Sequence record: NC_048136.1
Length of the DNA stretch: 39,793 nucleotides
DNA from: Escherichia phage Ro45lw
Strand: one strand, 5' to 3'
Shown: positions 1 to 39,793 of the stretch, one piece after another
Layout of the letters: every line of letters starts with the position of its first letter
How positions within the stretch are numbered: position 1 is the stretch's first letter
Made by a program: the position numbers and the translations under genes
The notes under the pieces: model-generated
Told to the model about the DNA's origin: nothing
What the model saw: the letters and a program-made list of their open reading frames with translations, nothing else
The model's database searches: none

Positions 1-190
1 TCTCACAGTTCAAGAACCTCAAGTCTCCCCATAGGCCCTCTTTCAGTCCAGACTCAAGGCCCTACCCCTAGACCTTCGGTCTAAACCTCAAGTCTTTGAC
101 CCAAGGTTGACCCGAAGTCTGGACCGATATGGCCTATATCTAGTGGCTGGGACGATGGGTCGGGACTATATGTTGTGTCTCCGAGTCTCT
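1..190. repeat. Left direct terminal repeat (190 bp)
   Basis: Bases 1-190 recur exactly at 39604-39793 (read by eye); terminal redundancy is typical of T7-like genomes. Confidence 0.9.
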
Positions 191-201
191 ATCTGTATCA
201 G

Positions 202-299
202 CCTAGAGTCAATCCTAAAGTCATCACCCACAGTCAACCAGCCTACAGTCAATCCCTAAGTGATGGGACAACCTACAGTCACCAAACCTACAGTCATCA
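202..299 (+). repeat. Array of about 7 short direct repeats CCTA(N)AGTCA immediately inside the left terminal repeat
   Basis: cctagagtca, cctaaagtca, cctacagtca (x3) and variants between 202 and 299; T7 has short repeat arrays flanking its terminal repeat. Confidence 0.6.
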
Positions 300-522
300 G
301 ACACCATGTCGACCTTCAGTTTATCAGAGTCCTAAGGTCTAGACTCACAGGTTATCACATCCGGTCCGTTTAGCAGTCAGAGACCATAGCTGACTAGGGT
401 TATTAGTTAGTGTCTTGCTAACTGGACTCTCATTATCCACAGTCCAGACTTAAAGTCAATCATCTGTAGTCATTCTTATATAGTCATTGGACTACTGTAT
501 AAATTACCATGATAAATAGTTG

Positions 523-551
523 TTGACAGTAGGTCTAACTTTTGGTTTAAT
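523..551 (+). promoter_or_regulatory. Host sigma70-type early promoter (A1-like)
   Basis: TTGACA (523-528), 17-bp spacer, TTTAAT (546-551), AT-rich upstream region. Confidence 0.6.
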
Positions 552-678
552 AGCTTCCGTCAACACGACACGGCAACAACCGGATAGTGAAGACGCCGGG
601 TCGGTCCGGTTAAGTAGTCAGCCTGTAAGACATACGAACAACAGGCAACCGACAGCTAGGAGACTAGCGACAAAGTAG

Positions 679-708
679 TTGACAAGCAGTAACGACTTAA
701 AGTAGTAT
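679..708 (+). promoter_or_regulatory. Host sigma70-type early promoter (A2/A3-like)
   Basis: TTGACA (679-684), about 18-bp spacer, TAGTAT, followed by GTACCACATCGAAACGACAGTGA which closely resembles the T7 A3 start region. Confidence 0.65.
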
Positions 709-932
709 GTACCACATCGAAACGACAGTGAAGCCTAACACTGAAACAGGCTAGCGAGGCGACGACAGCTAAGCGAATGTTCTTTAACAATCTGGATAAC
801 TCTTAATGTGCGCCGATAGCAAGCGACTAACTACAGGGTCTTTGAGTCTACCGCGAGACGGGCTTGACTTGAGCGACTGAAGGCCCTGACTGATAGTCAC
901 TAACACACAATTAACTTTGAGAGGATATAACT

Positions 933-1433
933 ATGGAACGTAACGCTAACGCATACTATGACCTGCTGGCTGCAACCGTTGAGCTGTTCAACGAGCGTAT
1001 TCAGTACGACGAAATAGCTGAAGGCGATGATTATCACGATGCGCTGCATGAAGTCGTAGACGGTCAGGTTCCACACTATTACCACGAGATTTTCACGGTG
1101 ATGGCTGCTGATGGTATCGACAACGAGTTTGAAGACTCTGGGTACATCCCTGAGACCAAGGACGTGACGCGCATACTGCAAGCTCGCATCTATGAGGCAT
1201 TGTATAATGATGTGCCGAACCACTCGGATGTGGTCTGGTTTGAGGCTGAAGAGGAAGACGAAGAGGATGAATACTGGGTAGTTGACGCTAAAACGGGCGT
1301 ATTCATTGAGCAAGCTGTATCTCTTGAGGTCGCTACTACATGCGCTAAAGACCACTATGCGCTAGGTCGCCACCTGAAAGTCGAAGACATCAACGACACC
1401 GTAGTGTTTGACCCTGAGGAGGACTGCGAGTGA
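933..1433 (+). CDS. 0.3: Ocr-like anti-restriction protein (DNA mimic), 166 aa with C-terminal extension
   Basis: Residues ~20-115 align with T7 Ocr (VPHYYxxIFxVMAxxGIDxEFEDSGxxPxTKDVxRILQARIYE, acidic tail); RBS GAGGA upstream; about 50 extra C-terminal residues relative to T7. Confidence 0.85.
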   Translation: MERNANAYYDLLAATVELFNERIQYDEIAEGDDYHDALHEVVDGQVPHYYHEIFTVMAADGIDNEFEDSGYIPETKDVTRILQARIYEALYNDVPNHSDVVWFEAEEEDEEDEYWVVDAKTGVFIEQAVSLEVATTCAKDHYALGRHLKVEDINDTVVFDPEEDCE

Positions 1434-1588
1434 TGGTAACTTATGGTCTCTGCCAGCACCACGTCATCAACGCCCGGATTATGGTCAAGACCGGGCAGTT
1501 AAACCACGATGCGGCTATGCGTCGCCTGAAAGCGGTCTATGAGGGCCGCAAGCGCATACACGACAGTTTGCATGCTGAGGACAAGTAA
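1433..1588 (+). CDS. Small early protein, 51 aa (T7 gp0.4-like)
   Basis: ATG overlaps the Ocr stop (TGATG); same length as T7 gp0.4 and shares YGL and LKxxYE motifs from memory. Confidence 0.5.
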   Translation: MVTYGLCQHHVINARIMVKTGQLNHDAAMRRLKAVYEGRKRIHDSLHAEDK

Positions 1589-1589
1589 C

Positions 1590-1715
1590 ATGTACCAGAT
1601 AACTTATAGCAGTGAACAGGCGTTCTACGATGGGTGCTACGAGATGATGAAGCGCGGGGCTTGCTACATGGCTAATCACCATAGCTTGACCATAACACTG
1701 ACTGGCGGGTATTGA
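1590..1715 (+). CDS. Small early ORF, 41 aa
   Basis: ATG two bases after the preceding stop, same strand, position of T7 gene 0.5; no recognisable domain. Confidence 0.35.
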   Translation: MYQITYSSEQAFYDGCYEMMKRGACYMANHHSLTITLTGGY

Positions 1716-1873
1716 GTGATAGGCGAGAGGCCACTACATCTAGTGGTCTCAAAGATTATTACTCACAACATATAGAGGTGAACTATGAACATTGGTTACT
1801 GGGTGTGCTTATCTCCGGTCATCTTCCTAATAGCTTTAGGCCTACTGGACGCAATCAAGCGAGGGTCTCTGTA

Positions 1874-2068
1874 ATGGTCTGGGCGCTTCTGGTCATCGGC
1901 TACGGGTTAATACTCGCAGTCATCACGAAAGACATCGCCAAGGCACGTAAAGTCTACCGCTTCCAGTATGTATCACTGGGCCGCTGGACTGTAAGACAAC
2001 CGAACGGACGCTTTATGCGCAACCTCGCAAACGTCTGGGACATCTCAACCTTAGGGAGTAAACTGTAA
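1874..2068 (+). CDS. Small hydrophobic early protein, 64 aa (putative membrane protein)
   Basis: ATG 1874 preceded by GAGGG; product MVWALLVIGYGLILAVITKD... has one predicted transmembrane helix; the longer ORF 1712-2068 needs a TTG start. Confidence 0.4.
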   Translation: MVWALLVIGYGLILAVITKDIAKARKVYRFQYVSLGRWTVRQPNGRFMRNLANVWDISTLGSKL

Positions 2069-2394
2069 TGAGTAAATCTTATGGCATCAACTTGGCCCAT
2101 GCACTTGACGCAGACCTTAATCTGCTTTCAGCACTAGCTACGGGCTACCGTCACGGGACCTCAAGTCACACCGTTCGTCAACAGCAGGAGCGAGACCGGG
2201 TGCTGCAAGCAAGACTCCGGGCCGAGGGCCATAAGGCCGAGCTGATGTGTCTGGCGTATGGTGGTCGACCACGCACTGACGATGGTAAACTTCTGGTCTC
2301 CGGCTGGCGGGCAATGGACCAGCGGGCAGACATCAAGCACACGACACGCGGTGACTTCAGTCATCTGCACGCTAACCCACTGATATGCAAGTAG
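2068..2394 (+). CDS. Hypothetical early protein, 108 aa, at the gene 0.7 position
   Basis: ATGA overlap with the upstream stop, RBS GGGAG; far shorter than the T7 gp0.7 kinase, no kinase motifs seen. Confidence 0.5.
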   Translation: MSKSYGINLAHALDADLNLLSALATGYRHGTSSHTVRQQQERDRVLQARLRAEGHKAELMCLAYGGRPRTDDGKLLVSGWRAMDQRADIKHTTRGDFSHLHANPLICK

Positions 2395-2399
2395 TTTGG

Positions 2400-2422
2400 A
2401 CTAAACTATCACTAAAGGACTC
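2400..2422 (+). promoter_or_regulatory. Phage-RNAP promoter-like element (variant CACTAAAGG) upstream of the RNA polymerase gene
   Basis: CTAAACTATCACTAAAGGAC differs from the genome consensus at one position (-2 T to A); overlaps the inverted repeat 2408-2417 / 2461-2470. Confidence 0.45.
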
Positions 2423-2497
2423 AAGGTCGAAAGACTCTAAGTCAGGACTGAAGTGAAAGACTTTAGTGATAAGACAATAGTTATAAGGACTTTAAGT

Positions 2498-5179
2498 ATG
2501 GGCGTCATATCAATTGACAAACACGACTTCTCTGATGTGTCGAATGCAATCGAACCTTTCAACGTACTGGCGGACCACTACGGGCAAGACCTCGCAGTCA
2601 AGCAGCTACAGCTAGAGCATGAGGCATACACTGAAGGTGAGCGACGTTTCATTAAGAACCTTGAGCGTCAGACCGAGCGCGGGGAACTAGCAGACAATCA
2701 GGTCGCTAAGCCTCTGATGCAAACGCTGGTCCCGACCATCGCTAAGGCTGTGCGTGAGTGGCATGAAGGCCCGGACGGTAAGTCATCGACCTCGCGTCCA
2801 AGCGTAGCGTTTACCATGTTGAGCACTGACGAGAAGGCTGTAAAAGACCGCTCTCTGCTAATCTCTGCGGAGTCTGCTGCGGTCATCATACTGAAAGTCA
2901 TCCTCAGCAAGCTGGTCAAGCCTGAAGGCATTCCGATAACTCCTATGGCATCCGCGATAGGTCGCACACTGGAAGACGAAATCCGCTTTGGCCGCATCCG
3001 TGAGCAGGAGCAGGAGCACTTCAAGAAGACCATAGCGGAGAACCTGAAGAAACGCGCTGGTGCAAGCTACAAGAAAGCCTACATGCAGGCAGTCGAGGCG
3101 TCTATGCTTGAGCAGGGGCAACTGGCTGACGCGTGGGGGACTTGGAGTCCGACCGAGGCTGTCCACGTAGGCATCAAGATGCTAGAGCTGGTCATCCAGT
3201 CGTCGCAACTGGTCGAGCTGAAGCGCTACGGTGCGGGAAACGCTGCGGCAGACGTCGAGATGGTCCACCTGTCAGACTTCTGGGTCAAGAAGATGGCACA
3301 ACGTGGATTCAGCCTTGCAGGTATCGCGCCAGTCTACCAGCCATGCGTCGTCCCACCTAAGCCGTGGACCGGGGTGGTGGGCGGTGGGTACTGGGCTAAA
3401 GGTCGCAGGCCTCTCCCGCTGATTCGCTTGGGGTCAAAGGCTGCGGTCCAGCGCTACGAAGACGTGTACATGCCTGAAGTGTACGAGGCGGTGAACATCA
3501 TTCAGCAAACTCCTTGGAAGGTGAACAAGAAGGTGCTGGAAGTGGTGAACATGGTCGAGAAGCTGAATAACACGCCTATCGCTGACATCCCTCAGATGGA
3601 GCCACTAAAGCCTGAAGACTATGCGGGTGAGACCGAGGAGGAACTTAAGGCTTGGAAGAAGTCTGCGGCTGGTATCTACCGGCGCGAGAAGGCCAGACAG
3701 TCTCGCCGTTTGTCCCTGAGCTTCATCGTCTCACAGGCTAACAAGTTCTCTCAGTTTAAGGCCATCTGGTTCCCATACAACATGGACTGGCGGGGCCGAG
3801 TGTACGCTGTCCCGATGTTCAACCCTCAAGGCAACGATATGCAGAAGGGCCTGCTGACTCTGGCGGTAGGTAAGCCAATCGGTGCCGATGGTTTCAAATG
3901 GCTGAAGGTCCACGGTGCAAACTGTGCGGGTGTCGATAAAGTCACCTTCGAGGAGCGCATCAAGTGGGTGGAAGACAACCACGACAACATCATGGCTGCT
4001 GCTAAGGCACCGATGGACAGCATTGAGTGGTGGGGCAAGTTAGACTCTCCGTTCTGCTTCCTAGCGTTCTGCTTCGAGTATGCTGGCGTAATGCACCACG
4101 GATTGTCTTACTCCTGCTCGCTGCCAATAGCGTTCGATGGGTCCTGCTCTGGGATTCAGCACTTTAGCGCGATGCTTCGTGACCACATCGGTGGACATGC
4201 GGTAAACCTGACGCCTTCCGGTAAGGTCCAAGACATCTACCGCATTGTGTCCGACCGGGTGGAAGAACAGCTCAAGGAACTGCTGGTCAGCGGCAGTGAC
4301 AACGAGGTGAAGACCTTCGAGGACAAGAAGACTGGCGAGATTACTGAACGTCTGGTCCTTGGGACCCGTGAGCTGGCTCGACAGTGGCTGACCTACGGGA
4401 TGTCGCGCTCGGTCACTAAACGCTCGGTAATGACTCTGGCCTACGGGTCGAAGGAATACGGGTTCGCGGACCAAGTGTTTGAGGATACCGTGATGCCCGC
4501 GATTGATAGTGGCAAGGGCGCAATGTTCACAGACCCAAGCCAAGCATCGCGCTTCATGGCTAAGATGATATGGGACGCTGTGAGTGTGACCGTAGTTGCT
4601 GCGGTTGACGCGATGAAGTGGCTTCAAGGTGCTGCAAAGCTGCTGGCTGCTGAAGTGAAGGACAAGAAGACTGGCGAAATCCTGAAGCCCTGCCTTCCGG
4701 TACACTGGGTAACACCCGATGGGTTCCCGGTCTGGCAGGAATACCGCAAGAAGGATACCACCCGCCTGAACCTCCTGTTCCTTGGGTCGTTCAACCTGCA
4801 ACCAACAGTCAACAAAGGGTCGAAGAAAGAGCTGGACAAGCACAAGCAGGAGTCCGGTATCAGCCCTAACTTTGTACACTCACAGGACGGCAGTCACCTG
4901 AGGAAGACTGTGGTCCACACCCACCGCAAGTATGGCGTGATGTCCTTCGCGGTTATTCACGACAGCTTTGGGACCATCCCAGCAGACGCTGAGTTCCTGT
5001 TCAAGGGTGTCCGTGAGACGATGGTCGAGACCTACCGCGACAACGATGTGCTGCAAGACTTCTACGAGCAGTTCGCGGACCAGCTTCACGAGAGCCAGCG
5101 CGACAAGTTGCCTGAGCTTCCGAAGAAAGGTAAACTGAATATCGAGGACATCTTGTCTTCAGACTTTGCATTCGCTTAA
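2498..5179 (+). CDS. 1: DNA-directed RNA polymerase, single-subunit T7-type
   Basis: Collinear with T7 RNAP along its full length (e.g. FPYNMDWRGRVYAV, DGSCSGIQHFSAMLRD, HDSFGT, C-terminal FAFA); ATG 2498 matches the T7 N-terminus, the upstream GTG 2453 start is less likely. Confidence 0.95.
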   Translation: MGVISIDKHDFSDVSNAIEPFNVLADHYGQDLAVKQLQLEHEAYTEGERRFIKNLERQTERGELADNQVAKPLMQTLVPTIAKAVREWHEGPDGKSSTSRPSVAFTMLSTDEKAVKDRSLLISAESAAVIILKVILSKLVKPEGIPITPMASAIGRTLEDEIRFGRIREQEQEHFKKTIAENLKKRAGASYKKAYMQAVEASMLEQGQLADAWGTWSPTEAVHVGIKMLELVIQSSQLVELKRYGAGNAAADVEMVHLSDFWVKKMAQRGFSLAGIAPVYQPCVVPPKPWTGVVGGGYWAKGRRPLPLIRLGSKAAVQRYEDVYMPEVYEAVNIIQQTPWKVNKKVLEVVNMVEKLNNTPIADIPQMEPLKPEDYAGETEEELKAWKKSAAGIYRREKARQSRRLSLSFIVSQANKFSQFKAIWFPYNMDWRGRVYAVPMFNPQGNDMQKGLLTLAVGKPIGADGFKWLKVHGANCAGVDKVTFEERIKWVEDNHDNIMAAAKAPMDSIEWWGKLDSPFCFLAFCFEYAGVMHHGLSYSCSLPIAFDGSCSGIQHFSAMLRDHIGGHAVNLTPSGKVQDIYRIVSDRVEEQLKELLVSGSDNEVKTFEDKKTGEITERLVLGTRELARQWLTYGMSRSVTKRSVMTLAYGSKEYGFADQVFEDTVMPAIDSGKGAMFTDPSQASRFMAKMIWDAVSVTVVAAVDAMKWLQGAAKLLAAEVKDKKTGEILKPCLPVHWVTPDGFPVWQEYRKKDTTRLNLLFLGSFNLQPTVNKGSKKELDKHKQESGISPNFVHSQDGSHLRKTVVHTHRKYGVMSFAVIHDSFGTIPADAEFLFKGVRETMVETYRDNDVLQDFYEQFADQLHESQRDKLPELPKKGKLNIEDILSSDFAFA

Positions 5180-5191
5180 CAGGAGAGAGTT

Positions 5192-5407
5192 ATGAAATTC
5201 GCACACAAGCAGACGGGCGTTAATGGTGGGACTCAAATCGTGACCGTGACTGAACACAACGGCAAGGGGCTGGTTAAAACAACAGTCATCCCGACCGAGA
5301 TGTCCAAGCAGCTTAACATTCCGTTCAAGACTCTTGTATATCTGGTCGAGTCCAGCCACGAGAAGTACCTGAAGGACGCAGTGTCCAAGCTGGGGCAGAC
5401 CAAATGA
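5192..5407 (+). CDS. Hypothetical protein, 71 aa
   Basis: Strong RBS AGGAGAG 7 nt upstream of ATG; intergenic position between genes 1 and 1.1. Confidence 0.5.
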   Translation: MKFAHKQTGVNGGTQIVTVTEHNGKGLVKTTVIPTEMSKQLNIPFKTLVYLVESSHEKYLKDAVSKLGQTK

Positions 5408-5482
5408 CAGACCTACAGTTACTGGCCTTGTGGCTAGGAGCGCTCGCAGTATTCACCTTAATCCAACGCAGAAGAGGTTAAC

Positions 5483-5505
5483 CCTAAACTATCACTATAG
5501 GATTA
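5483..5505 (+). promoter_or_regulatory. Phage-RNAP promoter (phi1.1-like)
   Basis: CCTAAACTATCACTATAGGATTAG, consensus match. Confidence 0.75.
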
Positions 5506-5546
5506 GACTCAAGGTCATGACTCAAAGTCGTGGCCTTCATGATTAA
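5504..5546 (+). promoter_or_regulatory. RNase III-type processing hairpin (R1.1-like)
   Basis: TAGACTCAAGGTCATGA...TGGCCTTCATGATTAA; AAGGTCA pairs with TGGCCTT with one G-U; the motif recurs at 12465 and 36121. Confidence 0.5.
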
Positions 5547-5577
5547 CCCTAAATAAACACTACTGGAGATTTAACCG

Positions 5578-5757
5578 TATGTATCAGAACACTATCAACT
5601 TCGAGCGCATCCGTGAACGTCAGCAGACTGAAGGTTACATTCCTAAAGGCCGCAAGCTGAACAAGACTAAACGTGGCGGTGGCATCAAAGGTGCTTTCCG
5701 TAACGCTGAAGGTAAAGACTCTCTGGTCAACCAAGAGAAATACTTCGTAGGAGCATA
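5578..5757 (+). CDS. 1.1: gp1.1-like small basic protein, 59 aa
   Basis: KGRKLNKTKR motif as in T7 gp1.1; RBS GGAG upstream. Confidence 0.6.
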
Positions 5758-5762
5758 ACGAT

Positions 5763-6026
5763 ATGGGACGACTTTATAGTGGCAACCTCAACGCTTTCAA
5801 AGCGGCGTGTAACAGACTTTATCAGTTAGACTTCGCTGTTATATCTCAGGAGTTTCAAGACACTGCGTTTCGCCAAGAGTGCATGAAACTCAGGGTAGAG
5901 GACCGAGCTGGTAACATCTTCGCGCTTGAGACATTCGCACACCACGATGAAGACGTACTGTACAACACTGCAACCGACTTCCTTAACGGGCTCGCTGATC
6001 AACTCGACACATGGAGCAAATCATAA
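5763..6026 (+). CDS. 1.2: gp1.2-like host dGTPase inhibitor
   Basis: MGRLYSGNLNAFKAA...HHDEDVLYN aligns with T7 gp1.2. Confidence 0.85.
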   Translation: MGRLYSGNLNAFKAACNRLYQLDFAVISQEFQDTAFRQECMKLRVEDRAGNIFALETFAHHDEDVLYNTATDFLNGLADQLDTWSKS

Positions 6027-7093
6027 TGACTACGACTATCAAAACCAACCCTCACCGCGCTGTAGATTACTCTGAGTCTGGCGTTAAGAAAGCACTGGCT
6101 GCTGCTGGGTCTCTCGAAGCTGAAGTGAAGTACGATGGTGTCCGGTTGAATCTTCCGGTCTACCCTGATGGTCGTACTGAATGGTTAAGTCGTGAGTCAA
6201 AACCACTGCCAGCCTTAGACCACTTATCAACAGTTGGTCAGGACATCGGTGCTTGTCGCGCGTCAGACTGGCGTTGGTTCCTGAAGCAAGCAGGGCATGA
6301 GGTATCTGGCTTGATGATTGATGGCGAGGTGATGGTCAAAGGCGTAGACTTCAACACGTCCTCAGGTCTTATCCGCACCATGTGGTCTGACCGCAAGAAC
6401 TACGAGTGGAACATGAACCCTAAGGCCGATATGGAGACCAAGAAGTCTAACAAGGTTCCATTCCAGATTAGCCCTGAGTTCCTACAAGTGGTCGTCTACG
6501 GGGTCATCGACCTTAACGTCATCCTCGACCCTAAAGCCGAAGGTCCTATCCATAGCGTCACACGCCTGAAGGCCGAAGCTATCGTCCCTCTCCTCCAGAA
6601 ATACTTCCCTGAAATCGACTGGGTTCTGTCTGAGTCACACACGGTCTATGACCTTGAGTCGCTCAACTCCCTGTACGAAGAGAAGCGTCTGGAAGGACAC
6701 GAGGGTCTGGTAGTCAAGGACCCTCTGGGTAAATACAAGCGCGGCAAGAAGTCAGGCATGTGGAAGATGAAGCCTGAGGAGACCATCGACGGGACAGTGT
6801 GTGGCCTCGTGTGGGGGACTCCGGGTAAGGCCAACGAAGGTAAGGTGATTGGCTTCGAGGTGCTGCTTGAAGACGGCATGGTGGTTAATGCTTGCGGTCT
6901 GACTGAAGAACAGAAGGACGAGTTCACTGCTGCGGTATGTGACCATGAGTCTGGCGTAGCTGGAATGGAGTTCGCTTACCAAGGCTGGCAGTGTGAAGTC
7001 CTCTTCATGGAGCGGTTCCCGGATGGCTCCCTTCGTCATCCCAGCTTCAAGTGCTGGCGTGGAACGGAAGACAATCCAACAGTTAAGAGTTAA
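6026..7093 (+). CDS. 1.3: ATP-dependent DNA ligase
   Basis: IKTNP...KYDGVR (adenylation lysine motif), EGLVVKDP, KRGKKSGMWKMKPE, SLRHPSF align with T7 ligase; ATG 6026 overlaps the 1.2 stop; the ORF track start at 6011 is the alternative. Confidence 0.9.
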   Translation: MTTTIKTNPHRAVDYSESGVKKALAAAGSLEAEVKYDGVRLNLPVYPDGRTEWLSRESKPLPALDHLSTVGQDIGACRASDWRWFLKQAGHEVSGLMIDGEVMVKGVDFNTSSGLIRTMWSDRKNYEWNMNPKADMETKKSNKVPFQISPEFLQVVVYGVIDLNVILDPKAEGPIHSVTRLKAEAIVPLLQKYFPEIDWVLSESHTVYDLESLNSLYEEKRLEGHEGLVVKDPLGKYKRGKKSGMWKMKPEETIDGTVCGLVWGTPGKANEGKVIGFEVLLEDGMVVNACGLTEEQKDEFTAAVCDHESGVAGMEFAYQGWQCEVLFMERFPDGSLRHPSFKCWRGTEDNPTVKS

Positions 7094-7102
7094 CTAAACG
7101 CC

Positions 7103-7138
7103 AACCCAGTGGTCTTCGCGGACTGCTGGGTTTCTTTG
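7103..7138 (+). terminator. Putative early intrinsic terminator (TE-like)
   Basis: AACCCAG...CTGGGTT stem followed by TTTCTTTG, directly after the ligase gene as in T7. Confidence 0.5.
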
Positions 7139-7177
7139 CTTGTGCTAGCAAGCTATCGTCTGGGCCACCAGCTAGAC

Positions 7178-7200
7178 CCTAAGCTATCACTATAGGACAA
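7178..7200 (+). promoter_or_regulatory. Phage-RNAP promoter
   Basis: CCTAAGCTATCACTATAGGACAA, one mismatch to consensus. Confidence 0.7.
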
Positions 7201-7224
7201 CCATCAACAACCTAAGGAGACTCT

Positions 7225-7485
7225 ATGTCTAAGAACTTAATGTTCAATCGTTATACCGATACCTTCCACCTGTCCAACAACCCGTTATCTTGCACTAAGC
7301 GAAACGAGAAGCTGGGCTACTTCGGGAAGGCTGTTAAGTTATCACCTACAGTCTTCGCGCTGATTACTCCGGGAAAAGCTGAAGAGGCTCGCCAGAAGCG
7401 TGAGACCAGCGTACCTGTGGTCTACACCAAGTGGCCTCGCGTTCGTCTGTTCGTTGAGTTTGTGAAGGAGGTGGTCAATGACTAA
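7225..7485 (+). CDS. Hypothetical protein, 86 aa (gene 1.5/1.6 region)
   Basis: RBS AAGGAG upstream, same strand, follows a phage promoter. Confidence 0.55.
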   Translation: MSKNLMFNRYTDTFHLSNNPLSCTKRNEKLGYFGKAVKLSPTVFALITPGKAEEARQKRETSVPVVYTKWPRVRLFVEFVKEVVND

Positions 7486-7786
7486 AAATGAACAGCCTAT
7501 CTACACTGGCGGTTCTGCTGACTACTATCAGGTCCACATAAAGAGCACCACTACCACCGGTCGACCTGAGTACATCGCTGAATGCAACGACATCATCGAA
7601 GCTCTGGGTATGAACTTTGCGGAAGGCAATGCGTTCAAGGCAATATGGCGTCGAGCCGCCCAACGGACCTTGGGTCTGCGTAAAGCTGGCGCTAAAGATG
7701 ATGGTCTTTACGATGCAGAGAAAGTCGAGTTCTTCGGTGCTCGTATGGTAGCTCAGAGTAAGGCGGGTAGTCATGACTCCAAGTAG
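7478..7786 (+). CDS. gp1.7-like protein (possible nucleotide kinase C-terminal domain homolog)
   Basis: RBS GGAGG; weak similarity to the C-terminal region of T7 gp1.7 (IIEAxxMxFxxGNxxKxxxRxA); positionally consistent. Confidence 0.5.
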   Translation: MTKNEQPIYTGGSADYYQVHIKSTTTTGRPEYIAECNDIIEALGMNFAEGNAFKAIWRRAAQRTLGLRKAGAKDDGLYDAEKVEFFGARMVAQSKAGSHDSK

Positions 7787-7863
7787 CTGGTGCTTAGACA
7801 GTGGGTCTCAACCGGGAATGTGGACTACCTGTCCATGTACCATATGTGGAAGGAGAAAGGGCT

Positions 7864-8022
7864 ATGAGCCTTGAAGAAAAGAAGTACATCGTGGAGCTTG
7901 AGGGTCGCGTTCAGTCCTTTGAGGTCCCGGTATACGCCAAGTCTCTTGAAGAGGCTACCCTGAAGTCCCAAGAGTATGAGGACGCTGGGTTTGTGGTCGG
8001 ACGGATTCGTCCTGAGACCTAA
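7864..8022 (+). CDS. 2: gp2-like inhibitor of host RNA polymerase, 52 aa
   Basis: [14 protein letters not shown]...[10 protein letters not shown] aligns with T7 gp2 (SFEVPIYAETLDEA...AGFEVTRVRP); RBS GGAAGGAG; the ORF track start 7801 is a longer alternative. Confidence 0.8.
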
Positions 8023-8030
8023 ACTATCAC
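8008..8030 (+). promoter_or_regulatory. Phage-RNAP promoter (phi2.5-like), variant CACTGTAGG
   Basis: CCTAAACTATCACTGTAGGACAG, overlaps the gene 2 stop. Confidence 0.65.
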
Positions 8031-8079
8031 TGTAGGACAGACGTCCAGTTCGTAACTTTAAATTAGGAGATTTACACCG

Positions 8080-8778
8080 ATGGCTAAAGAGCAACTGAAG
8101 ACTTTCACCACTCCGGTAGCTGGTATCGTTGAGCCTTACGCATGGCTGAACAAAGCAGACACCAAGTTTAACGAGCGTGGTGAGCACAAGGTTAACCTGA
8201 CTTTCAGTCTGGATGACCCGAAGGTCCGTAAGATGATTGACGTCTTACAGAAGATTCACGACGATGCGTATGCGAAAGCACTCGCAGACCACGAGAAGAA
8301 CCCACCTCAGGTTCAGCGTGGCAAGAAGCCTATCGAACCGCGCGAAGGCGACATGCCGTGGATTGAGAACGGTGATGGCACTGTCACCCTGAAGTTTAAA
8401 TGCTTTGCGTCTTACCTGAAAGACGGCAAGTCCGAGCCTATCGTATTACGGTTCTACGACACCGATGCTAAACTCATCCGTGACGTCCCAAATATTGGCA
8501 CCGGGTCTAAGCTGAAAGTCAAGTTCAAAGTCCTGCCCTTCAAGTGGAACGCTGCGACTGGTGCGAGCGTTAAACTGCAACTCGAATCTGTGCTGCTGGT
8601 CGAACTCAAAGAGTGGTCCGGCGACGGCACTGGTGGTGATGGTGGCTGGGGTGATGACGAAGACATCGGGTCTGGTGGCTACAAGGCTTCGACCGATGGC
8701 GACTTCGGGTCTGACGACTTCGGCGGTGATGCTGATGGTCAGGACTCTGCGTCCGATGCTGGTGACTACGACTTCTAA
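8080..8778 (+). CDS. 2.5: Single-stranded DNA-binding protein
   Basis: Aligns with T7 gp2.5 (EPYAW, RGKKP, GDMPW, SVKLQLESVLLVEL) and has the acidic C-terminal tail ending in F. Confidence 0.9.
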   Translation: MAKEQLKTFTTPVAGIVEPYAWLNKADTKFNERGEHKVNLTFSLDDPKVRKMIDVLQKIHDDAYAKALADHEKNPPQVQRGKKPIEPREGDMPWIENGDGTVTLKFKCFASYLKDGKSEPIVLRFYDTDAKLIRDVPNIGTGSKLKVKFKVLPFKWNAATGASVKLQLESVLLVELKEWSGDGTGGDGGWGDDEDIGSGGYKASTDGDFGSDDFGGDADGQDSASDAGDYDF

Positions 8779-8780
8779 TC

Positions 8781-9233
8781 GTGGCTGCATGGACACCAAA
8801 ACGGGGGCACTCTGTGGGTGCCTACCGCTCTGGACTTGAGGCCAAGAACCAGCAGTGGCTGGAGCAGAACGGCGTCAAAGCGGAGTACGAAAGCCATTAT
8901 ATCAACTATGTGATTCCGGCTTCCGACCACAAGTACACACCAGACTTCATCCTTCCGAACGGAATCATCGTCGAGACCAAAGGTATCTTCGACAGTGAGG
9001 ACCGCAAGAAGCATATGCTGGTACGCGAGCAGCACCCTGAGCTGGACATCCGGTTCGTGTTCTCGTCCTCCCGCTCCAAGCTGTACAAAGGGTCCCCGAC
9101 CACGTATGGCGCATGGTGCGAAAAGAACGGCTTTAAGTTTGCCGACAAGTTTATCCCGGTTGAGTGGCTGAAAGAGGCGACTGTGCGTCTGCCTTCTGGT
9201 ATCCTCATCCCGAAGAAAGGAGTTAAGAAATGA
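8781..9233 (+). CDS. 3: Endonuclease I (Holliday junction resolvase)
   Basis: YVIPASDHKYTPDF, VETKG, DRKKHMLVREQHPELDIRFVFSSSRSKLYKGSP match T7 gp3; GTG start coupled to the SSB stop. Confidence 0.9.
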   Translation: MAAWTPKRGHSVGAYRSGLEAKNQQWLEQNGVKAEYESHYINYVIPASDHKYTPDFILPNGIIVETKGIFDSEDRKKHMLVREQHPELDIRFVFSSSRSKLYKGSPTTYGAWCEKNGFKFADKFIPVEWLKEATVRLPSGILIPKKGVKK

Positions 9234-9460
9234 CCGCATTCAAAGAAGTTCAGATTGTGCGAGAGCGTCTGACTATCGACAAGATTCCGGTGGGCTATGC
9301 GTTCATCGTGCATGGTCGCCCGGACGAAGTGTATGTGAAGATTAGCAACTCGCACGTCTTCAACCATAAGCGACTCCAGATGCACACGACCGTGAGCGAG
9401 CGCTTTAAGTCTCACCTGAACCTCGTCATCGTCGAGCTGGTGGTGTACAATGGCAAGTAA
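9230..9460 (+). CDS. Hypothetical protein, 76 aa
   Basis: ATGA overlap with the gene 3 stop; not present at this position in T7. Confidence 0.5.
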   Translation: MTAFKEVQIVRERLTIDKIPVGYAFIVHGRPDEVYVKISNSHVFNHKRLQMHTTVSERFKSHLNLVIVELVVYNGK

Positions 9461-9908
9461 GGTACAGTTTAAACCACGCAGTCGAACAGACGCAATCTTC
9501 GTACACTGTTCAGCGACCCAACCGTCTCAGGACATCGGCGTAGACACGATTCGCATGTGGCACAAGCAGCAGGGCTGGCTTGACGTTGGCTACCACTTCG
9601 TCATCACGCGTGATGGCACCGTGGAGTCTGGACGTCCGGTCGATGTAGTAGGGTCACACGTTAAGGATTGGAACTCCCGGTCCGTAGGCGTCTGCCTTGT
9701 AGGTGGAATTGACGCTAAGGGCAAGTTTGAAGCTAACTTCACTCCTGCTCAGATGAACGCCCTACGCAACAAGCTGGATGAGCTGAAGGCTCTGTATCCC
9801 AATGCAGACATCAAGGCTCACCACGATGTAGCACCGAAGGCTTGCCCCAGCTTTGACTTGCAGCGCTGGCTGAAAACTAACGAAATGGTCACTTCCGACC
9901 GAGGCTAA
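9450..9908 (+). CDS. 3.5: N-acetylmuramoyl-L-alanine amidase (T7 lysozyme-type)
   Basis: Near-identical stretches to T7 gp3.5 (DAIFVHCSAT, QGWLDVGYHF, GVCLVGGID, HHDVAPKACPSFDL, TSDRG). Confidence 0.95.
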   Translation: MASKVQFKPRSRTDAIFVHCSATQPSQDIGVDTIRMWHKQQGWLDVGYHFVITRDGTVESGRPVDVVGSHVKDWNSRSVGVCLVGGIDAKGKFEANFTPAQMNALRNKLDELKALYPNADIKAHHDVAPKACPSFDLQRWLKTNEMVTSDRG

Positions 9909-9921
9909 CAAGGAGTAAATC

Positions 9922-10134
9922 ATGATTAAGTTTATCGAATTTCTGGGTCGTCTGGTTGTGCGTGGCTATTCTCGTGCTGCGAGTGTGGAACGAGCAGTCT
10001 CTACCAAAGCGGCGAAAGGTTCTGCGGAAGCTCAGGAGCTGGCTGACCGCCTGATGGTAACTAGCTTTGATGCGGCCCAACGCGCCAACGGTCTGGACAA
10101 GAAGGCCGAGCAGCTTAAAGGCTTCTTCAACTAA
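9922..10134 (+). CDS. Hypothetical protein, 70 aa
   Basis: RBS AAGGAG 8 nt upstream of ATG. Confidence 0.5.
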   Translation: MIKFIEFLGRLVVRGYSRAASVERAVSTKAAKGSAEAQELADRLMVTSFDAAQRANGLDKKAEQLKGFFN

Positions 10135-10154
10135 ACTATCACCTAAGGGATGAG
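10132..10154 (+). promoter_or_regulatory. Degenerate phage-promoter-like element (CACCTAAGGG)
   Basis: CTAAACTATCACCTAAGGGA matches the upstream half of the consensus, core altered; followed by hairpin GGGATGAGAC/GTCTTGTCCC at 10147-10171. Confidence 0.35.
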
Positions 10155-10199
10155 ACCATGAGTCTTGTCCCTTTGTTCGCATTATTGACTAAGGAGTGA

Positions 10200-11903
<1,704 letters not shown>

Positions 11904-11919
11904 TCTGTAAGGAGAAGCA

Positions 11920-12450
11920 ATGCGTAATCTCATAAGCGGCAAGACCCTCATTGAGTTCCAGAATCAGCTTGGCCCTAAGGAGGGCCTTAGCGTCTTCACT
12001 ACCCGTTGCACCGGGAGAACTAAGGGCCGCGCACTACTGGTCATCTCCACGGTCATGGCCCAAGGTTCTATGGACATCGGGCCTCTGCGTGGTAATCTAG
12101 GTGACGATGAGGTCAATCAGACCAAGGTGGAAATCATCAAGTCCCTTGACCAGATGCAGCTCGTGGGCTTCTCGTGGTCTGGTGACGTCCTGTCTTACTA
12201 TCCATTTGAGGAGTATCAAGATGTTAAAGAAGTGGTCCGAGAAGTTGAGGTCCAAGTATCACCTTTCGCTGGCGAAGTGGTATCACCACGAAGCTACCGT
12301 GTTGTCGAACATTCTGAAGGACCAGCGCTTCCAGTCGATAGCTTGGAACAAAGCTACCCAGAAGTGCGCGTATCATCTGGCGAGAGTCCTGTAGTCCCGA
12401 TGGAGGTCATCGAACCTCTGGTCCCGGACATGACGCCTCCGAACGCTTAA
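11920..12450 (+). CDS. Hypothetical protein, 176 aa (gene 4.3-4.7 region)
   Basis: Strong RBS AAGGAG before ATG; acidic and proline-rich C-terminus; no recognisable domain. Confidence 0.5.
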   Translation: MRNLISGKTLIEFQNQLGPKEGLSVFTTRCTGRTKGRALLVISTVMAQGSMDIGPLRGNLGDDEVNQTKVEIIKSLDQMQLVGFSWSGDVLSYYPFEEYQDVKEVVREVEVQVSPFAGEVVSPRSYRVVEHSEGPALPVDSLEQSYPEVRVSSGESPVVPMEVIEPLVPDMTPPNA

Positions 12451-12467
12451 CTATCACTGTAGGATAG
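12445..12467 (+). promoter_or_regulatory. Phage-RNAP promoter upstream of DNA polymerase, variant CACTGTAGG
   Basis: GCTTAACTATCACTGTAGGATAG. Confidence 0.65.
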
Positions 12468-12504
12468 ACTCAAGGTCATTCACATCGAGTGGCCTTTATG
12501 ATTA
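12465..12504 (+). promoter_or_regulatory. RNase III-type processing hairpin
   Basis: TAGACTCAAGGTCATTC...TGGCCTTTATGATTA, same motif as 5504 and 36121. Confidence 0.5.
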
Positions 12505-12522
12505 GACTATAGGAGATTAACC

Positions 12523-14538
12523 ATGATTGACTTACAGAACATCTGGGGTTCGGACATCGAGACCAACGGTCTCCTTGACACCGTGTCCCAGTTCCACTGT
12601 GGGGTCCTGATTAACGCCGAGTCGAACGAGACCCTGAAGTATGGGGTGGTGCCGATGGTCGGTATCGTCGGTGGCTTTAAAGAGTATGTGGAGAAGGTCG
12701 AGCAGATTGCAGCGACTCCGCATGGACTGCTGGTCTTCCACAACGGTATTAACTATGACGTTCCAGCGATTGACATCCTGAAGCGTAAATACTTTGGGAA
12801 GCGTTTCAACTTTCCGAAGCAGAAGATGATAGACACGCTGGTCATGGGACGCCTGATGTATCCGAACATTAAGTTCTCGGACATTGGGGCTGTGAAAGCT
12901 GGTCGTCTTCCTCCGAAGATGATGGGCCGACAGTCGCTTGAAGCGTGGGGATACCGTCTCGGTGAGATGAAGGGCGAGTACAAGACCGATTACATTGCCA
13001 AGTGCAAGGCCGAGGGTATCGAATATAAAGCTGGGGACGAATGGTTGTTCCCTAGCCAAGAGATGCTGGACTATAACGTCCAAGACGTTGTGGTCACTCT
13101 GGCCTTGTTCAAGAGGTTCCTGACCGACAAGTTCTACTTCGGGACACCTGAAGCCGGACTTGAGGCTGTGTACGCGTTGCGTCTTGAACACGATGCTGCA
13201 TGGGCCTGTGCGAAGATGGAGCGCAACGGCTACCCGATGAACTCGGAGATAGTCGAAGGCTTGTATCGTGAGCTGTCTATTAAACGAGCTGAGCTGCTGG
13301 ACAAGCTGCGTTCGACCTTTGGTAGCTGGTATGCGCCGAAGGGTGGCAAGGAGTTCTTCAGACATCCGAGGACTGGAGTTGACCTGCCGAAGTACCCGCG
13401 AGTCGTGTACCCGAAGGTCGGGGCCATCTTCAAGAAGCCGAAGAACAAAGCACAGCGCTTAGGTCTTGAGCCTTGTGAGCGAGACTCCCGTGATACTATG
13501 GAAGGCGCACCGTTCACACCGATTACATTCGTTGAGTTTAATCCGGGTTCCGGGGACCACTTAGCGAGGGTGCTGATGGAACGCGGATGGGAGCCTGTGG
13601 ACTTCACGGAGACCGGGAAACCTGTAGTCGATGACGAGGCGCTGGAGAACGTCCATCTGGCAGACCCAGACGCTCAGGCTTGCGTAGAGCTGGTCCGAGA
13701 GTATCTGGTAGTCCAGAAGCGTATCGGTCAGGCGGCTGAAGGCAAGAACGCATGGCTGAAGCTCGTGGGTCCTGACGGAAGGATGCACGGGTCGATTAAT
13801 CCTTGTGGTGCTGTGACTGGACGTGCGACCCATAGTTCACCAAACATGGCTCAGGTCCCAGCTAACGGTGCCCCATACGGTGAGACTTGCCGTGGTGCTT
13901 TCGGTGCAGCGTGGAACAAGACTGACGGTAAGCCAGACCCTTGGATTCAAGTTGGTGTGGATGCTTCGGGTCTTGAGCTTCGTTGTCTGGGGAACCGTGC
14001 GTCCCCGTTCGATGGTGGTGAATATGCGAAGACTGTGGTCGAGGGAGACATCCACTGGGCTAATGCGGTCAACGCCGGGTTAGCACCTAACGTCCCACGC
14101 GACAAGTCCAGCCACGACCACGATGCTTTCCGTAACAACGCCAAGACGTTCATCTATGCGTTCCTGTATGGTGCAGGGGCCTCGAAGATTGGACTGATAG
14201 TCGGCGGTGGTAAGAAGGAAGGTTCGGCCCTGATGAAGAAATTCATTGAGGGTACGCCAGCTATCAAGGACCTGCGAGAGGCTGTGCAGAACACGCTAAT
14301 CTCCGAGTCCAAGTGGGTAGACGGTGAGAACATTGTGAAGTGGAAACGTCGCTGGCTGAAAGGTCTGGACGGTCGACGCATTCACATCCGGTCGCCACAC
14401 TCAGCACTTAACGCCTTGCTTCAGGGTGATGGTGCGGTTGTCTGTAAGCACTGGATTGTCGAGACCGAGCGTATGCTCGAAGAGGCCGGGTATGTCCACG
14501 GCTGGGATGGAGACTTTGCGTACATGGCATGGGTGCAT
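12523..14538 (+). CDS. 5: DNA polymerase, exon 1 (codons 1-672)
   Basis: Collinear with T7 gp5 (IETNGL, exonuclease motifs, thioredoxin-binding region, KTFIYAFLYGAG, HGWDGDFAYMAWVH); the reading frame hits TAA right after WVH although T7 continues. Confidence 0.9.
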
Positions 14539-15136
14539 TAACATCATGGTGCACATTAAATCTGGTGAACTCGGTGAACTCCTAATGGGACAATACCGAG
14601 CCAAGCCATAGGGAGGATGTATGAGAGGCAAGAAGTTAATTCTTGAGGCCACTGAGACTGGCTGCATAATCCCTACGTCACATAAATTGAATCAGGATGG
14701 ATACTTCCGAAAGAGGACTAACGGTGTCCTTGAGATGTATCATAGAACTGTATGGATTAAAGCTAATGGTCCAATACCTGACGGTTTCGAAGTAGACCAC
14801 AAGTGTCGTAATAGAGCTTGTTGCAACGTCGAACATCTACAAGTATTAGACCGGGACTCACACTTAGTCAAGACCAACCAAGAGCGATACGCTGCTAGGA
14901 AGCTAGAAGCACGAGACTACTGGGTAGAGACTGGGTGTACTGGAACGAAGTTAGCCGAAGTATTCAATGTGTCGTTCTCAGCCGCCTGTGGGTGGATTAG
15001 AGAGTGGAAGGCGTAGAGACTATCCGAAAGGAGTAGGGCCGTGGGTGAGATTCCCACGTAACCCGAAGCGCCAGACAGTCACCTCAAAGACTGATGATAT
15101 AGTCCGACACTTCCAGTAATGGGAGAATACAGAAAG
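14539..15136 (+). mobile_element. Putative group I intron (598 nt) carrying an HNH homing endonuclease gene
   Basis: Separates two segments that together encode an intact T7-like DNA polymerase; 5' exon ends in T, insert ends in G; P1 candidate 14533-14538/14549-14554; R-like AGAGACTA (15013-15020) and S-like GATATAGTCCGAC (15097-15109). Confidence 0.75.
14621..15016 (+). CDS. Intron-encoded HNH homing endonuclease, 131 aa
   Basis: RBS GGGAGG; HNH-type motif GPIPDGFEVDHKCRNRACCNVEHL; AGA/AGG/ATA-rich codon usage unlike neighbouring genes. Confidence 0.8.
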   Translation: MRGKKLILEATETGCIIPTSHKLNQDGYFRKRTNGVLEMYHRTVWIKANGPIPDGFEVDHKCRNRACCNVEHLQVLDRDSHLVKTNQERYAARKLEARDYWVETGCTGTKLAEVFNVSFSAACGWIREWKA

Positions 15137-15292
15137 GATGAGTTACAGATTGCTTGTCGTACTCAAGAAATAGCAGAACGTACAGTAGAAATTGCTCAAC
15201 TTGCTATGCGTAAGGTTGGTGAGTTCTATAACTTTAAATGTGTCCTTGATACCGAAGGTAAGATTGGACCAACTTGGAAGGAGTGTCACTAA
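15137..15292 (+). CDS. 5: DNA polymerase, exon 2 (C-terminal 51 aa)
   Basis: DELQIACRTQEIA...FKCVLDTEGKIGPTWKECH aligns with the T7 gp5 C-terminus DEIQVGCRTEEIA...FRCLLDTEGKMGPNWAICH. Confidence 0.8.
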   Translation, partial: DELQIACRTQEIAERTVEIAQLAMRKVGEFYNFKCVLDTEGKIGPTWKECH

Positions 15293-15582
15293 TGGCTATG
15301 ACCAAACGTATGCGAGTTTCATTCTCGCTGGGTGCTGTACTGTCTACTGAAGACGTTGAGCACTTCAAGAAGTCTCTCTGTGATTTGAGCCGTAAGGTTC
15401 TCAATGGTGAGAAGACCACTGGCTTCGAGCGTAAGATGGTCGAGGTAGGCGCTACAGAGGGTCTGGAAGCTGTAGTCGAGCTGGTCTTCAAGAAAGGTAT
15501 CGTCGATGGTCTGAAAGAGGACCTGAGCCACTACGCCGACCAACCGTCCTTCGGTGACTTCCGAGTGGAGTTCAAACGATGA
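15292..15582 (+). CDS. 5.5: gp5.5-like protein (H-NS-binding in T7)
   Basis: MAMTK... start and overall similarity to T7 gp5.5; ATG overlaps the polymerase stop. Confidence 0.75.
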   Translation: MAMTKRMRVSFSLGAVLSTEDVEHFKKSLCDLSRKVLNGEKTTGFERKMVEVGATEGLEAVVELVFKKGIVDGLKEDLSHYADQPSFGDFRVEFKR

Positions 15583-15788
15583 GCGAATACTTACGGGTCC
15601 TTGCGGCCCTCAAGTCCTGCCCGAAGACCTTTCAGTCAAACTATGTGCGCAACAACGCTGCACTGGTGGCTGAGGCTGCGAGTCGTGGACATCTGAGCTG
15701 TCTGTCTATGGATGGGCGTAACAACGGTGCGTGGGAGATTACCGCTGCTGGCACCAAGTTCCTGAACCAACATGGAGGCTGTCTATGA
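15579..15788 (+). CDS. 5.7: gp5.7-like protein
   Basis: LKSCPKTFQSNYVRNNAALVAEAASRGHLSCL...GGAWEITAAG is nearly identical to T7 gp5.7. Confidence 0.85.
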   Translation: MSEYLRVLAALKSCPKTFQSNYVRNNAALVAEAASRGHLSCLSMDGRNNGAWEITAAGTKFLNQHGGCL

Positions 15789-16651
15789 GTGAGAAGAAGA
15801 TTGCTCTGGTGCTGGATGGTGATTACCTAGTGTTCTCATCTATGGCTGCGGCTGAGGATGAGACCGATTGGGGTGATGATATTTATACTCTGATTTGTGA
15901 CCACGCCAAGGCCCGGCGCATCCTTGAGAGCACCATCGCCGAAATCGTTAAGAAGCGTAAGGCGTGGAAAGACGCTAAGATTGTGATGTGCTTCACCGAT
16001 GACGCCAACTGGCGCAAGGACGTCCTGCCTACCTATAAGGCCAACCGTAAAGGTTCTCGCAAGCCTGTAGGGTACAAGAAGTTCGTAGCCGAAGTGATGT
16101 CTGACCCACGGTTCAACAGCTTCCTTCGTCCTACGCTTGAGGGTGATGACTGTATGGGTATCATCGGGACCCGACCTCAGATTGTAGGATGTGACCATGC
16201 GGTGCTGGTGTCCTGTGACAAGGACTTCAAGACTATCCCGAACTGTGAGTTCTTCTGGTTAACCACTGGTGAAATCCTGAGTCATACGACTGCCGAGGCA
16301 GACTACTGGCACATGGAGCAAACCATCAAGGGTGACACTACAGATGGCTACGGTGGCATTCCGGGGATGGGTGAGGATACCACGCGTGCGTTCCTTGACG
16401 AGCCGTACTACTTCGTGCAGGAGAGCCGTGAGCTTAAGACTGGTAAGAACAAAGGCCAGATTAAGACTGAGTGGAAGAAGTATCCTAAGCGTGAAGACAT
16501 GACGCTGTGGGACTGCATGGTGACTCTGGCTGCTAAAGCCGGGATGACCGAACAGGAACTACTGGTCCAAGCTCAGGTCGCTCGCATCTGCCGGGCATCT
16601 GACTACGACCCCAAGTCCAAGGAGGTCATTCTGTGGACACCCTCCATGTAG
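15785..16651 (+). CDS. 6: 5'-3' exonuclease
   Basis: CDHAKAR, NWRKDVLPTYKANRK, CDKDFKTIPNCEFFW, TIKGDTTDGY, TLWDC, AKAGMTE match T7 gp6; ATG 15785 with RBS GGAGG. Confidence 0.9.
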   Translation: MSEKKIALVLDGDYLVFSSMAAAEDETDWGDDIYTLICDHAKARRILESTIAEIVKKRKAWKDAKIVMCFTDDANWRKDVLPTYKANRKGSRKPVGYKKFVAEVMSDPRFNSFLRPTLEGDDCMGIIGTRPQIVGCDHAVLVSCDKDFKTIPNCEFFWLTTGEILSHTTAEADYWHMEQTIKGDTTDGYGGIPGMGEDTTRAFLDEPYYFVQESRELKTGKNKGQIKTEWKKYPKREDMTLWDCMVTLAAKAGMTEQELLVQAQVARICRASDYDPKSKEVILWTPSM

Positions 16652-16774
16652 TGTATTGGGCCGGACTTCTGGCCCTTTACTTGCTGTACACGTTCAGCGG
16701 GACAAACCGTCCTAAGCATTGAGTCTAACCGATAGTCATAACCTATCGTTCTGCTGGCCATCTATAGGTGAAAC

Positions 16775-16797
16775 ACTAAACTATCACTATAGGGACT
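16775..16797 (+). promoter_or_regulatory. Phage-RNAP promoter (phi6.5-like)
   Basis: CACTAAACTATCACTATAGGGACT, consensus. Confidence 0.8.
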
Positions 16798-16859
16798 TTA
16801 GGACCTAAGTTATGACTATAAGATAAACTTAAGTTAATACTTTAAGAGGAGACTTTAAG

Positions 16860-17132
16860 ATGGGCCTGAAAGCCATTGATGATATTGTTAATCAGCAACT
16901 CGACGAGAGACTTAAGGTCCCTGCGTTCTCCGAGTCCGCTATCCAATTCCTTCACGTTCTGTTCAATGAGCGGTATGTATCCCGTTGTGGGACAATCCGT
17001 GACCTGAAGGCTGCTGGCTACAGTGATGCCTATATTGCTGGGTTCATCGCTGGTCTGGGCTATGCCTCGGAGTCTGTGGACTCTGCGCTGGCTAAGCGTC
17101 AGAACCTGAAGGACAACATTCAGTTCGACTAA
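16860..17132 (+). CDS. Hypothetical protein, 90 aa (gene 6.5 position)
   Basis: RBS AAGAGGAG; first gene after the phi6.5-like promoter. Confidence 0.6.
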   Translation: MGLKAIDDIVNQQLDERLKVPAFSESAIQFLHVLFNERYVSRCGTIRDLKAAGYSDAYIAGFIAGLGYASESVDSALAKRQNLKDNIQFD

Positions 17133-17141
17133 GGAGGGACT

Positions 17142-17366
17142 ATGTGTTTCAGCCCGAAGATTAGCACTCCGAAGCCATCGACTGCTGCACCTGAGCCTGC
17201 ACCTCTGAGCGAGGAAGTAGCCAGTGTCGACATCGGGGCTGAGGCTGACGCAGACACCAAGGAGACCAAAGGTATTTCAGACCTGAAAGTCAAGAAGGAG
17301 TCTGCACCGAAAGATAAATCGTCCGTGAGCCGTGCTATGCGAGCTTCCGGCGTGAACATGGGGTAA
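17142..17366 (+). CDS. 6.7: gp6.7-like virion protein
   Basis: N-terminus MCFSPKI and EPAPL as in T7 gp6.7; RBS AAGGAGG. Confidence 0.8.
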   Translation: MCFSPKISTPKPSTAAPEPAPLSEEVASVDIGAEADADTKETKGISDLKVKKESAPKDKSSVSRAMRASGVNMG

Positions 17367-17370
17367 GACT

Positions 17371-17772
17371 ATGCTCCACTACCGAAACTCAAGCGATGGT
17401 CGCCTAATGGCTGCTTATCGCCTCTGGGAAGACGGACAGTCTGACTTCGCCTCCTTCTCCGAGTTCAAGCAGCATACCTTCCGTATGGCTGATGAGCTTG
17501 AGGGCGAGGAGTACACAATCTACGATGATGAGTGTAAGCCTGTGGCCTACCTCTACATGCTGGCTTCATCGTCTTGGCACCGAAAGACTCCCGGTCTTGA
17601 CCTTTCCATTCTCGCTATCCGTAGTGACTCGCAGTCCTCCCGCAAGGTTCTTGAGACTGTCAGACACATTATTGACGGAGAGTGCAGACGATGGGGTCTG
17701 AACTGGTGGTCCCGTGTCAAGCACAATGGGCCAGTAGACATCGTTACAACCAAGGAGATTAACCGTGGGTAA
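17371..17772 (+). CDS. 7: gp7-like protein (host range / virion assembly)
   Basis: 133 aa; VAYLYMLA...WxSRxKHxG pattern similar to T7 gp7. Confidence 0.65.
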   Translation: MLHYRNSSDGRLMAAYRLWEDGQSDFASFSEFKQHTFRMADELEGEEYTIYDDECKPVAYLYMLASSSWHRKTPGLDLSILAIRSDSQSSRKVLETVRHIIDGECRRWGLNWWSRVKHNGPVDIVTTKEINRG

Positions 17773-18016
17773 ATCCATTAGTAAAGCCTTTAAGAAAGTA
17801 GTAGGTGGTGCTCTGAACACCGTAGGTCTGGGACAATCAGCCCCTCAGCCTAAAGCTCAGGACGCTCAGGTAGCTGCTGCTCCGGTAGAAGTGCCTCAGG
17901 ACCAAGTGACTGACGTTGAGACTGATGTGACCGAGACCGATAAGAAGAAGGTCAAGTCAACTGGTAAGCGTGGACTTCAAGTCTCTCGTACCTCTGGTGG
18001 AGGCATCTCTATATGA
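17765..18016 (+). CDS. 7.3: gp7.3-like tail/host-range protein
   Basis: C-terminus GKRGLQVSRTSGGGISI matches T7 gp7.3 (SLSVARSSGGGINI); GTG start with RBS AAGGAG 8 nt upstream. Confidence 0.8.
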   Translation: MGKSISKAFKKVVGGALNTVGLGQSAPQPKAQDAQVAAAPVEVPQDQVTDVETDVTETDKKKVKSTGKRGLQVSRTSGGGISI

Positions 18017-18423
18017 CAGACTGCATACTACATAAGGGCTGCGTTAATAATTCTGGGTATGGCCTGAAGTGGTATGCCGGTAAGCTGCGGGGAGCACACG
18101 TAGTGTCATATCTCAAGAACAAGGGACCTATACCAGAAGGGCTAGTTGTGATGCACTCTTGTGACAACAGATTGTGCGTAAATCCAGAACACCTTAGTGT
18201 TGGGACCTACAGTGAGAACATGATAGACTGTGTTTCCAAGGGACGGAAGAACGCTCCGCATAGTGACAGCCACTACAACTCCAAGCTGAGCGCTGAAGAA
18301 GTTAAGTCCATACGCAAGTCAGGACTAACTGCTACAGAGCTTACAGCCATGTATCCTGGAGTGTCTAGGAGAACGCTGTCTGACGTATTAACAGGTAAAA
18401 CATGGAGGCACGTAGATGGCTGA
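18013..18423 (+). CDS. HNH endonuclease (free-standing, putative homing endonuclease), 136 aa
   Basis: SGYG...GPIPEGLVVMHSCDNRLCVNPEHL motif; paralogous to the ORF at 29244; AGG/AGA/ATA codons. Confidence 0.85.
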   Translation: MTDCILHKGCVNNSGYGLKWYAGKLRGAHVVSYLKNKGPIPEGLVVMHSCDNRLCVNPEHLSVGTYSENMIDCVSKGRKNAPHSDSHYNSKLSAEEVKSIRKSGLTATELTAMYPGVSRRTLSDVLTGKTWRHVDG

Positions 18424-19984
18424 ACGTGAAGGATTTGCTGCTGAAGGCGCGAAGTCAGTTTATAATAGATTGAAGAACGGACGACAGCCTTACGAGACCC
18501 GCGCACAGAACTGCGCTGCCGTGACCATCCCCTCGCTATTTCCTAAGGAGTCTGACAACTCGTCTACGGAATATTCAACCCCGTGGCAAGCTGTGGGCGC
18601 TCGCTGCCTGAATAACCTTGCAGCCAAGCTGATGCTGGCTCTGTTCCCACAAGCGCCGTGGATGCGGCTTACCGTCTCTGAATACGAGGCAAAGGCTCTA
18701 AGTCAAGACTCTGAGGCTGCTGCCCGTGTTGACGAGGGGCTGGCTATGGTCGAACGTGTCCTGATGGCCTACATGGAGACTAACAGTTTCCGTGTCCCGC
18801 TATTCGAGGCCCTTAAGCAACTTATCGTCGCAGGCAACTGTCTGCTGTACGTTCCTGAACCTGAGCAAGGGACCTATAGTCCTATGCGCATGTATCGTCT
18901 GGTATCATATGTGGTCCAGCGTGATGCGTTCGGTAACGTGCTCCAGATTGTCACCCTCGACAAGGTGGCATATAGCGCACTACCTGAAGACGTTAAGTCC
19001 CAGCTAAACGCTGACGACTACGAGCCGGACACCGAGCTGGAAGTCTACACGCACATCTATCGTCAGGACGACGAGTACCTGCGCTATGAGGAAGTGGAAG
19101 GCATAGAGGTTAAGGGGACCGATGGTTCCTACCCGCTGAATGCCTGTCCTTACATCCCGGTACGAATGGTTCGACTGGATGGTGAAGACTATGGTCGTTC
19201 TTACTGCGAGGAGTATCTTGGAGACCTAAACTCGCTGGAGACGATTACAGAAGCTATCACCAAAATGGCTAAGGTAGCCTCCAAAGTGGTGGGCCTCGTT
19301 AACCCGAACGGTATCACGCAACCTCGACGTCTGAACAAGGCGGCTACAGGTGAGTTCGTGGCTGGTCGAGTAGAGGACGTCAACTTCCTGCAACTTACGA
19401 AAGGTCAGGACTTTACGATTGCTAAGTCGGTGGCTGACGCTATCGAGCAACGTTTAGGCTGGGCCTTCCTTCTTAATAGTGCTGTTCAGCGTAATGCCGA
19501 GCGAGTCACTGCCGCAGAGATTCGTTATGTTGCTGGCGAACTGGAGGCGACCTTAGGTGGCGTGTACTCTGTGCAGTCTCAGGAGATGCAGTTACCTCTG
19601 GTCCGTGTGTTGCTGAACCAGCTTCAGTCTGCTGGCATGATTCCTGACCTTCCGAAGGAAGCGGTAGAGCCTACGGTCTCCACTGGTCTGGAAGCGCTGG
19701 GCCGTGGTCAGGACTTGGAGAAGCTGACTCAGGCGGTTAACATGATGACTGGACTTCAGCCTCTGGCTCAGGACCCTGACATCAACTTGCCGACCCTGAA
19801 GCTGCGACTGCTGAATGCCTTAGGAATTGACACCGCTGGCCTACTCCTGACGCAAGACGAGAAGATTCAGCGCATGGCTGAGCAGTCATCTCAACAGGCA
19901 GTTGTCCAAGGTGCTGGTGCTGCTGGTGCTAACATGGGAGCTGCTGTAGGTCAGGGAGCTGGTGAGGACATGGCTCAAGCCTAA
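18416..19984 (+). CDS. 8: Portal (head-tail connector) protein
   Basis: Long identical stretches to T7 gp8 (PYETRAQNCA, TPWQAVGAR, YVVQRDAFGNVLQ, GLVNPNGITQPRRL, QLPLVRVLL). Confidence 0.95.
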   Translation: MAEREGFAAEGAKSVYNRLKNGRQPYETRAQNCAAVTIPSLFPKESDNSSTEYSTPWQAVGARCLNNLAAKLMLALFPQAPWMRLTVSEYEAKALSQDSEAAARVDEGLAMVERVLMAYMETNSFRVPLFEALKQLIVAGNCLLYVPEPEQGTYSPMRMYRLVSYVVQRDAFGNVLQIVTLDKVAYSALPEDVKSQLNADDYEPDTELEVYTHIYRQDDEYLRYEEVEGIEVKGTDGSYPLNACPYIPVRMVRLDGEDYGRSYCEEYLGDLNSLETITEAITKMAKVASKVVGLVNPNGITQPRRLNKAATGEFVAGRVEDVNFLQLTKGQDFTIAKSVADAIEQRLGWAFLLNSAVQRNAERVTAAEIRYVAGELEATLGGVYSVQSQEMQLPLVRVLLNQLQSAGMIPDLPKEAVEPTVSTGLEALGRGQDLEKLTQAVNMMTGLQPLAQDPDINLPTLKLRLLNALGIDTAGLLLTQDEKIQRMAEQSSQQAVVQGAGAAGANMGAAVGQGAGEDMAQA

Positions 19985-20002
19985 ACTATCACTATAGGAA
20001 CT
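19980..20002 (+). promoter_or_regulatory. Phage-RNAP promoter (phi9-like)
   Basis: CCTAAACTATCACTATAGGAACT; followed by hairpin CCGGGTGAGACTCCCGG at 20030-20046. Confidence 0.8.
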
Positions 20003-20080
20003 TAGACAAGATTCACAAAGCATTAGGCCGGGTGAGACTCCCGGTCGGTTCCTATCATCAACTTAAAGGAGAATGACTCA

Positions 20081-20962
20081 ATGTCTCAATCAGTTTATGC
20101 CGAGTTCGGCGTTAGCCCTAATGCAATCACTGGTTCCGTTGAGGACCTGAACGAACACCAGCGGTCTATGCTTGAGCAGGACGTAGCAGTTCGCGATGGC
20201 GATGACGCTATTACCTTCAAGCAACTGGAAGCCGAGAACGAAGAGGCTACCGAAGAAGACGAAAACGTCGAAGAGACTGAAGGTGACGATACTGAAGGTA
20301 ACGACGATGAGTCTGATACCGAAGGTGAGGACCAAGAGTTTGTCGAACTGGGTGAAACTCCTAAAGAGCTGACCGAAAGTGTCACCGCTCTTAACGAGAA
20401 CGAAGCTGCCTTCGACGACATGGTGTCTGCTGCTGTAGAGGCTGGCAAGGTCACTGCCGATGACATCGCCGCTATTAAGGCCGAATATACCTCTAAAGGT
20501 GAGCTGTCCGAGGCATCCTATGCTAAGCTGGCTGAAGCTGGTTACACAAAGCGCTTCGTCGATTCATTCGTCCGTGGTCAGGAAGCTCTGGCTGAGCAGT
20601 ATGCTGCTGGTGTGGTTCGCTACGCTGGTGGTGCTGAGCAGTTTAACCGCATCCTGTCACACCTTGAGTCCAACGACCCGTCAACTCGTGAAGCACTGGA
20701 AGCTGCTATCGTTCGTAAGGACATTGCGACTACCAAAGCTCTGCTGAATCTGGCTGGCAAGACTCTGGGTAAAGCTGTAGGCGTTAAACCTCAGCGTACC
20801 ATCACCACTCAGGCCAAACCTGTGGTCGCACCTAAGGCTCCTCAGACCGAAGCATTCAGCTCTAAGGCTGACATGATTAAGGCTATGAGTGACCCGCGCT
20901 ACCTGCGTGACGCTAAGTACACGATGGAAGTTCGCGCTAAGGTTGCAGCGTCTAGTCTGTAA
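20081..20962 (+). CDS. 9: Capsid assembly (scaffolding) protein
   Basis: Acidic N-terminal half and conserved C-terminal region typical of T7 gp9; RBS AAGGAG. Confidence 0.85.
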   Translation: MSQSVYAEFGVSPNAITGSVEDLNEHQRSMLEQDVAVRDGDDAITFKQLEAENEEATEEDENVEETEGDDTEGNDDESDTEGEDQEFVELGETPKELTESVTALNENEAAFDDMVSAAVEAGKVTADDIAAIKAEYTSKGELSEASYAKLAEAGYTKRFVDSFVRGQEALAEQYAAGVVRYAGGAEQFNRILSHLESNDPSTREALEAAIVRKDIATTKALLNLAGKTLGKAVGVKPQRTITTQAKPVVAPKAPQTEAFSSKADMIKAMSDPRYLRDAKYTMEVRAKVAASSL

Positions 20963-20966
20963 GAGG

Positions 20967-20989
20967 ACTAAACTATCACTATAGGGAGA
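20967..20989 (+). promoter_or_regulatory. Phage-RNAP promoter (phi10-like), full consensus with GGGAGA start
   Basis: CTAAACTATCACTATAGGGAGACC; leader can form a GGGAGACC/GGTTTCCC 5' stem as in the T7 phi10 leader. Confidence 0.85.
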
Positions 20990-21092
20990 CCAAGGGTATG
21001 ACTCAAGGTTTCCCTGTAACTTCAGTCCATACGGATTGGGCATAGCGAAGTAACTAAATTTATTTCTTTCATTCGAATAGGAGAATTATCAT

Positions 21093-22142
21093 ATGGCAAA
21101 CGTTCCGGGTCAGAAAATTGGTGCAGACCAAGGTAAGGGCAAATCTAGTGCAGACCAGCTCGCACTGTTCCTTAAGGTCTTCGCTGGTGAAGTCCTGACA
21201 GCTTTCACTCGCCGCTCTGTTACCGCTGACAAACATATTGTCCGCACCATTCAGAACGGTAAGTCCGCACAGTTCCCGGTAATGGGTCGCACCTCCGGTG
21301 TGTATCTTGCTCCCGGTGAGCGCCTGAGCGATAAGCGCAAGGGTATTAAACACACTGAGAAGGTTATCACCATTGATGGTCTGCTGACCGCTGACGTGAT
21401 GATTTTCGACATCGAAGACGCTATGAACCACTATGACGTGGCTGGCGAGTATTCCAACCAGCTAGGTGAGGCTCTGGCTATCGCTGCGGATGGCGCGGTA
21501 CTGGCTGAGATGGCGATTCTGTGTAACCTCCCGGCTGCATCCGACGAGAACATCGCGGGTCTGGGCAAGGCGTCCGTTCTGGAAGTTGGTACTAAAGCCG
21601 ACCTGAACACTCCAGCCAAGCTGGGTGAAGCGATCATTGGTCAACTGACCATCGCACGTGCTAAGCTGACTGCCAACTACGTTCCTGCTGGCGACCGCTA
21701 CTTCTATACTACGCCTGACAACTACTCCGCGATTCTGGCGGCCCTGATGCCTAACGCTGCTAACTACGCTGCGCTGATTGACCCTGAGACGGGCAACATC
21801 CGTAACGTAATGGGCTTCGTTGTGGTAGAAGTTCCTCACCTGACTCAGGGTGGTGCTGGCGAGACCCGTGGTGACGATGGTATCTCCATTGCTTCCGGTC
21901 AGAAACACGCATTCCCGGCTACCTCCAGCTCTACCGTTAAGGTTGCTCTGGACAACGTTGTGGGTCTGTTCTCTCACCGTTCTGCTGTCGGTACTGTTAA
22001 GCTGCGTGACTTGGCGCTGGAACGTGACCGCGACGTCGATGCTCAGGGCGACCTGATTGTCGGTAAGTACGCTATGGGTCACGGCGGTCTGCGTCCAGAA
22101 GCGGCAGGCGCACTGGTTTTCACAGCAGCGTCAGCGGGCTAA
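21093..22142 (+). CDS. 10A: Major capsid protein (10A form)
   Basis: Strong identity to T7 gp10A (LALFLKVF, KSAQFPV, KHTEKVITIDGLLTADV, AAVGTVKLRDLALER, KYAMGHGGLRPEAAG). Confidence 0.95.
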   Translation: MANVPGQKIGADQGKGKSSADQLALFLKVFAGEVLTAFTRRSVTADKHIVRTIQNGKSAQFPVMGRTSGVYLAPGERLSDKRKGIKHTEKVITIDGLLTADVMIFDIEDAMNHYDVAGEYSNQLGEALAIAADGAVLAEMAILCNLPAASDENIAGLGKASVLEVGTKADLNTPAKLGEAIIGQLTIARAKLTANYVPAGDRYFYTTPDNYSAILAALMPNAANYAALIDPETGNIRNVMGFVVVEVPHLTQGGAGETRGDDGISIASGQKHAFPATSSSTVKVALDNVVGLFSHRSAVGTVKLRDLALERDRDVDAQGDLIVGKYAMGHGGLRPEAAGALVFTAASAG

Positions 22143-22405
22143 CGACCTTTAAGGCCCTCTCTACAGAGGGTCCTACCTTAGAGACATACAGTTCTACGGT
22201 GGGGACCAGCCTGAAGGTTGACTTCCCTGAGCTTTCAGATGTGACCGATTGGTCGCTGCTTGACGTGATTACGCCTGATGGTGTTAGTTACTCCCGTAGA
22301 ACCAACAGTCTCTACTTCAAGGCCACCTCTGGCGTGGAAGGTCTGGTGATTGTTGGGTATGACGGTTCGCCTGTGCGTTCCTTCAACGTATCTTTCACAA
22401 ACTAA
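22115..22405 (+). other. 10B: Predicted -1 frameshift site G GTT TTC and about 94-codon extension giving a minor capsid 10B form
   Basis: Heptamer GGTTTTC at 22115-22121, 7 codons before the 10A stop; the -1 frame is open from there to TAA 22403-22405, immediately before the terminator. Confidence 0.55.
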
Positions 22406-22409
22406 TTGA

Positions 22410-22450
22410 AACCCCTTGGGTGCCTTCGGGTGCTTGAGGGGTTTTTTTTC
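22410..22450 (+). terminator. Late transcription terminator (T-phi-like)
   Basis: AACCCCTTGGGTGCC TTCG GGTGCTTGAGGGGTT hairpin with G-U pairs followed by TTTTTTTT. Confidence 0.8.
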
Positions 22451-22463
22451 TTAAGGAGGGCTT

Positions 22464-23030
22464 ATGGCTCAGTACATTCCGCTCAACGCTAATGACGACT
22501 TGGATGCTGTTAACGATATGCTGGCTGCTATCGGTGAACCAGCAGTCCTACAGCTTGACGAAGGTAACGCAGACGTATCGAACGCTCAGCGCATCCTGCA
22601 TCGAGTAAATCGTCAGGTCCAAGCTAAAGGCTGGAACTTTAACATCAATGAGGCCGCTGTGCTAACACCAGATGTCCAAGACCAAAGGATTCGATTCCTG
22701 CCGTCTTACCTCCGGGTCATGACTGCGGGTGCGACCAGTTACTACAGCAACATGGGTGGCTATCTCTATGACCTCAGCACTCAGTCCACGACCTTCACGT
22801 CTGCGATTACCGTCGAGCTGGTGGAGATGAAACCGTTCGCTGAGATGCCTGTGGTATTCCGTGACTACATCGTTACCAAGGCAAGCCGAGAGTTCAACGC
22901 TAAGTTCTTCGGAAGCCCGGAGTCTGAAGCCTATCTGAGGGAGCAGGAAGCAGAACTGTATCAGCAGGTGATGGAGTACGAGATGGATACCGGGCGCTAC
23001 AACATGATGTCTGACATCGGTCGAGACTAA
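22464..23030 (+). CDS. 11: Tail tubular protein A
   Basis: AVNDMLAAIGEP, ANAxRIL, GWNFNI, MEYEMD, GRYNM similar to T7 gp11; RBS AAGGAGG. Confidence 0.9.
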   Translation: MAQYIPLNANDDLDAVNDMLAAIGEPAVLQLDEGNADVSNAQRILHRVNRQVQAKGWNFNINEAAVLTPDVQDQRIRFLPSYLRVMTAGATSYYSNMGGYLYDLSTQSTTFTSAITVELVEMKPFAEMPVVFRDYIVTKASREFNAKFFGSPESEAYLREQEAELYQQVMEYEMDTGRYNMMSDIGRD

Positions 23031-23041
23031 TAGGAGGTTAT

Positions 23042-25411
23042 ATGCCGTTATACACACAAAGCATAAAAAATCTTAAGGGGGGCATTAGCCAACAGCCGGA
23101 CATCCTGAGGTTCTCAGACCAAGGTGAGCAGCAGATTAACGGCTGGTCATCCGAGAGTGACGGGCTACAGAAGCGACCACCTACCGTCTGGAAGAAGAGG
23201 CTGGCGGCGGTGAACGAGACCATCCCGAACAACGCTAAGTTCCATCTGATTAACAGGGACGAGAACGAGCAGTATTATATCGTCTTCACAGGAAAGGAAA
23301 TCATGGTCTTTGACCTTGAGGGGAACCAGTACACTGTTTCAGGTGTAACGGACTACGTGAACACTTCCAAGCCGCGTGACGACATCCGGGTCATTACAGT
23401 AGCTGACTACACGTTCGTAGTGAATCGCCGAACTGTGGTGGCTCAGGGGACAACTAAGGCAAACCCTACCTACAATATGAAGAACCGAGCTTTGATTAAC
23501 CTTCGTGGTGGTCAGTATGGTAGATTGCTGAAGGTAGGAATTAATGGCGGGACAAAGGTTGAGCACCAGCTTCCTCCGGGAGATAACGCCAAAGATGACC
23601 CACCTAAAGTCGACGCTCAGGCTATCGGCAAGGCGTTGGTGGACCTGCTTGTGGTGGCCTATCCAAACTACACGTTCACCCTTGGGTCTGGCTACATCGA
23701 GATTAAAGCCCCAGCAGGGACCGACATCAACTCGGTGGAGACTGAGGATGGCTATGCCAACCAGCTCATCAATGCGGTACTTGATACTGTGCAGACTATC
23801 AGTAAGCTCCCTCTGGCAGCGCCTGAAGGATACATCATCCGCATTCAGGGTGAGACTAACAGCTCAGCAGATGAGTATTTCGTGAAGTATGACTCTGCGA
23901 AGAAGACTTGGCGCGAGACTGTTGAGCCTGGGACTGTAACGGGATTCGACGCATCAACCATGCCACACGCTCTGGTCAGACAGGCAGACGGGAACTTTAC
24001 GTTCCAGACCCTAGACTGGACTGAGCGTGGCGCTGGTAACGATGAGACCAACCCGATGCCTAGCTTCGTGAACTCTACGATTAACGATGTGTTCTTCTAT
24101 CGTAACCGCTTAGGGTTCCTCTCCGGCGAGAACGTCATTATGTCCCGGTCTGCTGGATACTTTGCATTCTTCCCTAAGAGCGTGGCGACCCTCAGTGATG
24201 ATGACCCGATTGACGTAGCTGTGAGTCATCCTCGAATCTCCATCCTGAAGTATGCTGTACCGTTCGCAGAACAGCTACTACTGTGGTCTGATGAGGTGCA
24301 GTTCGTGATGACCAGCTCCGGGGTTCTGACCGCCAAGTCCATCCAACTTGATGTAGGCTCTGAGTTCGCTGTTAGTGATAATGCTCGACCGTTTGCCATT
24401 GGACGTTCAGTCTTCTTCGCTGCTCCTCGCGGCTCGTTCACCAGCATTAACCGTTACTTTGCGGTGGCTGATGTCACAGACGTGAAGGACGCGGACGATA
24501 CGACCGGGCATGTGCTGTCTTACATTCCTAACGGAGTATTCGACATCCAAGGGTCCTCTACTGAGAACTTCATCACCGTGTCTACTGAAGGCGCTCCGAA
24601 CAAGCTGTTCATCTACAAGTTCCTCTTCAAGGATGGCGTACAGCTTCAAGCCTCGTGGTCGCACTGGGAGTTGGAGCAAGGGGAGCAGATTATGGCCTCA
24701 GCCTGTATAGGGTCCGCTATGTACATAGTACGTAAGCATGGCTACGGAGTTGACTTGGAAAAGCTGGAGTTCATCAAGGAGGCTGTTGACATCGGAGGGG
24801 AACCATACCGCCTCCATCTTGACGGTAAAACCACTATGGTCATCCCGACTGACGCGTTCAACCCTGACACGTACACCTCTTCCTTCGACGTTGGTGCGGC
24901 CTATGGTGGTGTTTTCCCTCCAGCAGGTAAGTATGTCATGGTCGACTCCAGTGGGCGCTTCGTGCAGCTGCCGGATACCGTATGGTCCAGCACTCGGTGG
25001 GTGACTGTTAAGGGAGACTGGTCAGGTAAGACCGTGTTCCTCGGTCGCGTCTATAAGTTCACCTACGCCTTCTCTCGGTTCCTCATTAAGTATGAAGACC
25101 AGAACGGGACGGTGACTGAAGACTCAGGTCGACTACAGCTTCGCCGCGCTTGGGTGAATTATCAGCACACTGGCGCGATGGTGATGCGTGTAGTCAACCA
25201 TCACCGTGAGTTCCTGAACACGCTGAACGGCTACAAGCTGGGCCTACAGGACATCGGTCGGGTCGACATCGGTGACGGTCAGTTTAGGTTTCCAATGAAC
25301 GGAGATGCTCTGCACACTCGGCTAATCCTTGAGTCAGACTATCCGACCCCATTGTCCATCGTCGGTTGCGGCTGGGAGGCTTCATACGCCCGTAAAGCCA
25401 AAGCTATCTAA
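23042..25411 (+). CDS. 12: Tail tubular protein B
   Basis: QSIKNLKGGISQQPDILR, VTVADYTF, DGYADQLIN, LQLRRAWVNY, GCGWE match T7 gp12. Confidence 0.95.
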   Translation: MPLYTQSIKNLKGGISQQPDILRFSDQGEQQINGWSSESDGLQKRPPTVWKKRLAAVNETIPNNAKFHLINRDENEQYYIVFTGKEIMVFDLEGNQYTVSGVTDYVNTSKPRDDIRVITVADYTFVVNRRTVVAQGTTKANPTYNMKNRALINLRGGQYGRLLKVGINGGTKVEHQLPPGDNAKDDPPKVDAQAIGKALVDLLVVAYPNYTFTLGSGYIEIKAPAGTDINSVETEDGYANQLINAVLDTVQTISKLPLAAPEGYIIRIQGETNSSADEYFVKYDSAKKTWRETVEPGTVTGFDASTMPHALVRQADGNFTFQTLDWTERGAGNDETNPMPSFVNSTINDVFFYRNRLGFLSGENVIMSRSAGYFAFFPKSVATLSDDDPIDVAVSHPRISILKYAVPFAEQLLLWSDEVQFVMTSSGVLTAKSIQLDVGSEFAVSDNARPFAIGRSVFFAAPRGSFTSINRYFAVADVTDVKDADDTTGHVLSYIPNGVFDIQGSSTENFITVSTEGAPNKLFIYKFLFKDGVQLQASWSHWELEQGEQIMASACIGSAMYIVRKHGYGVDLEKLEFIKEAVDIGGEPYRLHLDGKTTMVIPTDAFNPDTYTSSFDVGAAYGGVFPPAGKYVMVDSSGRFVQLPDTVWSSTRWVTVKGDWSGKTVFLGRVYKFTYAFSRFLIKYEDQNGTVTEDSGRLQLRRAWVNYQHTGAMVMRVVNHHREFLNTLNGYKLGLQDIGRVDIGDGQFRFPMNGDALHTRLILESDYPTPLSIVGCGWEASYARKAKAI

Positions 25412-25435
25412 CTAATTGAATGGCCTATAGTTTCA

Positions 25436-25458
25436 ACTTAACTATCACTATAGGGACT
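25436..25458 (+). promoter_or_regulatory. Phage-RNAP promoter (phi13-like)
   Basis: AACTTAACTATCACTATAGGGACT. Confidence 0.8.
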
Positions 25459-25497
25459 ATAGGCCCTTTAAGTTATAATACTTTAAGAGGAGACTTT

Positions 25498-25980
25498 ATG
25501 TATATTCGTAAAGCTACTGAACAGGATGTATTGTCCTTCGAAATTGCTATAGATGACGTTAATGAGCTGATGGCGAATGACCCACGGAGAGACCTTGAGT
25601 CTGTCCTACTATCTCACCTCACTCCGTCATCTGTGGTTTTGGTCGATGCGCTGGGGACAGTATACGCCTATGGTGGAAACCAAGGTGATAACGTCTGGTT
25701 CGTTACCTCCCGTCTTGTCTCAAGGCTTACCAGAGCAGAGAGACGTGAGTTCGTCCAGAGAATCGCTGAGTACAGAGACTTAAGGTTAGACCAGTATCCG
25801 GTCCTTTGGAATTACGTTTGGGAAGGGAACAGCAGTCACATTAGGTTCCTAAAGATTCTTGGGGCAGTGTTCCACGAAGAGTGGACCGAGAGTCCTGTTA
25901 CGGGAGAGAGGTTCCGGCTATTTACCATGTCAAGGAGTAATAATGAAAGTATGCGTAAGGTGCGGGGAGCTGAAGGATAG
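25498..25980 (+). CDS. gp13-like internal virion / assembly protein, 160 aa
   Basis: Position equivalent to T7 gene 13; ATG with RBS AGAGGAG; similarity to T7 gp13 is from memory only (LWNYVWEGN..HIRFLK..GAVFHEE). Confidence 0.6.
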   Translation: MYIRKATEQDVLSFEIAIDDVNELMANDPRRDLESVLLSHLTPSSVVLVDALGTVYAYGGNQGDNVWFVTSRLVSRLTRAERREFVQRIAEYRDLRLDQYPVLWNYVWEGNSSHIRFLKILGAVFHEEWTESPVTGERFRLFTMSRSNNESMRKVRGAEG

Positions 25981-26353
25981 TTCCCTGTTTTATAGGTGTA
26001 AAGCTCGAAAGGACGGGCTGGGGTCATACTGCAAGGCTTGTCACGACGCTAAGTCTGCTGGCACCAAGTATAACTATGAGCTTAAAAGGAGAGATGTTCT
26101 CCGTAAGAAGTATGGAATGACACTAGAGTCTTACGAAGCACTTCTTGCGAAACAAGACTCTGAATGTGCCATATGCGGACTTGATGTTAAAAACCACAGA
26201 AGGGCGCTTAATGTAGACCACTGCCACAACACTGGGCAGGTAAGAGGGCTACTCTGCGACGACTGTAACATTGCCCTAGGTAAGTTCAAGGATAACATCC
26301 AGTCTATACTTAAGGCTGCTGAGTATCTGGCTAGAAGCCGGAAGGAGGATTAG
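25943..26353 (+). CDS. Endonuclease VII-like nuclease (putative homing endonuclease), 136 aa
   Basis: CxxC...CxxC N-terminus and ECAICG...LNVDHCHNTGQVRGLLCDDCNIALG, typical of the endonuclease VII family; RBS AAGGAG; overlaps the gene 13 3' end by 38 nt. Confidence 0.75.
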   Translation: MKVCVRCGELKDSSLFYRCKARKDGLGSYCKACHDAKSAGTKYNYELKRRDVLRKKYGMTLESYEALLAKQDSECAICGLDVKNHRRALNVDHCHNTGQVRGLLCDDCNIALGKFKDNIQSILKAAEYLARSRKED

Positions 26354-26380
26354 AAAATTTGCGAACCAATTTCTATCGGC

Positions 26381-26944
26381 ATGGGTATTATGGCTGTAGC
26401 CGGGGCCGCTATGTCCGCTTCAAGTCAGGCCAAAGCCGAAGGTGCAGCGATTGACGCTCAGAACCGACAGGCTCAGGAAATGATTAAGCAGATGAACTAC
26501 TCTGACGCCAACCTGAAGATGCAGGAGCGAGACCTTAAGGAACAGCAGGTCGCTGAGCTGACCGAGACGACTCTGAATGGTATCCGCAATCAGGGAATGG
26601 TCCGTGCAGCAGTGGCTGAGTCCGGTCTGGAAGGAAACTCCATTAACCGCATTGAGCGCTCAGTGGAAGGCGACACCGTGAAAGAACGTGCTGGCATCAC
26701 CGAAAGTTACAACCGAGATTATGCGGCTATCTTCGGGAACCGTATTGCCAACATTGAGAACACCAAGTCTGTCATCAAGGGTCAGGCCAAAATCATCAAG
26801 ACCAGCCCTCTGGCTCACGCACTTAACGTCACCTCTGCTGGTGTGCAGGGTTACGCTATGGGTAGCTCTATCTCTGGCGCTAAGCCGTCTGGCGGTGCTG
26901 CCCCAATCAGTGCTGCTAAAGGCACACCTACAGGTCATAGCTAA
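26381..26944 (+). CDS. 14: Internal virion protein gp14-like
   Basis: Ala/Gln-rich N-terminus, NYxDANLxxQER, SxNRIxR, C-terminal AAKGTPTG resemble T7 gp14. Confidence 0.8.
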   Translation: MGIMAVAGAAMSASSQAKAEGAAIDAQNRQAQEMIKQMNYSDANLKMQERDLKEQQVAELTETTLNGIRNQGMVRAAVAESGLEGNSINRIERSVEGDTVKERAGITESYNRDYAAIFGNRIANIENTKSVIKGQAKIIKTSPLAHALNVTSAGVQGYAMGSSISGAKPSGGAAPISAAKGTPTGHS

Positions 26945-26955
26945 CAGGAGGACCA

Positions 26956-29238
26956 ATGGCTAGTAATATCGAATCAGCTTTAGCTAACCGGACTATGGGC
27001 CGTGGTCGCGCTCCGGGTAAAGCTATCAGTGTCGACTACCAGGCGGCTAGCGTTCAGGGGCAGACTGGGGACTCCGGTCTTGCCCGTGCGCTCACTAACT
27101 TCGTTGAGTCGGGTACAGGTCTGTACAAGCAGTTCCAAGAGAAGGCCAAGAACCTTGGGGATGAGAGGTCTAACGAGATTATTCGTAAGCTGACTCCCCA
27201 GCAAAGGCGTGAGGCCATCCAGAACGGCACTCTGCTGTATCAGGACGACCCATACGCAATGGAGGCACTGAAGGTCAAGACTGGACGAAACGCTGCCTAT
27301 GCGGTAGACGATGAGATTAACGTCAAGATTCAGAACGGTGAGTTCCGCACCCGTCAGGATATGGAGGAGTATCGCCACCAGCGACTTCAGGATGCCGCTA
27401 AGTCCTACGCTGATGAGGCTGGTATTAATCCTAACGATGAGCACTTCCAGCGTGGATTTAACGCAGACATCACGGACCGTAACGTAGCCATCTATGGGTC
27501 GTTCAATAAGTATTTCTCTAAGCAGTCCGAGAATACTGCTATGCTGAACACCCGTGTAGAGCTGAACTCGTTCCTGAATGATGGGGACCTGATGCGCTCA
27601 CCTGAGGCAGGCAAGTCTTTCATGGCGTACCTTCGCGATGGGCTGACCACTGCCGCCATTCCGTCTGACCAGAGAGCGACTGAAGTTATCTCTCAGACGG
27701 TACGGGACGCAATCCAGAAGTCTGGTGGGGCTAACTTCCTACAGCAGATTCGACAAGAGCGCATCACCCTTAACGGAGTGGACGCCACAGTCGAGGAGCT
27801 TGTCGGGCCGGAGGTCTTCAACGCCGCTCTGATTGAGGCCCAAGGAACCGAGTACAAGCTGGTGGCTAAGTATCAGGAAGACCTAGCGTTGGGAGTTCAG
27901 TCTGCCCTGCTTCAGGATGACCCGACTATTGGTCTGGCTCAAATCCAGAAACTCAAGGCTCAGAACAACCAGCTCCAGCCGGGTGAGGAGATGACACCAC
28001 AGCGTCAGATGCTCATCAATGCTGAGGCCAGTCTCTTAGAGACCGTGAAGCGCAAGTCCGCTGAGCAGGCCAAGGAGAACGTTAAGCTCATCCAGACGCA
28101 GAACAAGCAACTGGTCATCGACCAAGTGTATCAGAGACGACTGGCTGGGGACAACGTGTCCACCAACTATGAGGACCTTCCGGTATCTGAGGCTACTGGT
28201 GAGTTTAAGCGTTCGGACATGAACAACTACGCTATGGGTAAACTACAGCAGATTGACCAGATGGACATCCCGCAAGCTGCGAAGGATGCACAGAAAGTCG
28301 CCCTGCTGCGAGCTGATACCAATAACGGTCCATTCCGTAACGCCTACCAGACGTTGACTCAGGACGCTGCTGGTGAGTGGCAAGCTGCGGTCATCCGTGG
28401 TCAGTACGACCCAGACAAGATGCAACGCTTTGAGTCCCTGCGCCGGGCGTACACTCAGGACCCTTCCAGCTTTGCGGCCCTCTACCCTGACCAAGCCCAA
28501 CTGTTCACCACGTTCGACCAGATGGACAAGATGGGTCTGGACCCTCAGACGATGATTGACGCTGACAAACAGGCTGCTAGTCAGTCCCGTGAGATGCGCA
28601 TTGAGTCCGACAAGGCGTGGCAGGAGCTGAAGAACGACTCGAAGAACAAGGACCTCTCGCGTCTGCCGACGAGTCTGGACGCCAGTGCTCGTAAGGTCTG
28701 GGACTCTTGGTACTACCGCACAGGTAACGCTGATGCAGCTACCCAGAACACCCAGAAGTGGTTGAACGAGAACACCGTGACTTTCAGTGATGAGGGTCAG
28801 GACGGGAAGTCCATTGGCATGGTCTCCAAGCATCAACTGATGGTCGGGGACAACCCTGAGTCATGGCAGGTGGGTCGAGACATTATCGACACCGCTCGTC
28901 AGCAGCTCATCAAGACTAACCCTTGGGTCGTGAACTCTCAGCTCTCCGTGGTTGAGCAGAACGGCTCGGTCTTCCTCCAAGACGCTACCGGGACTATACG
29001 AATCAAGTATGATAAGGAAGTCGTTGGTAAACTGTACCGTGAACAGCAGAAGAAAGCTGAGGATAAAGCCTACGCTGAGGCCGAACGTAAAGCCAACACC
29101 CGCGCTCGTATTGTCGAGACTAAAGCGGCTGGTGATAAGCGGCGGAATGAGCGAGAAGCTAATGTCCGTGACCGGGGCGGTATGTACAAAGACGTCTCAC
29201 TGGAGGGTATCGCAAACGTACTAATCGGTAAGGAGTAA
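26956..29238 (+). CDS. 15: Internal virion protein gp15-like
   Basis: LGDERSNEIIRKLTPQQRREAIQNGTLLYQDDPYAMEALKVKTGRNAAY is nearly identical to T7 gp15; collinear throughout. Confidence 0.9.
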   Translation: MASNIESALANRTMGRGRAPGKAISVDYQAASVQGQTGDSGLARALTNFVESGTGLYKQFQEKAKNLGDERSNEIIRKLTPQQRREAIQNGTLLYQDDPYAMEALKVKTGRNAAYAVDDEINVKIQNGEFRTRQDMEEYRHQRLQDAAKSYADEAGINPNDEHFQRGFNADITDRNVAIYGSFNKYFSKQSENTAMLNTRVELNSFLNDGDLMRSPEAGKSFMAYLRDGLTTAAIPSDQRATEVISQTVRDAIQKSGGANFLQQIRQERITLNGVDATVEELVGPEVFNAALIEAQGTEYKLVAKYQEDLALGVQSALLQDDPTIGLAQIQKLKAQNNQLQPGEEMTPQRQMLINAEASLLETVKRKSAEQAKENVKLIQTQNKQLVIDQVYQRRLAGDNVSTNYEDLPVSEATGEFKRSDMNNYAMGKLQQIDQMDIPQAAKDAQKVALLRADTNNGPFRNAYQTLTQDAAGEWQAAVIRGQYDPDKMQRFESLRRAYTQDPSSFAALYPDQAQLFTTFDQMDKMGLDPQTMIDADKQAASQSREMRIESDKAWQELKNDSKNKDLSRLPTSLDASARKVWDSWYYRTGNADAATQNTQKWLNENTVTFSDEGQDGKSIGMVSKHQLMVGDNPESWQVGRDIIDTARQQLIKTNPWVVNSQLSVVEQNGSVFLQDATGTIRIKYDKEVVGKLYREQQKKAEDKAYAEAERKANTRARIVETKAAGDKRRNEREANVRDRGGMYKDVSLEGIANVLIGKE

Positions 29239-29243
29239 TAACA

Positions 29244-29693
29244 ATGAAGAACGGAACAGCCAGTGAGAGACTGGCACGTCTTTCGACTGTAGAAGTAACT
29301 GGCTGTGTCCGATTCACTGGAGGACTCAACAGTAGTGGTTATGGAAACCTATGGGTCGATGGTAAGACAGTTGGAGCGCATCGTGTTGCCTATGAGTTAG
29401 CGAACGGTCCGATACCTAAGGGTAGCGTACTTCGTCACACTTGTGACAACAGGTACTGCGTGAATCCTGAACATTTAGTCTTGGGAACACATCGTGAAAA
29501 CATGGAGGATATGACCAAGCGAGGCCGTCAGGCGAGAGGCTCTAAGATCAGCACGTGTGTGCTGTCCGAGGAGGACGTAAGGTCTATACGCTCAAGTGAT
29601 AAAAGTGGTGTGGAACTGGCACAGATTTTCGGAATCTCACCAGTAACTATTAGTCGAATCAAGAGGAGATTAACATGGCAGCACGTGGAGTGA
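29244..29693 (+). CDS. HNH endonuclease (free-standing, putative homing endonuclease), 149 aa
   Basis: SGYG...GPIPKGSVLRHTCDNRYCVNPEHL; paralog of the 18013 ORF; RBS AAGGAG; sits between genes 15 and 16, where T7 has no gene. Confidence 0.85.
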   Translation: MKNGTASERLARLSTVEVTGCVRFTGGLNSSGYGNLWVDGKTVGAHRVAYELANGPIPKGSVLRHTCDNRYCVNPEHLVLGTHRENMEDMTKRGRQARGSKISTCVLSEEDVRSIRSSDKSGVELAQIFGISPVTISRIKRRLTWQHVE

Positions 29694-32600
29694 GAAATAA
29701 TAACATAGGAAATATCCGCATCTCTAAAGACCAGTGGGAAGGTGCTACCGGGGACGATGGTGCTTTCGTAACCTTCGATAGTCCTGACTCCGGTGTCCGC
29801 GCTCTGGCGAAGAACCTGATGTCTTATGGTAGGCAGGGCTACGACTCTATCGAGAAGATTATCAACCGTTGGGCACCCCCGAACGAGAACGACACAAAGT
29901 CCTACATCGACTCGGTGGTATCCGCTACTGGCATCCCTGCGACCCAAAGTCTCGACCTGTCCAACCCTGATGTCTTGGCCTCTCTGTCTGAGGCTATCGG
30001 CTACCATGAGACTGGCTCCCGGTATGATCCTGAAGTCTATAAGACTGGAGTCTCTCGCGCCTTAAGCGGTGCGGGAGGAATCACCCCAAAGACTCCACCA
30101 GTAAGCGCTAACGTCTTCGACGCACTGACGGAGGGACTGAAAGCTAAGCCTAAAGTCTCCCTCGGTGAGAACCTTCCGGGCGTTACTGGTATGAACATTG
30201 AAGGTCAAGCGCCGGAGGCACCCAATGAGTCCTTCGGTGAGATGTTCTATAAGTCCACTGGCGAAACGCTGGACCAACGAGAGGACCGCTCTACTTGGTT
30301 CGGCTTTGGAGGAGCTGCTGAGGCCGAGGTGAAGAACTCACTGTTAGGCGTGGCTGTCCGCGCTGGTCAGACCGAGGACTCGCTGGATGTGATTGGCGAT
30401 GTGTTTAACCCTACCCGCTGGAATGACCACAAGTGGTCCCGCGAGGAGTTAGACCAGATTCGTAACGCTGGGGTATTACCTCAGTATTACGGAGTCATCA
30501 CAGGCGGTTCACCTCAGAACCTGACCGAGCTTATTAACTTGGCGCTGGAGAACCAGAAGTTAGACGCTGAGAAGGCTAAGGCCGGGACTGGCGCTCAACT
30601 GGCGGCTGGTGTGATTGGAGCTGGTGTAGACCCTCTGACTTACGTCCCGGTAGCAGGTCAGGTAGGTAAAGGAGGCAAGCTGGTAAACAAGATGTTCACG
30701 GTGGCTGCACAATCTGGCGCTCTTGCTGGTGGGTCTGAACTGCTGCGTACCTCGGTCGCGGGCGGCGATGCTCACGTTGCTGAAGCTGTAATGGGTGGCG
30801 CTCTGTTCGCTGGTGGGATGACTGCCATAGCTGATGGCATCGGCAAGGCCTTAGGTCGCTCCACCAATGAGTTCGCCGGACCTGCTACTCGACTGGAAGC
30901 CCGTGAGACTGCCCGTAATGTTGACGGTCAGGACCTTTCCCGTCTGCCAATCCGCGAGGGCGAGGAGACCTTCAGTCACCAAGGCGTTAAGTTCGCTGAC
31001 GTACCGAACGAGCCGGGAAGTGTTCGACTGGAAGATGGTTCAATCCTGATTGGCGAGAACCCACTGAACCCTAAGACACGTCAAGTCTTTGACGAGGTGA
31101 TTGAGCCTGAACGTGCTGCTGCTGGTATCAACCTTGGTGGACTCACTGAGATTGGCCTGAAGCTCCTGAGGTCTGAGAACCCTGAGATTCGCGGACTTGC
31201 CGCTGACTTGGTGCGCTCACCTACAGGTATGCAGTCCGGTGCCTCCGGTAAGATTGGTACTACGGCTTCAGACGTATTCGAGAGACTTCGTGCAGTGGAT
31301 CATCGGTTCTACAACGACATCGACGATGCGGTGACTGAGGCCCTGAAGGACCCATACTTCCAGACCAACTTCAACCGTGACACTGGTGCTTTCCGTCAGG
31401 ACATCTACCAGCGTGTGGCTCTGGCTATCGAGGACGGAAGCGGGAACCTGAAGTCTGAGCTGACTCCGGGCGAACTGAAGGTATATGACCTGCTGAAGAA
31501 CCAGTTTGACGCTAAGCGTGAGATGATGGAGAACCCTGCGATGTTTGGTCGGGTGGACGCTAAGTCTATCTTCCCCGGTAGCCGATTCAAGGGTACTTAC
31601 GTACCTCACGTTTATAGCAACCAGATGAAGCAACTGTTTATCAAGGAGCTGGGAAGTCCTGAGGCGCTACAGGAGGCAATCAAGAAGTCGTGGCTCACCA
31701 GCTATGCGTCAAGACCTGAGGTCAAAGCGCGGGTGGATGAGGCCCTGATGGAAGCAGACCCTAACCTTACTCCAGAAGGACTTTCTGCTGCGGTGGATAA
31801 GTACGCCAATGATAAGGCTTACGGTATCTCTCACACCGACCTCTTCGAGCGCTCATCTGTCATGGAAGAGAACATCAACGGTCTGGTGGGTCTGGAGAAC
31901 AACAACTTCCTTGAGGCCCGTAACCTGTTCGATAGCGATATGTCTATAATCCTGCCAAACGGTCAGCCGTTCAGTGTGAACAGCCTCCGCGAGTGGGACA
32001 TGGATAAGATTGTTCCGGCGTACAACCGTCGAGTCAATGGGGACATTGCTATCATGGCTGGGACCGGGAAGACTACGAAGGAGATGAAGGACGCAGTAGA
32101 GACCCTGATGAACCGTGCGGGTGATGACGGTAAGCTGAAGGGTGAAGTCTCTACATTGCGTGACACCCTGAAGATTCTGACTGGTCGTGCTCGACGTGAT
32201 GGTGCGGACGATGCTGCTTGGAACACTGTGTTGAGGACCATGACGGACTTATCGTTCTTCGCTAAGAATGCCTACATGGGTGTACAGAACCTTACTGAGA
32301 TTGGCGGGATGCTGGCTCGTGGTAACGTCCGTGCGCTGCTGCATGGAGTCCCGATGTTCCGTGACCTAGCCTTCCGTAACAAGAAGGTAGGGGCCTCAGA
32401 GATTAAGGACCTGCACAATGTCATCTTCGGTAAGGAACTGGACGACTCAATCCGTCCGTCCAAACAGGATGTCATCGACCGTCTGCGAGCTTATAGTGAC
32501 CTGAGTAAACCTGTGGCTACTGCTTTAGGTTCCGCCAAGTATTACACTGGCGAGCTTGCAGTCCGCTCCCCGTTTACGAAAGTCCTGAACGGGACGACGA

Positions 32601-33571
32601 ACTATCTGCTGGATGCTGGGCGTCAGGGCTTCTTGTCTGACATCGTGGAACACAGCCTGACCGGAAGTAAGCGTAAGTTTGATGACCGCTGGTTGAAGAC
32701 CGCTGGTATCTCAGACGAACAGTGGAAGGGCATTAAGTCCCTCATCCGTGAGTCCGTGACTCGTGGTCCAGACGGGAAGTACACCATCAAGGACAAGAAG
32801 GCGTTTAGTCAGGACCCAAGGTCTATGGACCTCTGGCGTATGGGTGACACCATCGCTGACGAGACACTTCTCCGTCCGCACAAGCTGAGCAACATGGATG
32901 CCAAGGCGTATGGACCTCTGGCGAAGACTGTCTTGCAGTTTAAGAACTTCGTCATCAAGTCCATCAACGGTCGAACCATGCGTACCTTCTACAACGCCAC
33001 CAAGAACAACCGAGCGATGGACGCTGCACTGTCAACGGTTATGTCTATGGGTCTGGCTGGAATGTACTACATGGCTCAGGCGCACATCAAGGCTTACTCT
33101 ATGCAGGACGGTCGTGACCGCGAGTACCTCAAGCAGGCCTTGAACCCGACTATGATTGGCTATGCGGCCCTGTCCCGTAGCTCCCACCTCGGTGGACCTC
33201 TTGGGGTAGCCAACATTCTGGGTGGCATCGCTGGGTATGAGGACACTAAGATGCTCCGCTCGTCTATCCTTCCGCGCTCACCTACCGAGAAGCCTGAACG
33301 TGCCATTACTTATGGTGCTGCCAAGAGCGACCCGGTGATGGGACTGGTGGGTAACTTCCTTGAGCAGGTTCCAGCTTTCGGCTACGCTGCTAACGTTGGC
33401 GCTTCGGCTTACAACTTGGCTGGCTACCTCAAGGCTGACACCCGTGTGAACGAACGAGACTACATGACCGGGATGTATAACACCTTCCGTGAACTGGTTC
33501 CGAACGACCCAATAACTCAGAAGCTCCTACTGGGAACATTTGAGGAACAGGGCATTCACATTAAGGACTAA
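29675..33571 (+). CDS. 16: Internal virion protein gp16-like (ejectosome core protein) with non-T7 N-terminal domain
   Basis: From about aa 133 (GGITPK...STWFGFGGAAEAEV...RLEARETARN...GTYVPHVY...RPEVKARVDE) collinear with T7 gp16; the first ~130 aa lack the T7 transglycosylase motifs. Confidence 0.9.
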   Translation: MAARGVRNNNIGNIRISKDQWEGATGDDGAFVTFDSPDSGVRALAKNLMSYGRQGYDSIEKIINRWAPPNENDTKSYIDSVVSATGIPATQSLDLSNPDVLASLSEAIGYHETGSRYDPEVYKTGVSRALSGAGGITPKTPPVSANVFDALTEGLKAKPKVSLGENLPGVTGMNIEGQAPEAPNESFGEMFYKSTGETLDQREDRSTWFGFGGAAEAEVKNSLLGVAVRAGQTEDSLDVIGDVFNPTRWNDHKWSREELDQIRNAGVLPQYYGVITGGSPQNLTELINLALENQKLDAEKAKAGTGAQLAAGVIGAGVDPLTYVPVAGQVGKGGKLVNKMFTVAAQSGALAGGSELLRTSVAGGDAHVAEAVMGGALFAGGMTAIADGIGKALGRSTNEFAGPATRLEARETARNVDGQDLSRLPIREGEETFSHQGVKFADVPNEPGSVRLEDGSILIGENPLNPKTRQVFDEVIEPERAAAGINLGGLTEIGLKLLRSENPEIRGLAADLVRSPTGMQSGASGKIGTTASDVFERLRAVDHRFYNDIDDAVTEALKDPYFQTNFNRDTGAFRQDIYQRVALAIEDGSGNLKSELTPGELKVYDLLKNQFDAKREMMENPAMFGRVDAKSIFPGSRFKGTYVPHVYSNQMKQLFIKELGSPEALQEAIKKSWLTSYASRPEVKARVDEALMEADPNLTPEGLSAAVDKYANDKAYGISHTDLFERSSVMEENINGLVGLENNNFLEARNLFDSDMSIILPNGQPFSVNSLREWDMDKIVPAYNRRVNGDIAIMAGTGKTTKEMKDAVETLMNRAGDDGKLKGEVSTLRDTLKILTGRARRDGADDAAWNTVLRTMTDLSFFAKNAYMGVQNLTEIGGMLARGNVRALLHGVPMFRDLAFRNKKVGASEIKDLHNVIFGKELDDSIRPSKQDVIDRLRAYSDLSKPVATALGSAKYYTGELAVRSPFTKVLNGTTNYLLDAGRQGFLSDIVEHSLTGSKRKFDDRWLKTAGISDEQWKGIKSLIRESVTRGPDGKYTIKDKKAFSQDPRSMDLWRMGDTIADETLLRPHKLSNMDAKAYGPLAKTVLQFKNFVIKSINGRTMRTFYNATKNNRAMDAALSTVMSMGLAGMYYMAQAHIKAYSMQDGRDREYLKQALNPTMIGYAALSRSSHLGGPLGVANILGGIAGYEDTKMLRSSILPRSPTEKPERAITYGAAKSDPVMGLVGNFLEQVPAFGYAANVGASAYNLAGYLKADTRVNERDYMTGMYNTFRELVPNDPITQKLLLGTFEEQGIHIKD

Positions 33572-33589
33572 ACTATCACTATAGGAAAC
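33567..33589 (+). promoter_or_regulatory. Phage-RNAP promoter (phi17-like)
   Basis: GGACTAAACTATCACTATAGGAAACG. Confidence 0.8.
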
Positions 33590-33636
33590 GGGACGCTACC
33601 ACAGGTCCCATTTATTTCAACACTTAAGGAGGCATA

Positions 33637-35646
33637 ATGGCTAACTCTACGCTGACTAAGTTCCCGTCTGGTCGGGTTCAATATAAGATTAACTTCCCGT
33701 ACCTAGCCCGTGCGTTCGTTGTGGTCACGCTTGTGGTCTCTACGGACCCGACGAAAGACAAGGTGCTGGTCGTAGGGAATGACTATCGGTTCCTCAACGA
33801 GACAACCCTTGAGATTCTGGCAGACCAGACCGGATTCGATATCATCCAGATTCACCGATTCACTTCGACAGAGCTGGTGGTAGACTTCCGTGATGGCTCG
33901 GTGCTGACTGCAAGCGACCTGTCCACAGCGGAGATTCAGGCCATCCATATTGCCGAAGAGGGTCGTGACCAGTCCATCAACCTAGCGTCCGGCTACACTG
34001 AGGAGGCCAAGAAGTACGCCGATGAAGCCAGTGATGCTCTGGAAGGCATTAAGGACATCGTTCAGGATGGGAACTTTGATACTACCTTGCGTCAGGACCT
34101 TCGTAGCGATACAGGCCTTTCCATGATTCACCGCAAGCTGCCGGACATTGGGGCTGTTAACGTTGGGATGGACGCCCTGTTCGGCAATATGCTCAACCCA
34201 GTAGACTTCGGGGCGGACCCGACTGGCAGTGTTGACTCTTACGCAGCTCTCCAGAAGTGGGCCGATGCATGTACTTCGCGTCCTTGGGCCTATGCGTTCA
34301 TCTCAGGCATCTTCAAGGTCAGCCAGCCAGTTACCTTCAGGAACATTAGAGGCATGACAATTTACGGACATTGCTACATCTACCCAACCTTTGACCAAGG
34401 GGACTACGTTGTGGGATTCTGCAACGGAGCAGGGCTACGTATTCACGGTCGGTTCGAGGTGTCTGGACAGAACAAGGTTAGCATTAAGACTGGTGTTAAG
34501 ATTTGGTCGGACATGAATCCTAACGGTTTCTCCTTCAGTTACTTCTATGGAATGTGTGTGTCCGATGCTAATCCGGGTATTACCCTTGGTGATACTCGAT
34601 ATGCTAACGCACTTCTCTCTGAGCTGTCCTTCATTGGTGGATATACCGTAGGAACCCCATGCTCAATTAAAGCTATCGGCACTCAATGCTACTTCAACGT
34701 GATTGGATTCGATGCGGTGACTGGGGGTGCTGGCGATTTAGCACAGGTAACGCCGTATACCTACCACCTTAAGGGTGCTCAGATGAAAGTCATTGGCGGA
34801 GAGATTCAGCATAATGATTCAATCGTGGGTGCTGCAATACTGTTGGAGCCTATCGTCGACCCTGTGCATGGCAACACCTATGGTAACGTTACAGTGGATC
34901 AGAGCCACTTTGAGGTTGCTAGTACGTGGGTTATGGTGGCAAACCTTGACGGAGTTCCTAACCCAATCAGCCACCGTTCGTCTGTGACGTTAATCGGACT
35001 TCACGGTTACCACAATCAGGATAATGGACCTGTGGTCTTGGTCCATGAGTCAGCTGATGATTATCGTGGCACAATCGTGACCCGTGACATCTCAATGTAC
35101 CGTGGAGACGATTCACCGGACCGTGTGAACATGAACATTCAGGCCCGCAACGCTTACGTCGATTATGACCGCAAGGGATTCGGTAAAGGCTTCGTGAGAG
35201 GACTTCAGGCTGTTCAGGGTGGAGTACTTAAGTTCGAGAAGTCCACTATATGCATCGCTCAGAACTCAGTAGGTCAGACTCATACGACTGCACCTAACAA
35301 CGTTCTGTACACCCAGTTCATCGCCAATGGGGACACTGACCGCTGGTCTTCCAACTACAATCCTGCGACTGGTGAGTTTACTGTTCCGGCTGGTGGGCTA
35401 AAGGATGTTCATGTGGAGGCAACTGTGGAGGTCGCTAGTTCAAGTCAGGTGACTATGGCTGTCTACGTGGACAACGACCGTAAGAACCTCGTTCAGACCC
35501 TGCCTGTAGCTGGTAACACTTCTGCATATCTGGGTCACCTCCCAGCAGGGGCTAAGATTAGCGTTAAGTGTCAGCTAGGTACTGGCTCAGGTGCATCTAC
35601 TGGCGCAGGTCTTGACCGAATGGTCATCACCGCTTCAAACTATTAA
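33637..35646 (+). CDS. 17: Tail fibre / tailspike with T7-like N-terminal anchor and beta-helix (pectate-lyase-like) C-terminal region
   Basis: N-terminal ~150 aa align with T7 gp17 ([33 protein letters not shown]); downstream [24 protein letters not shown] resembles pectate-lyase-type depolymerase domains. Confidence 0.85.
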
Positions 35647-35661
35647 GGGAGAGAGAGAGAG

Positions 35662-35856
35662 ATGATTGAATTAGATTTTAAGAACGAGGCATTAAAGGCA
35701 TCGCCTATCGTCGGGACCGCAGCGGCTGATGGTGCCAGTCGGTTCTTCTTTGGGCTTACACTCAACGAGTGGTTTTACGTAGCCGCTATCGCGTACACCG
35801 TGGCGCAGATTGGCGTCCTCATCTACAAGACGATTAAGAGTGGAGGTAAGACATGA
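35662..35856 (+). CDS. 17.5: Holin (class II, T7 gp17.5-like)
   Basis: FFGLTLNEWFYVAAIAYTVAQIG nearly identical to T7 holin; preceded by a (GA)n purine tract acting as RBS. Confidence 0.85.
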   Translation: MIELDFKNEALKASPIVGTAAADGASRFFFGLTLNEWFYVAAIAYTVAQIGVLIYKTIKSGGKT

Positions 35857-36116
35857 CGCAGATGGACTTAGAGAAGTTCCTCTTAATGCTGGACACTGAA
35901 CGTGCTCGACTCATGCTGCAAGACCTGCGGGATGACTCCAAGCGTTCACCTCAGCTTTATAACTCCATCGAGAAGCTTCTGGCCCGTCACAACTTTGTGT
36001 TGAGCAAGGTGTCTGTGGACGAGAAGCAGTTGGCAGACATGGAGGCGCTGAACAGGGAGTACGATAAGGTGCTCTCAGCTACTGAGGATAATGACACCGG
36101 GTATGGTGTACAGTAA
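35853..36116 (+). CDS. 18: Terminase small subunit
   Basis: FLLMLDTERARLMLQDL...RSPQLYNSIEKLLARH aligns with T7 gp18. Confidence 0.85.
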   Translation: MTQMDLEKFLLMLDTERARLMLQDLRDDSKRSPQLYNSIEKLLARHNFVLSKVSVDEKQLADMEALNREYDKVLSATEDNDTGYGVQ

Positions 36117-36120
36117 GTGT

Positions 36121-36167
36121 TAGACTCAAGGTCATCTACTACATATAGTGGGTGGCCTTTATGATTA
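36121..36167 (+). promoter_or_regulatory. RNase III-type processing hairpin
   Basis: TAGACTCAAGGTCATCT...GGTGGCCTTTATGATTAA, third copy of the motif. Confidence 0.5.
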
Positions 36168-36218
36168 ACACTATGCGAGATGCGCTCTCGTGAAATCTGA
36201 GAAACAAGGAGGGCAACT

Positions 36219-36656
36219 ATGCTCAAACTTTTACGACAGGCCGTCCCTTGGCTGGTGGCAGGACTCCTGTTCTGTTCTGGCTACTGGGTGGCAGACAATA
36301 AGTGGGAGGCGAAGGTAAACAATGAGTACATCACGAAACTTGAGGCACGAGAGAATCAACGGGCTGCTGTCCAAGGTGAAATCGACAAAGTGTCAGCAGA
36401 GTGGCAAGACAAGATGTCCGCGCTGGAAGGCTCTACTGATAGGATTATTGCTGACCTTAACCGCGATAACAAGCGGTTGCGCGTCAAAGTCAACACCTCA
36501 GGTCTCACCGAGCGAGATATCAGTCGATGCTTCCCTAATGGTAGAGTCGAACTACACCCAGAAACTTCTAAAAGTCTTATCCGAATAGCTCAGGAGGCAG
36601 ACCTTAAGGAGAAGGCGCTTCAAGACACAATAAGGAGGCTCCAAGGTGTTAAGTGA
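36219..36656 (+). CDS. 18.5: Rz-like i-spanin
   Basis: N-terminal transmembrane segment ([16 protein letters not shown]) then a charged coiled-coil region; RBS AAGGAGGG. Confidence 0.8.
36322..36588 (+). CDS. 18.7: Rz1-like o-spanin, embedded in Rz in a +1 frame
   Basis: Hydrophobic stretch [16 protein letters not shown] followed by Cys (lipobox-like) and a Pro/Ser-rich segment; start uncertain (ATG 36322 or GTG 36376). Confidence 0.5.
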   Translation: MSTSRNLRHERINGLLSKVKSTKCQQSGKTRCPRWKALLIGLLLTLTAITSGCASKSTPQVSPSEISVDASLMVESNYTQKLLKVLSE

Positions 36657-36709
36657 TTACTACATTAGAGGAGGCTATCTCTGTCCGGGACCTAATGCTG
36701 GAGGGCTCT

Positions 36710-38476
36710 ATGTCTAAGAAAACACCTGCTGAAAGACAGGCTGAAATGACCCAAAGGATGCGGGATGACTTCGTGTTCTTCATCTTCGTTCTCTGGAAAG
36801 CGCTGAGCCTTCCGGTTCCAACCAGATGTCAGATAGATATGTGTAAGAAGCTGGCTGCTGGCGATAACCGACGCTTCATCCTTCAGGCGTTCCGTGGTAT
36901 TGGCAAATCGTTTCTGACCTGTGGTTTCGTGGTCTGGAAGCTATGGAACAACCCAGACTTGAAGTTCATGATTGTGTCAGCCTCAAAGGAACGTGCTGAC
37001 GCGAACTCCATCTTCATCAAGCGAATCATTGACCTGATGCCTCAGCTCCAAGAGTTGAAGCCTAAGCAGGGGCAGCGAGATGCTGTTATCAGCTTCGACG
37101 TTGGGCCAGCCAAACCAGACCACTCACCCTCGGTTAAGTCCGTTGGTATCACTGGTCAGTTGACTGGTAGTCGTGCTGACATCCTGATTGCCGATGACGT
37201 GGAGGTTCCAAACAACTCAGCGACTCAGGCTGCACGAGACCGTCTGTCAGAGCTTGTAAAAGAGTTCGATGCTATCCTGAAGCCGGGAGGTACAATCATC
37301 TATCTGGGCACTCCTCAGAACGAGATGACCCTGTATCGTGAGCTAGAAGGACGTGGGTACTCCACTACTATCTGGCCAGCTCGTTATCCGCGCGACAGGA
37401 AGGACTGGCAGTCTTACGGCGACCGTCTGGCTCCTATGCTTCAGGCAGAGCTTGAAGAGGACCCTGAGTCCTTCTACTGGCGTCCGACCGATGAGGTACG
37501 CTTCGATGATACGGACCTGAAGGAACGTGAGCTGTCATACGGTAAGGCTGGCTTCGCTCTACAGTTCATGCTTAACCCTAACCTGAGTGATGCAGAGAAG
37601 TACCCACTGAAGCTCCGTGACCTTATCGTAGCAGACTTGGACCCAGCGTCTAGCCCAATGGTCTACCAATGGTTGCCGAACCCTCAGAACAAGCGTGAGG
37701 ACGTTCCTAACGTTGGACTCATGGGTGACTCGTACCACACGTATCAGACTGTAGGTTCTGCCTTCAGTTCGTACACCCAGAAGATTCTGGTCATTGACCC
37801 TAGTGGTCGTGGTAAGGATGAAACTGGTTATGCGGTACTATACCAGCTCAACGGCTACATCTTCGCTATGGAAGTTGGTGGTATGCGTGGTGGGTATGAA
37901 GACTCTACGCTGGAAGCATTGGCTAAGATTGGTCGTAAGTGGAAGGTCAACGAATACGTCATTGAGGGTAACTTCGGTGATGGTATGTACCTTGAGCTAT
38001 TCAAGCCTGTAGCGGCCCGTATCCATCCTGCGGCTGTAACTGAAGTGAAGAGTAAGGGTCAGAAAGAACTCCGCATCTGTGACGTTCTGGAGCCTATCAT
38101 GGGGTCTCACAGACTTATCGTTAACGCTGCTGCTATCGTCCAAGATTACCAGTCAGCCTCTGATAAGGACGGTGTTCGTAACCCTATCTACTCTCTCTTC
38201 TACCAGATGACCCGTATCAGCCGTGAACGTGGGGCCTTGGCTCACGATGACCGACTTGATGCTCTGGCTATCGGTGTACAGTTCTTCGTAGAGTCTATGG
38301 CGAAGGATGCCGTAAAGGGACAGCGTGAAGTCACTGAGGAGTGGCTGGAGGAGCAGATGGAGGACCCACGGAAAGGCTTCAAGTCCATCGAGACTGACTA
38401 CTGGGACAATGGGGTCAGGGTCCAGTTCAATACAGATGATGACTTAGGCTTGGGGTCCTACGTACAATTTCATTAA
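36710..38476 (+). CDS. 19: Terminase large subunit
   Basis: [37 protein letters not shown] (Walker A), [55 protein letters not shown] match T7 gp19; ATG 36710 gives a T7-like N-terminal length, GTG 36653 is the alternative. Confidence 0.9.
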
Positions 38477-38485
38477 GGAGGTATA

Positions 38486-39028
38486 ATGGCAAAGGCGAAG
38501 GACATCGACAGGGTGTCCCTCTTTGACCACTACGCATACGTTGACGGACAGTTGGTGTGCAGGAAGCCTTATGGCAGCTCGAAGAAGACTCCGGGTGAGC
38601 CTATGGGCTTCTCTGTACACCCTTCCGGCTATGCGATAGTGAAAGTGCTCGGAAGTCGTTACAGGCGCTCTCGCATCATCTACAGTCTAGCTGTGGGTCG
38701 AATCCCGAATGGTATGCTGGTTGACCACATCAACGGTGACAGACTGGATGACAGGCCAGAGAACTACAGGCTGGTCACTGAGTTGGAGAACCGATGGAAC
38801 TCCGCAGGTGGCGAGTCTAATGGTCTCCCTAAGGGTATCAGCTTCTTCAAGCCAACCGGGAAGTATCGCGCTCAGTTGCGACTTCAGGGTAAGTGCTTCA
38901 CTAAGACTTCGGACTCCATAGAGGAGCTTGAGGTCTGGCTGGAGGACTTAAGGTCAGAGAAGCACAAAGAATACTCAGTAAGCCTACGGTCCCCTAAGCG
39001 TGATAGGACCCGTAGAAACCACAAGTAA
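38486..39028 (+). CDS. HNH endonuclease with AP2-like DNA-binding region (putative homing endonuclease), 180 aa
   Basis: GYAIVKV...RRSRIIYSLAVGRIPNGMLVDHINGDRLDDRPENYRLVTELEN is an HNH core; RBS AAGGAGG; AGG/AGA/ATA codons. Confidence 0.8.
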   Translation: MAKAKDIDRVSLFDHYAYVDGQLVCRKPYGSSKKTPGEPMGFSVHPSGYAIVKVLGSRYRRSRIIYSLAVGRIPNGMLVDHINGDRLDDRPENYRLVTELENRWNSAGGESNGLPKGISFFKPTGKYRAQLRLQGKCFTKTSDSIEELEVWLEDLRSEKHKEYSVSLRSPKRDRTRRNHK

Positions 39029-39041
39029 AATCAGGCAGTTA

Positions 39042-39064
39042 ACTTAACTATCACTATAGGGATG
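39042..39064 (+). promoter_or_regulatory. Phage-RNAP promoter near the right end (phiOR-like)
   Basis: AACTTAACTATCACTATAGGGATG. Confidence 0.75.
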
Positions 39065-39207
39065 GGGGACTACAGGGGGGGACCTACTATATGCCGACCA
39101 AAAGTTAGCAATAGAGTAGACTCTAAGTTCTCCTCTCAGTCGTGAGGGTAGTGATGATAATCACCCTCATAACTTAAGTAGACCCTAAGCGACAGGAGGT
39201 ATGTAGC

Positions 39208-39366
39208 ATGGGTAAGACCAAAGCTGTTCTCAAAGCTCTGGCGACCAATCGAGCTACATACAGGTTTCTTGCTGCTGTTCTACTTGCTGCTGGCGTTACT
39301 GCTGGAAGTCAGTGGGTCGGGTGGGTCGAGACTCTCGTATGTACTCTGGTGTCTGAGTGTCATTAA
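39208..39366 (+). CDS. Small hydrophobic ORF, 52 aa (gene 19.5 position)
   Basis: RBS CAGGAGG 7 nt upstream; predicted membrane-like segment FLAAVLLAAGVTAG. Confidence 0.4.
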   Translation: MGKTKAVLKALATNRATYRFLAAVLLAAGVTAGSQWVGWVETLVCTLVSECH

Positions 39367-39526
39367 CGCCATCATGGTAACAATCAACGAAAGACGGACC
39401 TAAGGTCAGTTCATAGCTGACGCTACTCTACTGACCTTAGCTACTGTAGTCAAGGACTTTAGGTAACACCTTAAGAGAAGCTCACTTAGGGTCATCCTAC
39501 TTACTGGTCTACCCTAGTGTCGCCTG

Positions 39527-39567
39527 ACCTACGGTCCTTGACCTACAGTGGCTGTGGCCTACAGTAG
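39527..39567 (+). repeat. Short direct repeats CCTAC(A/G)GT (3 copies) immediately inside the right terminal repeat
   Basis: cctacggtcc, cctacagtgg, cctacagtag; related to the CCTACAGTCA array at the left end. Confidence 0.5.
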
Positions 39568-39603
39568 GGACGATGAGTTTTGGACCAAAAGTTTGAGACC
39601 ACA

Positions 39604-39793
39604 TCTCACAGTTCAAGAACCTCAAGTCTCCCCATAGGCCCTCTTTCAGTCCAGACTCAAGGCCCTACCCCTAGACCTTCGGTCTAAACCTCAAGTCTTT
39701 GACCCAAGGTTGACCCGAAGTCTGGACCGATATGGCCTATATCTAGTGGCTGGGACGATGGGTCGGGACTATATGTTGTGTCTCCGAGTCTCT
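39604..39793. repeat. Right direct terminal repeat (190 bp)
   Basis: Exact copy of bases 1-190. Confidence 0.9.

What the first reader, a model, noticed from the sequence alone, without database searches (positions are those of the whole stretch)
22115..22405. Conserved slippery heptamer predicts a capsid 10B product by -1 frameshifting
G GTT TTC lies 7 codons before the 10A stop. The -1 frame is open from the heptamer for about 94 codons and ends at TAA 22403-22405, directly before the terminator hairpin. T7 makes a minor capsid 10B by -1 frameshifting at the end of gene 10. The extension here would be longer than in T7.
Basis: partly seen in the sequence, partly recalled or inferred. Interest (0 to 1): 0.55.

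Follow-up and report, generated by a model that had tools for sequence, protein, structure and literature searches.

The report
Frameshifted capsid protein with Ig-like tail
This T7-like phage very probably makes a second, longer capsid protein when ribosomes slip back one base at the same GGTTTTC site that phage T7 uses, which adds a 94-residue tail ending in an antibody-like (Ig-like) domain; it is a known kind of mechanism that hundreds of related genome records annotate wrongly as a separate small gene.

Summary
G_GTT_TTC lies at 22115-22121 in the frame of capsid gene 10A (21093-22142). The -1 frame is open for 94 codons from the heptamer to TAA 22403-22405, two bases before a strong terminator hairpin (22408-22449).

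- The heptamer is identical to T7's proven 10B shift site.
- It is the only slippery motif in the 76-nt stretch where a shift could join the two frames.
- Every related locus checked (more than 60: Kayfunavirus, Przondovirus/K11, Pectobacterium phages, two more distant lineages) keeps the same arrangement. An NGTTTTY motif is followed by a -1 frame that stays open into a homologous domain.
- The extension is under purifying selection in the -1 frame only (dN/dS 0.14-0.21).
- It has no conserved start codon or ribosome-binding site of its own.
- Its first predicted beta-strand lies upstream of the only candidate start.

The predicted product is a 437-aa, 46-kDa 10B. It consists of a roughly 20-residue flexible linker and a seven-strand Ig-like beta-sandwich. 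This domain has no Pfam family and no detectable sequence similarity to T3's Big_2 tail or T7's short tail.

A stem-loop at 22153-22173 is favoured by codon choice. Its role in frameshifting is unproven.

No protein-level evidence exists. This is a new member of a known kind, of modest interest.

The parts
20967..20989 (+). Phage RNA-polymerase promoter (phi10 equivalent) that drives gene 10
   Evidence: There is an exact CACTATAGGGAGA core at 20977-20989. It occupies the same position as phi10 in the T7, T3 and K11 records.
21093..22142 (+). Gene 10A, major capsid protein (349 aa, 36.4 kDa), read in the zero frame
   Evidence: ORF. Pfam Gp10A-like, E 3.5e-105. It is 98% identical in DNA to the Citrobacter phage SH4 capsid region. 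It matches solved T7-type capsid chains.
22115..22121 (+). Slippery heptamer G_GTT_TTC, the proposed -1 frameshift site
   Evidence: Read directly from the sequence. It is identical to the T7 site. The Val codon GTT is invariant in 45 of 45 unique related sequences, while neighbouring Ala and Gly codons vary at the third position. It is the only slippery motif in the permissible stretch 22067-22142.
22121..22405 (+). -1 frame extension of 10B (94 codons plus TAA); the fused product is 437 aa, 45.98 kDa
   Evidence: Translation; mass. In the Kayfunavirus set, 58 third-position variable sites against 24 and 18 at positions 1 and 2. Synonymous fraction of codon differences: 0.61 in this frame against 0.10-0.17 in the other two. 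dN/dS 0.14. tblastn homologues in 453 phage records.
22121..22180 (+). Linker (extension residues 1-20); the first 7 codons overlap the end of 10A
   Evidence: AlphaFold pLDDT is below 50 for residues 1-17. This is the most variable part of the protein alignment, and its indels are always multiples of three. It is still under purifying selection (dN/dS 0.18).
22181..22402 (+). Ig-like beta-sandwich domain (extension residues 21-94)
22153..22173 (+). Stem-loop GGCCCUCU-CUAC-AGAGGGUCC, about 32 nt 3' of the heptamer and 11 nt 3' of the 10A stop
   Evidence: Predicted alone and in the alignment of close relatives. The linker RNA is more stable than 98.9% of synonymous recodings (z -2.45). An 18-bp hairpin sits at the equivalent place in K11-like phages, with two compensatory base-pair changes. 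Its function was not shown.
22408..22449 (+). Terminator hairpin and U-tract (Tphi equivalent); it contains CCCC at 22412-22415
   Evidence: The AACCCCTTGGG arm is shared with the T7, K1F, K11 and Pectobacterium phage terminators. In T7 a CCCC in this terminator is reported to affect frameshifting (PMC5009743).
22464..23030 (+). Gene 11, tail tubular protein A (downstream boundary; it has its own AAGGAGG ribosome-binding site at 22453-22459)
   Evidence: ORF. Pfam Tube, E 1.6e-46.

Best explanation
A minority of ribosomes translating gene 10 slip back one nucleotide at G_GUU_UUC (22115-22121). The A-site tRNA-Phe re-pairs from UUC to UUU, and the P-site tRNA-Val re-pairs from GUU to GGU. These ribosomes miss the 10A stop at 22140 and read 94 further codons to 22405.

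The result is 10B (437 aa), which shares residues 1-343 with 10A. It adds a flexible linker of about 20 residues and a roughly 74-residue Ig-like beta-sandwich. 10B is expected to co-assemble with 10A, so that a fraction of capsid subunits display the domain on the outside of the head. There it most plausibly acts as a weak accessory adhesion module, and it is not essential.

Shown here: the sequence anatomy, its conservation, the coding signature, the predicted fold, and the absence of an independent start.

Inferred: that frameshifting actually occurs, its efficiency, incorporation into virions, and the function of the domain.
For: 1. The site is identical to the experimentally established T7 site (PMC5009743; Slootweg et al. 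2006, PMC1635266). In Kluyvera phage Kvp1, mass spectrometry showed a 10B made by a -1 shift at TTTTCA (PMC2579914).

2. All 62 capsid loci carrying the homologous domain have NGTTTTC, with the -1 frame open from the heptamer into the domain: 59 GGTTTTC, 2 AGTTTTC, 1 CGTTTTC. Extension lengths are 91-103 codons, so every indel is a multiple of three. Two more divergent lineages keep the same arrangement, L070 with GGTTTTC and L071 with T_GTT_TTT.

3. The GTT codon is invariant in 45 of 45 unique sequences. GTT is only 38.5% of Val codons in these capsid genes, and flanking codons vary synonymously. T3, which shifts at C_CCA_AAG, has GTG CTC at the equivalent place.

4. The coding signature is confined to the -1 frame.
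- Variable sites by codon position are 24/18/58.
- The synonymous fraction of codon differences is 0.61 and 0.58, against 0.10-0.17 in the other frames.
- dN/dS is 0.14 (Kayfunavirus set) and 0.21 (Przondovirus set); the linker alone gives 0.18-0.25.

5. There is no independent initiation signal.
- The window's extension has no ATG.
- The first GTG is codon 27 and has no Shine-Dalgarno sequence.
- Candidate starts differ between lineages.
- Gene callers give 64- to 87-aa versions of the same ORF.
- The first predicted beta-strand (residues 22-26) lies upstream of codon 27.

6. The fold is an Ig-like sandwich behind a disordered linker. T3's 10B likewise carries an Ig-like C-terminal extension (PMC5009743). 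Fusions longer than about 50 aa cannot sit on every T7 capsid subunit (PMC1635266), which explains why a 94-aa domain would be added through a low-frequency shift.
Against: - There are no protein data for this phage or, as far as I could find, for any phage with this domain. The virion mass spectrometry of the closest relative, SH4, searched only predicted proteins, so it could not have detected the extension (PMC4925675).
- In a reporter, GGTTTTC alone gave less than 1% shifting, against about 10% in wild-type T7 (PMC1635266). Context therefore matters, and the stimulatory context here is unknown.
- The only supported local hairpin starts about 32 nt after the heptamer, well beyond the usual 5-9 nt spacer. 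No significant complementarity to the terminator was found.
- P-site re-pairing is imperfect (GUU to GGU), and worse still in the AGTTTTC and CGTTTTC variants.
- One close relative, ZG49, has lost half of the domain, so the function is dispensable at least in culture.
Confidence: 0.85

Rival explanations
1. The downstream ORF is an independent small gene (annotated 'gp10.1', 'hypothetical protein' or 'minor capsid protein' in relatives). It would be translated from its own start, GTG 22199 in this window, giving a free 68-aa protein that may decorate the capsid.
For: - Most deposited relatives annotate it this way.
- A paper on Pectobacterium phages treats it as a separate putative minor capsid gene (PMC7693777).
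- Free Ig-like decoration proteins do exist in T7-like phages, for example Vibrio phage Peru-2 P2_50 (PMC13320782).
Against: - No Shine-Dalgarno sequence precedes GTG 22199, and the ORF has no ATG at all.
- The candidate start position and codon differ between lineages, and annotated lengths range from 64 to 87 aa.
- The stretch between the heptamer and those starts is open in every lineage, has only in-frame indels, and shows purifying selection.
- Starting at codon 27 would remove the first predicted beta-strand.
- Gene 11 directly downstream has a strong AAGGAGG ribosome-binding site, so the lack of one here is not a general property of the phage.
Confidence: 0.07
2. The extension is reached by a route other than ribosomal slippage at the heptamer. 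Options are transcriptional slippage by the phage RNA polymerase on the T-run, or a -1 shift elsewhere in the overlap 22067-22142.
For: - The two frames can be joined anywhere between 22067 and 22142.
- The heptamer's first base varies (G, A, C or T) while the T-run is constant. The essential element may therefore be the U_UUC hexamer, not the full heptamer, as was suggested for Kvp1 (PMC2579914).
Against: - The run has only four T residues. From my own knowledge, that is far shorter than the homopolymer runs known to give productive transcriptional slippage.
- There is no other X_XXY_YYZ-like motif in the stretch.
- The same site is an established ribosomal shift site in T7 (PMC5009743).
Confidence: 0.04
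3. The open -1 frame is a non-expressed evolutionary remnant, or the region is conserved mainly for RNA-level reasons (3' UTR structure, terminator context) and not as protein.
For: - One isolate (ZG49) tolerates loss of the distal half.
- T7 10B is dispensable (PMC11482910).
- The linker RNA is more structured than its synonymous recodings.
Against: - dN/dS is 0.13-0.21 across the domain.
- Protein-level homology persists at 40-50% identity across genera where the DNA has diverged.
- A confident compact fold is predicted.
- The frame is open in more than 60 lineages.
Confidence: 0.04

Closest known systems
Bacteriophage T7 gene 10A/10B, -1 programmed ribosomal frameshift at G_GUU_UUC
   Same: - The heptamer is identical, in the same register and at the same place: a few codons before the 10A stop, after the conserved ...RPEAAGA(L/V)VF.
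- The -1 ORF ends just before the Tphi-type terminator, which carries the same AACCCCTTGGG arm.
- The gene order phi10 promoter, gene 10, terminator, gene 11 is the same.
   Different: - The extension is 94 codons here against 56 in T7, counted from the heptamer.
- It is a folded Ig-like domain, whereas T7's counterpart extension is described as not an Ig-like domain (PMC5009743).
- The 10A stop lies 6 sense codons after TTC here, against 3 in T7.
- Efficiency and stimulators have not been measured here.
Bacteriophage T3 / phiYeO3-12 10B, -1 frameshift that adds an Ig-like (Big_2-type) domain
   Same: - A C-terminal Ig-like domain of similar size is added to a fraction of capsid subunits by a -1 shift. 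T3 10B is 433 aa against 437 aa here.
- It is expected to be a surface-exposed accessory module (PMC5009743; PMC13320782).
   Different: - T3 uses a different shift site, C_CCA_AAG at a Lys codon (PMC2579914).
- BLASTP finds no local alignment between the two extensions.
- This domain matches no Pfam family, Big_2 included.
Kayfunavirus K1F / Penshu1 10B
   Same: They belong to the same genus and have the same GGTTTTC site. Penshu1 has an annotated joined -1 frameshift CDS (PMC6753287).
   Different: Their extension is the short T7-type tail of 48 codons, containing an EETLTP...AARTRAAN stretch, and not the Ig-like domain. The tail module has therefore been exchanged within one genus behind an unchanged shift site.
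Przondovirus (Klebsiella phages K11, KP32) and Pectobacterium-phage 'minor capsid protein' ORFs
   Same: - They carry a homologous domain (40-50% identity) in the same -1 arrangement behind NGTTTTC.
- A hairpin sits at the equivalent place in the linker.
   Different: - The linker sequence and length differ (96-103 codons).
- The K11-type hairpin is much longer (18 bp) and closer to the heptamer (19 nt).
- The Pectobacterium phages have A_GTT_TTC.

Membership tests
T7-type gene 10 -1 programmed frameshift (10A/10B) | Slippery X_XXY_YYZ-like heptamer (G_GUU_UUC in T7), in the zero-frame register, near the 3' end of the major capsid gene | tested here: met
   GGTTTTC lies at 22115-22121 in the correct register. 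It is identical to T7's. It is the only such motif in the permissible stretch.
T7-type gene 10 -1 programmed frameshift (10A/10B) | -1 frame open from the shift site, overlapping the end of 10A and extending beyond its stop | tested here: met
   94 codons, 22121-22402. The same holds in all 62 domain-bearing relatives and in two more distant lineages.
T7-type gene 10 -1 programmed frameshift (10A/10B) | Extension evolves as protein-coding sequence in the -1 frame, and the shift site is conserved beyond what the protein requires | tested here: met
   dN/dS 0.14-0.21. There is a third-position excess of variable sites. GTT is invariant in 45 of 45 sequences while neighbouring codons vary synonymously.
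T7-type gene 10 -1 programmed frameshift (10A/10B) | No independent translation start for the extension | tested here: met
   There is no ATG, no Shine-Dalgarno sequence before GTG codon 27, and no start conserved across lineages.
T7-type gene 10 -1 programmed frameshift (10A/10B) | Two capsid products with a common N-terminus, both present in virions (about 10% 10B in T7) | not testable with these tools
   This needs SDS-PAGE, western blotting or mass spectrometry. The published SH4 virion proteomics used a database without the extension.
T7-type gene 10 -1 programmed frameshift (10A/10B) | 3' stimulatory context (in T7, a distal region that includes CCCC of the terminator) | tested here: inconclusive
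   The terminator with CCCC is present at 22412-22415. No significant pairing with the region next to the shift site was found. A codon-choice-supported hairpin exists, but it starts 32 nt downstream.
Ig-like domains appended to phage structural proteins by frameshifting (Fraser et al. 2006 class; T3 10B) | Ig-like beta-sandwich fold at the C-terminus of a structural protein | tested here: met
Ig-like domains appended to phage structural proteins by frameshifting (Fraser et al. 2006 class; T3 10B) | Sequence membership in one of the recognised families (Big_2, I-set, FN3) | tested here: not met
   There is no Pfam hit above noise and no BLASTP alignment to the T3 extension. A profile search of 1.84 billion proteins finds only weak matches (E 6e-13 to 1e-4) to multi-repeat proteins, most of which carry Pfam Big_2, Big_1, BACON or He_PIG domains.
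Ig-like domains appended to phage structural proteins by frameshifting (Fraser et al. 2006 class; T3 10B) | Weak binding to carbohydrates or cell surfaces | not testable with these tools
   This is inferred from the literature on such domains only.
Stand-alone capsid decoration / minor capsid gene | Own start codon and ribosome-binding site, conserved among homologues | tested here: not met
   The domain's first strand lies upstream of the candidate start.

The most novel reading that the evidence does not exclude
The stem-loop at 22153-22173 has counterparts at the equivalent linker position in related groups. Compensatory base changes were seen only in the K11-like group. Together with the terminator that abuts the -1 stop, this stem-loop could be part of a distal, non-canonical signal that sets the 10B:10A ratio. 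If so, it would be the same unexplained long-range effect reported for T7 gene 10, here made tractable by natural variation across hundreds of genomes.
Probability: 0.15. Interest if true: 0.6.

Novelty: new member of a known kind. Interest (0 to 1): 0.35.

Why it matters
1. Annotation. At least 453 deposited phage genomes carry this extension by tblastn. In every record I opened that carries it, it is unannotated or annotated as a separate small 'hypothetical', 'minor capsid' or even 'major head' protein with arbitrary starts. The correct feature would be a joined -1 frameshift CDS.

2. Therapy candidates. Many of these are therapeutic-candidate phages of Klebsiella, Salmonella Typhi, E. coli, Enterobacter and Cronobacter. 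An exposed Ig-like domain on the capsid is relevant to adsorption, mucus adherence, immunogenicity and display engineering.

3. Evolution of the capsid tail. Three unrelated tails sit at the same position in Studiervirinae: the T7-type short tail, the T3-type Big_2 domain, and this domain. Two of them occur within the single genus Kayfunavirus behind an identical shift site. This is a clean natural example of module exchange downstream of a fixed recoding signal.

4. Frameshift signals. The conserved linker hairpin offers comparative material for the unresolved question of what stimulates T7-type gene 10 frameshifting.

Tried and rejected
- Upstream Shine-Dalgarno-like stimulator, as in dnaX. 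The only AGG lies 6 nt upstream, and it varies (AGG, TGG, GGG) among relatives because it sits in Ala-Gly-Ala codons. Rejected.
- Long-range pairing between the 30 nt after the heptamer and the 5' arm of the terminator, prompted by the T7 'CCCC' report. RNAduplex energies were no better than shuffles in any of nine lineages, T7 included. Not supported.
- One common hairpin alignable across all groups. RNAalifold on a mixed alignment found only 3 pairs. The hairpins coincide in position but not in sequence, and outside the window's group and the K11 group they are not individually significant (z -1.1 to -1.7).
- Folding 22115-22215 as a whole. It is not more stable than dinucleotide shuffles (z -0.98).
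- Rfam scan of 20900-22600. It returned only a chance hit on the terminator.
- Search for natural in-frame capsid-domain fusions. None appeared among the 120 best clusters (all 64-87 aa) or in the exhaustive profile search.
- Solved structures containing the domain. There are none. The nearest capsid chain (9vvq, named 'Minor capsid protein') is only 347 aa.
- The primary T7 papers (Condron et al. 1991, two papers; Sipley et al. 1991). They are not held in the library. Statements about them come second-hand from PMC5009743 and PMC1635266.
- L021 and L022, found by a peptide-pattern match. They are unrelated high-GC contigs with no capsid context. Discarded.
Full report
WHAT THE WINDOW IS
The 39.8-kb window is a complete-looking genome of a T7-like phage of the genus Kayfunavirus. 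The gene 10 region is 98% identical to Citrobacter phage SH4. It is 95-97% identical to Shigella, Cronobacter, Enterobacter and Salmonella phages (taxonomy).

The local order is:
- scaffold gene 9 (20081-20962; Pfam Phage_T7_Capsid);
- a phage promoter with the core CACTATAGGGAGA at 20977-20989;
- capsid gene 10A (21093-22142; Pfam Gp10A-like, E 3.5e-105);
- a 321-nt stretch with no annotated gene;
- tail tubular gene 11 (22464-23030; Pfam Tube).

OBSERVATION
Gene 10A ends ...CTG GTT TTC ACA GCA GCG TCA GCG GGC TAA. G_GTT_TTC therefore occupies 22115-22121 in the slippery register, and TTC is the seventh codon before the stop.

After a -1 slip the next codon is CAC at 22121. The frame runs for 94 sense codons to TAA 22403-22405.

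Two bases later a 17-bp hairpin begins, followed by eight T residues (22408-22449; -25.2 kcal/mol, z -4.8).

An open run of this length is unlikely by chance.
- 1.8% of composition-preserving shuffles give an open frame.
- The probability is 1.6e-4 if one uses the 8.9% stop-codon frequency of the -1 frame inside gene 10, where the longest open run is 25 codons.
- The -1 frame opens at 22067. Any shift must therefore occur within 22067-22142, and GGTTTTC is the only slippery motif there.

COMPARISON WITH T7, T3 AND K1F
- T7 has the identical GGTTTTC three sense codons before its 10A stop, and an annotated joined 10B CDS. The review by Atkins et al. lists G_GU as the X_XX of T7 gene 10 (PMC5009743).
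- T3 shifts at C_CCA_AAG into an 86-residue tail, giving a 10B of 433 aa. The length of the extension here is therefore not unusual for the subfamily.
- K1F, the type species of the window's genus, and Penshu1 have GGTTTTC followed by a 48-codon tail containing an EETLTP...AARTRAAN stretch. Penshu1's 10B is annotated as a frameshift product (PMC6753287).

RELATIVES
tblastn with the 94-residue extension finds it in 453 phage records. These include a subset of Kayfunavirus (77-98% identity), Przondovirus/K11-like Klebsiella phages (40-49%), and Pectobacterium phages (about 50%).

I fetched loci from the viral collections and annotated records and scanned each.
- All 62 capsid loci that carry the domain have NGTTTTC at the homologous position: 59 GGTTTTC, 2 AGTTTTC, 1 CGTTTTC.
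- In all of them the -1 frame is open from the heptamer into the domain.
- Extension lengths are 91-103 codons, so every linker indel is a multiple of three.
- Two more divergent members found by an exhaustive profile search keep the same layout: L070 with GGTTTTC, and a metagenomic contig, L071, with T_GTT_TTT.
- The Val codon of the heptamer is GTT in 45 of 45 unique sequences. GTT makes up only 38.5% of Val codons in these capsid genes, and the neighbouring Ala and Gly codons vary freely at the third position.

CODING SIGNATURE
- Among 13 unique Kayfunavirus-type sequences, variable sites fall 24/18/58 on codon positions 1/2/3 of the -1 frame.
- Codon differences are synonymous in 61% of cases in that frame, against 10-17% in the other two. 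The Przondovirus set gives 58% against 12-16%.
- Nei-Gojobori dN/dS is 0.14 (Kayfunavirus set) and 0.21 (Przondovirus set).
- The linker between the 10A stop and the folded domain gives 0.18-0.25 on its own. It too is translated.

NO INDEPENDENT START
- The window's extension contains no ATG.
- The first GTG is codon 27 (22199), preceded by GAGACATACAGTTCT, which has no Shine-Dalgarno sequence.
- Candidate starts fall at different codons in different lineages.
- Database proteins for this ORF are 64, 68, 73, 75, 76, 83, 84 or 87 aa long, depending on what the gene caller could find.
- Records name it 'hypothetical protein', 'minor capsid protein' or 'major head protein', and none of those I opened that carry the long extension has a joined CDS.
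- Evseev et al. describe it as a separate putative minor capsid gene with no T7 homologue (PMC7693777).

THE PRODUCT
The fusion is 437 aa and 45.98 kDa: residues 1-343 of 10A plus 94 residues.

AlphaFold, using a 36-sequence alignment, gives a disordered stretch (residues 1-17, pLDDT below 50) followed by a seven-strand beta-sandwich (residues 21-94, pLDDT about 90).

The first strand (residues 22-26) precedes the GTG at codon 27. This is a further argument against a stand-alone 68-aa protein.

At sequence level:
- it matches no Pfam family;
- it belongs to PHROG 7473, of unknown function;
- BLASTP finds no alignment to T3's extension;
- in a search of 1.84 billion representatives it reaches only its own narrow family, plus weak hits to multi-repeat proteins, most of which carry Pfam Big_2, Big_1, BACON or He_PIG domains.

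No solved structure contains it.

MECHANISM AND FUNCTION (INFERRED)
By analogy with T7 (about 10% 10B; PMC1635266) and Kvp1 (10B shown by mass spectrometry; PMC2579914), a minority of ribosomes slip at U_UUC with partial P-site re-pairing.

Capsid C-terminal fusions are displayed on the T7 surface. Fusions longer than about 50 aa are not tolerated on every subunit (PMC1635266). That gives a rationale for delivering a 94-aa domain through a low-frequency shift.

T7 10B is dispensable (PMC11482910), and T3's Ig-like tail is discussed as an accessory adhesion module (PMC13320782). Consistent with dispensability, Escherichia phage ZG49 has the distal half of the domain and the terminator replaced by a segment that carries a small hydrophobic ORF found upstream of gene 11 in other Kayfunaviruses.

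RNA CONTEXT
A hairpin, GGCCCUCU-CUAC-AGAGGGUCC (22153-22173), lies about 32 nt after the heptamer and 11 nt after the 10A stop.

The linker RNA is more stable than 98.9% of synonymous recodings here (z -2.45). It is more stable than all 1000 recodings in K11-like phages (z -4.5 to -4.7).

The K11 group has an 18-bp hairpin at the equivalent linker position, 19 nt from the heptamer. Two of its pairs show compensatory changes: AU to GC in 14 sequences and CG to UA in 11.

Other groups have their own hairpins at the same place, but these are not individually significant.

The spacing is too long for a classical stimulator. I found no significant pairing with the terminator, no conserved upstream Shine-Dalgarno-like element, and no Rfam family.

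GGTTTTC alone gave less than 1% shifting in a reporter, against about 10% in T7. A CCCC in the T7 terminator is reported to matter. The same CCCC-bearing terminator abuts the -1 stop here and in every lineage checked. The stimulatory context therefore remains an open question.

VERDICT
This is a new member of a known kind: a T7-type gene 10 frameshift that carries an Ig-like tail of a previously unclassified sequence family. It is widespread and systematically mis-annotated. Interest is modest; the main open question is the RNA context of the shift.

Noticed in passing
window 29244-29693 (+): A 149-aa ORF with an HNH homing-endonuclease domain (Pfam HNH_3, E 2.3e-16) sits between internal virion genes 15 (26956-29238) and 16 (29675-33571) and overlaps the start of gene 16. 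In the published SH4 coordinates, genes 15 and 16 are only 6 nt apart, so this looks like a mobile insertion.
   Followed up: partly
L017 (Escherichia phage ZG49, KX669227) 1655-1790, equivalent to window ~22280-22455: The distal half of the Ig-like domain and the whole terminator are replaced by about 120 nt. This segment carries a GAGGA ribosome-binding site and a 29-aa hydrophobic ORF (MFYLLTALGLFVSFWAIILLTGPCSPYDR), in the same frame as the extension. The same small segment lies upstream of gene 11 in other Kayfunaviruses (vB_EcoP_F, KM02, LNA3).
   Followed up: partly
L005 (K1F) 2159-2310; L066 (Penshu1) 1152-2326: Within the single genus Kayfunavirus, the same GGTTTTC site is followed either by a 48-codon T7-type tail or by the 94-codon Ig-like tail. 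The tail is therefore an exchangeable module downstream of a fixed recoding signal.
   Followed up: partly
L008, L020 (Pectobacterium phages) ~1399; L065 ~1414; L071 ~392: Variant heptamers A_GTT_TTC, C_GTT_TTC and T_GTT_TTT keep the U-run but change the first base. P-site re-pairing in the -1 frame may therefore be dispensable, with the U_UUY hexamer as the core signal.
   Followed up: no
window 22140-22154 and equivalent positions in relatives (alignment A6): A nucleotide motif, TAA-N3-ACC-Y-TTA-R, starts at the 10A stop codon and is conserved across otherwise divergent linkers: CTAACGACCTTTAAG, GTAACAACCCTTAAG, GTAAATACCTTTAGT. Many K11-like phages have two in-frame TAA stops there. The reason for the conservation is unknown.
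   Followed up: no
L006-L065, K11-like loci, about 19-62 nt after the heptamer (alignment A4 columns 37-79): An 18-bp hairpin lies in the linker-coding RNA, with two compensatory base-pair changes. It is far more stable than any synonymous recoding (z about -4.6).
   Followed up: partly
L008 (Pectobacterium phage MA6, MN327636) 452-1782: The deposited record has no capsid CDS at all in this stretch, and the zero-frame ORF upstream of the heptamer is only 205 codons, against about 346 in its close relative L020. The capsid gene may be interrupted in this assembly.
   Followed up: no
PDB 9vvq chain I; GenBank records for Ro103C3lw, IME278, KKP_3263: The 347- to 349-aa zero-frame capsid protein (10A) is itself labelled 'minor capsid protein' in a solved structure entry and in several genome records. 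This naming confusion is propagated by similarity-based annotation.
   Followed up: no

What the first reader, a model, noticed from the sequence alone, without database searches (positions are those of the whole stretch)
25943..26353. Endonuclease VII-like gene inserted between genes 13 and 14, overlapping the gene 13 3' end
T7 has no gene between 13 and 14. This ORF has the Cys-rich N-terminus and the DHCH...GLLC..CN..LG core of the endonuclease VII family, which includes free-standing homing endonucleases. It starts 38 nt before the gene 13 stop with its own RBS, and its AGG/AGA/ATA-rich codon usage differs from the flanking structural genes.
Basis: partly seen in the sequence, partly recalled or inferred. 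Interest (0 to 1): 0.55.

Follow-up and report, generated by a model that had tools for sequence, protein, structure and literature searches.

The report
Mobile endonuclease gene between genes 13/14
A T7-like phage carries, between two virion-protein genes, a small selfish nuclease gene of a kind already annotated as "gene 13.5" in other T7 relatives; it is an ordinary find, but related phages show its arrival, its decay, and a possible rewiring of how the next gene starts translation.

Summary
ORF 25943-26353 (+, 136 aa) has its own Shine-Dalgarno sequence, overlaps the last 38 nt of gene 13 and matches Pfam Endonuclease_7 (E=1.2e-25).

It is a free-standing homing-endonuclease gene (HEG) of the endonuclease VII / "DHHRN" family:
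- It aligns end to end (36% identity) with F-CphI, the one characterised homing enzyme of that family.
- All catalytic and zinc-binding residues are kept.
- The phage has its own T7-type resolvase, endonuclease I.
- The closest relatives (about 90-100% identical in genes 12, 14 and 15) lack the ORF.
- It sits in a roughly 930-bp mosaic patch (25523-26452).
- A metagenomic contig shares a 98.9% identical tract (25711-26364).
- dN/dS is 0.07-0.08.
- Four independent decayed remnants occur at the same site in other phages.

The kind is not new. phiYeO3-12 gene 13.5 and EcoDS1 gp13.5 are annotated equivalents, and a 2018 paper predicted such podovirus proteins to be homing enzymes. This lineage is divergent: at most 56% amino-acid identity to any deposited phage in the collection searched.

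One extra point: all 14 examined Kayfunavirus-like carriers or remnants replace the gene 14 ATG with ATT, 3 nt after the nuclease stop codon, and the three internal-deletion remnants are all in frame. This suggests AUU-initiated or translationally coupled gene 14 expression.

Cleavage and homing are inferred, not shown.

The parts
25438..25457 (+). Phage RNA-polymerase late promoter (the phi13 equivalent) that drives gene 13, the endonuclease gene and gene 14.
   Evidence: One of 6 matches to TAAACTATCACTATAGGGA in the genome, with 0 expected by chance. No terminator-like site on the + strand before gene 14. phiYeO3-12 and T7 annotate a phi13 promoter at the same position.
25498..25980 (+). 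Gene 13 (gp13, 160 aa). Its last 38 nt are read in another frame of the endonuclease gene, which gives a changed C-terminal tail (...SRSNNESMRKVRGAEG).
   Evidence: PF11090 E=8.6e-39. Compared with the gp13 of relatives.
25523..26452 (.). Mosaic patch relative to the EP1-like backbone: most of gene 13, the endonuclease gene and about the first 100 nt of gene 14.
   Evidence: Identity to EP1 is 100% over 25400-25522 apart from an 11-bp insertion. It falls to 61-78% across gene 13 and is 85% at 26400-26499. It returns to 92-100% from about 26453.
25711..26364 (.). Tract nearly identical to metagenomic contig L014. It is a candidate for the recently exchanged unit: the HEG plus 232 bp of the gene 13 3' end.
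   Evidence: 7 mismatches in 654 bp (98.9%). By contrast there are 20 mismatches in 25512-25710 and 8 in 26365-26393.
25932..25937 (+). Shine-Dalgarno AAGGAG of the endonuclease gene. It corresponds to the sequence that serves gene 14 in insert-free phages.
   Evidence: Junction comparison. Insert-free phages read ...tctctaaggaggacgtATGTGY, and the window reads ...tgtcaaggagtaataATGAAA.
25943..26353 (+). Free-standing homing-endonuclease gene (gene 13.5-type; endonuclease VII / DHHRN family), 136 aa.
25952..26041 (+). N-terminal Cys4 zinc-ribbon module (C4, C7, C30, C33), the presumed DNA-recognition domain.
   Evidence: All four Cys are invariant in 72 homologues. The module is also present in F-CphI and is modelled with pLDDT 93-95.
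26165..26269 (+). Beta-beta-alpha-metal catalytic core: zinc ligands C75/C78/C105/C108 and active-site residues D92, H93, H95, R101, N109.
   Evidence: The alignment to T4 endonuclease VII chain 1e7d places these residues on C23/C26/C58/C61, D40, H41, H43, R54 and N62. They are invariant. Their roles are those reported in PMC6083498.
26342..26349 (+). Shine-Dalgarno AAGGAGGA for gene 14, carried inside the 3' end of the endonuclease ORF.
   Evidence: Conserved as GGAAGGRGG in all 14 carriers and remnants.
26357..26944 (+). Gene 14 (gp14). The probable start is ATT at 26357, 3 nt after the endonuclease TAG and in the same frame. The first ATG is at 26381.
   Evidence: PF24072 E=4.1e-42. ATT replaces the canonical ATG in 14 of 14 carriers and remnants, while 8 of 8 insert-free phages have ATG. 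Codons 6-18 change mainly at synonymous sites, and no ATG/GTG/TTG lies between the TAG and codon 9.

Best explanation
The ORF is a functional, free-standing homing-endonuclease gene of the endonuclease VII-motif (DHHRN, F-CphI-like) family. It sits at the gene 13/14 junction of a Kayfunavirus-like T7 relative.

Proposed mechanism (inferred):
1. The gene is transcribed late from the phi13-type promoter and translated from the Shine-Dalgarno sequence that serves gene 14 in insert-free phages.
2. The protein recognises DNA with its N-terminal Cys4 zinc ribbon and cuts with its zinc-stabilised beta-beta-alpha-metal site (D92, H93, H95, R101, N109).
3. In mixed infections it cleaves the gene 13/14 junction region of related phages that lack it.
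4. Repair from the carrier genome copies the gene together with flanking gene 13 and gene 14 sequence into the recipient.
5. The carrier is protected because the insertion splits the junction and the neighbouring bases differ (ATG TGY GAA CCC GTA AGY becomes ATT TGC GAA CCA ATT TCT).

The window phage has an EP1-like backbone. It most likely acquired the gene with about 420 bp of gene 13 and about 100 bp of gene 14 from an L014-like donor.

Shown here: gene structure, family membership by sequence and predicted fold, sporadic distribution, mosaic flanks, purifying selection and decay remnants. Inferred: cleavage, the target site and homing.
For: - Family: Pfam E=1.2e-25. Full-length homology to the characterised homing endonuclease F-CphI, including the N-terminal zinc ribbon.
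- Residues: catalytic and zinc residues align with T4 endonuclease VII and Hpy99I and are invariant in 72 homologues.
- A separate resolvase is present: endonuclease I at 8781-9233, PF05367 E=1e-80. PMC6083498 used this criterion to assign podovirus proteins to the 'endonuclease clade'.
- Absent from the nearest relatives, which are otherwise 90-100% identical.
- Sharp mosaic boundaries at about 25523 and 26452.
- 98.9% identical tract with L014, inside flanks that are about 90% (left) and about 72% (right) identical.
- dN/dS 0.07-0.08 at dS about 1.1 against L012 and L013.
- Atypical codon usage and lower GC.
- Decay series at the same site: Monomax, Esher6/7, KM02 and ZG49.
- A second endonuclease VII lineage (42% identity) at the same site with the same right junction.
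- A different insert, a 43-aa CxxC mini-ORF, at the same point in Dev2 and SH5.
Against: - No biochemical or genetic evidence exists for this protein or, as far as the literature search showed, for any gene 13.5 product.
- The nucleotide identity of the HEG to L012 and L013 (75-91%) is about the same as that of their gene 15. Long vertical residence with occasional recombination fits as well as frequent homing.
- Gene 13 alleles of the window's type also occur, at 80-84% identity, in phages without the HEG, such as Pisces and RDN8.1. The left part of the patch therefore need not have travelled with the HEG.
- The mosaic structure could come from ordinary recombination.
Confidence: 0.75

Rival explanations
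1. A domesticated nuclease kept for a benefit to the phage rather than for its own spread. Examples would be excluding or degrading co-infecting relatives without gene conversion, attacking host DNA, or stimulating recombination or amplification of neighbouring genes.
For: Strong purifying selection over a long divergence (dN/dS 0.07-0.08 at dS about 1.1). The lineage appears old and is inherited with divergence similar to its flanks. The Hafnia phage Ca authors speculated that such nucleases attack the host (PMC8861465). A phage homing endonuclease has been reported to aid immune evasion by amplifying nearby genes (PMC13096335 abstract).
Against: The gene is dispensable. Close relatives lack it, and four independent remnants have lost the catalytic core while the phages were still isolated as viable. 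Nothing in the neighbourhood looks like an anti-defence cargo. Exclusion of relatives by cleavage is mechanistically the same first step as homing.
Confidence: 0.13
2. A Holliday-junction resolvase equivalent to T4 endonuclease VII (gp49), used to debranch DNA before packaging.
For: Same Pfam family and catalytic residues as T4 endonuclease VII. Many database records name it 'recombination endonuclease VII'.
Against: The genome already encodes the T7-type resolvase endonuclease I. The motif lies in the C-terminal half behind a zinc ribbon, as in F-CphI. The protein ends 27 residues after N109, so the long C-terminal region of T4 endonuclease VII is absent. The best structural and sequence match is the sequence-specific enzyme Hpy99I. 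The gene is missing from close relatives.
Confidence: 0.03
3. A recently inactivated relic: the ORF is intact but no longer makes an active or mobile enzyme. It would be retained only because its 3' end supplies the ribosome-binding region of gene 14.
For: Remnants in other phages show that the 3' end is kept when the rest is deleted. This site clearly goes through decay.
Against: Every invariant family residue is intact. Only 4 nucleotide differences (2 synonymous, 2 non-synonymous) from L014 over the ORF, and low dN/dS against L012 and L013. It has its own Shine-Dalgarno sequence with 5-nt spacing.
Confidence: 0.07

Closest known systems
F-CphI (ORF177 of cyanophage S-PM2), founding member of the DHHRN homing-endonuclease family (PMC6083498)
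   Same: End-to-end alignment: 36% identity over 132 of 136 aa, E=6e-25. Same size (142 against 136 aa). Same N-terminal Cys4 ribbon. Same C-terminal endonuclease VII motif with D, H, H, R and N. Both are free-standing genes next to an essential or important phage gene.
   Different: F-CphI lies beside an intron-containing psbA in a T4-like cyanophage and works by 'collaborative homing' with that intron. Here there is no intron and the host is a T7-like podovirus. The presumed protection is the insertion itself plus point differences. Activity has been shown for F-CphI but not here.
Gene 13.5 of phiYeO3-12 and other Teetrevirus and related phages (VAC1, AP5, FE44 and others)
   Same: Same position between genes 13 and 14 and the same family. 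The gene takes over the Shine-Dalgarno sequence after gene 13 and carries a new one for gene 14 in its 3' end. Amino-acid identity is 48-56%.
   Different: In those phages gene 14 keeps its ATG, 2 nt after a TAA stop. In the window it is ATT, 3 nt after a TAG. The flanking genes belong to a different genus.
EcoDS1/Penshu1-type gp13.5 of Kayfunavirus (Penshu1, CY1, PSK1, U8, HC13, ST21, Esher2)
   Same: Same genus-level backbone and the same insertion point. The last roughly 40 nt (AAEYLAxSRKGD*) and the TAG-RAA-ATT-TGC-GAR-CCA right junction are nearly identical.
   Different: Only 38-42% amino-acid identity over the body of the protein, and 8 residues shorter. The window belongs to a second lineage, found otherwise only in three metagenomic contigs (87-99% identity) and in the Monomax remnant.
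T4 endonuclease VII (gp49) and the restriction enzyme Hpy99I
   Same: Beta-beta-alpha-metal fold, Cys4 zinc site and catalytic D/H/H/N residues.
   Different: T4 endonuclease VII has the motif at its N-terminus followed by a long C-terminal region, and it resolves junctions. Hpy99I is paired with a methylase in Helicobacter. Neither is a mobile phage gene.

Membership tests
Pfam Endonuclease_7 (PF02945) | Profile match above the curated gathering score | tested here: met
   89.7 bits against a cut-off of 23.6, E=1.2e-25, profile positions 4-81 of 82.
DHHRN (F-CphI-like) homing endonucleases, PMC6083498 | Conserved D, H, H, R and N (T4 endonuclease VII D40, H41, H43, R54, N62), flanked by CX2-4C and CX2C zinc ligands | tested here: met
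   D92, H93, H95, R101, N109 and C75/C78/C105/C108. Aligned to chain 1e7d and invariant in 72 homologues (C78 is nearly invariant).
DHHRN (F-CphI-like) homing endonucleases, PMC6083498 | 'Endonuclease clade' architecture: motif in the C-terminal half, whole-length alignment with F-CphI rather than with T4 endonuclease VII | tested here: met
   BLASTP covers residues 2-131 of the query and 10-140 of F-CphI. T4 endonuclease VII aligns only over residues 68-119.
DHHRN (F-CphI-like) homing endonucleases, PMC6083498 | The genome encodes a separate Holliday-junction resolvase, so the protein is not needed as one | tested here: met
   Endonuclease I, PF05367 E=1.1e-80, at 8781-9233.
Homing endonuclease gene (functional definition) | Sporadic presence or absence at one locus among close relatives, with recombinant flanks | tested here: met
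   Absent in EP1, SFPH2, Pisces, RDN8.1, MBBL139, P762 and T7, and in SH4 by match span. Present in L012-L014. Mosaic patch 25523-26452 and a 98.9% identical tract with L014.
Homing endonuclease gene (functional definition) | Site-specific cleavage of the insert-free allele, and super-Mendelian inheritance in crosses | not testable with these tools
   Needs purified protein and mixed infections. No published test of any gene 13.5 product was found.
T4 endonuclease VII-type resolvases | N-terminal catalytic motif followed by the long C-terminal region, with whole-length similarity to gp49 | tested here: not met
   The motif starts at residue 75 of 136 and the protein ends 27 residues after N109. 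Only 52 residues align with 1e7d.

The most novel reading that the evidence does not exclude
In Kayfunavirus-like phages the endonuclease cassette has captured translation initiation of the essential virion protein gp14. The gene 14 ATG is replaced by AUU, 3 nt after the nuclease stop codon, and the only Shine-Dalgarno sequence lies inside the nuclease ORF.

On this reading, gp14 synthesis depends on an AUU start and probably on ribosomes that terminate at the nuclease stop (termination-reinitiation). That would make the selfish gene hard to lose cleanly. It could decay only through deletions that keep an open frame running to the same TAG, as the three internal-deletion remnants do (24, 29 and 60 aa, all in frame). 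This would be a translational 'addiction' that prolongs the residence of a homing-endonuclease gene.
Probability: 0.3. Interest if true: 0.55.

Novelty: new member of a known kind. Interest (0 to 1): 0.3.

Why it matters
In itself this adds one divergent lineage to a family of phage homing-endonuclease genes that is annotated but has never been tested at this locus.

It has some use as a worked example. Within one genus, the same site shows an empty allele, two unrelated-looking nuclease lineages, a different small insert and four decay remnants. That is the whole invasion-decay cycle, and it offers a defined candidate target (the gene 13/14 junction) for a simple cleavage assay.

The ATT start of gene 14 matters for annotation. 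Gene callers currently start gene 14 at different downstream ATGs in these phages. If the coupling is real, it would also show how a selfish gene can entrench itself.

For phage-therapy or engineering work, five such genes in a 39.8-kb genome are likely hot spots of exchange with co-infecting relatives.

Tried and rejected
- Megablast of the ORF against 50,697 phage records found nothing. Protein-level and 'distant' searches were needed instead.
- A five-way MAFFT alignment across the insertion misplaced the flanks. It was replaced by pairwise alignments and direct junction print-outs.
- An IMG/VR scan with the junction pattern TTAGRAAATTTGCGARCC returned one contig of 40,291 bp, the same length as ZG49. 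It gave no independent sample for the ATT observation.
- Literature searches for 'gene 13.5', 'gp13.5' and phiYeO3-12 found no experimental work on this gene, only annotation tables.
- A resolvase role was considered and rejected on architecture and the presence of endonuclease I.
- A packaging-associated HNH role, as in HK97-like cos phages, was considered and rejected. This genome has 190-bp direct terminal repeats and the gene is not next to the terminase genes.
- I considered whether the whole of gene 13 always travels with the nuclease gene. This is not supported, because similar gene 13 alleles (80-84%) occur in insert-free Pisces and RDN8.1.
- Read-through of the TAG to make a nuclease-gp14 fusion cannot be excluded. 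Nothing supports it beyond the shared frame.
Residue mapping therefore rests on the PDB alignment.

Full report
**What the window is.** The 39,793-bp window is a complete T7-like genome with 190-bp direct terminal repeats. All long genes lie on the + strand. The 12-13-14-15 region is 80-92% identical to Kayfunavirus phages; the best matches are Enterobacter phage EP1, Shigella phage SFPH2, Cronobacter phage Dev2 and Citrobacter phage SH4.

The relevant gene order is:
- gene 12, 23042-25411;
- a phage late promoter at 25438-25457, one of six copies of TAAACTATCACTATAGGGA with none expected by chance;
- gene 13, 25498-25980 (PF11090);
- the ORF in question, 25943-26353;
- gene 14, ending at 26944 (PF24072);
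- gene 15, from 26956.

**Check of the observation.**
- The ATG at 25943 follows AAGGAG by 5 nt. The ORF encodes 136 aa. It overlaps the last 38 nt of gene 13.
- It matches Pfam Endonuclease_7 with E=1.2e-25.
- T7 has only 4 nt between genes 13 and 14.
- The codon-usage claim holds statistically. AGA/AGG are 8 of 11 Arg codons, against 53 of 475 in 19 long genes (Fisher P=5e-6). GC is 0.47 against 0.52.
- One correction: the upstream neighbour, gene 13, shares the bias (AGR 10 of 15). It is therefore not a contrast with both flanks.

**What the protein is.**
- PDB sequence search finds the catalytic domain of the restriction enzyme Hpy99I (E=1.2e-7) and T4 endonuclease VII (E=2e-4). That alignment places C75/C78/C105/C108 on the zinc ligands C23/C26/C58/C61. 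It places D92, H93, H95, R101 and N109 on D40, H41, H43, R54 and N62.
- In an alignment of 72 homologues these residues are invariant or nearly so. So is a second Cys4 set in the N-terminus, C4/C7/C30/C33.
- The most informative comparison is with F-CphI of cyanophage S-PM2. The window protein aligns with it from end to end (36% identity over 132 aa, E=6e-25), N-terminal zinc ribbon included.
- F-CphI is the experimentally characterised free-standing homing endonuclease for which the 'DHHRN family' was proposed. Mutagenesis showed that the residues shared with endonuclease VII are needed for its activity (PMC6083498).
- That paper placed proteins with the motif in the C-terminal half in an 'endonuclease clade'. 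It noted that the podoviruses in that clade all encode T7 endonuclease I, and so do not need this protein as a resolvase. The window meets this criterion: endonuclease I at 8781-9233, PF05367 E=1e-80.
- The long C-terminal region of T4 endonuclease VII is absent.

**Distribution and mosaic structure.**
- No phage record has DNA close enough for megablast. At protein level the best deposited phage is 56% identical (Klebsiella phage VAC1). Many of the top hits lie at the same locus, next to 'internal virion protein A'.
- phiYeO3-12 annotates the gene as 13.5, 'homologous to bacteriophage T4 endonuclease VII'. EcoDS1 has a gp13.5 (PMC8861465). Penshu1, also a Kayfunavirus, has a 42% identical one.
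- The nearest relatives lack it. EP1, SFPH2, Pisces, RDN8.1, MBBL139 and P762 go straight from ...TCTCTAAGGAGGACGT to ATGTGYGAACCC. The SH4 match span points the same way.
- Dev2 and SH5 carry a different 120-bp insert at the same point. It encodes a 43-aa CxxC...CxxC mini-ORF.
- Against EP1, identity is 100% from 25400 to 25522 apart from an 11-bp insertion. It collapses to 61-78% across gene 13 and is 85% in the first 100 nt of gene 14. It returns to 92-100% after about 26452.
- The large protein database holds three close relatives (99%, 88% and 87% identity). All lie between gp13 and gp14 in T7-like metagenomic contigs.
- The 99% relative, L014, shares a 654-bp tract (25711-26364) with only 7 mismatches. 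This sits inside flanks that are about 90% (left) and about 72% (right) identical.
- Against the two more distant carriers, dS is about 1.1 and dN/dS is 0.07-0.08. The protein is therefore under purifying selection. Its divergence is similar to that of their gene 15, so this lineage has been in such phages for a long time.

**Decay series.** The last roughly 40 nt of the ORF and the junction with gene 14 are shared by 17 phage records. Among those I read, seven have a full-length Penshu1-type gene: Penshu1, CY1, PSK1, U8, HC13, ST21 and Esher2. Four independent remnants exist:
- Monomax keeps codons 1-14 and the last 15 codons of a window-type gene (29 aa).
- Esher6 and Esher7 keep 12 + 12 codons of a Penshu1-type gene (24 aa).
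- KM02 keeps 33 + 27 codons (60 aa) and lacks the catalytic core.
- ZG49 has a deletion running from inside gene 13 to the middle of the nuclease gene.

One locus in one genus thus shows empty, occupied (two lineages) and decaying states. That is the pattern expected for a homing-endonuclease gene. It also fits the reported tendency of phage nuclease genes to sit at the boundaries of exchanged segments (PMC10055350).

**Architecture of the cassette.**
- The insert lies between the Shine-Dalgarno sequence and the start codon of gene 14. The nuclease gene uses the resident AAGGAG. Its own 3' end (…CGG AAG GAG GAT TAG) supplies a new one for gene 14.
- In all 14 Kayfunavirus-like carriers and remnants examined, the canonical gene 14 start is changed. 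ATG-TGY-GAA-CCC-GTA-AGY becomes ATT-TGC-GAR-CCA-ATT-TCW/AGC (CY1 keeps GTA), 3 nt after the TAG and in the same frame. All 8 insert-free or Dev2-type phages keep ATG.
- No ATG, GTG or TTG lies between the TAG and codon 9. Codons 9 and 12 are ATG in some phages and CTA, TTA or CTG in others.
- Codons 6-18 nevertheless vary mainly at synonymous positions: Ser TCT/TCA/AGC, Ile ATC/ATA/ATT, Gly with all four codons. This stretch is therefore translated, and ATT is the only conserved candidate start.
- The three internal-deletion remnants are all in frame and end at the same TAG (chance about 1 in 27). The ZG49 remnant also keeps an open frame to that TAG.
- I read this as a hint, not a proof. gp14 synthesis may start at AUU and may depend on ribosomes arriving through the nuclease ORF. 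The same base changes are also the obvious candidates for protecting the carrier from its own enzyme.

**Mechanism, and what is inferred.**
- Shown: the gene structure, family membership by sequence and predicted fold, intact active-site and zinc residues, the presence of a separate resolvase, sporadic distribution, sharp recombinant boundaries, purifying selection and remnants.
- Inferred: that the enzyme cuts the 13/14 junction region of insert-free relatives during co-infection, and that it spreads by repair with co-conversion of flanks.
- Weak points: no gene 13.5 product has been tested. Similar gene 13 alleles exist without the nuclease gene. The divergence pattern is also compatible with mostly vertical descent.
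- I put the homing-endonuclease explanation at 0.75, a domesticated nuclease role at 0.13, an inactive relic at 0.07 and a resolvase at 0.03.

**Novelty and score.** The kind is known and annotated, and its homing role was already predicted in 2018. This copy belongs to a lineage not represented among the deposited phages searched. I class it as a new member of a known kind, with interest 0.3. The only part that a specialist might find unexpected is the ATT start and the in-frame decay pattern at gene 14. I give that reading a probability of 0.3 and an interest of about 0.55 if true.

Noticed in passing
window 26351-26381, and the same junction in L002, L012-L017, L020-L025: The canonical ATG of gene 14 is ATT in all 14 phages that carry an endonuclease VII gene or a remnant of one at this site. 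It is ATG in all 8 that do not. The stretch up to the first ATG evolves like coding sequence. Gene callers start gene 14 at three different downstream ATGs in these records.
   Followed up: partly
L015 (Monomax) about 655-745; L025 and L028 (Esher7, Esher6) about 870-942; L020 (KM02) 761-943; L017 (ZG49) about 545-742: Four independent decay remnants of the endonuclease gene. Three are internal deletions and all three are in frame (29, 24 and 60 aa mini-ORFs). All keep the 3' end that carries the gene 14 ribosome-binding site.
   Followed up: partly
L003 (Dev2) 1747-1866; L004 (SH5) 1747-1866: A different 120-bp insert at exactly the same gene 13/14 junction. It encodes a 43-aa protein with CxxC...CxxC (MSLKGLIATKLLCPKCGLHPTLAGYSGSSYWWCYKCNREVKDV). 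It is not annotated in either record, and its stop overlaps the gene 14 ATG.
   Followed up: no
window 14621-15016, 18013-18423, 29244-29693, 38486-39028: Four further small ORFs match Pfam HNH_3 (E from 2e-12 to 2e-16). They lie after the DNA polymerase gene, before the portal gene, between genes 15 and 16, and after the large terminase gene. The first two share the AGR/ATA-rich, low-GC codon usage of the endonuclease VII gene. With that gene they total about 2.2 kb, or 5.6% of the genome, of putative homing-endonuclease genes.
   Followed up: partly
window 25477-25487: An 11-bp insertion (AATACTTTAAG) relative to EP1, between the late promoter and the gene 13 Shine-Dalgarno sequence, inside an otherwise 100% identical stretch. 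L014 also differs from the window here (10 mismatched or gapped positions, 25478-25487).
   Followed up: no
window 25498-25942: Gene 13 has unusual codon usage (AGA/AGG 10 of 15 Arg codons, GC 0.48). Gene 13 of insert-free relatives shows a weaker version of the bias (3-5 of 7-11). Gene 13 occurs in at least two allele types within the genus, which differ by 30-35% at the DNA level.
   Followed up: partly
L010 (OR786095.1): A record named 'Staphylococcus phage MBBL139', with host given as Staphylococcus aureus, is a typical Kayfunavirus. Its gene 13 is 82% identical to the window's. The host label looks doubtful.
   Followed up: no
window 11920-12450 and 17371-17772: Two ORFs, of 176 and 133 aa, in the replication and early-late regions have no Pfam match.
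   Followed up: no

What the first reader, a model, noticed from the sequence alone, without database searches (positions are those of the whole stretch)
29244..29693. HNH endonuclease inserted between internal virion genes 15 and 16
Genes 15 and 16 are adjacent in T7. Here a 149-aa HNH ORF with its own RBS fills the junction and overlaps the gene 16 start by 19 nt. The insertion coincides with a gp16 N-terminus unlike T7's (separate finding), so the junction may have been remodelled by recombination.
Basis: partly seen in the sequence, partly recalled or inferred. Interest (0 to 1): 0.55.

Follow-up and report, generated by a model that had tools for sequence, protein, structure and literature searches.

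The report
Mobile HNH nuclease gene between phage genes
A small selfish-type HNH nuclease gene sits exactly at the start of internal-virion gene 16 in this T7-like (Kayfunavirus) phage; the same insertion is already annotated in related phages, so it is an ordinary mobile gene and is not linked to the unusual front end of gp16.

Summary
ORF 29244-29693 (+, 149 aa) lies between gene 15 (ends 29238) and gene 16 (starts 29675) and overlaps gene 16 by 19 nt. It matches Pfam HNH_3 (E=2e-16), keeps the family-invariant His/Cys/Asn residues, and its confident model best matches I-HmuI.

The window is Escherichia phage vB_EcoP-Ro45lw (39,793 bp), where this ORF is "hypothetical protein Ro45lw_42". The same gene sits at the same junction in about 10-16% of Kayfunavirus records (GA2A, 96% aa; TM1, Pipis, CR44b "7.7C predicted homing endonuclease"). 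It is absent from the closest whole-genome relatives (Dev2, SH4, ESh23), where gene 16 starts 5 nt after gene 15.

The 431-bp insert takes over gene 16's original RBS and ATG. Its last codons supply a new RBS and ATG for gene 16.

That N-terminus (aa 1-119) is 93% identical in the HNH-less relative Dev2, and its coding DNA aligns throughout in the other HNH-less phages compared. Divergence is locally raised about 300 bp to the left and 700 bp to the right, which is consistent with co-conversion.

Verdict: a free-standing homing-endonuclease gene of a known kind, of low interest. One unexplained detail is an invariant 33-nt 5' element with a hairpin, shared by deeply diverged alleles.

The parts
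26956..29238 (+). Gene 15 (internal virion protein C, 760 aa). Its last codons GGT AAG GAG TAA contain the Shine-Dalgarno sequence used by the next gene.
   Evidence: ORF list. Annotated homologues in Pipis, SFP21B, CR44b, Dev2 and SH4. Ro45lw table entry ORF_41, 26,956-29,238.
29230..29235 (+). Shine-Dalgarno AAGGAG, 8 nt before the HNH ATG. The identical sequence is gene 16's RBS in HNH-less relatives.
   Evidence: Sequence. Junction alignments.
29244..29693 (+). Free-standing HNH (HNH_3) homing-endonuclease-type gene, 149 aa (Ro45lw_42).
   Evidence: Pfam HNH_3 E=2.3e-16. PHROG HNH families. Exact match to 'hypothetical protein Ro45lw_42'. AlphaFold model pLDDT 91.4, best PDB fold match I-HmuI 1u3e. 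Group-A dN/dS 0.03-0.10.
29244..29674 (+). The 431-bp segment absent from HNH-less relatives. The boundary is ambiguous by the shared ATG, so it can equally be written 29247-29677.
   Evidence: Alignment of HNH+ and HNH- junctions. Match spans of about 1590-1600 bp versus 1170 bp in database hits.
29244..29276 (+). Near-invariant 33-nt 5' element of all junction HNH alleles. It includes a perfect 6-bp stem / 5-nt loop hairpin, GCCAGTGAGAGACTGGC, at 29259-29275.
   Evidence: The hairpin is identical in 18 of 18 junction HNH genes, although the gene bodies differ at 45-47% of nucleotides. The element occurs in 22 database records, all at this junction. It is unique in the window. Its function is not established: fold z-score -0.18 and no Rfam hit.
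29373..29504 (+). HNH_3 catalytic core (aa 44-87), with family-invariant H46, H65, C67, C72, H77, G81 and N86.
   Evidence: Pfam match coordinates. Invariant columns in a 50-sequence alignment.
29559..29669 (+). C-terminal three-helix (helix-turn-helix-like) putative DNA-binding module, about aa 106-142.
   Evidence: Model helices H109-117, H122-129 and H133-140. PHROG 517 'HTH DNA binding protein' at aa 106-142. An HTH is annotated in the CR44b orthologue.
29663..29668 (+). New Shine-Dalgarno GAGGAG for gene 16, formed by the HNH codons AAG AGG AGA (K-R-R), 6 nt before gene 16's ATG.
   Evidence: Sequence. Conserved in all HNH+ alleles. Annotated as an RBS in Pipis.
29675..29693 (+). 19-nt dual-coding overlap. 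It encodes the HNH C-terminus W-Q-H-V-E-stop (preceded by Thr, whose codon ACA supplies the A of gene 16's ATG) in one frame and gene 16's M-A-A-R-G-V in another. It carries the substitutions that separate all HNH+ from all HNH- genomes.
   Evidence: The TWxHV motif is conserved across the family.
29675..33571 (+). Gene 16 (internal virion protein D, 1298 aa). Residues 1-119 (29675-30031) form a non-T7 peptidoglycan-hydrolase-like domain. The rest is 54% identical to T7 gp16.
   Evidence: BLASTP against T7 gp16. PDB sequence hits 9vvp_L Gp29 (E=1e-109) and endolysin 7q47 (E=1.4e-11). PHROG 873. 93% identity to HNH-less Dev2.
28950..30400 (+). Tract of raised divergence from the nearest backbone relatives, surrounding the HNH gene. 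It is a candidate co-conversion tract.
   Evidence: 100-bp-bin identities. Mismatch rates and permutation test. No database phage exceeds 89% identity in either flank.

Best explanation
This is a free-standing HNH homing-endonuclease gene (HEG) of the I-HmuI / T7 gp7.7 type, sitting at the start codon of internal-virion gene 16.

Shown:
- The gene is polymorphic. It is present in a minority of Kayfunavirus genomes and absent from the window's closest relatives, always at exactly this junction.
- It reuses gene 16's native SD and ATG for itself.
- Its last codons (K-R-R-L-T-W = AAG AGG AGA TTA ACA TGG) provide a replacement SD (GAGGAG) and ATG for gene 16. The essential downstream gene therefore stays translatable.
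- The first 19 nt of gene 16 are recoded so that they also encode the nuclease's conserved C-terminal TWxHV motif and its stop codon.
- No phage promoter lies nearby, so the gene is read on the late phi13-to-gene-16 transcript.

Inferred:
- During mixed infection the enzyme nicks or cuts HNH-less genomes at or near the intact junction sequence (...GGTAAGGAGTAATAACAATGGCGACTCGTGGTATTCGC...).
- Repair from the HNH+ genome then copies the gene, plus a few hundred bp of flanks, into the recipient (intronless homing).
- The insertion, together with the recoded gene-16 start, protects the carrier from its own enzyme.
- The invariant hairpin just after the start codon may throttle translation of the nuclease.
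For: Family:
- Pfam HNH_3 at E=2e-16.
- Invariant H46, H65, C67, C72, H77 and N86 across 50 homologues.
- AlphaFold model pLDDT 91.4. The top PDB fold hit is I-HmuI 1u3e, probability 1.00, 152 aligned columns.
- 45% identity to the window's own gene-7.7-position HNH and 49.6% to T7 gp7.7.

Presence/absence at one site:
- 7 of 44 sampled records with both flanks matched carry the insert.
- 22 records (20 phages) carry its 5' element, all at the 15/16 junction.
- The closest whole-genome relatives ESh23, Dev2 and SH4/SH5 (about 90% nt) lack it.

Allele and backbone disagree:
- The other group-A alleles examined with enough flank to judge sit in GA2A-like backbones, which are 74-85% identical to the window in gene 15.
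- The window's backbone is Dev2-like, at 94-100% identity.

Junction anatomy.

Local divergence tract.

Life-cycle signs:
- Strong purifying selection in group A: dN/dS 0.03-0.10 at dS of about 0.63.
- Frameshifted alleles at the same junction in other lineages: P0052 in at least 24 contigs and P0045 in 4.

Transcription: no phage promoter or terminator in or near the gene. The nearest promoter-like sites are at 25436 and 33567.

Existing annotation: orthologues are already called homing endonucleases (CR44b '7.7C predicted homing endonuclease'; TM1 'HNH homing endonuclease').
Against: - No cleavage activity, target site or mobility has been demonstrated for this protein or for any junction orthologue that I could find.
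- I-HmuI-type enzymes nick rather than make double-strand breaks, and they can cut both alleles. The 'cut the empty site' step is therefore only by analogy.
- The window's HNH is about 11% diverged in nucleotides (dS about 0.63) from every other group-A allele. No donor with matching flanks is in the databases, so a recent homing event cannot be shown.
- The divergent tract is one of several patches in genes 15-16. Others lie at 28200-28500, 30600-30900 and 32200-32500, and its significance is modest (p of about 0.013).
- Strong purifying selection could instead reflect a benefit to the phage.
Confidence: 0.8

Rival explanations
1. The HNH protein is kept mainly because it benefits the phage, and homing is secondary or lost. 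Possible benefits are anti-defence by binding DNA ends, or exclusion of competing phages.
For: - Very low dN/dS (0.03-0.10) over substantial synonymous divergence (dS about 0.63) in group A.
- A 2025 preprint reports that phage HNH homing endonucleases, including catalytically dead T7 gp3.8, attenuate the GAPS4 defence.
- The same preprint reports that T7 lacking genes 2.8, 3.8 and 7.7 is outcompeted in the presence of GAPS4 (bioRxiv 10.1101/2025.09.07.674715).
- T7 gp7.7 is about 50% identical to this protein.
Against: - Only about 10-16% of relatives carry the gene.
- Frameshifted copies persist in many contigs.
- The closest relatives do without it.
- The effect of gp7.7 alone was not tested in the preprint.
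- Purifying selection is also expected for an actively homing element.
Confidence: 0.12
2. One reading: the HNH insertion and the non-T7 gp16 N-terminus arrived together in one recombination event that remodelled the 15/16 junction.
For: - The two features are adjacent, and gp16 aa 1-119 really are unrelated to T7's SLT domain.
- Divergence is locally raised around the HNH gene.
Against: - HNH-less Dev2 has a gp16 N-terminus 93% identical in protein to the window's.
- In SH4, ESh23, SFP21B and Pisces, also HNH-less, the N-terminus-coding DNA aligns throughout.
- That DNA matches about 200 Kayfunavirus-like records at roughly 76-87% identity, most of which lack the HNH gene.
- HNH-less junctions are 95-100% identical to one another across the site.
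Confidence: 0.03
3. The gene was inherited vertically from an HNH+ ancestor of the clade, and most lineages then lost it. The patchy distribution would then reflect loss rather than homing gains.
For: - Three deeply diverged allele groups (dS saturated) all occupy the same site with the same ends. This implies long residence at this junction.
- Decaying alleles exist.
Against: - The empty sites are seamless and identical to each other. Simple deletion is unlikely to produce this unless by recombination with an empty allele.
- The window's allele group and its backbone clade disagree.
- Gain and loss are both parts of the normal homing cycle, so this is less a rival than the other half of the same process.
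Confidence: 0.05

Closest known systems
Orthologous junction HNH genes in other Kayfunavirus genomes: GA2A_46 ('endonuclease' in RefSeq), TM1 'HNH homing endonuclease', Pipis 'HNH nuclease', CR44b gene 7.7C 'predicted homing endonuclease'.
   Same: - Same site between genes 15 and 16, and the same length (149 aa).
- Same 33-nt 5' element.
- Same 3' SD/ATG overlap with gene 16.
- 91-97% aa identity for group A and 54-58% for the CR44b group.
   Different: - The window's allele sits in a Dev2-like backbone rather than a GA2A-like one.
- It differs at about 11% of nucleotides from the nearest alleles.
- In the published Ro45lw record it is labelled only 'hypothetical protein'.
T7 gp7.7 and gp2.8 (predicted HNH homing endonucleases), and the window's own gene-7.7-position paralogue (18013-18423).
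   Same: - HNH_3 core followed by a C-terminal helical module ending in TWxHV.
- 45-50% identity.
- The paralogue is also wedged immediately upstream of an essential gene (portal gene 8), overlaps its start, and supplies an SD from its Trp-Arg codons.
   Different: - Different genomic site.
- The 7.7-type proteins lack the 17-residue N-terminal extension, and therefore the invariant 5' element.
I-HmuI (PDB 1U3E), the intron-encoded HNH nicking homing endonuclease of Bacillus phage SPO1.
   Same: Best structural match to the model over essentially its full length. Both have an N-terminal beta region, an HNH beta-beta-alpha-metal core and a C-terminal helix-turn-helix.
   Different: - Only 18% sequence identity and TM about 0.4. 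The domains are probably arranged differently in the DNA-free model.
- I-HmuI is intron-encoded, whereas this gene is free-standing between genes.
- No sequence-level PDB hit was found.
Free-standing homing endonuclease genes of T-even phages (the seg and mob genes), which spread by intronless homing. This comparison is from established knowledge. Gibb & Edgell 2007 on mobE regulation is cited in PMC8861465.
   Same: - Intergenic insertion next to essential genes.
- Presence/absence polymorphism among relatives.
- Co-conversion of flanking markers.
- Expression limited by RNA hairpins.
   Different: - Different phage family and gene neighbourhood.
- The hairpin here lies downstream of the start codon and does not cover the RBS.
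- No experimental data exist for this element.

Membership tests
HNH (His-Me finger) nuclease, Pfam HNH_3 / I-HmuI-like | Significant match to the HNH_3 profile, above the curated cut-off | tested here: met
   59.6 bits against a cut-off of 24.8, E=2.3e-16, aa 44-87.
HNH (His-Me finger) nuclease, Pfam HNH_3 / I-HmuI-like | Catalytic and metal- or zinc-binding residues retained | tested here: met
   C21, H46, H65, C67, C72, H77 and N86 are invariant in a 50-member alignment and present in the window protein. Assigning individual residues to catalytic roles is by analogy only.
HNH (His-Me finger) nuclease, Pfam HNH_3 / I-HmuI-like | Beta-beta-alpha-metal fold with an attached DNA-binding module | tested here: met
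   Model pLDDT 91.4. Foldseek top hit I-HmuI 1u3e (probability 1.00, E=1.6e-3), followed by I-PpoI. TM is only about 0.4.
Free-standing homing endonuclease gene (mobile by intronless homing) | Presence/absence polymorphism at a fixed site among closely related genomes, with a seamless empty site | tested here: met
Free-standing homing endonuclease gene (mobile by intronless homing) | Element phylogeny incongruent with the backbone, and flanking co-conversion tracts | tested here: inconclusive
   A group-A allele in a Dev2-like backbone and raised flank divergence (p of about 0.013) point that way. However, no donor is known and other divergent patches exist nearby.
Free-standing homing endonuclease gene (mobile by intronless homing) | The enzyme cleaves or nicks the HEG-less allele near the insertion site | not testable with these tools
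   Needs an in vitro cleavage assay on the Dev2/SH4-type junction.
Free-standing homing endonuclease gene (mobile by intronless homing) | Super-Mendelian inheritance in mixed infection | not testable with these tools
   Needs phage crosses.
Terminase-associated HNH (HK97 gp74-like packaging factor) | Encoded next to the terminase genes and the cos site, and conserved in all relatives | tested here: not met
   It lies between genes 15 and 16, about 7 kb from the large terminase gene (about 36653-38476), and most relatives lack it.

The most novel reading that the evidence does not exclude
The two conserved ends of this HEG may be functional nucleotide-level modules of a site-adapted cassette.
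- The 5' end is an invariant 33-nt element carrying the hairpin GCCAGTGAGAGACTGGC at +16 to +32.
- The 3' end is a portable SD+ATG built from the K-R-R-x-T-W codons.
- The hairpin would throttle nuclease translation after the HEG takes over gene 16's strong initiation site.
- The 3' module would restore gene 16 expression.
- Together they would let very different HNH bodies (three allele groups, synonymous sites saturated) turn over at one site without harming the essential ejectosome gene.
Probability: 0.25. Interest if true: 0.4.

Novelty: already known. Interest (0 to 1): 0.15.

Why it matters
Mostly this is an annotation fix. Ro45lw_42, published as a hypothetical protein, can be named an HNH homing-endonuclease-type gene. 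The non-T7 gp16 N-terminus should be treated as a separate trait shared with the HNH-less relatives compared here.

For phage-therapy candidates such as Ro45lw, such genes flag sites where related phages exchange DNA.

The junction is also a compact natural example of how a selfish gene can enter a 5-nt intergenic gap without silencing the essential gene downstream. It takes the old RBS and start codon and brings a replacement in its own last codons. The presence of three diverged alleles plus decaying copies gives a small system for studying homing-gene turnover in T7-like phages.

Tried and rejected
- Sequence search of the HNH protein against PDB chains found nothing meaningful. The relationship to I-HmuI came only from fold comparison.
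- IMG/VR scans with the protein, with an alignment, and with the 21-nt hairpin motif returned only GA2A and CR44b at this junction, plus distant HNH genes elsewhere. They added no new junction examples.
- The hairpin as a thermodynamically exceptional RNA structure is not supported: z-score -0.18 against shuffles, no Rfam family within 29000-29900, and no covariation because the stem never varies.
- There is no intrinsic-terminator-like site and no phage promoter within 28900-30000. The one sigma-70-like match is on the minus strand and is no more than chance.
- The search for a donor lineage failed. No phage record exceeds 89% identity in either flank. The Logan contigs carrying 96-97%-identical proteins have GA2A-like flanks, not window-like ones.
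- The ESh23 record's annotation is unreliable (marked UNVERIFIED, with feature coordinates inconsistent with the match). Only its sequence was used.
- The minus-strand ORFs overlapping the region (29159-29329 and 29528-30007) were taken to be by-products of the plus-strand genes. They were not examined further.

Full report
**Identity of the window.** The window is the complete genome of Escherichia phage vB_EcoP-Ro45lw.
- The published description gives a 39,793-bp genome with ORF_41 at 26,956-29,238 and ORF_43 at 29,675-33,571, exactly the coordinates found here (PMC9866566).
- The 149-aa product is an exact match to 'hypothetical protein Ro45lw_42'.
- That paper's table of functionally annotated ORFs omits ORF_42.
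- The phage belongs to Kayfunavirus (Studiervirinae, T7-like). Its closest whole-genome relatives in the phage collection are ESh23, Dev2 and SH4/SH5, at about 90% nucleotide identity.

**Observation.**
- ORF 29244-29693 (+, 149 aa) lies between gene 15 (stop at 29236-29238) and gene 16 (ATG at 29675). It overlaps gene 16 by 19 nt.
- AAGGAG at 29230-29235 lies 8 nt upstream of its ATG.
- The protein matches Pfam HNH_3 at E=2.3e-16 and several PHROG HNH families.
- In T7, genes 15 and 16 are neighbours with a 26-nt spacer.
- gp16 residues 120-1298 align to T7 gp16 residues 144-1315 at 54% identity. Residues 1-119 have no T7 counterpart.
- Those first residues instead match a solved endolysin (7q47, E=1.4e-11), the N-terminus of a solved 1295-aa 'Gp29' (9vvp_L, E=1e-109) and PHROG 873 'endolysin'.

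**What the insertion looks like.**
- HNH-less relatives (Dev2, SH4, SFP21B) read ...ATCGGTAAGGAGTAATAACA|ATGGCGACTCGTGGTATTCGC..., so gene 16 starts 5 nt after gene 15. ESh23 is identical across the junction in the alignment, and Pisces differs at two spacer bases.
- The window reads ...ATCGGTAAGGAGTAATAACA|ATGAAGAACGG...(HNH)...AAGAGGAGATTAAC|ATGGCAGCACGTGGAGTGAGA...
- The extra DNA is 431 bp (29244-29674, or equivalently 29247-29677).
- The HNH gene therefore starts on what is otherwise gene 16's own RBS and ATG.
- Gene 16 receives a new RBS (GAGGAG, 29663-29668) and ATG, made from the nuclease's own codons K-R-R-L-T-W.
- The nuclease's family-conserved C-terminal motif TWxHV and its stop codon are encoded in the first 19 nt of gene 16 in another frame.
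- The only substitutions that separate every HNH+ genome from every HNH-less genome lie in this overlap: ACT to GCA/ACA, and ATTCGC to GTGAGA/ATAAGA/GTAAGG.
- In the empty site, the same register reads Q-W-R-L-V-V with no stop within the 60 nt downstream that I read by eye. The native gene-16 start (ATGGCGACTCGTGG) already resembles one coding of W-R-H-V (CR44b: ATGGCGACACGTGG).
- I infer that this microhomology helped the original insertion. This is not shown.
- The window's gene-7.7-position paralogue is built on the same principle against gene 8.

**What the protein is.**
- In an alignment of 50 diverse homologues, C21, Y33, H46, H65, C67, C72, H77, G81 and N86 are invariant, and all are present here.
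- The AlphaFold model is confident (pLDDT 91.4).
- Its best match among solved structures is the HNH homing endonuclease I-HmuI (1u3e, probability 1.00, 152 aligned columns), followed by I-PpoI.
- The C-terminal three helices match an HTH DNA-binding PHROG. The CR44b orthologue has an HTH annotated at the same place.
- The protein is 45% identical to the window's own HNH at the gene-7.7 position and about 50% identical to T7 gp7.7.
- The genome holds four HNH_3 ORFs (14621, 18013, 29244, 38486) plus an endonuclease VII ORF. A nuclease gene between structural genes is therefore normal for this phage.

**Distribution.**
- 218 phage records match the junction region.
- In an evenly spaced sample of these, 44 rows had both flanks joined. 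Seven of them had the long span (HNH present) and 37 the short span.
- The 5' end of the gene occurs in 22 records (20 phages), always at this junction.
- Several records already annotate it as an HNH or homing endonuclease: CR44b '7.7C predicted homing endonuclease', TM1, Pipis, PH1061 and EPr2.
- The window's closest backbone relatives lack it.
- There are three allele groups, all 149 aa:
  - A: window, GA2A, TM1, Pipis and several about 40-kb assembled contigs, at 91-97% aa identity.
  - B: CR44b-like, at 54-58% aa identity.
  - C: Ro103C3lw.
- Frameshifted copies with single-base deletions occupy the same junction in other contigs. P0052 is in at least 24 contigs and P0045 in 4.
- Within group A, dN/dS is 0.03-0.10 at dS of about 0.63, so the window's copy has been kept functional.

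**Is the junction recombinationally remodelled?**
- Across gene 15 the window is 94-100% identical to Dev2 and ESh23. It is only 74-85% identical to GA2A-type genomes, which are where the other group-A alleles examined with enough flank to judge reside. Allele and backbone therefore have different affinities.
- Mismatch against Dev2:

| Region | Mismatch | Count |
|---|---|---|
| 26956-28950 | 5.1% | 102/1994 |
| 28950-29243 | 16.0% | 47/294 |
| 29694-30400 | 13.9% | 98/706 |
| 30400-33571 | 9.6% | 304/3171 |

- HNH-less genomes stay 95-100% identical to one another across the same stretch.
- The run of nine consecutive low-identity 100-bp bins around the insert has permutation p of about 0.013.
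- In Pipis, compared with SFP21B, the divergent patch is about 250 bp and lies only on the gene-16 side.
- This fits co-conversion of flanks during acquisition from an unsampled donor.
- The case is not conclusive. No record exceeds 89% identity in either flank, and genes 15-16 contain other short divergent patches.

- The non-T7 N-terminal domain of gp16 is 93% identical in HNH-less Dev2.
- Its coding DNA aligns throughout in the other HNH-less phages compared.
- It matches about 200 related records, most of them without the HNH gene.
- The two observations are therefore independent. The raised divergence next to the HNH gene is exchange within the same N-terminal family.

**Mechanism.**
- Shown: family membership, intact motifs, site-specific presence/absence, the hand-over of translation signals, late-operon context with no phage promoter between 25436 and 33567, purifying selection, and decayed alleles elsewhere.
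- Inferred from the well-studied behaviour of free-standing phage homing endonucleases (established knowledge; see also PMC10448857):
  - cleavage or nicking of the empty junction in co-infecting relatives;
  - repair-mediated copying of the gene with its flanks;
  - self-immunity through the interrupted and recoded site.
- A benefit-to-phage role cannot be excluded. A 2025 preprint reports that phage HNH homing endonucleases blunt the GAPS4 defence, and that a T7 mutant lacking genes 2.8, 3.8 and 7.7 loses competitions when GAPS4 is present.

**Unexplained detail.**
- The first 33 nt of the ORF are essentially invariant in all 18 junction alleles examined, pseudogenes included. This stretch includes the perfect hairpin GCCAGTGAGAGACTGGC at 29259-29275.
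- The gene bodies of the different allele groups differ at 45-47% of positions, with synonymous sites saturated. The binomial P against the body rate is about 1e-7.
- The last 30 nt or so are conserved too, but gene 16's RBS, ATG and the overlap explain that.
- The hairpin is not thermodynamically exceptional, has no Rfam match, shows no covariation, and is unique in the genome.
- A translational throttle on the nuclease is a reasonable guess. So is homogenisation by gene conversion running in from the conserved end of gene 15. Neither was tested.

**Verdict.** This is a real but ordinary feature, already annotated in sister genomes.

Noticed in passing
window 25859-26353 (+), probable start 25943: An ORF with an Endonuclease VII domain (Pfam PF02945, E=1e-25; PHROG 2633) lies between gene 13 (25420-25980) and gene 14 (26381-26944). 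It is absent from GA2A, TM1, Dev2 and SH4. The adjacent 25500-25900 region is only 65-72% identical to those phages. It looks like a second mobile nuclease insertion with a divergent flank. F-CphI-type Endo VII homing endonucleases are described in PMC6083498.
   Followed up: partly
window 12523-14541, 14621-15016, 15119-15292 (+): An HNH_3 ORF (131 aa, E=9e-16) sits between two pieces annotated as DNA polymerase in the Ro45lw paper (ORF_21 and ORF_23). This suggests a split or intron-containing gene 5, as described for some T7-like phages. Splicing signals were not examined.
   Followed up: no
window 18013-18423 and 38486-39028 (+): There are two more HNH_3 ORFs. One is at the T7 gene-7.7 position; it overlaps gene 8's start by 8 nt and its Trp-Arg codons form gene 8's SD. 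The other lies just after the large terminase gene. The genome therefore carries four HNH_3 genes plus one Endo VII gene.
   Followed up: partly
window 29244-29276 (hairpin 29259-29275): The 33-nt 5' element with a perfect 6-bp hairpin is invariant across three deeply diverged allele groups and in frameshifted pseudogene alleles. The cause of this nucleotide-level conservation is unknown.
   Followed up: partly
window 29675-30031 (gp16 aa 1-119): The gp16 N-terminal domain is unrelated to T7's SLT lytic transglycosylase. It is homologous to a solved endolysin (7q47) and to PHROG 873, and is shared with the HNH-less relatives compared. It appears to be a swap of the cell-wall-hydrolase module relative to T7, independent of the HNH gene.
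   Followed up: partly
window 33637-35646 (gene 17 tail protein): From about 33700 the tail protein gene is 82-88% identical to GA2A (host E. coli O45) but only 44-66% identical to the backbone relatives Dev2, SH4 and ESh23. This is a host-range module exchange that fits Ro45lw's O45 host.
   Followed up: no
L007 (ESh23, ON528733.1): The record is flagged UNVERIFIED. Its feature table places gp15 and gp16 on the opposite strand and at coordinates that disagree with where the sequence actually matches, so the annotation cannot be trusted.
   Followed up: no
L069-L072 (ENA contigs of about 39 kb): These contigs carry frameshifted group-B-like HNH alleles at the 15/16 junction (single-base deletions near nt 270 or nt 375). 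They keep the 431-bp insert and gene 16's replacement RBS. One variant recurs in at least 24 contigs, so it is probably a real pseudogene rather than an assembly error.
   Followed up: partly

What the first reader, a model, noticed from the sequence alone, without database searches (positions are those of the whole stretch)
38486..39028. HNH-AP2-type endonuclease between terminase L and the right-end promoter
A fifth nuclease gene (HNH core DHINGDRLDDRPENYR with an AP2-like region) sits where T7 has only the small gene 19.5. HNH proteins adjacent to terminase genes are known in other phage groups as packaging co-factors, so this one could be a homing endonuclease or have a packaging role.
Basis: partly seen in the sequence, partly recalled or inferred. 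Interest (0 to 1): 0.5.

Follow-up and report, generated by a model that had tools for sequence, protein, structure and literature searches.

The report
Mobile HNH-AP2 homing endonuclease gene
The gene after the large terminase of this T7-like (Kayfunavirus) phage is an intact, optional, horizontally moving HNH-AP2 homing endonuclease of a well-known selfish-gene family, not a DNA-packaging helper, so it is real but ordinary.

Summary

The window is a complete Kayfunavirus genome with 190-bp direct terminal repeats. About 13 of 223 related phage records carry this gene, always at this locus. The rest have the T7-like layout: gene 19, about 95 nt, phiOR, gene 19.5.

The HNH+ allele (38477..39161, 685 nt) replaces 244 nt of the HNH- allele, and its left edge is the terL stop codon. 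Both alleles occur on both backbone types. CHRF_30001 (+) and SFPH2 (-) have 96-100% identical flanks. CHRF's HNH is 92% identical to that of pO91, whose left flank is only 71-81% identical. All nine orthologues compared are intact, with dN/dS 0.05-0.13.

This fits a free-standing homing endonuclease. The packaging-cofactor idea fails every feature tested: no CX2C dyads, a T7-type TerL, a non-cos genome, and absence from most relatives. Orthologues are already annotated as HNH (homing) endonuclease. Interest is low.

The parts
36653..38476 (+). Left flank: large terminase (gene 19). Not part of the element, but its stop codon is the exact left boundary of the cassette. The gene is mosaic, switching from K1F/GA2A-like to Dev2/CHRF-like at about 38150-38250.
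   Evidence: Pfam Terminase-T7_RNaseH-like E=7.9e-38; sliding identity; boundary
38477..39161 (+). HNH+ allele (mobile cassette): RBS, HNH-AP2 ORF, phiOR-type promoter, G-run motif and about 80 nt of unique sequence. HNH- relatives have an unrelated 244 nt here, and only the 21-nt promoter core is shared.
   Evidence: Alignment A1; junction listing; blastn of cassette against HNH- alleles
38486..39028 (+). HNH-AP2 endonuclease gene, 180 aa
38510..38665 (+). N-terminal helix plus beta-strand region (residues about 9-60), equivalent to the I-HmuI N-terminal DNA-contacting sheet
38666..38800 (+). HNH_3 (His-Me finger, HNN type) catalytic core, residues 61-105. D80/H81/N93/N102 correspond to I-HmuI D74/H75/N87/N96.
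   Evidence: Pfam HNH_3 residues 61-102; residue mapping from the alignment; invariant in 9 orthologues and in A2
38822..38965 (+). AP2-fold DNA-binding domain (residues about 113-160: three strands and one helix)
38978..39025 (+). Basic C-terminal tail (RSPKRDRTRRNHK), low model confidence
   Evidence: translation; pLDDT 58-80
39040..39062 (+). Phage RNA polymerase promoter (phiOR equivalent), +1 G at 39059
   Evidence: one of 8 matches to CTAAACTATCACTATAGGGA in the window; T7 phiOR sits in the same relative position
39064..39084 (+). Tandem G-run motif GGGGGAC-N4-GGGGGGGACC just after the promoter +1. It contains the only G7 run in the genome and is linked to the HNH gene in the eight HNH+ relatives where this region could be read.
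39208..39366 (+). Right flank: gene 19.5 (52 aa), 100% identical at protein level to HNH- Dev2/SFPH2/SH4

Best explanation
This is a free-standing homing endonuclease gene of the HNH(HNN)-AP2 family. It travels as a 685-nt cassette between the stop codon of the large terminase gene and the hairpin upstream of gene 19.5.

Shown:
- The protein has an intact I-HmuI-type His-Me finger nuclease core, an N-terminal beta-sheet DNA-contacting region and a C-terminal AP2 DNA-binding fold.
- The cassette is an optional allele of a fixed locus.
- It has moved between divergent Kayfunavirus backbones.
- Selection keeps the protein intact.

Inferred:
- The gene has no promoter of its own between terL and its RBS, so it is probably co-transcribed with gene 19 as a late gene.
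- In a mixed infection with an HNH-less relative, the enzyme recognises a sequence found only in the HNH- allele and nicks or cuts there. I-HmuI-type enzymes are nickases.
- The likeliest target is the roughly 150 nt from the terL stop to just past phiOR. pO91 keeps the right-hand part of the HNH- allele alongside the HNH gene, so that part is an unlikely target.
- The T7-type recombination machinery then repairs the break from the HNH+ genome, copying the cassette and sometimes flanking terL or right-end markers.
- The practical effect would be preferential inheritance of the cassette and the right genome end, that is, marker exclusion.
For: Domains:
- Pfam HNH_3 E=1.6e-14 and PHROG 99 E=1.7e-37.
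- A2 profile against I-HmuI 1U3E E=1.5e-11, with D74/H75/N87/N96 aligned to D80/H81/N93/N102.
- AF2 pLDDT 89.4.
- 11/53 homologues hit Pfam AP2.

Optional allele:
- 223 related records match the flanks, but only about 13 carry the gene.
- The intergenic distance is 288-297 nt in eight HNH- genomes and 731-744 nt in seven of the eight HNH+ genomes measured (838 nt in the hybrid pO91).
- Only the promoter core is shared between the alleles.
- T7 has the HNH- layout.

Mobility:
- HNH+ genomes are polyphyletic on the terL tree.
- Both alleles occur on both Dev2-type and K1F-type flanks.
- CHRF_30001 (+) and SFPH2 (-) are 96-100% identical on both sides of the cassette. CHRF's HNH is 92% identical to pO91's, whose terL 3' flank is 71-81% identical.
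- The window's flanks are 95% and 99% identical to HNH- Dev2.
- A backbone switch lies about 250 nt upstream of the gene.

Functionality:
- Nine of nine orthologues are intact at 180 aa, the catalytic block is invariant, and dN/dS is 0.05-0.13.

Family behaviour:
- Homologues lie after RNAP in a Serratia T7-like phage, between tail genes in Rtp, and beside an integrase on a metagenomic contig.

Literature:
- HNH+AP2 is a recognised homing-endonuclease family. Homing endonuclease genes cluster next to essential genes, including terminase, and mark recombination boundaries (PMC10448857).
- HNN-AP2 genes without CX2C dyads are dispersed and behave like homing endonuclease genes (PMC2248197).
- Orthologues are annotated 'HNH homing endonuclease' (JSS1).
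Against: - No cleavage site, nuclease activity or homing event has been shown for this orthologue group. The target is inferred.
- No degenerate copies were found, and the alleles are deeply diverged (dS 0.7-1.5) under strong constraint. A purely selfish element passing through a gain-decay-loss cycle would be expected to leave some decayed copies. This leaves room for a benefit to the phage.
- No long co-conversion tract is visible next to the cassette in CHRF_30001, whose flanks stay SFPH2-like right up to the stop codon.
- These genomes are mosaic everywhere, so the breakpoint near 38200 in the window is not specific evidence for homing.
Confidence: 0.8

Rival explanations
1. Packaging co-factor. 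Like HK97 gp74, staphylococcal phiSLT HNH or Skunavirus HrdP, the HNH protein works with the terminase to cut concatemeric DNA during packaging.
For: - The gene lies immediately next to terL and is probably co-transcribed with it.
- It is close to phiOR and the right end. From memory, this region belongs to the T7 packaging signal.
- Packaging HNH proteins next to terminase genes are documented (PMC12967558, PMC3592412; Kala 2014 as cited in PMC10448857).
Against: - The gene is absent from about 94% of related genomes, including near-isogenic SFPH2 and Dev2.
- The genome has 190-bp direct terminal repeats, not cos ends.
- TerL is T7-type, not Terminase_1. Kala et al. tie the HNH requirement to Terminase_1, as quoted in PMC8861465.
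- The protein has only two Cys and no CX2C dyads. It is HNH_3/HNN-type with two sequence-reading DNA-binding modules, whereas packaging HNH proteins are about 100-aa, non-specific, CX2C-type proteins (PMC2248197, PMC3592412, PMC12967558).
- It sits downstream of terL, not upstream of terS at a cos site.
Confidence: 0.03
2. Retained because it benefits the phage. It is still a sequence-specific nuclease, but it is kept mainly as a weapon against co-infecting HNH-less relatives (interference competition, as shown for a PhiPA3 intron endonuclease), or for another advantage such as stimulating recombination at the genome end, rather than by selfish drive alone.
For: - Purifying selection is strong (dN/dS 0.05-0.13), three lineages are deeply diverged, and no decayed copies were found.
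- Precedents exist: PMC11620839 (competition) and PMC13096335 (SegB-driven amplification of anti-defence loci).
Against: - The gene is rare, about 6% of related records, which argues against a large general advantage.
- Active homing alone also produces purifying selection.
- Sequence data cannot separate this from plain homing.
Confidence: 0.13
3. Regulator rather than nuclease. The AP2 domain binds the linked tandem G-runs just downstream of the phiOR-type promoter and modulates right-end transcription, and nuclease activity is vestigial.
For: - The tandem G-run motif is linked to the gene in the eight HNH+ relatives where this region could be read. It includes the only G7 run in the genome and lies directly after the promoter +1.
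- AP2 domains of HNH-AP2 proteins favour GC-rich DNA (PMC10448857, citing Magnani 2004).
Against: - The catalytic residues D80, H81, N93 and N102 are invariant among orthologues and across the wider family.
- A 21-nt promoter core is too short for recombination to break the linkage, so linkage of the G-runs to the gene may be trivial.
- No binding evidence exists.
Confidence: 0.04

Closest known systems
I-HmuI (Bacillus phage SPO1 intron-encoded HNH nicking endonuclease; PDB 1U3E)
   Different: I-HmuI is intron-encoded, and its C-terminus is a helical/HTH module rather than an AP2 fold. Overall identity is about 20%. Nicking activity is known for I-HmuI and only inferred here.
HNH(HNN)-AP2 homing endonucleases of phages, cyanobacteria and protists (Magnani et al. 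2004; 'HNN-AP2' genes of Xp10/OP1/Xop411, T1, Rtp, T5; IPA-HNH of ICP1)
   Same: The N-terminal HNH plus C-terminal AP2 architecture is the same. Both lack CX2C, are free-standing, and are sporadic and dispersed. T1, Rtp and Xp10 genes are direct tblastn hits. See PMC2248197 and PMC10448857.
   Different: Those relatives are only 30-40% identical and sit at other loci. ICP1 IPA-HNH domains are too divergent for the Pfam HNH_3 profile, whereas this protein is a canonical HNH_3.
Orthologues at the same locus in Kayfunavirus PE3-1 (gp20), JSS1, CHRF_30001, phiYIO1-1, pO91, SR04 and others
   Same: They share the same locus, the same 180-aa length and 82-91% amino-acid identity. They are annotated 'HNH endonuclease' or 'HNH homing endonuclease'.
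   Different: The window's copy is a distinct allele, 86% nt identity to the nearest (CHRF_30001). None of these has been characterised experimentally as far as the searched literature shows.
Packaging-associated HNH proteins (HK97 gp74, phiSLT, GVE2, Skunavirus HrdP)
   Same: They belong to the His-Me finger superfamily and are encoded next to terminase genes.
   Different: Those are roughly 95-130 aa, CX2C zinc-binding, non-specific proteins without a separate DNA-binding domain. They are universally conserved and essential within their phage group, lie next to cos and terS, and work with Terminase_1 TerL (PMC12967558, PMC3592412, PMC2248197, PMC8861465). None of this applies here.
The other HNH gene upstream of terL in some Kayfunaviruses (Hafnia phage Ca ORF48 / CR44b; also phiYIO1-1 gp48 and pO91)
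   Same: It is an optional HNH gene abutting terL in the same genus, which shows that terL is flanked by homing-endonuclease hot spots (PMC8861465).
   Different: It sits on the other side of terL, belongs to a different family member (about 41-49% identity over the HNH core only) and is not present in this window.

Membership tests
HNH_3 / I-HmuI-like His-Me finger endonucleases | beta-beta-alpha-metal core with a D-H general base and Asn metal ligand (HNN variant) | tested here: met
HNH_3 / I-HmuI-like His-Me finger endonucleases | No CX2C zinc-binding dyads | tested here: met
   The protein has only two cysteines (C25, C136), neither in a CX2C motif (sequence).
HNH_3 / I-HmuI-like His-Me finger endonucleases | Site-specific nicking or cleavage activity | not testable with these tools
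   Needs purified protein and DNA substrates.
HNH-AP2 homing endonucleases (Magnani 2004 type) | N-terminal HNH plus C-terminal AP2 DNA-binding domain in one polypeptide | tested here: met
HNH-AP2 homing endonucleases (Magnani 2004 type) | Sporadic presence/absence among close relatives with horizontal spread | tested here: met
   About 13 of 223 records carry the gene. HNH+ genomes are polyphyletic on the terL tree. Near-isogenic flanks occur with and without the cassette, and the cassette is shared across divergent flanks.
HNH-AP2 homing endonucleases (Magnani 2004 type) | Cleaves the endonuclease-less allele and is copied into it by gene conversion | not testable with these tools
   Requires in vitro cleavage mapping and mixed-infection crosses.
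Packaging-associated HNH proteins (HK97 gp74 type) | Small HNH protein with two CX2C zinc dyads and no separate sequence-specific DNA-binding domain | tested here: not met
   No CX2C. The protein is 180 aa with two extra DNA-binding modules. Features of the type are from PMC3592412, PMC2248197 and PMC12967558.
Packaging-associated HNH proteins (HK97 gp74 type) | Encoded next to a cos site and terS in a cos phage with a Terminase_1 TerL | tested here: not met
   The genome has exact 190-bp direct terminal repeats. TerL is Terminase-T7_RNaseH-like with a weak Terminase_6N hit. The gene lies downstream of terL.
Packaging-associated HNH proteins (HK97 gp74 type) | Conserved in all members of the phage group (essential) | tested here: not met
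   The gene is absent from about 210 of 223 related records, including K1F, Dev2, SFPH2 and GA2A, and from T7.

The most novel reading that the evidence does not exclude
The cassette is more than a selfish gene. Its AP2 domain binds the co-inherited tandem G-run motif directly downstream of the cassette's own phiOR-type promoter. The nuclease would then nick there, close to the right terminal repeat, giving HNH+ phages an optional boost to T7-type concatemer processing or right-end replication and recombination. That would make it a DTR-phage analogue of the HNH-terminase partnership known only from cos phages. The evidence does not exclude this: the G-runs are tightly linked to the gene, the protein is under unusually strong and long-term purifying selection, and no decayed copies were found.
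Probability: 0.04. Interest if true: 0.65.

Novelty: already known. Interest (0 to 1): 0.15.

Why it matters
It matters little beyond correct annotation. The gene should be labelled a free-standing HNH-AP2 homing endonuclease, not a packaging factor.

The locus is, however, a tidy natural example of a homing-endonuclease cassette. It has sharp boundaries (terL stop codon to the 19.5 hairpin) and has moved between Kayfunavirus backbones. It could serve as a simple model for homing and marker exclusion in T7-like phages, because near-isogenic +/- pairs such as CHRF_30001 and SFPH2 already exist.

For phage engineering or therapy, it marks a dispensable 685-nt slot after gene 19. It may also bias inheritance of the right genome end in phage cocktails.

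Tried and rejected
- Pfam AP2 on the protein itself: no hit at E<=1. AP2 had to be established through homologues and structure.
- phmmer of the single sequence against PDB: only noise. The A2 profile was needed to reach I-HmuI.
- Word-indexed homologue search: only 5 hits. The exhaustive search gave about 25,000.
- IMG/VR scan with the protein: no close relative. The single hit was a 34%-identity locus, which I did not pursue.
- Remnants of the HNH gene in HNH- alleles: none found by tblastn or short-word blastn apart from the promoter core. The HNH- allele is therefore not a recent deletion scar.
- Co-conversion tract next to the cassette: none is clear in CHRF_30001 against SFPH2. The window does have a backbone switch about 250 nt upstream, but the genome is mosaic throughout, so I do not count this as specific evidence.
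- Sigma-70 promoter and intrinsic terminator scan of 36000-39793: nothing above shuffled expectation, and no terminator between terL and the HNH gene.
- RNA folds of the allele boundaries: only modest z-scores, -1.3 to -2.6. These are not interpreted further.
- ORF 11920..12450 gave a weak tblastn hit to the AP2 region. It belongs to PHROG 18700, of unknown function, and has no Pfam domain, so I rejected it as a relative.
- The primary papers Kala 2014 (PMC4000778) and Magnani 2004 (PMC520932) are not held. Their content is cited through secondary sources.

Full report
**What is there**

The window is a complete 39,793-bp phage genome with exact 190-bp direct terminal repeats (1-190 = 39604-39793). 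It belongs to the genus Kayfunavirus (K1F-like, Autographiviridae, Studiervirinae).

ORF 38486..39028 (+, 180 aa) is real. It has an AAGGAGG ribosome-binding site and begins 10 nt after the stop codon of the large terminase gene (36653..38476). A phage RNA polymerase promoter follows it. This promoter is TAACTTAACTATCACTATAGGGA at 39040-39062, with +1 at 39059. It is one of eight matches to the phage's promoter consensus. Gene 19.5 comes next, at 39208..39366.

In T7 the order is gene 19, 99 nt, phiOR, gene 19.5.

**Domains**

- Pfam finds HNH_3 (PF13392) at residues 61-102, E=1.6e-14. PHROGs places the whole protein in phrog_99, 'HNH endonuclease', E=1.7e-37.
- An exhaustive HMMER search finds about 25,000 representatives at E<=1e-3. 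Many are 150-190 aa and align over residues about 10-164.
- A profile of 53 of these (A2) hits the SPO1 intron nickase I-HmuI (1U3E), E=1.5e-11. The match covers its N-terminal DNA-contacting strands and the HNH core. I-HmuI D74/H75/N87/N96 align with D80/H81/N93/N102 here.
- Pfam AP2 does not hit the window protein itself. It does hit 11 of the 53 aligned homologues in the homologous C-terminal block.
- The AlphaFold model is confident (pLDDT 89.4). It shows a three-strand-plus-helix unit at residues 118-159.
- The protein has only two cysteines and no CX2C dyads.

It is therefore an HNN-type HNH nuclease with an AP2 DNA-binding domain. This architecture is already described as a homing-endonuclease family (PMC10448857 citing Magnani 2004; PMC2248197).

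**Distribution**

A 1.8-kb query spanning the terL 3' end, the gene and the right end matches 223 phage records. Most match in two pieces at about 62% coverage, meaning the gene is missing. Only 13 records encode an orthologue at >=80% amino-acid identity, all at this same locus. Several of these are annotated 'HNH endonuclease' or 'HNH homing endonuclease'.

In eight HNH- genomes the terL-to-19.5 spacer is 288-297 nt. In seven of the eight HNH+ genomes measured it is 731-744 nt, and pO91 has 838 nt.

In the window the HNH+ allele spans 38477..39161 (685 nt) and replaces 244 unrelated nucleotides. The only shared island is the 21-nt promoter core. No HNH remnants exist in the HNH- alleles.

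**Mobility**

- On a terL nucleotide tree the HNH+ genomes are polyphyletic. K1F and GA2A (-) nest among HNH+ phages, and CHRF_30001 (+) groups with the HNH- Dev2/SFPH2 clade.
- Both alleles occur on both flank types.
- The cleanest case is CHRF_30001 (+) against SFPH2 (-). They are 96-100% identical over the last roughly 570 nt of terL, right up to the stop codon. They are again 99-100% identical from the 19.5 hairpin onward, yet they differ by the whole cassette.
- CHRF's HNH gene is 92% identical to that of pO91. pO91's terL 3' flank is only 71-81% identical to CHRF's.
- pO91 is also a hybrid. It carries the HNH cassette, a (CA)n run and the right-hand part of the HNH- allele.
- The window's own flanks are 95% (38200-38400) and 99% (39100-39500) identical to HNH- Dev2. 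Its HNH gene is only 86% identical to the nearest copy.
- The window's terL switches from K1F/GA2A-like to Dev2/CHRF-like about 250 nt upstream of the gene. This agrees with the reported tendency of nuclease genes to sit at recombination boundaries (PMC10448857). However, the genome is mosaic in many places, so I give this little weight.

**Functionality**

All nine orthologues compared are intact at 180 aa, with an invariant catalytic block. Pairwise dN/dS is 0.05-0.13 and dS is 0.3-1.5 for the non-trivial pairs. They fall into three sub-lineages. The protein is therefore being kept functional.

**Family behaviour elsewhere**

The nearest non-Kayfunavirus homologue (49% identity) lies beside an integrase on a metagenomic contig. 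Other homologues lie after the RNA polymerase gene of a Serratia T7-like phage, near a repressor in a Pseudomonas phage, and between minor tail genes in Rtp. The family has no general link to terminase.

**Packaging hypothesis**

Packaging-type HNH proteins (HK97 gp74, phiSLT, Skunavirus HrdP) have these features:
- They are small, CX2C-containing and non-specific.
- They are universally conserved and essential within their group.
- They lie beside cos and terS, and they work with Terminase_1 enzymes.
(PMC12967558, PMC3592412, PMC2248197; Kala 2014 as quoted in PMC8861465 and PMC10448857.)

Every testable feature fails here:
- The protein has no CX2C.
- It carries two sequence-reading DNA-binding modules.
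- TerL is T7-type (Terminase-T7_RNaseH-like).
- The genome has direct terminal repeats.
- The gene is absent from about 94% of relatives.

The natural HNH- relatives effectively are the deletion experiment.

**Likely mechanism**

The following steps are inferred. The gene has no promoter of its own and no terminator precedes it, so it is probably made late, together with terminase. In a mixed infection, the enzyme would recognise and nick or cut a sequence unique to the HNH- allele. By analogy with I-HmuI it is likely a nickase.

pO91 tolerates the right-hand part of the HNH- allele together with the gene. The target is therefore more likely in the roughly 150 nt from the terL stop to just past phiOR, or in the extreme terL 3' end. 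Recombinational repair from the HNH+ genome would then copy the cassette.

**A small unexplained feature**

A tandem G-run motif sits immediately after the promoter +1 (39064-39084). It includes the genome's only G7 run and is linked to the gene in the eight HNH+ relatives where this region could be read. AP2 domains of this family are reported to favour GC-rich DNA (PMC10448857). This could be a self-binding site, or it could be simple hitch-hiking.

**Verdict**

The homing-endonuclease reading is supported and the packaging reading is not. The gene is an orthologue of already annotated HNH endonucleases and belongs to a well-known family, so novelty and interest are low.

Noticed in passing
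window 14621..15016, 18013..18423, 29244..29693: Three further HNH_3 genes lie after DNA polymerase (T7 gene 5.3 position), before the portal gene (7.7 position), and between genes 15 and 16. They belong to other PHROGs (6254, 1872/59) and have no AP2 domain. The 29244 copy has an HTH-like C-terminus. The gene 15/16 copy is present in GA2A but absent from Dev2 and CHRF_30001, so it is also optional.
   Followed up: partly
window 36653..38476 (terL), switch near 38150-38250; also 33500-36700: The genome is strongly mosaic. The terL body is 93-97% GA2A/K1F-like, while its last roughly 250 nt and the right end are Dev2/CHRF-like (95-99%). The tail-fibre gene region (33600-35600) matches GA2A only.
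   Followed up: partly
L009 (phiYIO1-1) 1-239; L008 (pO91) 1-242; literature PMC8861465: Some Kayfunaviruses carry a different HNH homing-endonuclease gene immediately upstream of terL, overlapping the Rz gene and the terL start. In Hafnia phage Ca it was seen to delete spontaneously. In this genus terL is therefore flanked by two homing-endonuclease hot spots. The window lacks the upstream one.
   Followed up: partly
window 39064..39084: A tandem G-run motif (GGGGGAC-N4-GGGGGGGACC) lies directly after the phiOR-type promoter +1. It holds two of the genome's seven G>=5 runs and its only G7. It is conserved, with length variation G5-G7, in the eight HNH+ relatives where it could be read. HNH- alleles have GACCCCCGG at the equivalent place.
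   Followed up: partly
L008 (pO91), between the HNH stop and gene 19.5: pO91 has a hybrid allele: the HNH cassette, then a (CA)9-10 microsatellite, then the right-hand roughly 100 nt of the HNH- allele. This looks like an illegitimate or secondary recombination joint.
   Followed up: no
L002 (Dev2) 2150-2215 and equivalents in K1F/GA2A: The HNH- allele contains a roughly 75-nt segment (…ATGCAAGACCTTAGGAGGCAGACTCCTGAGTTCTTACCTAAGG…) that is almost identical between the Dev2 and K1F clades despite 15-25% divergence in the flanks. It folds into a hairpin (z about -2.6). Its function is unknown, and it is dispensable in most HNH+ genomes.
   Followed up: partly
window 1-190 and 39604-39793: Exact 190-bp direct terminal repeats show that the window is a complete, correctly terminated T7-like genome.
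   Followed up: yes
window 11920..12450: A 176-aa ORF between the helicase and DNA polymerase genes has no Pfam domain and belongs to PHROG 18700 (unknown function). A weak tblastn hit to the AP2 region was not borne out.
   Followed up: yes
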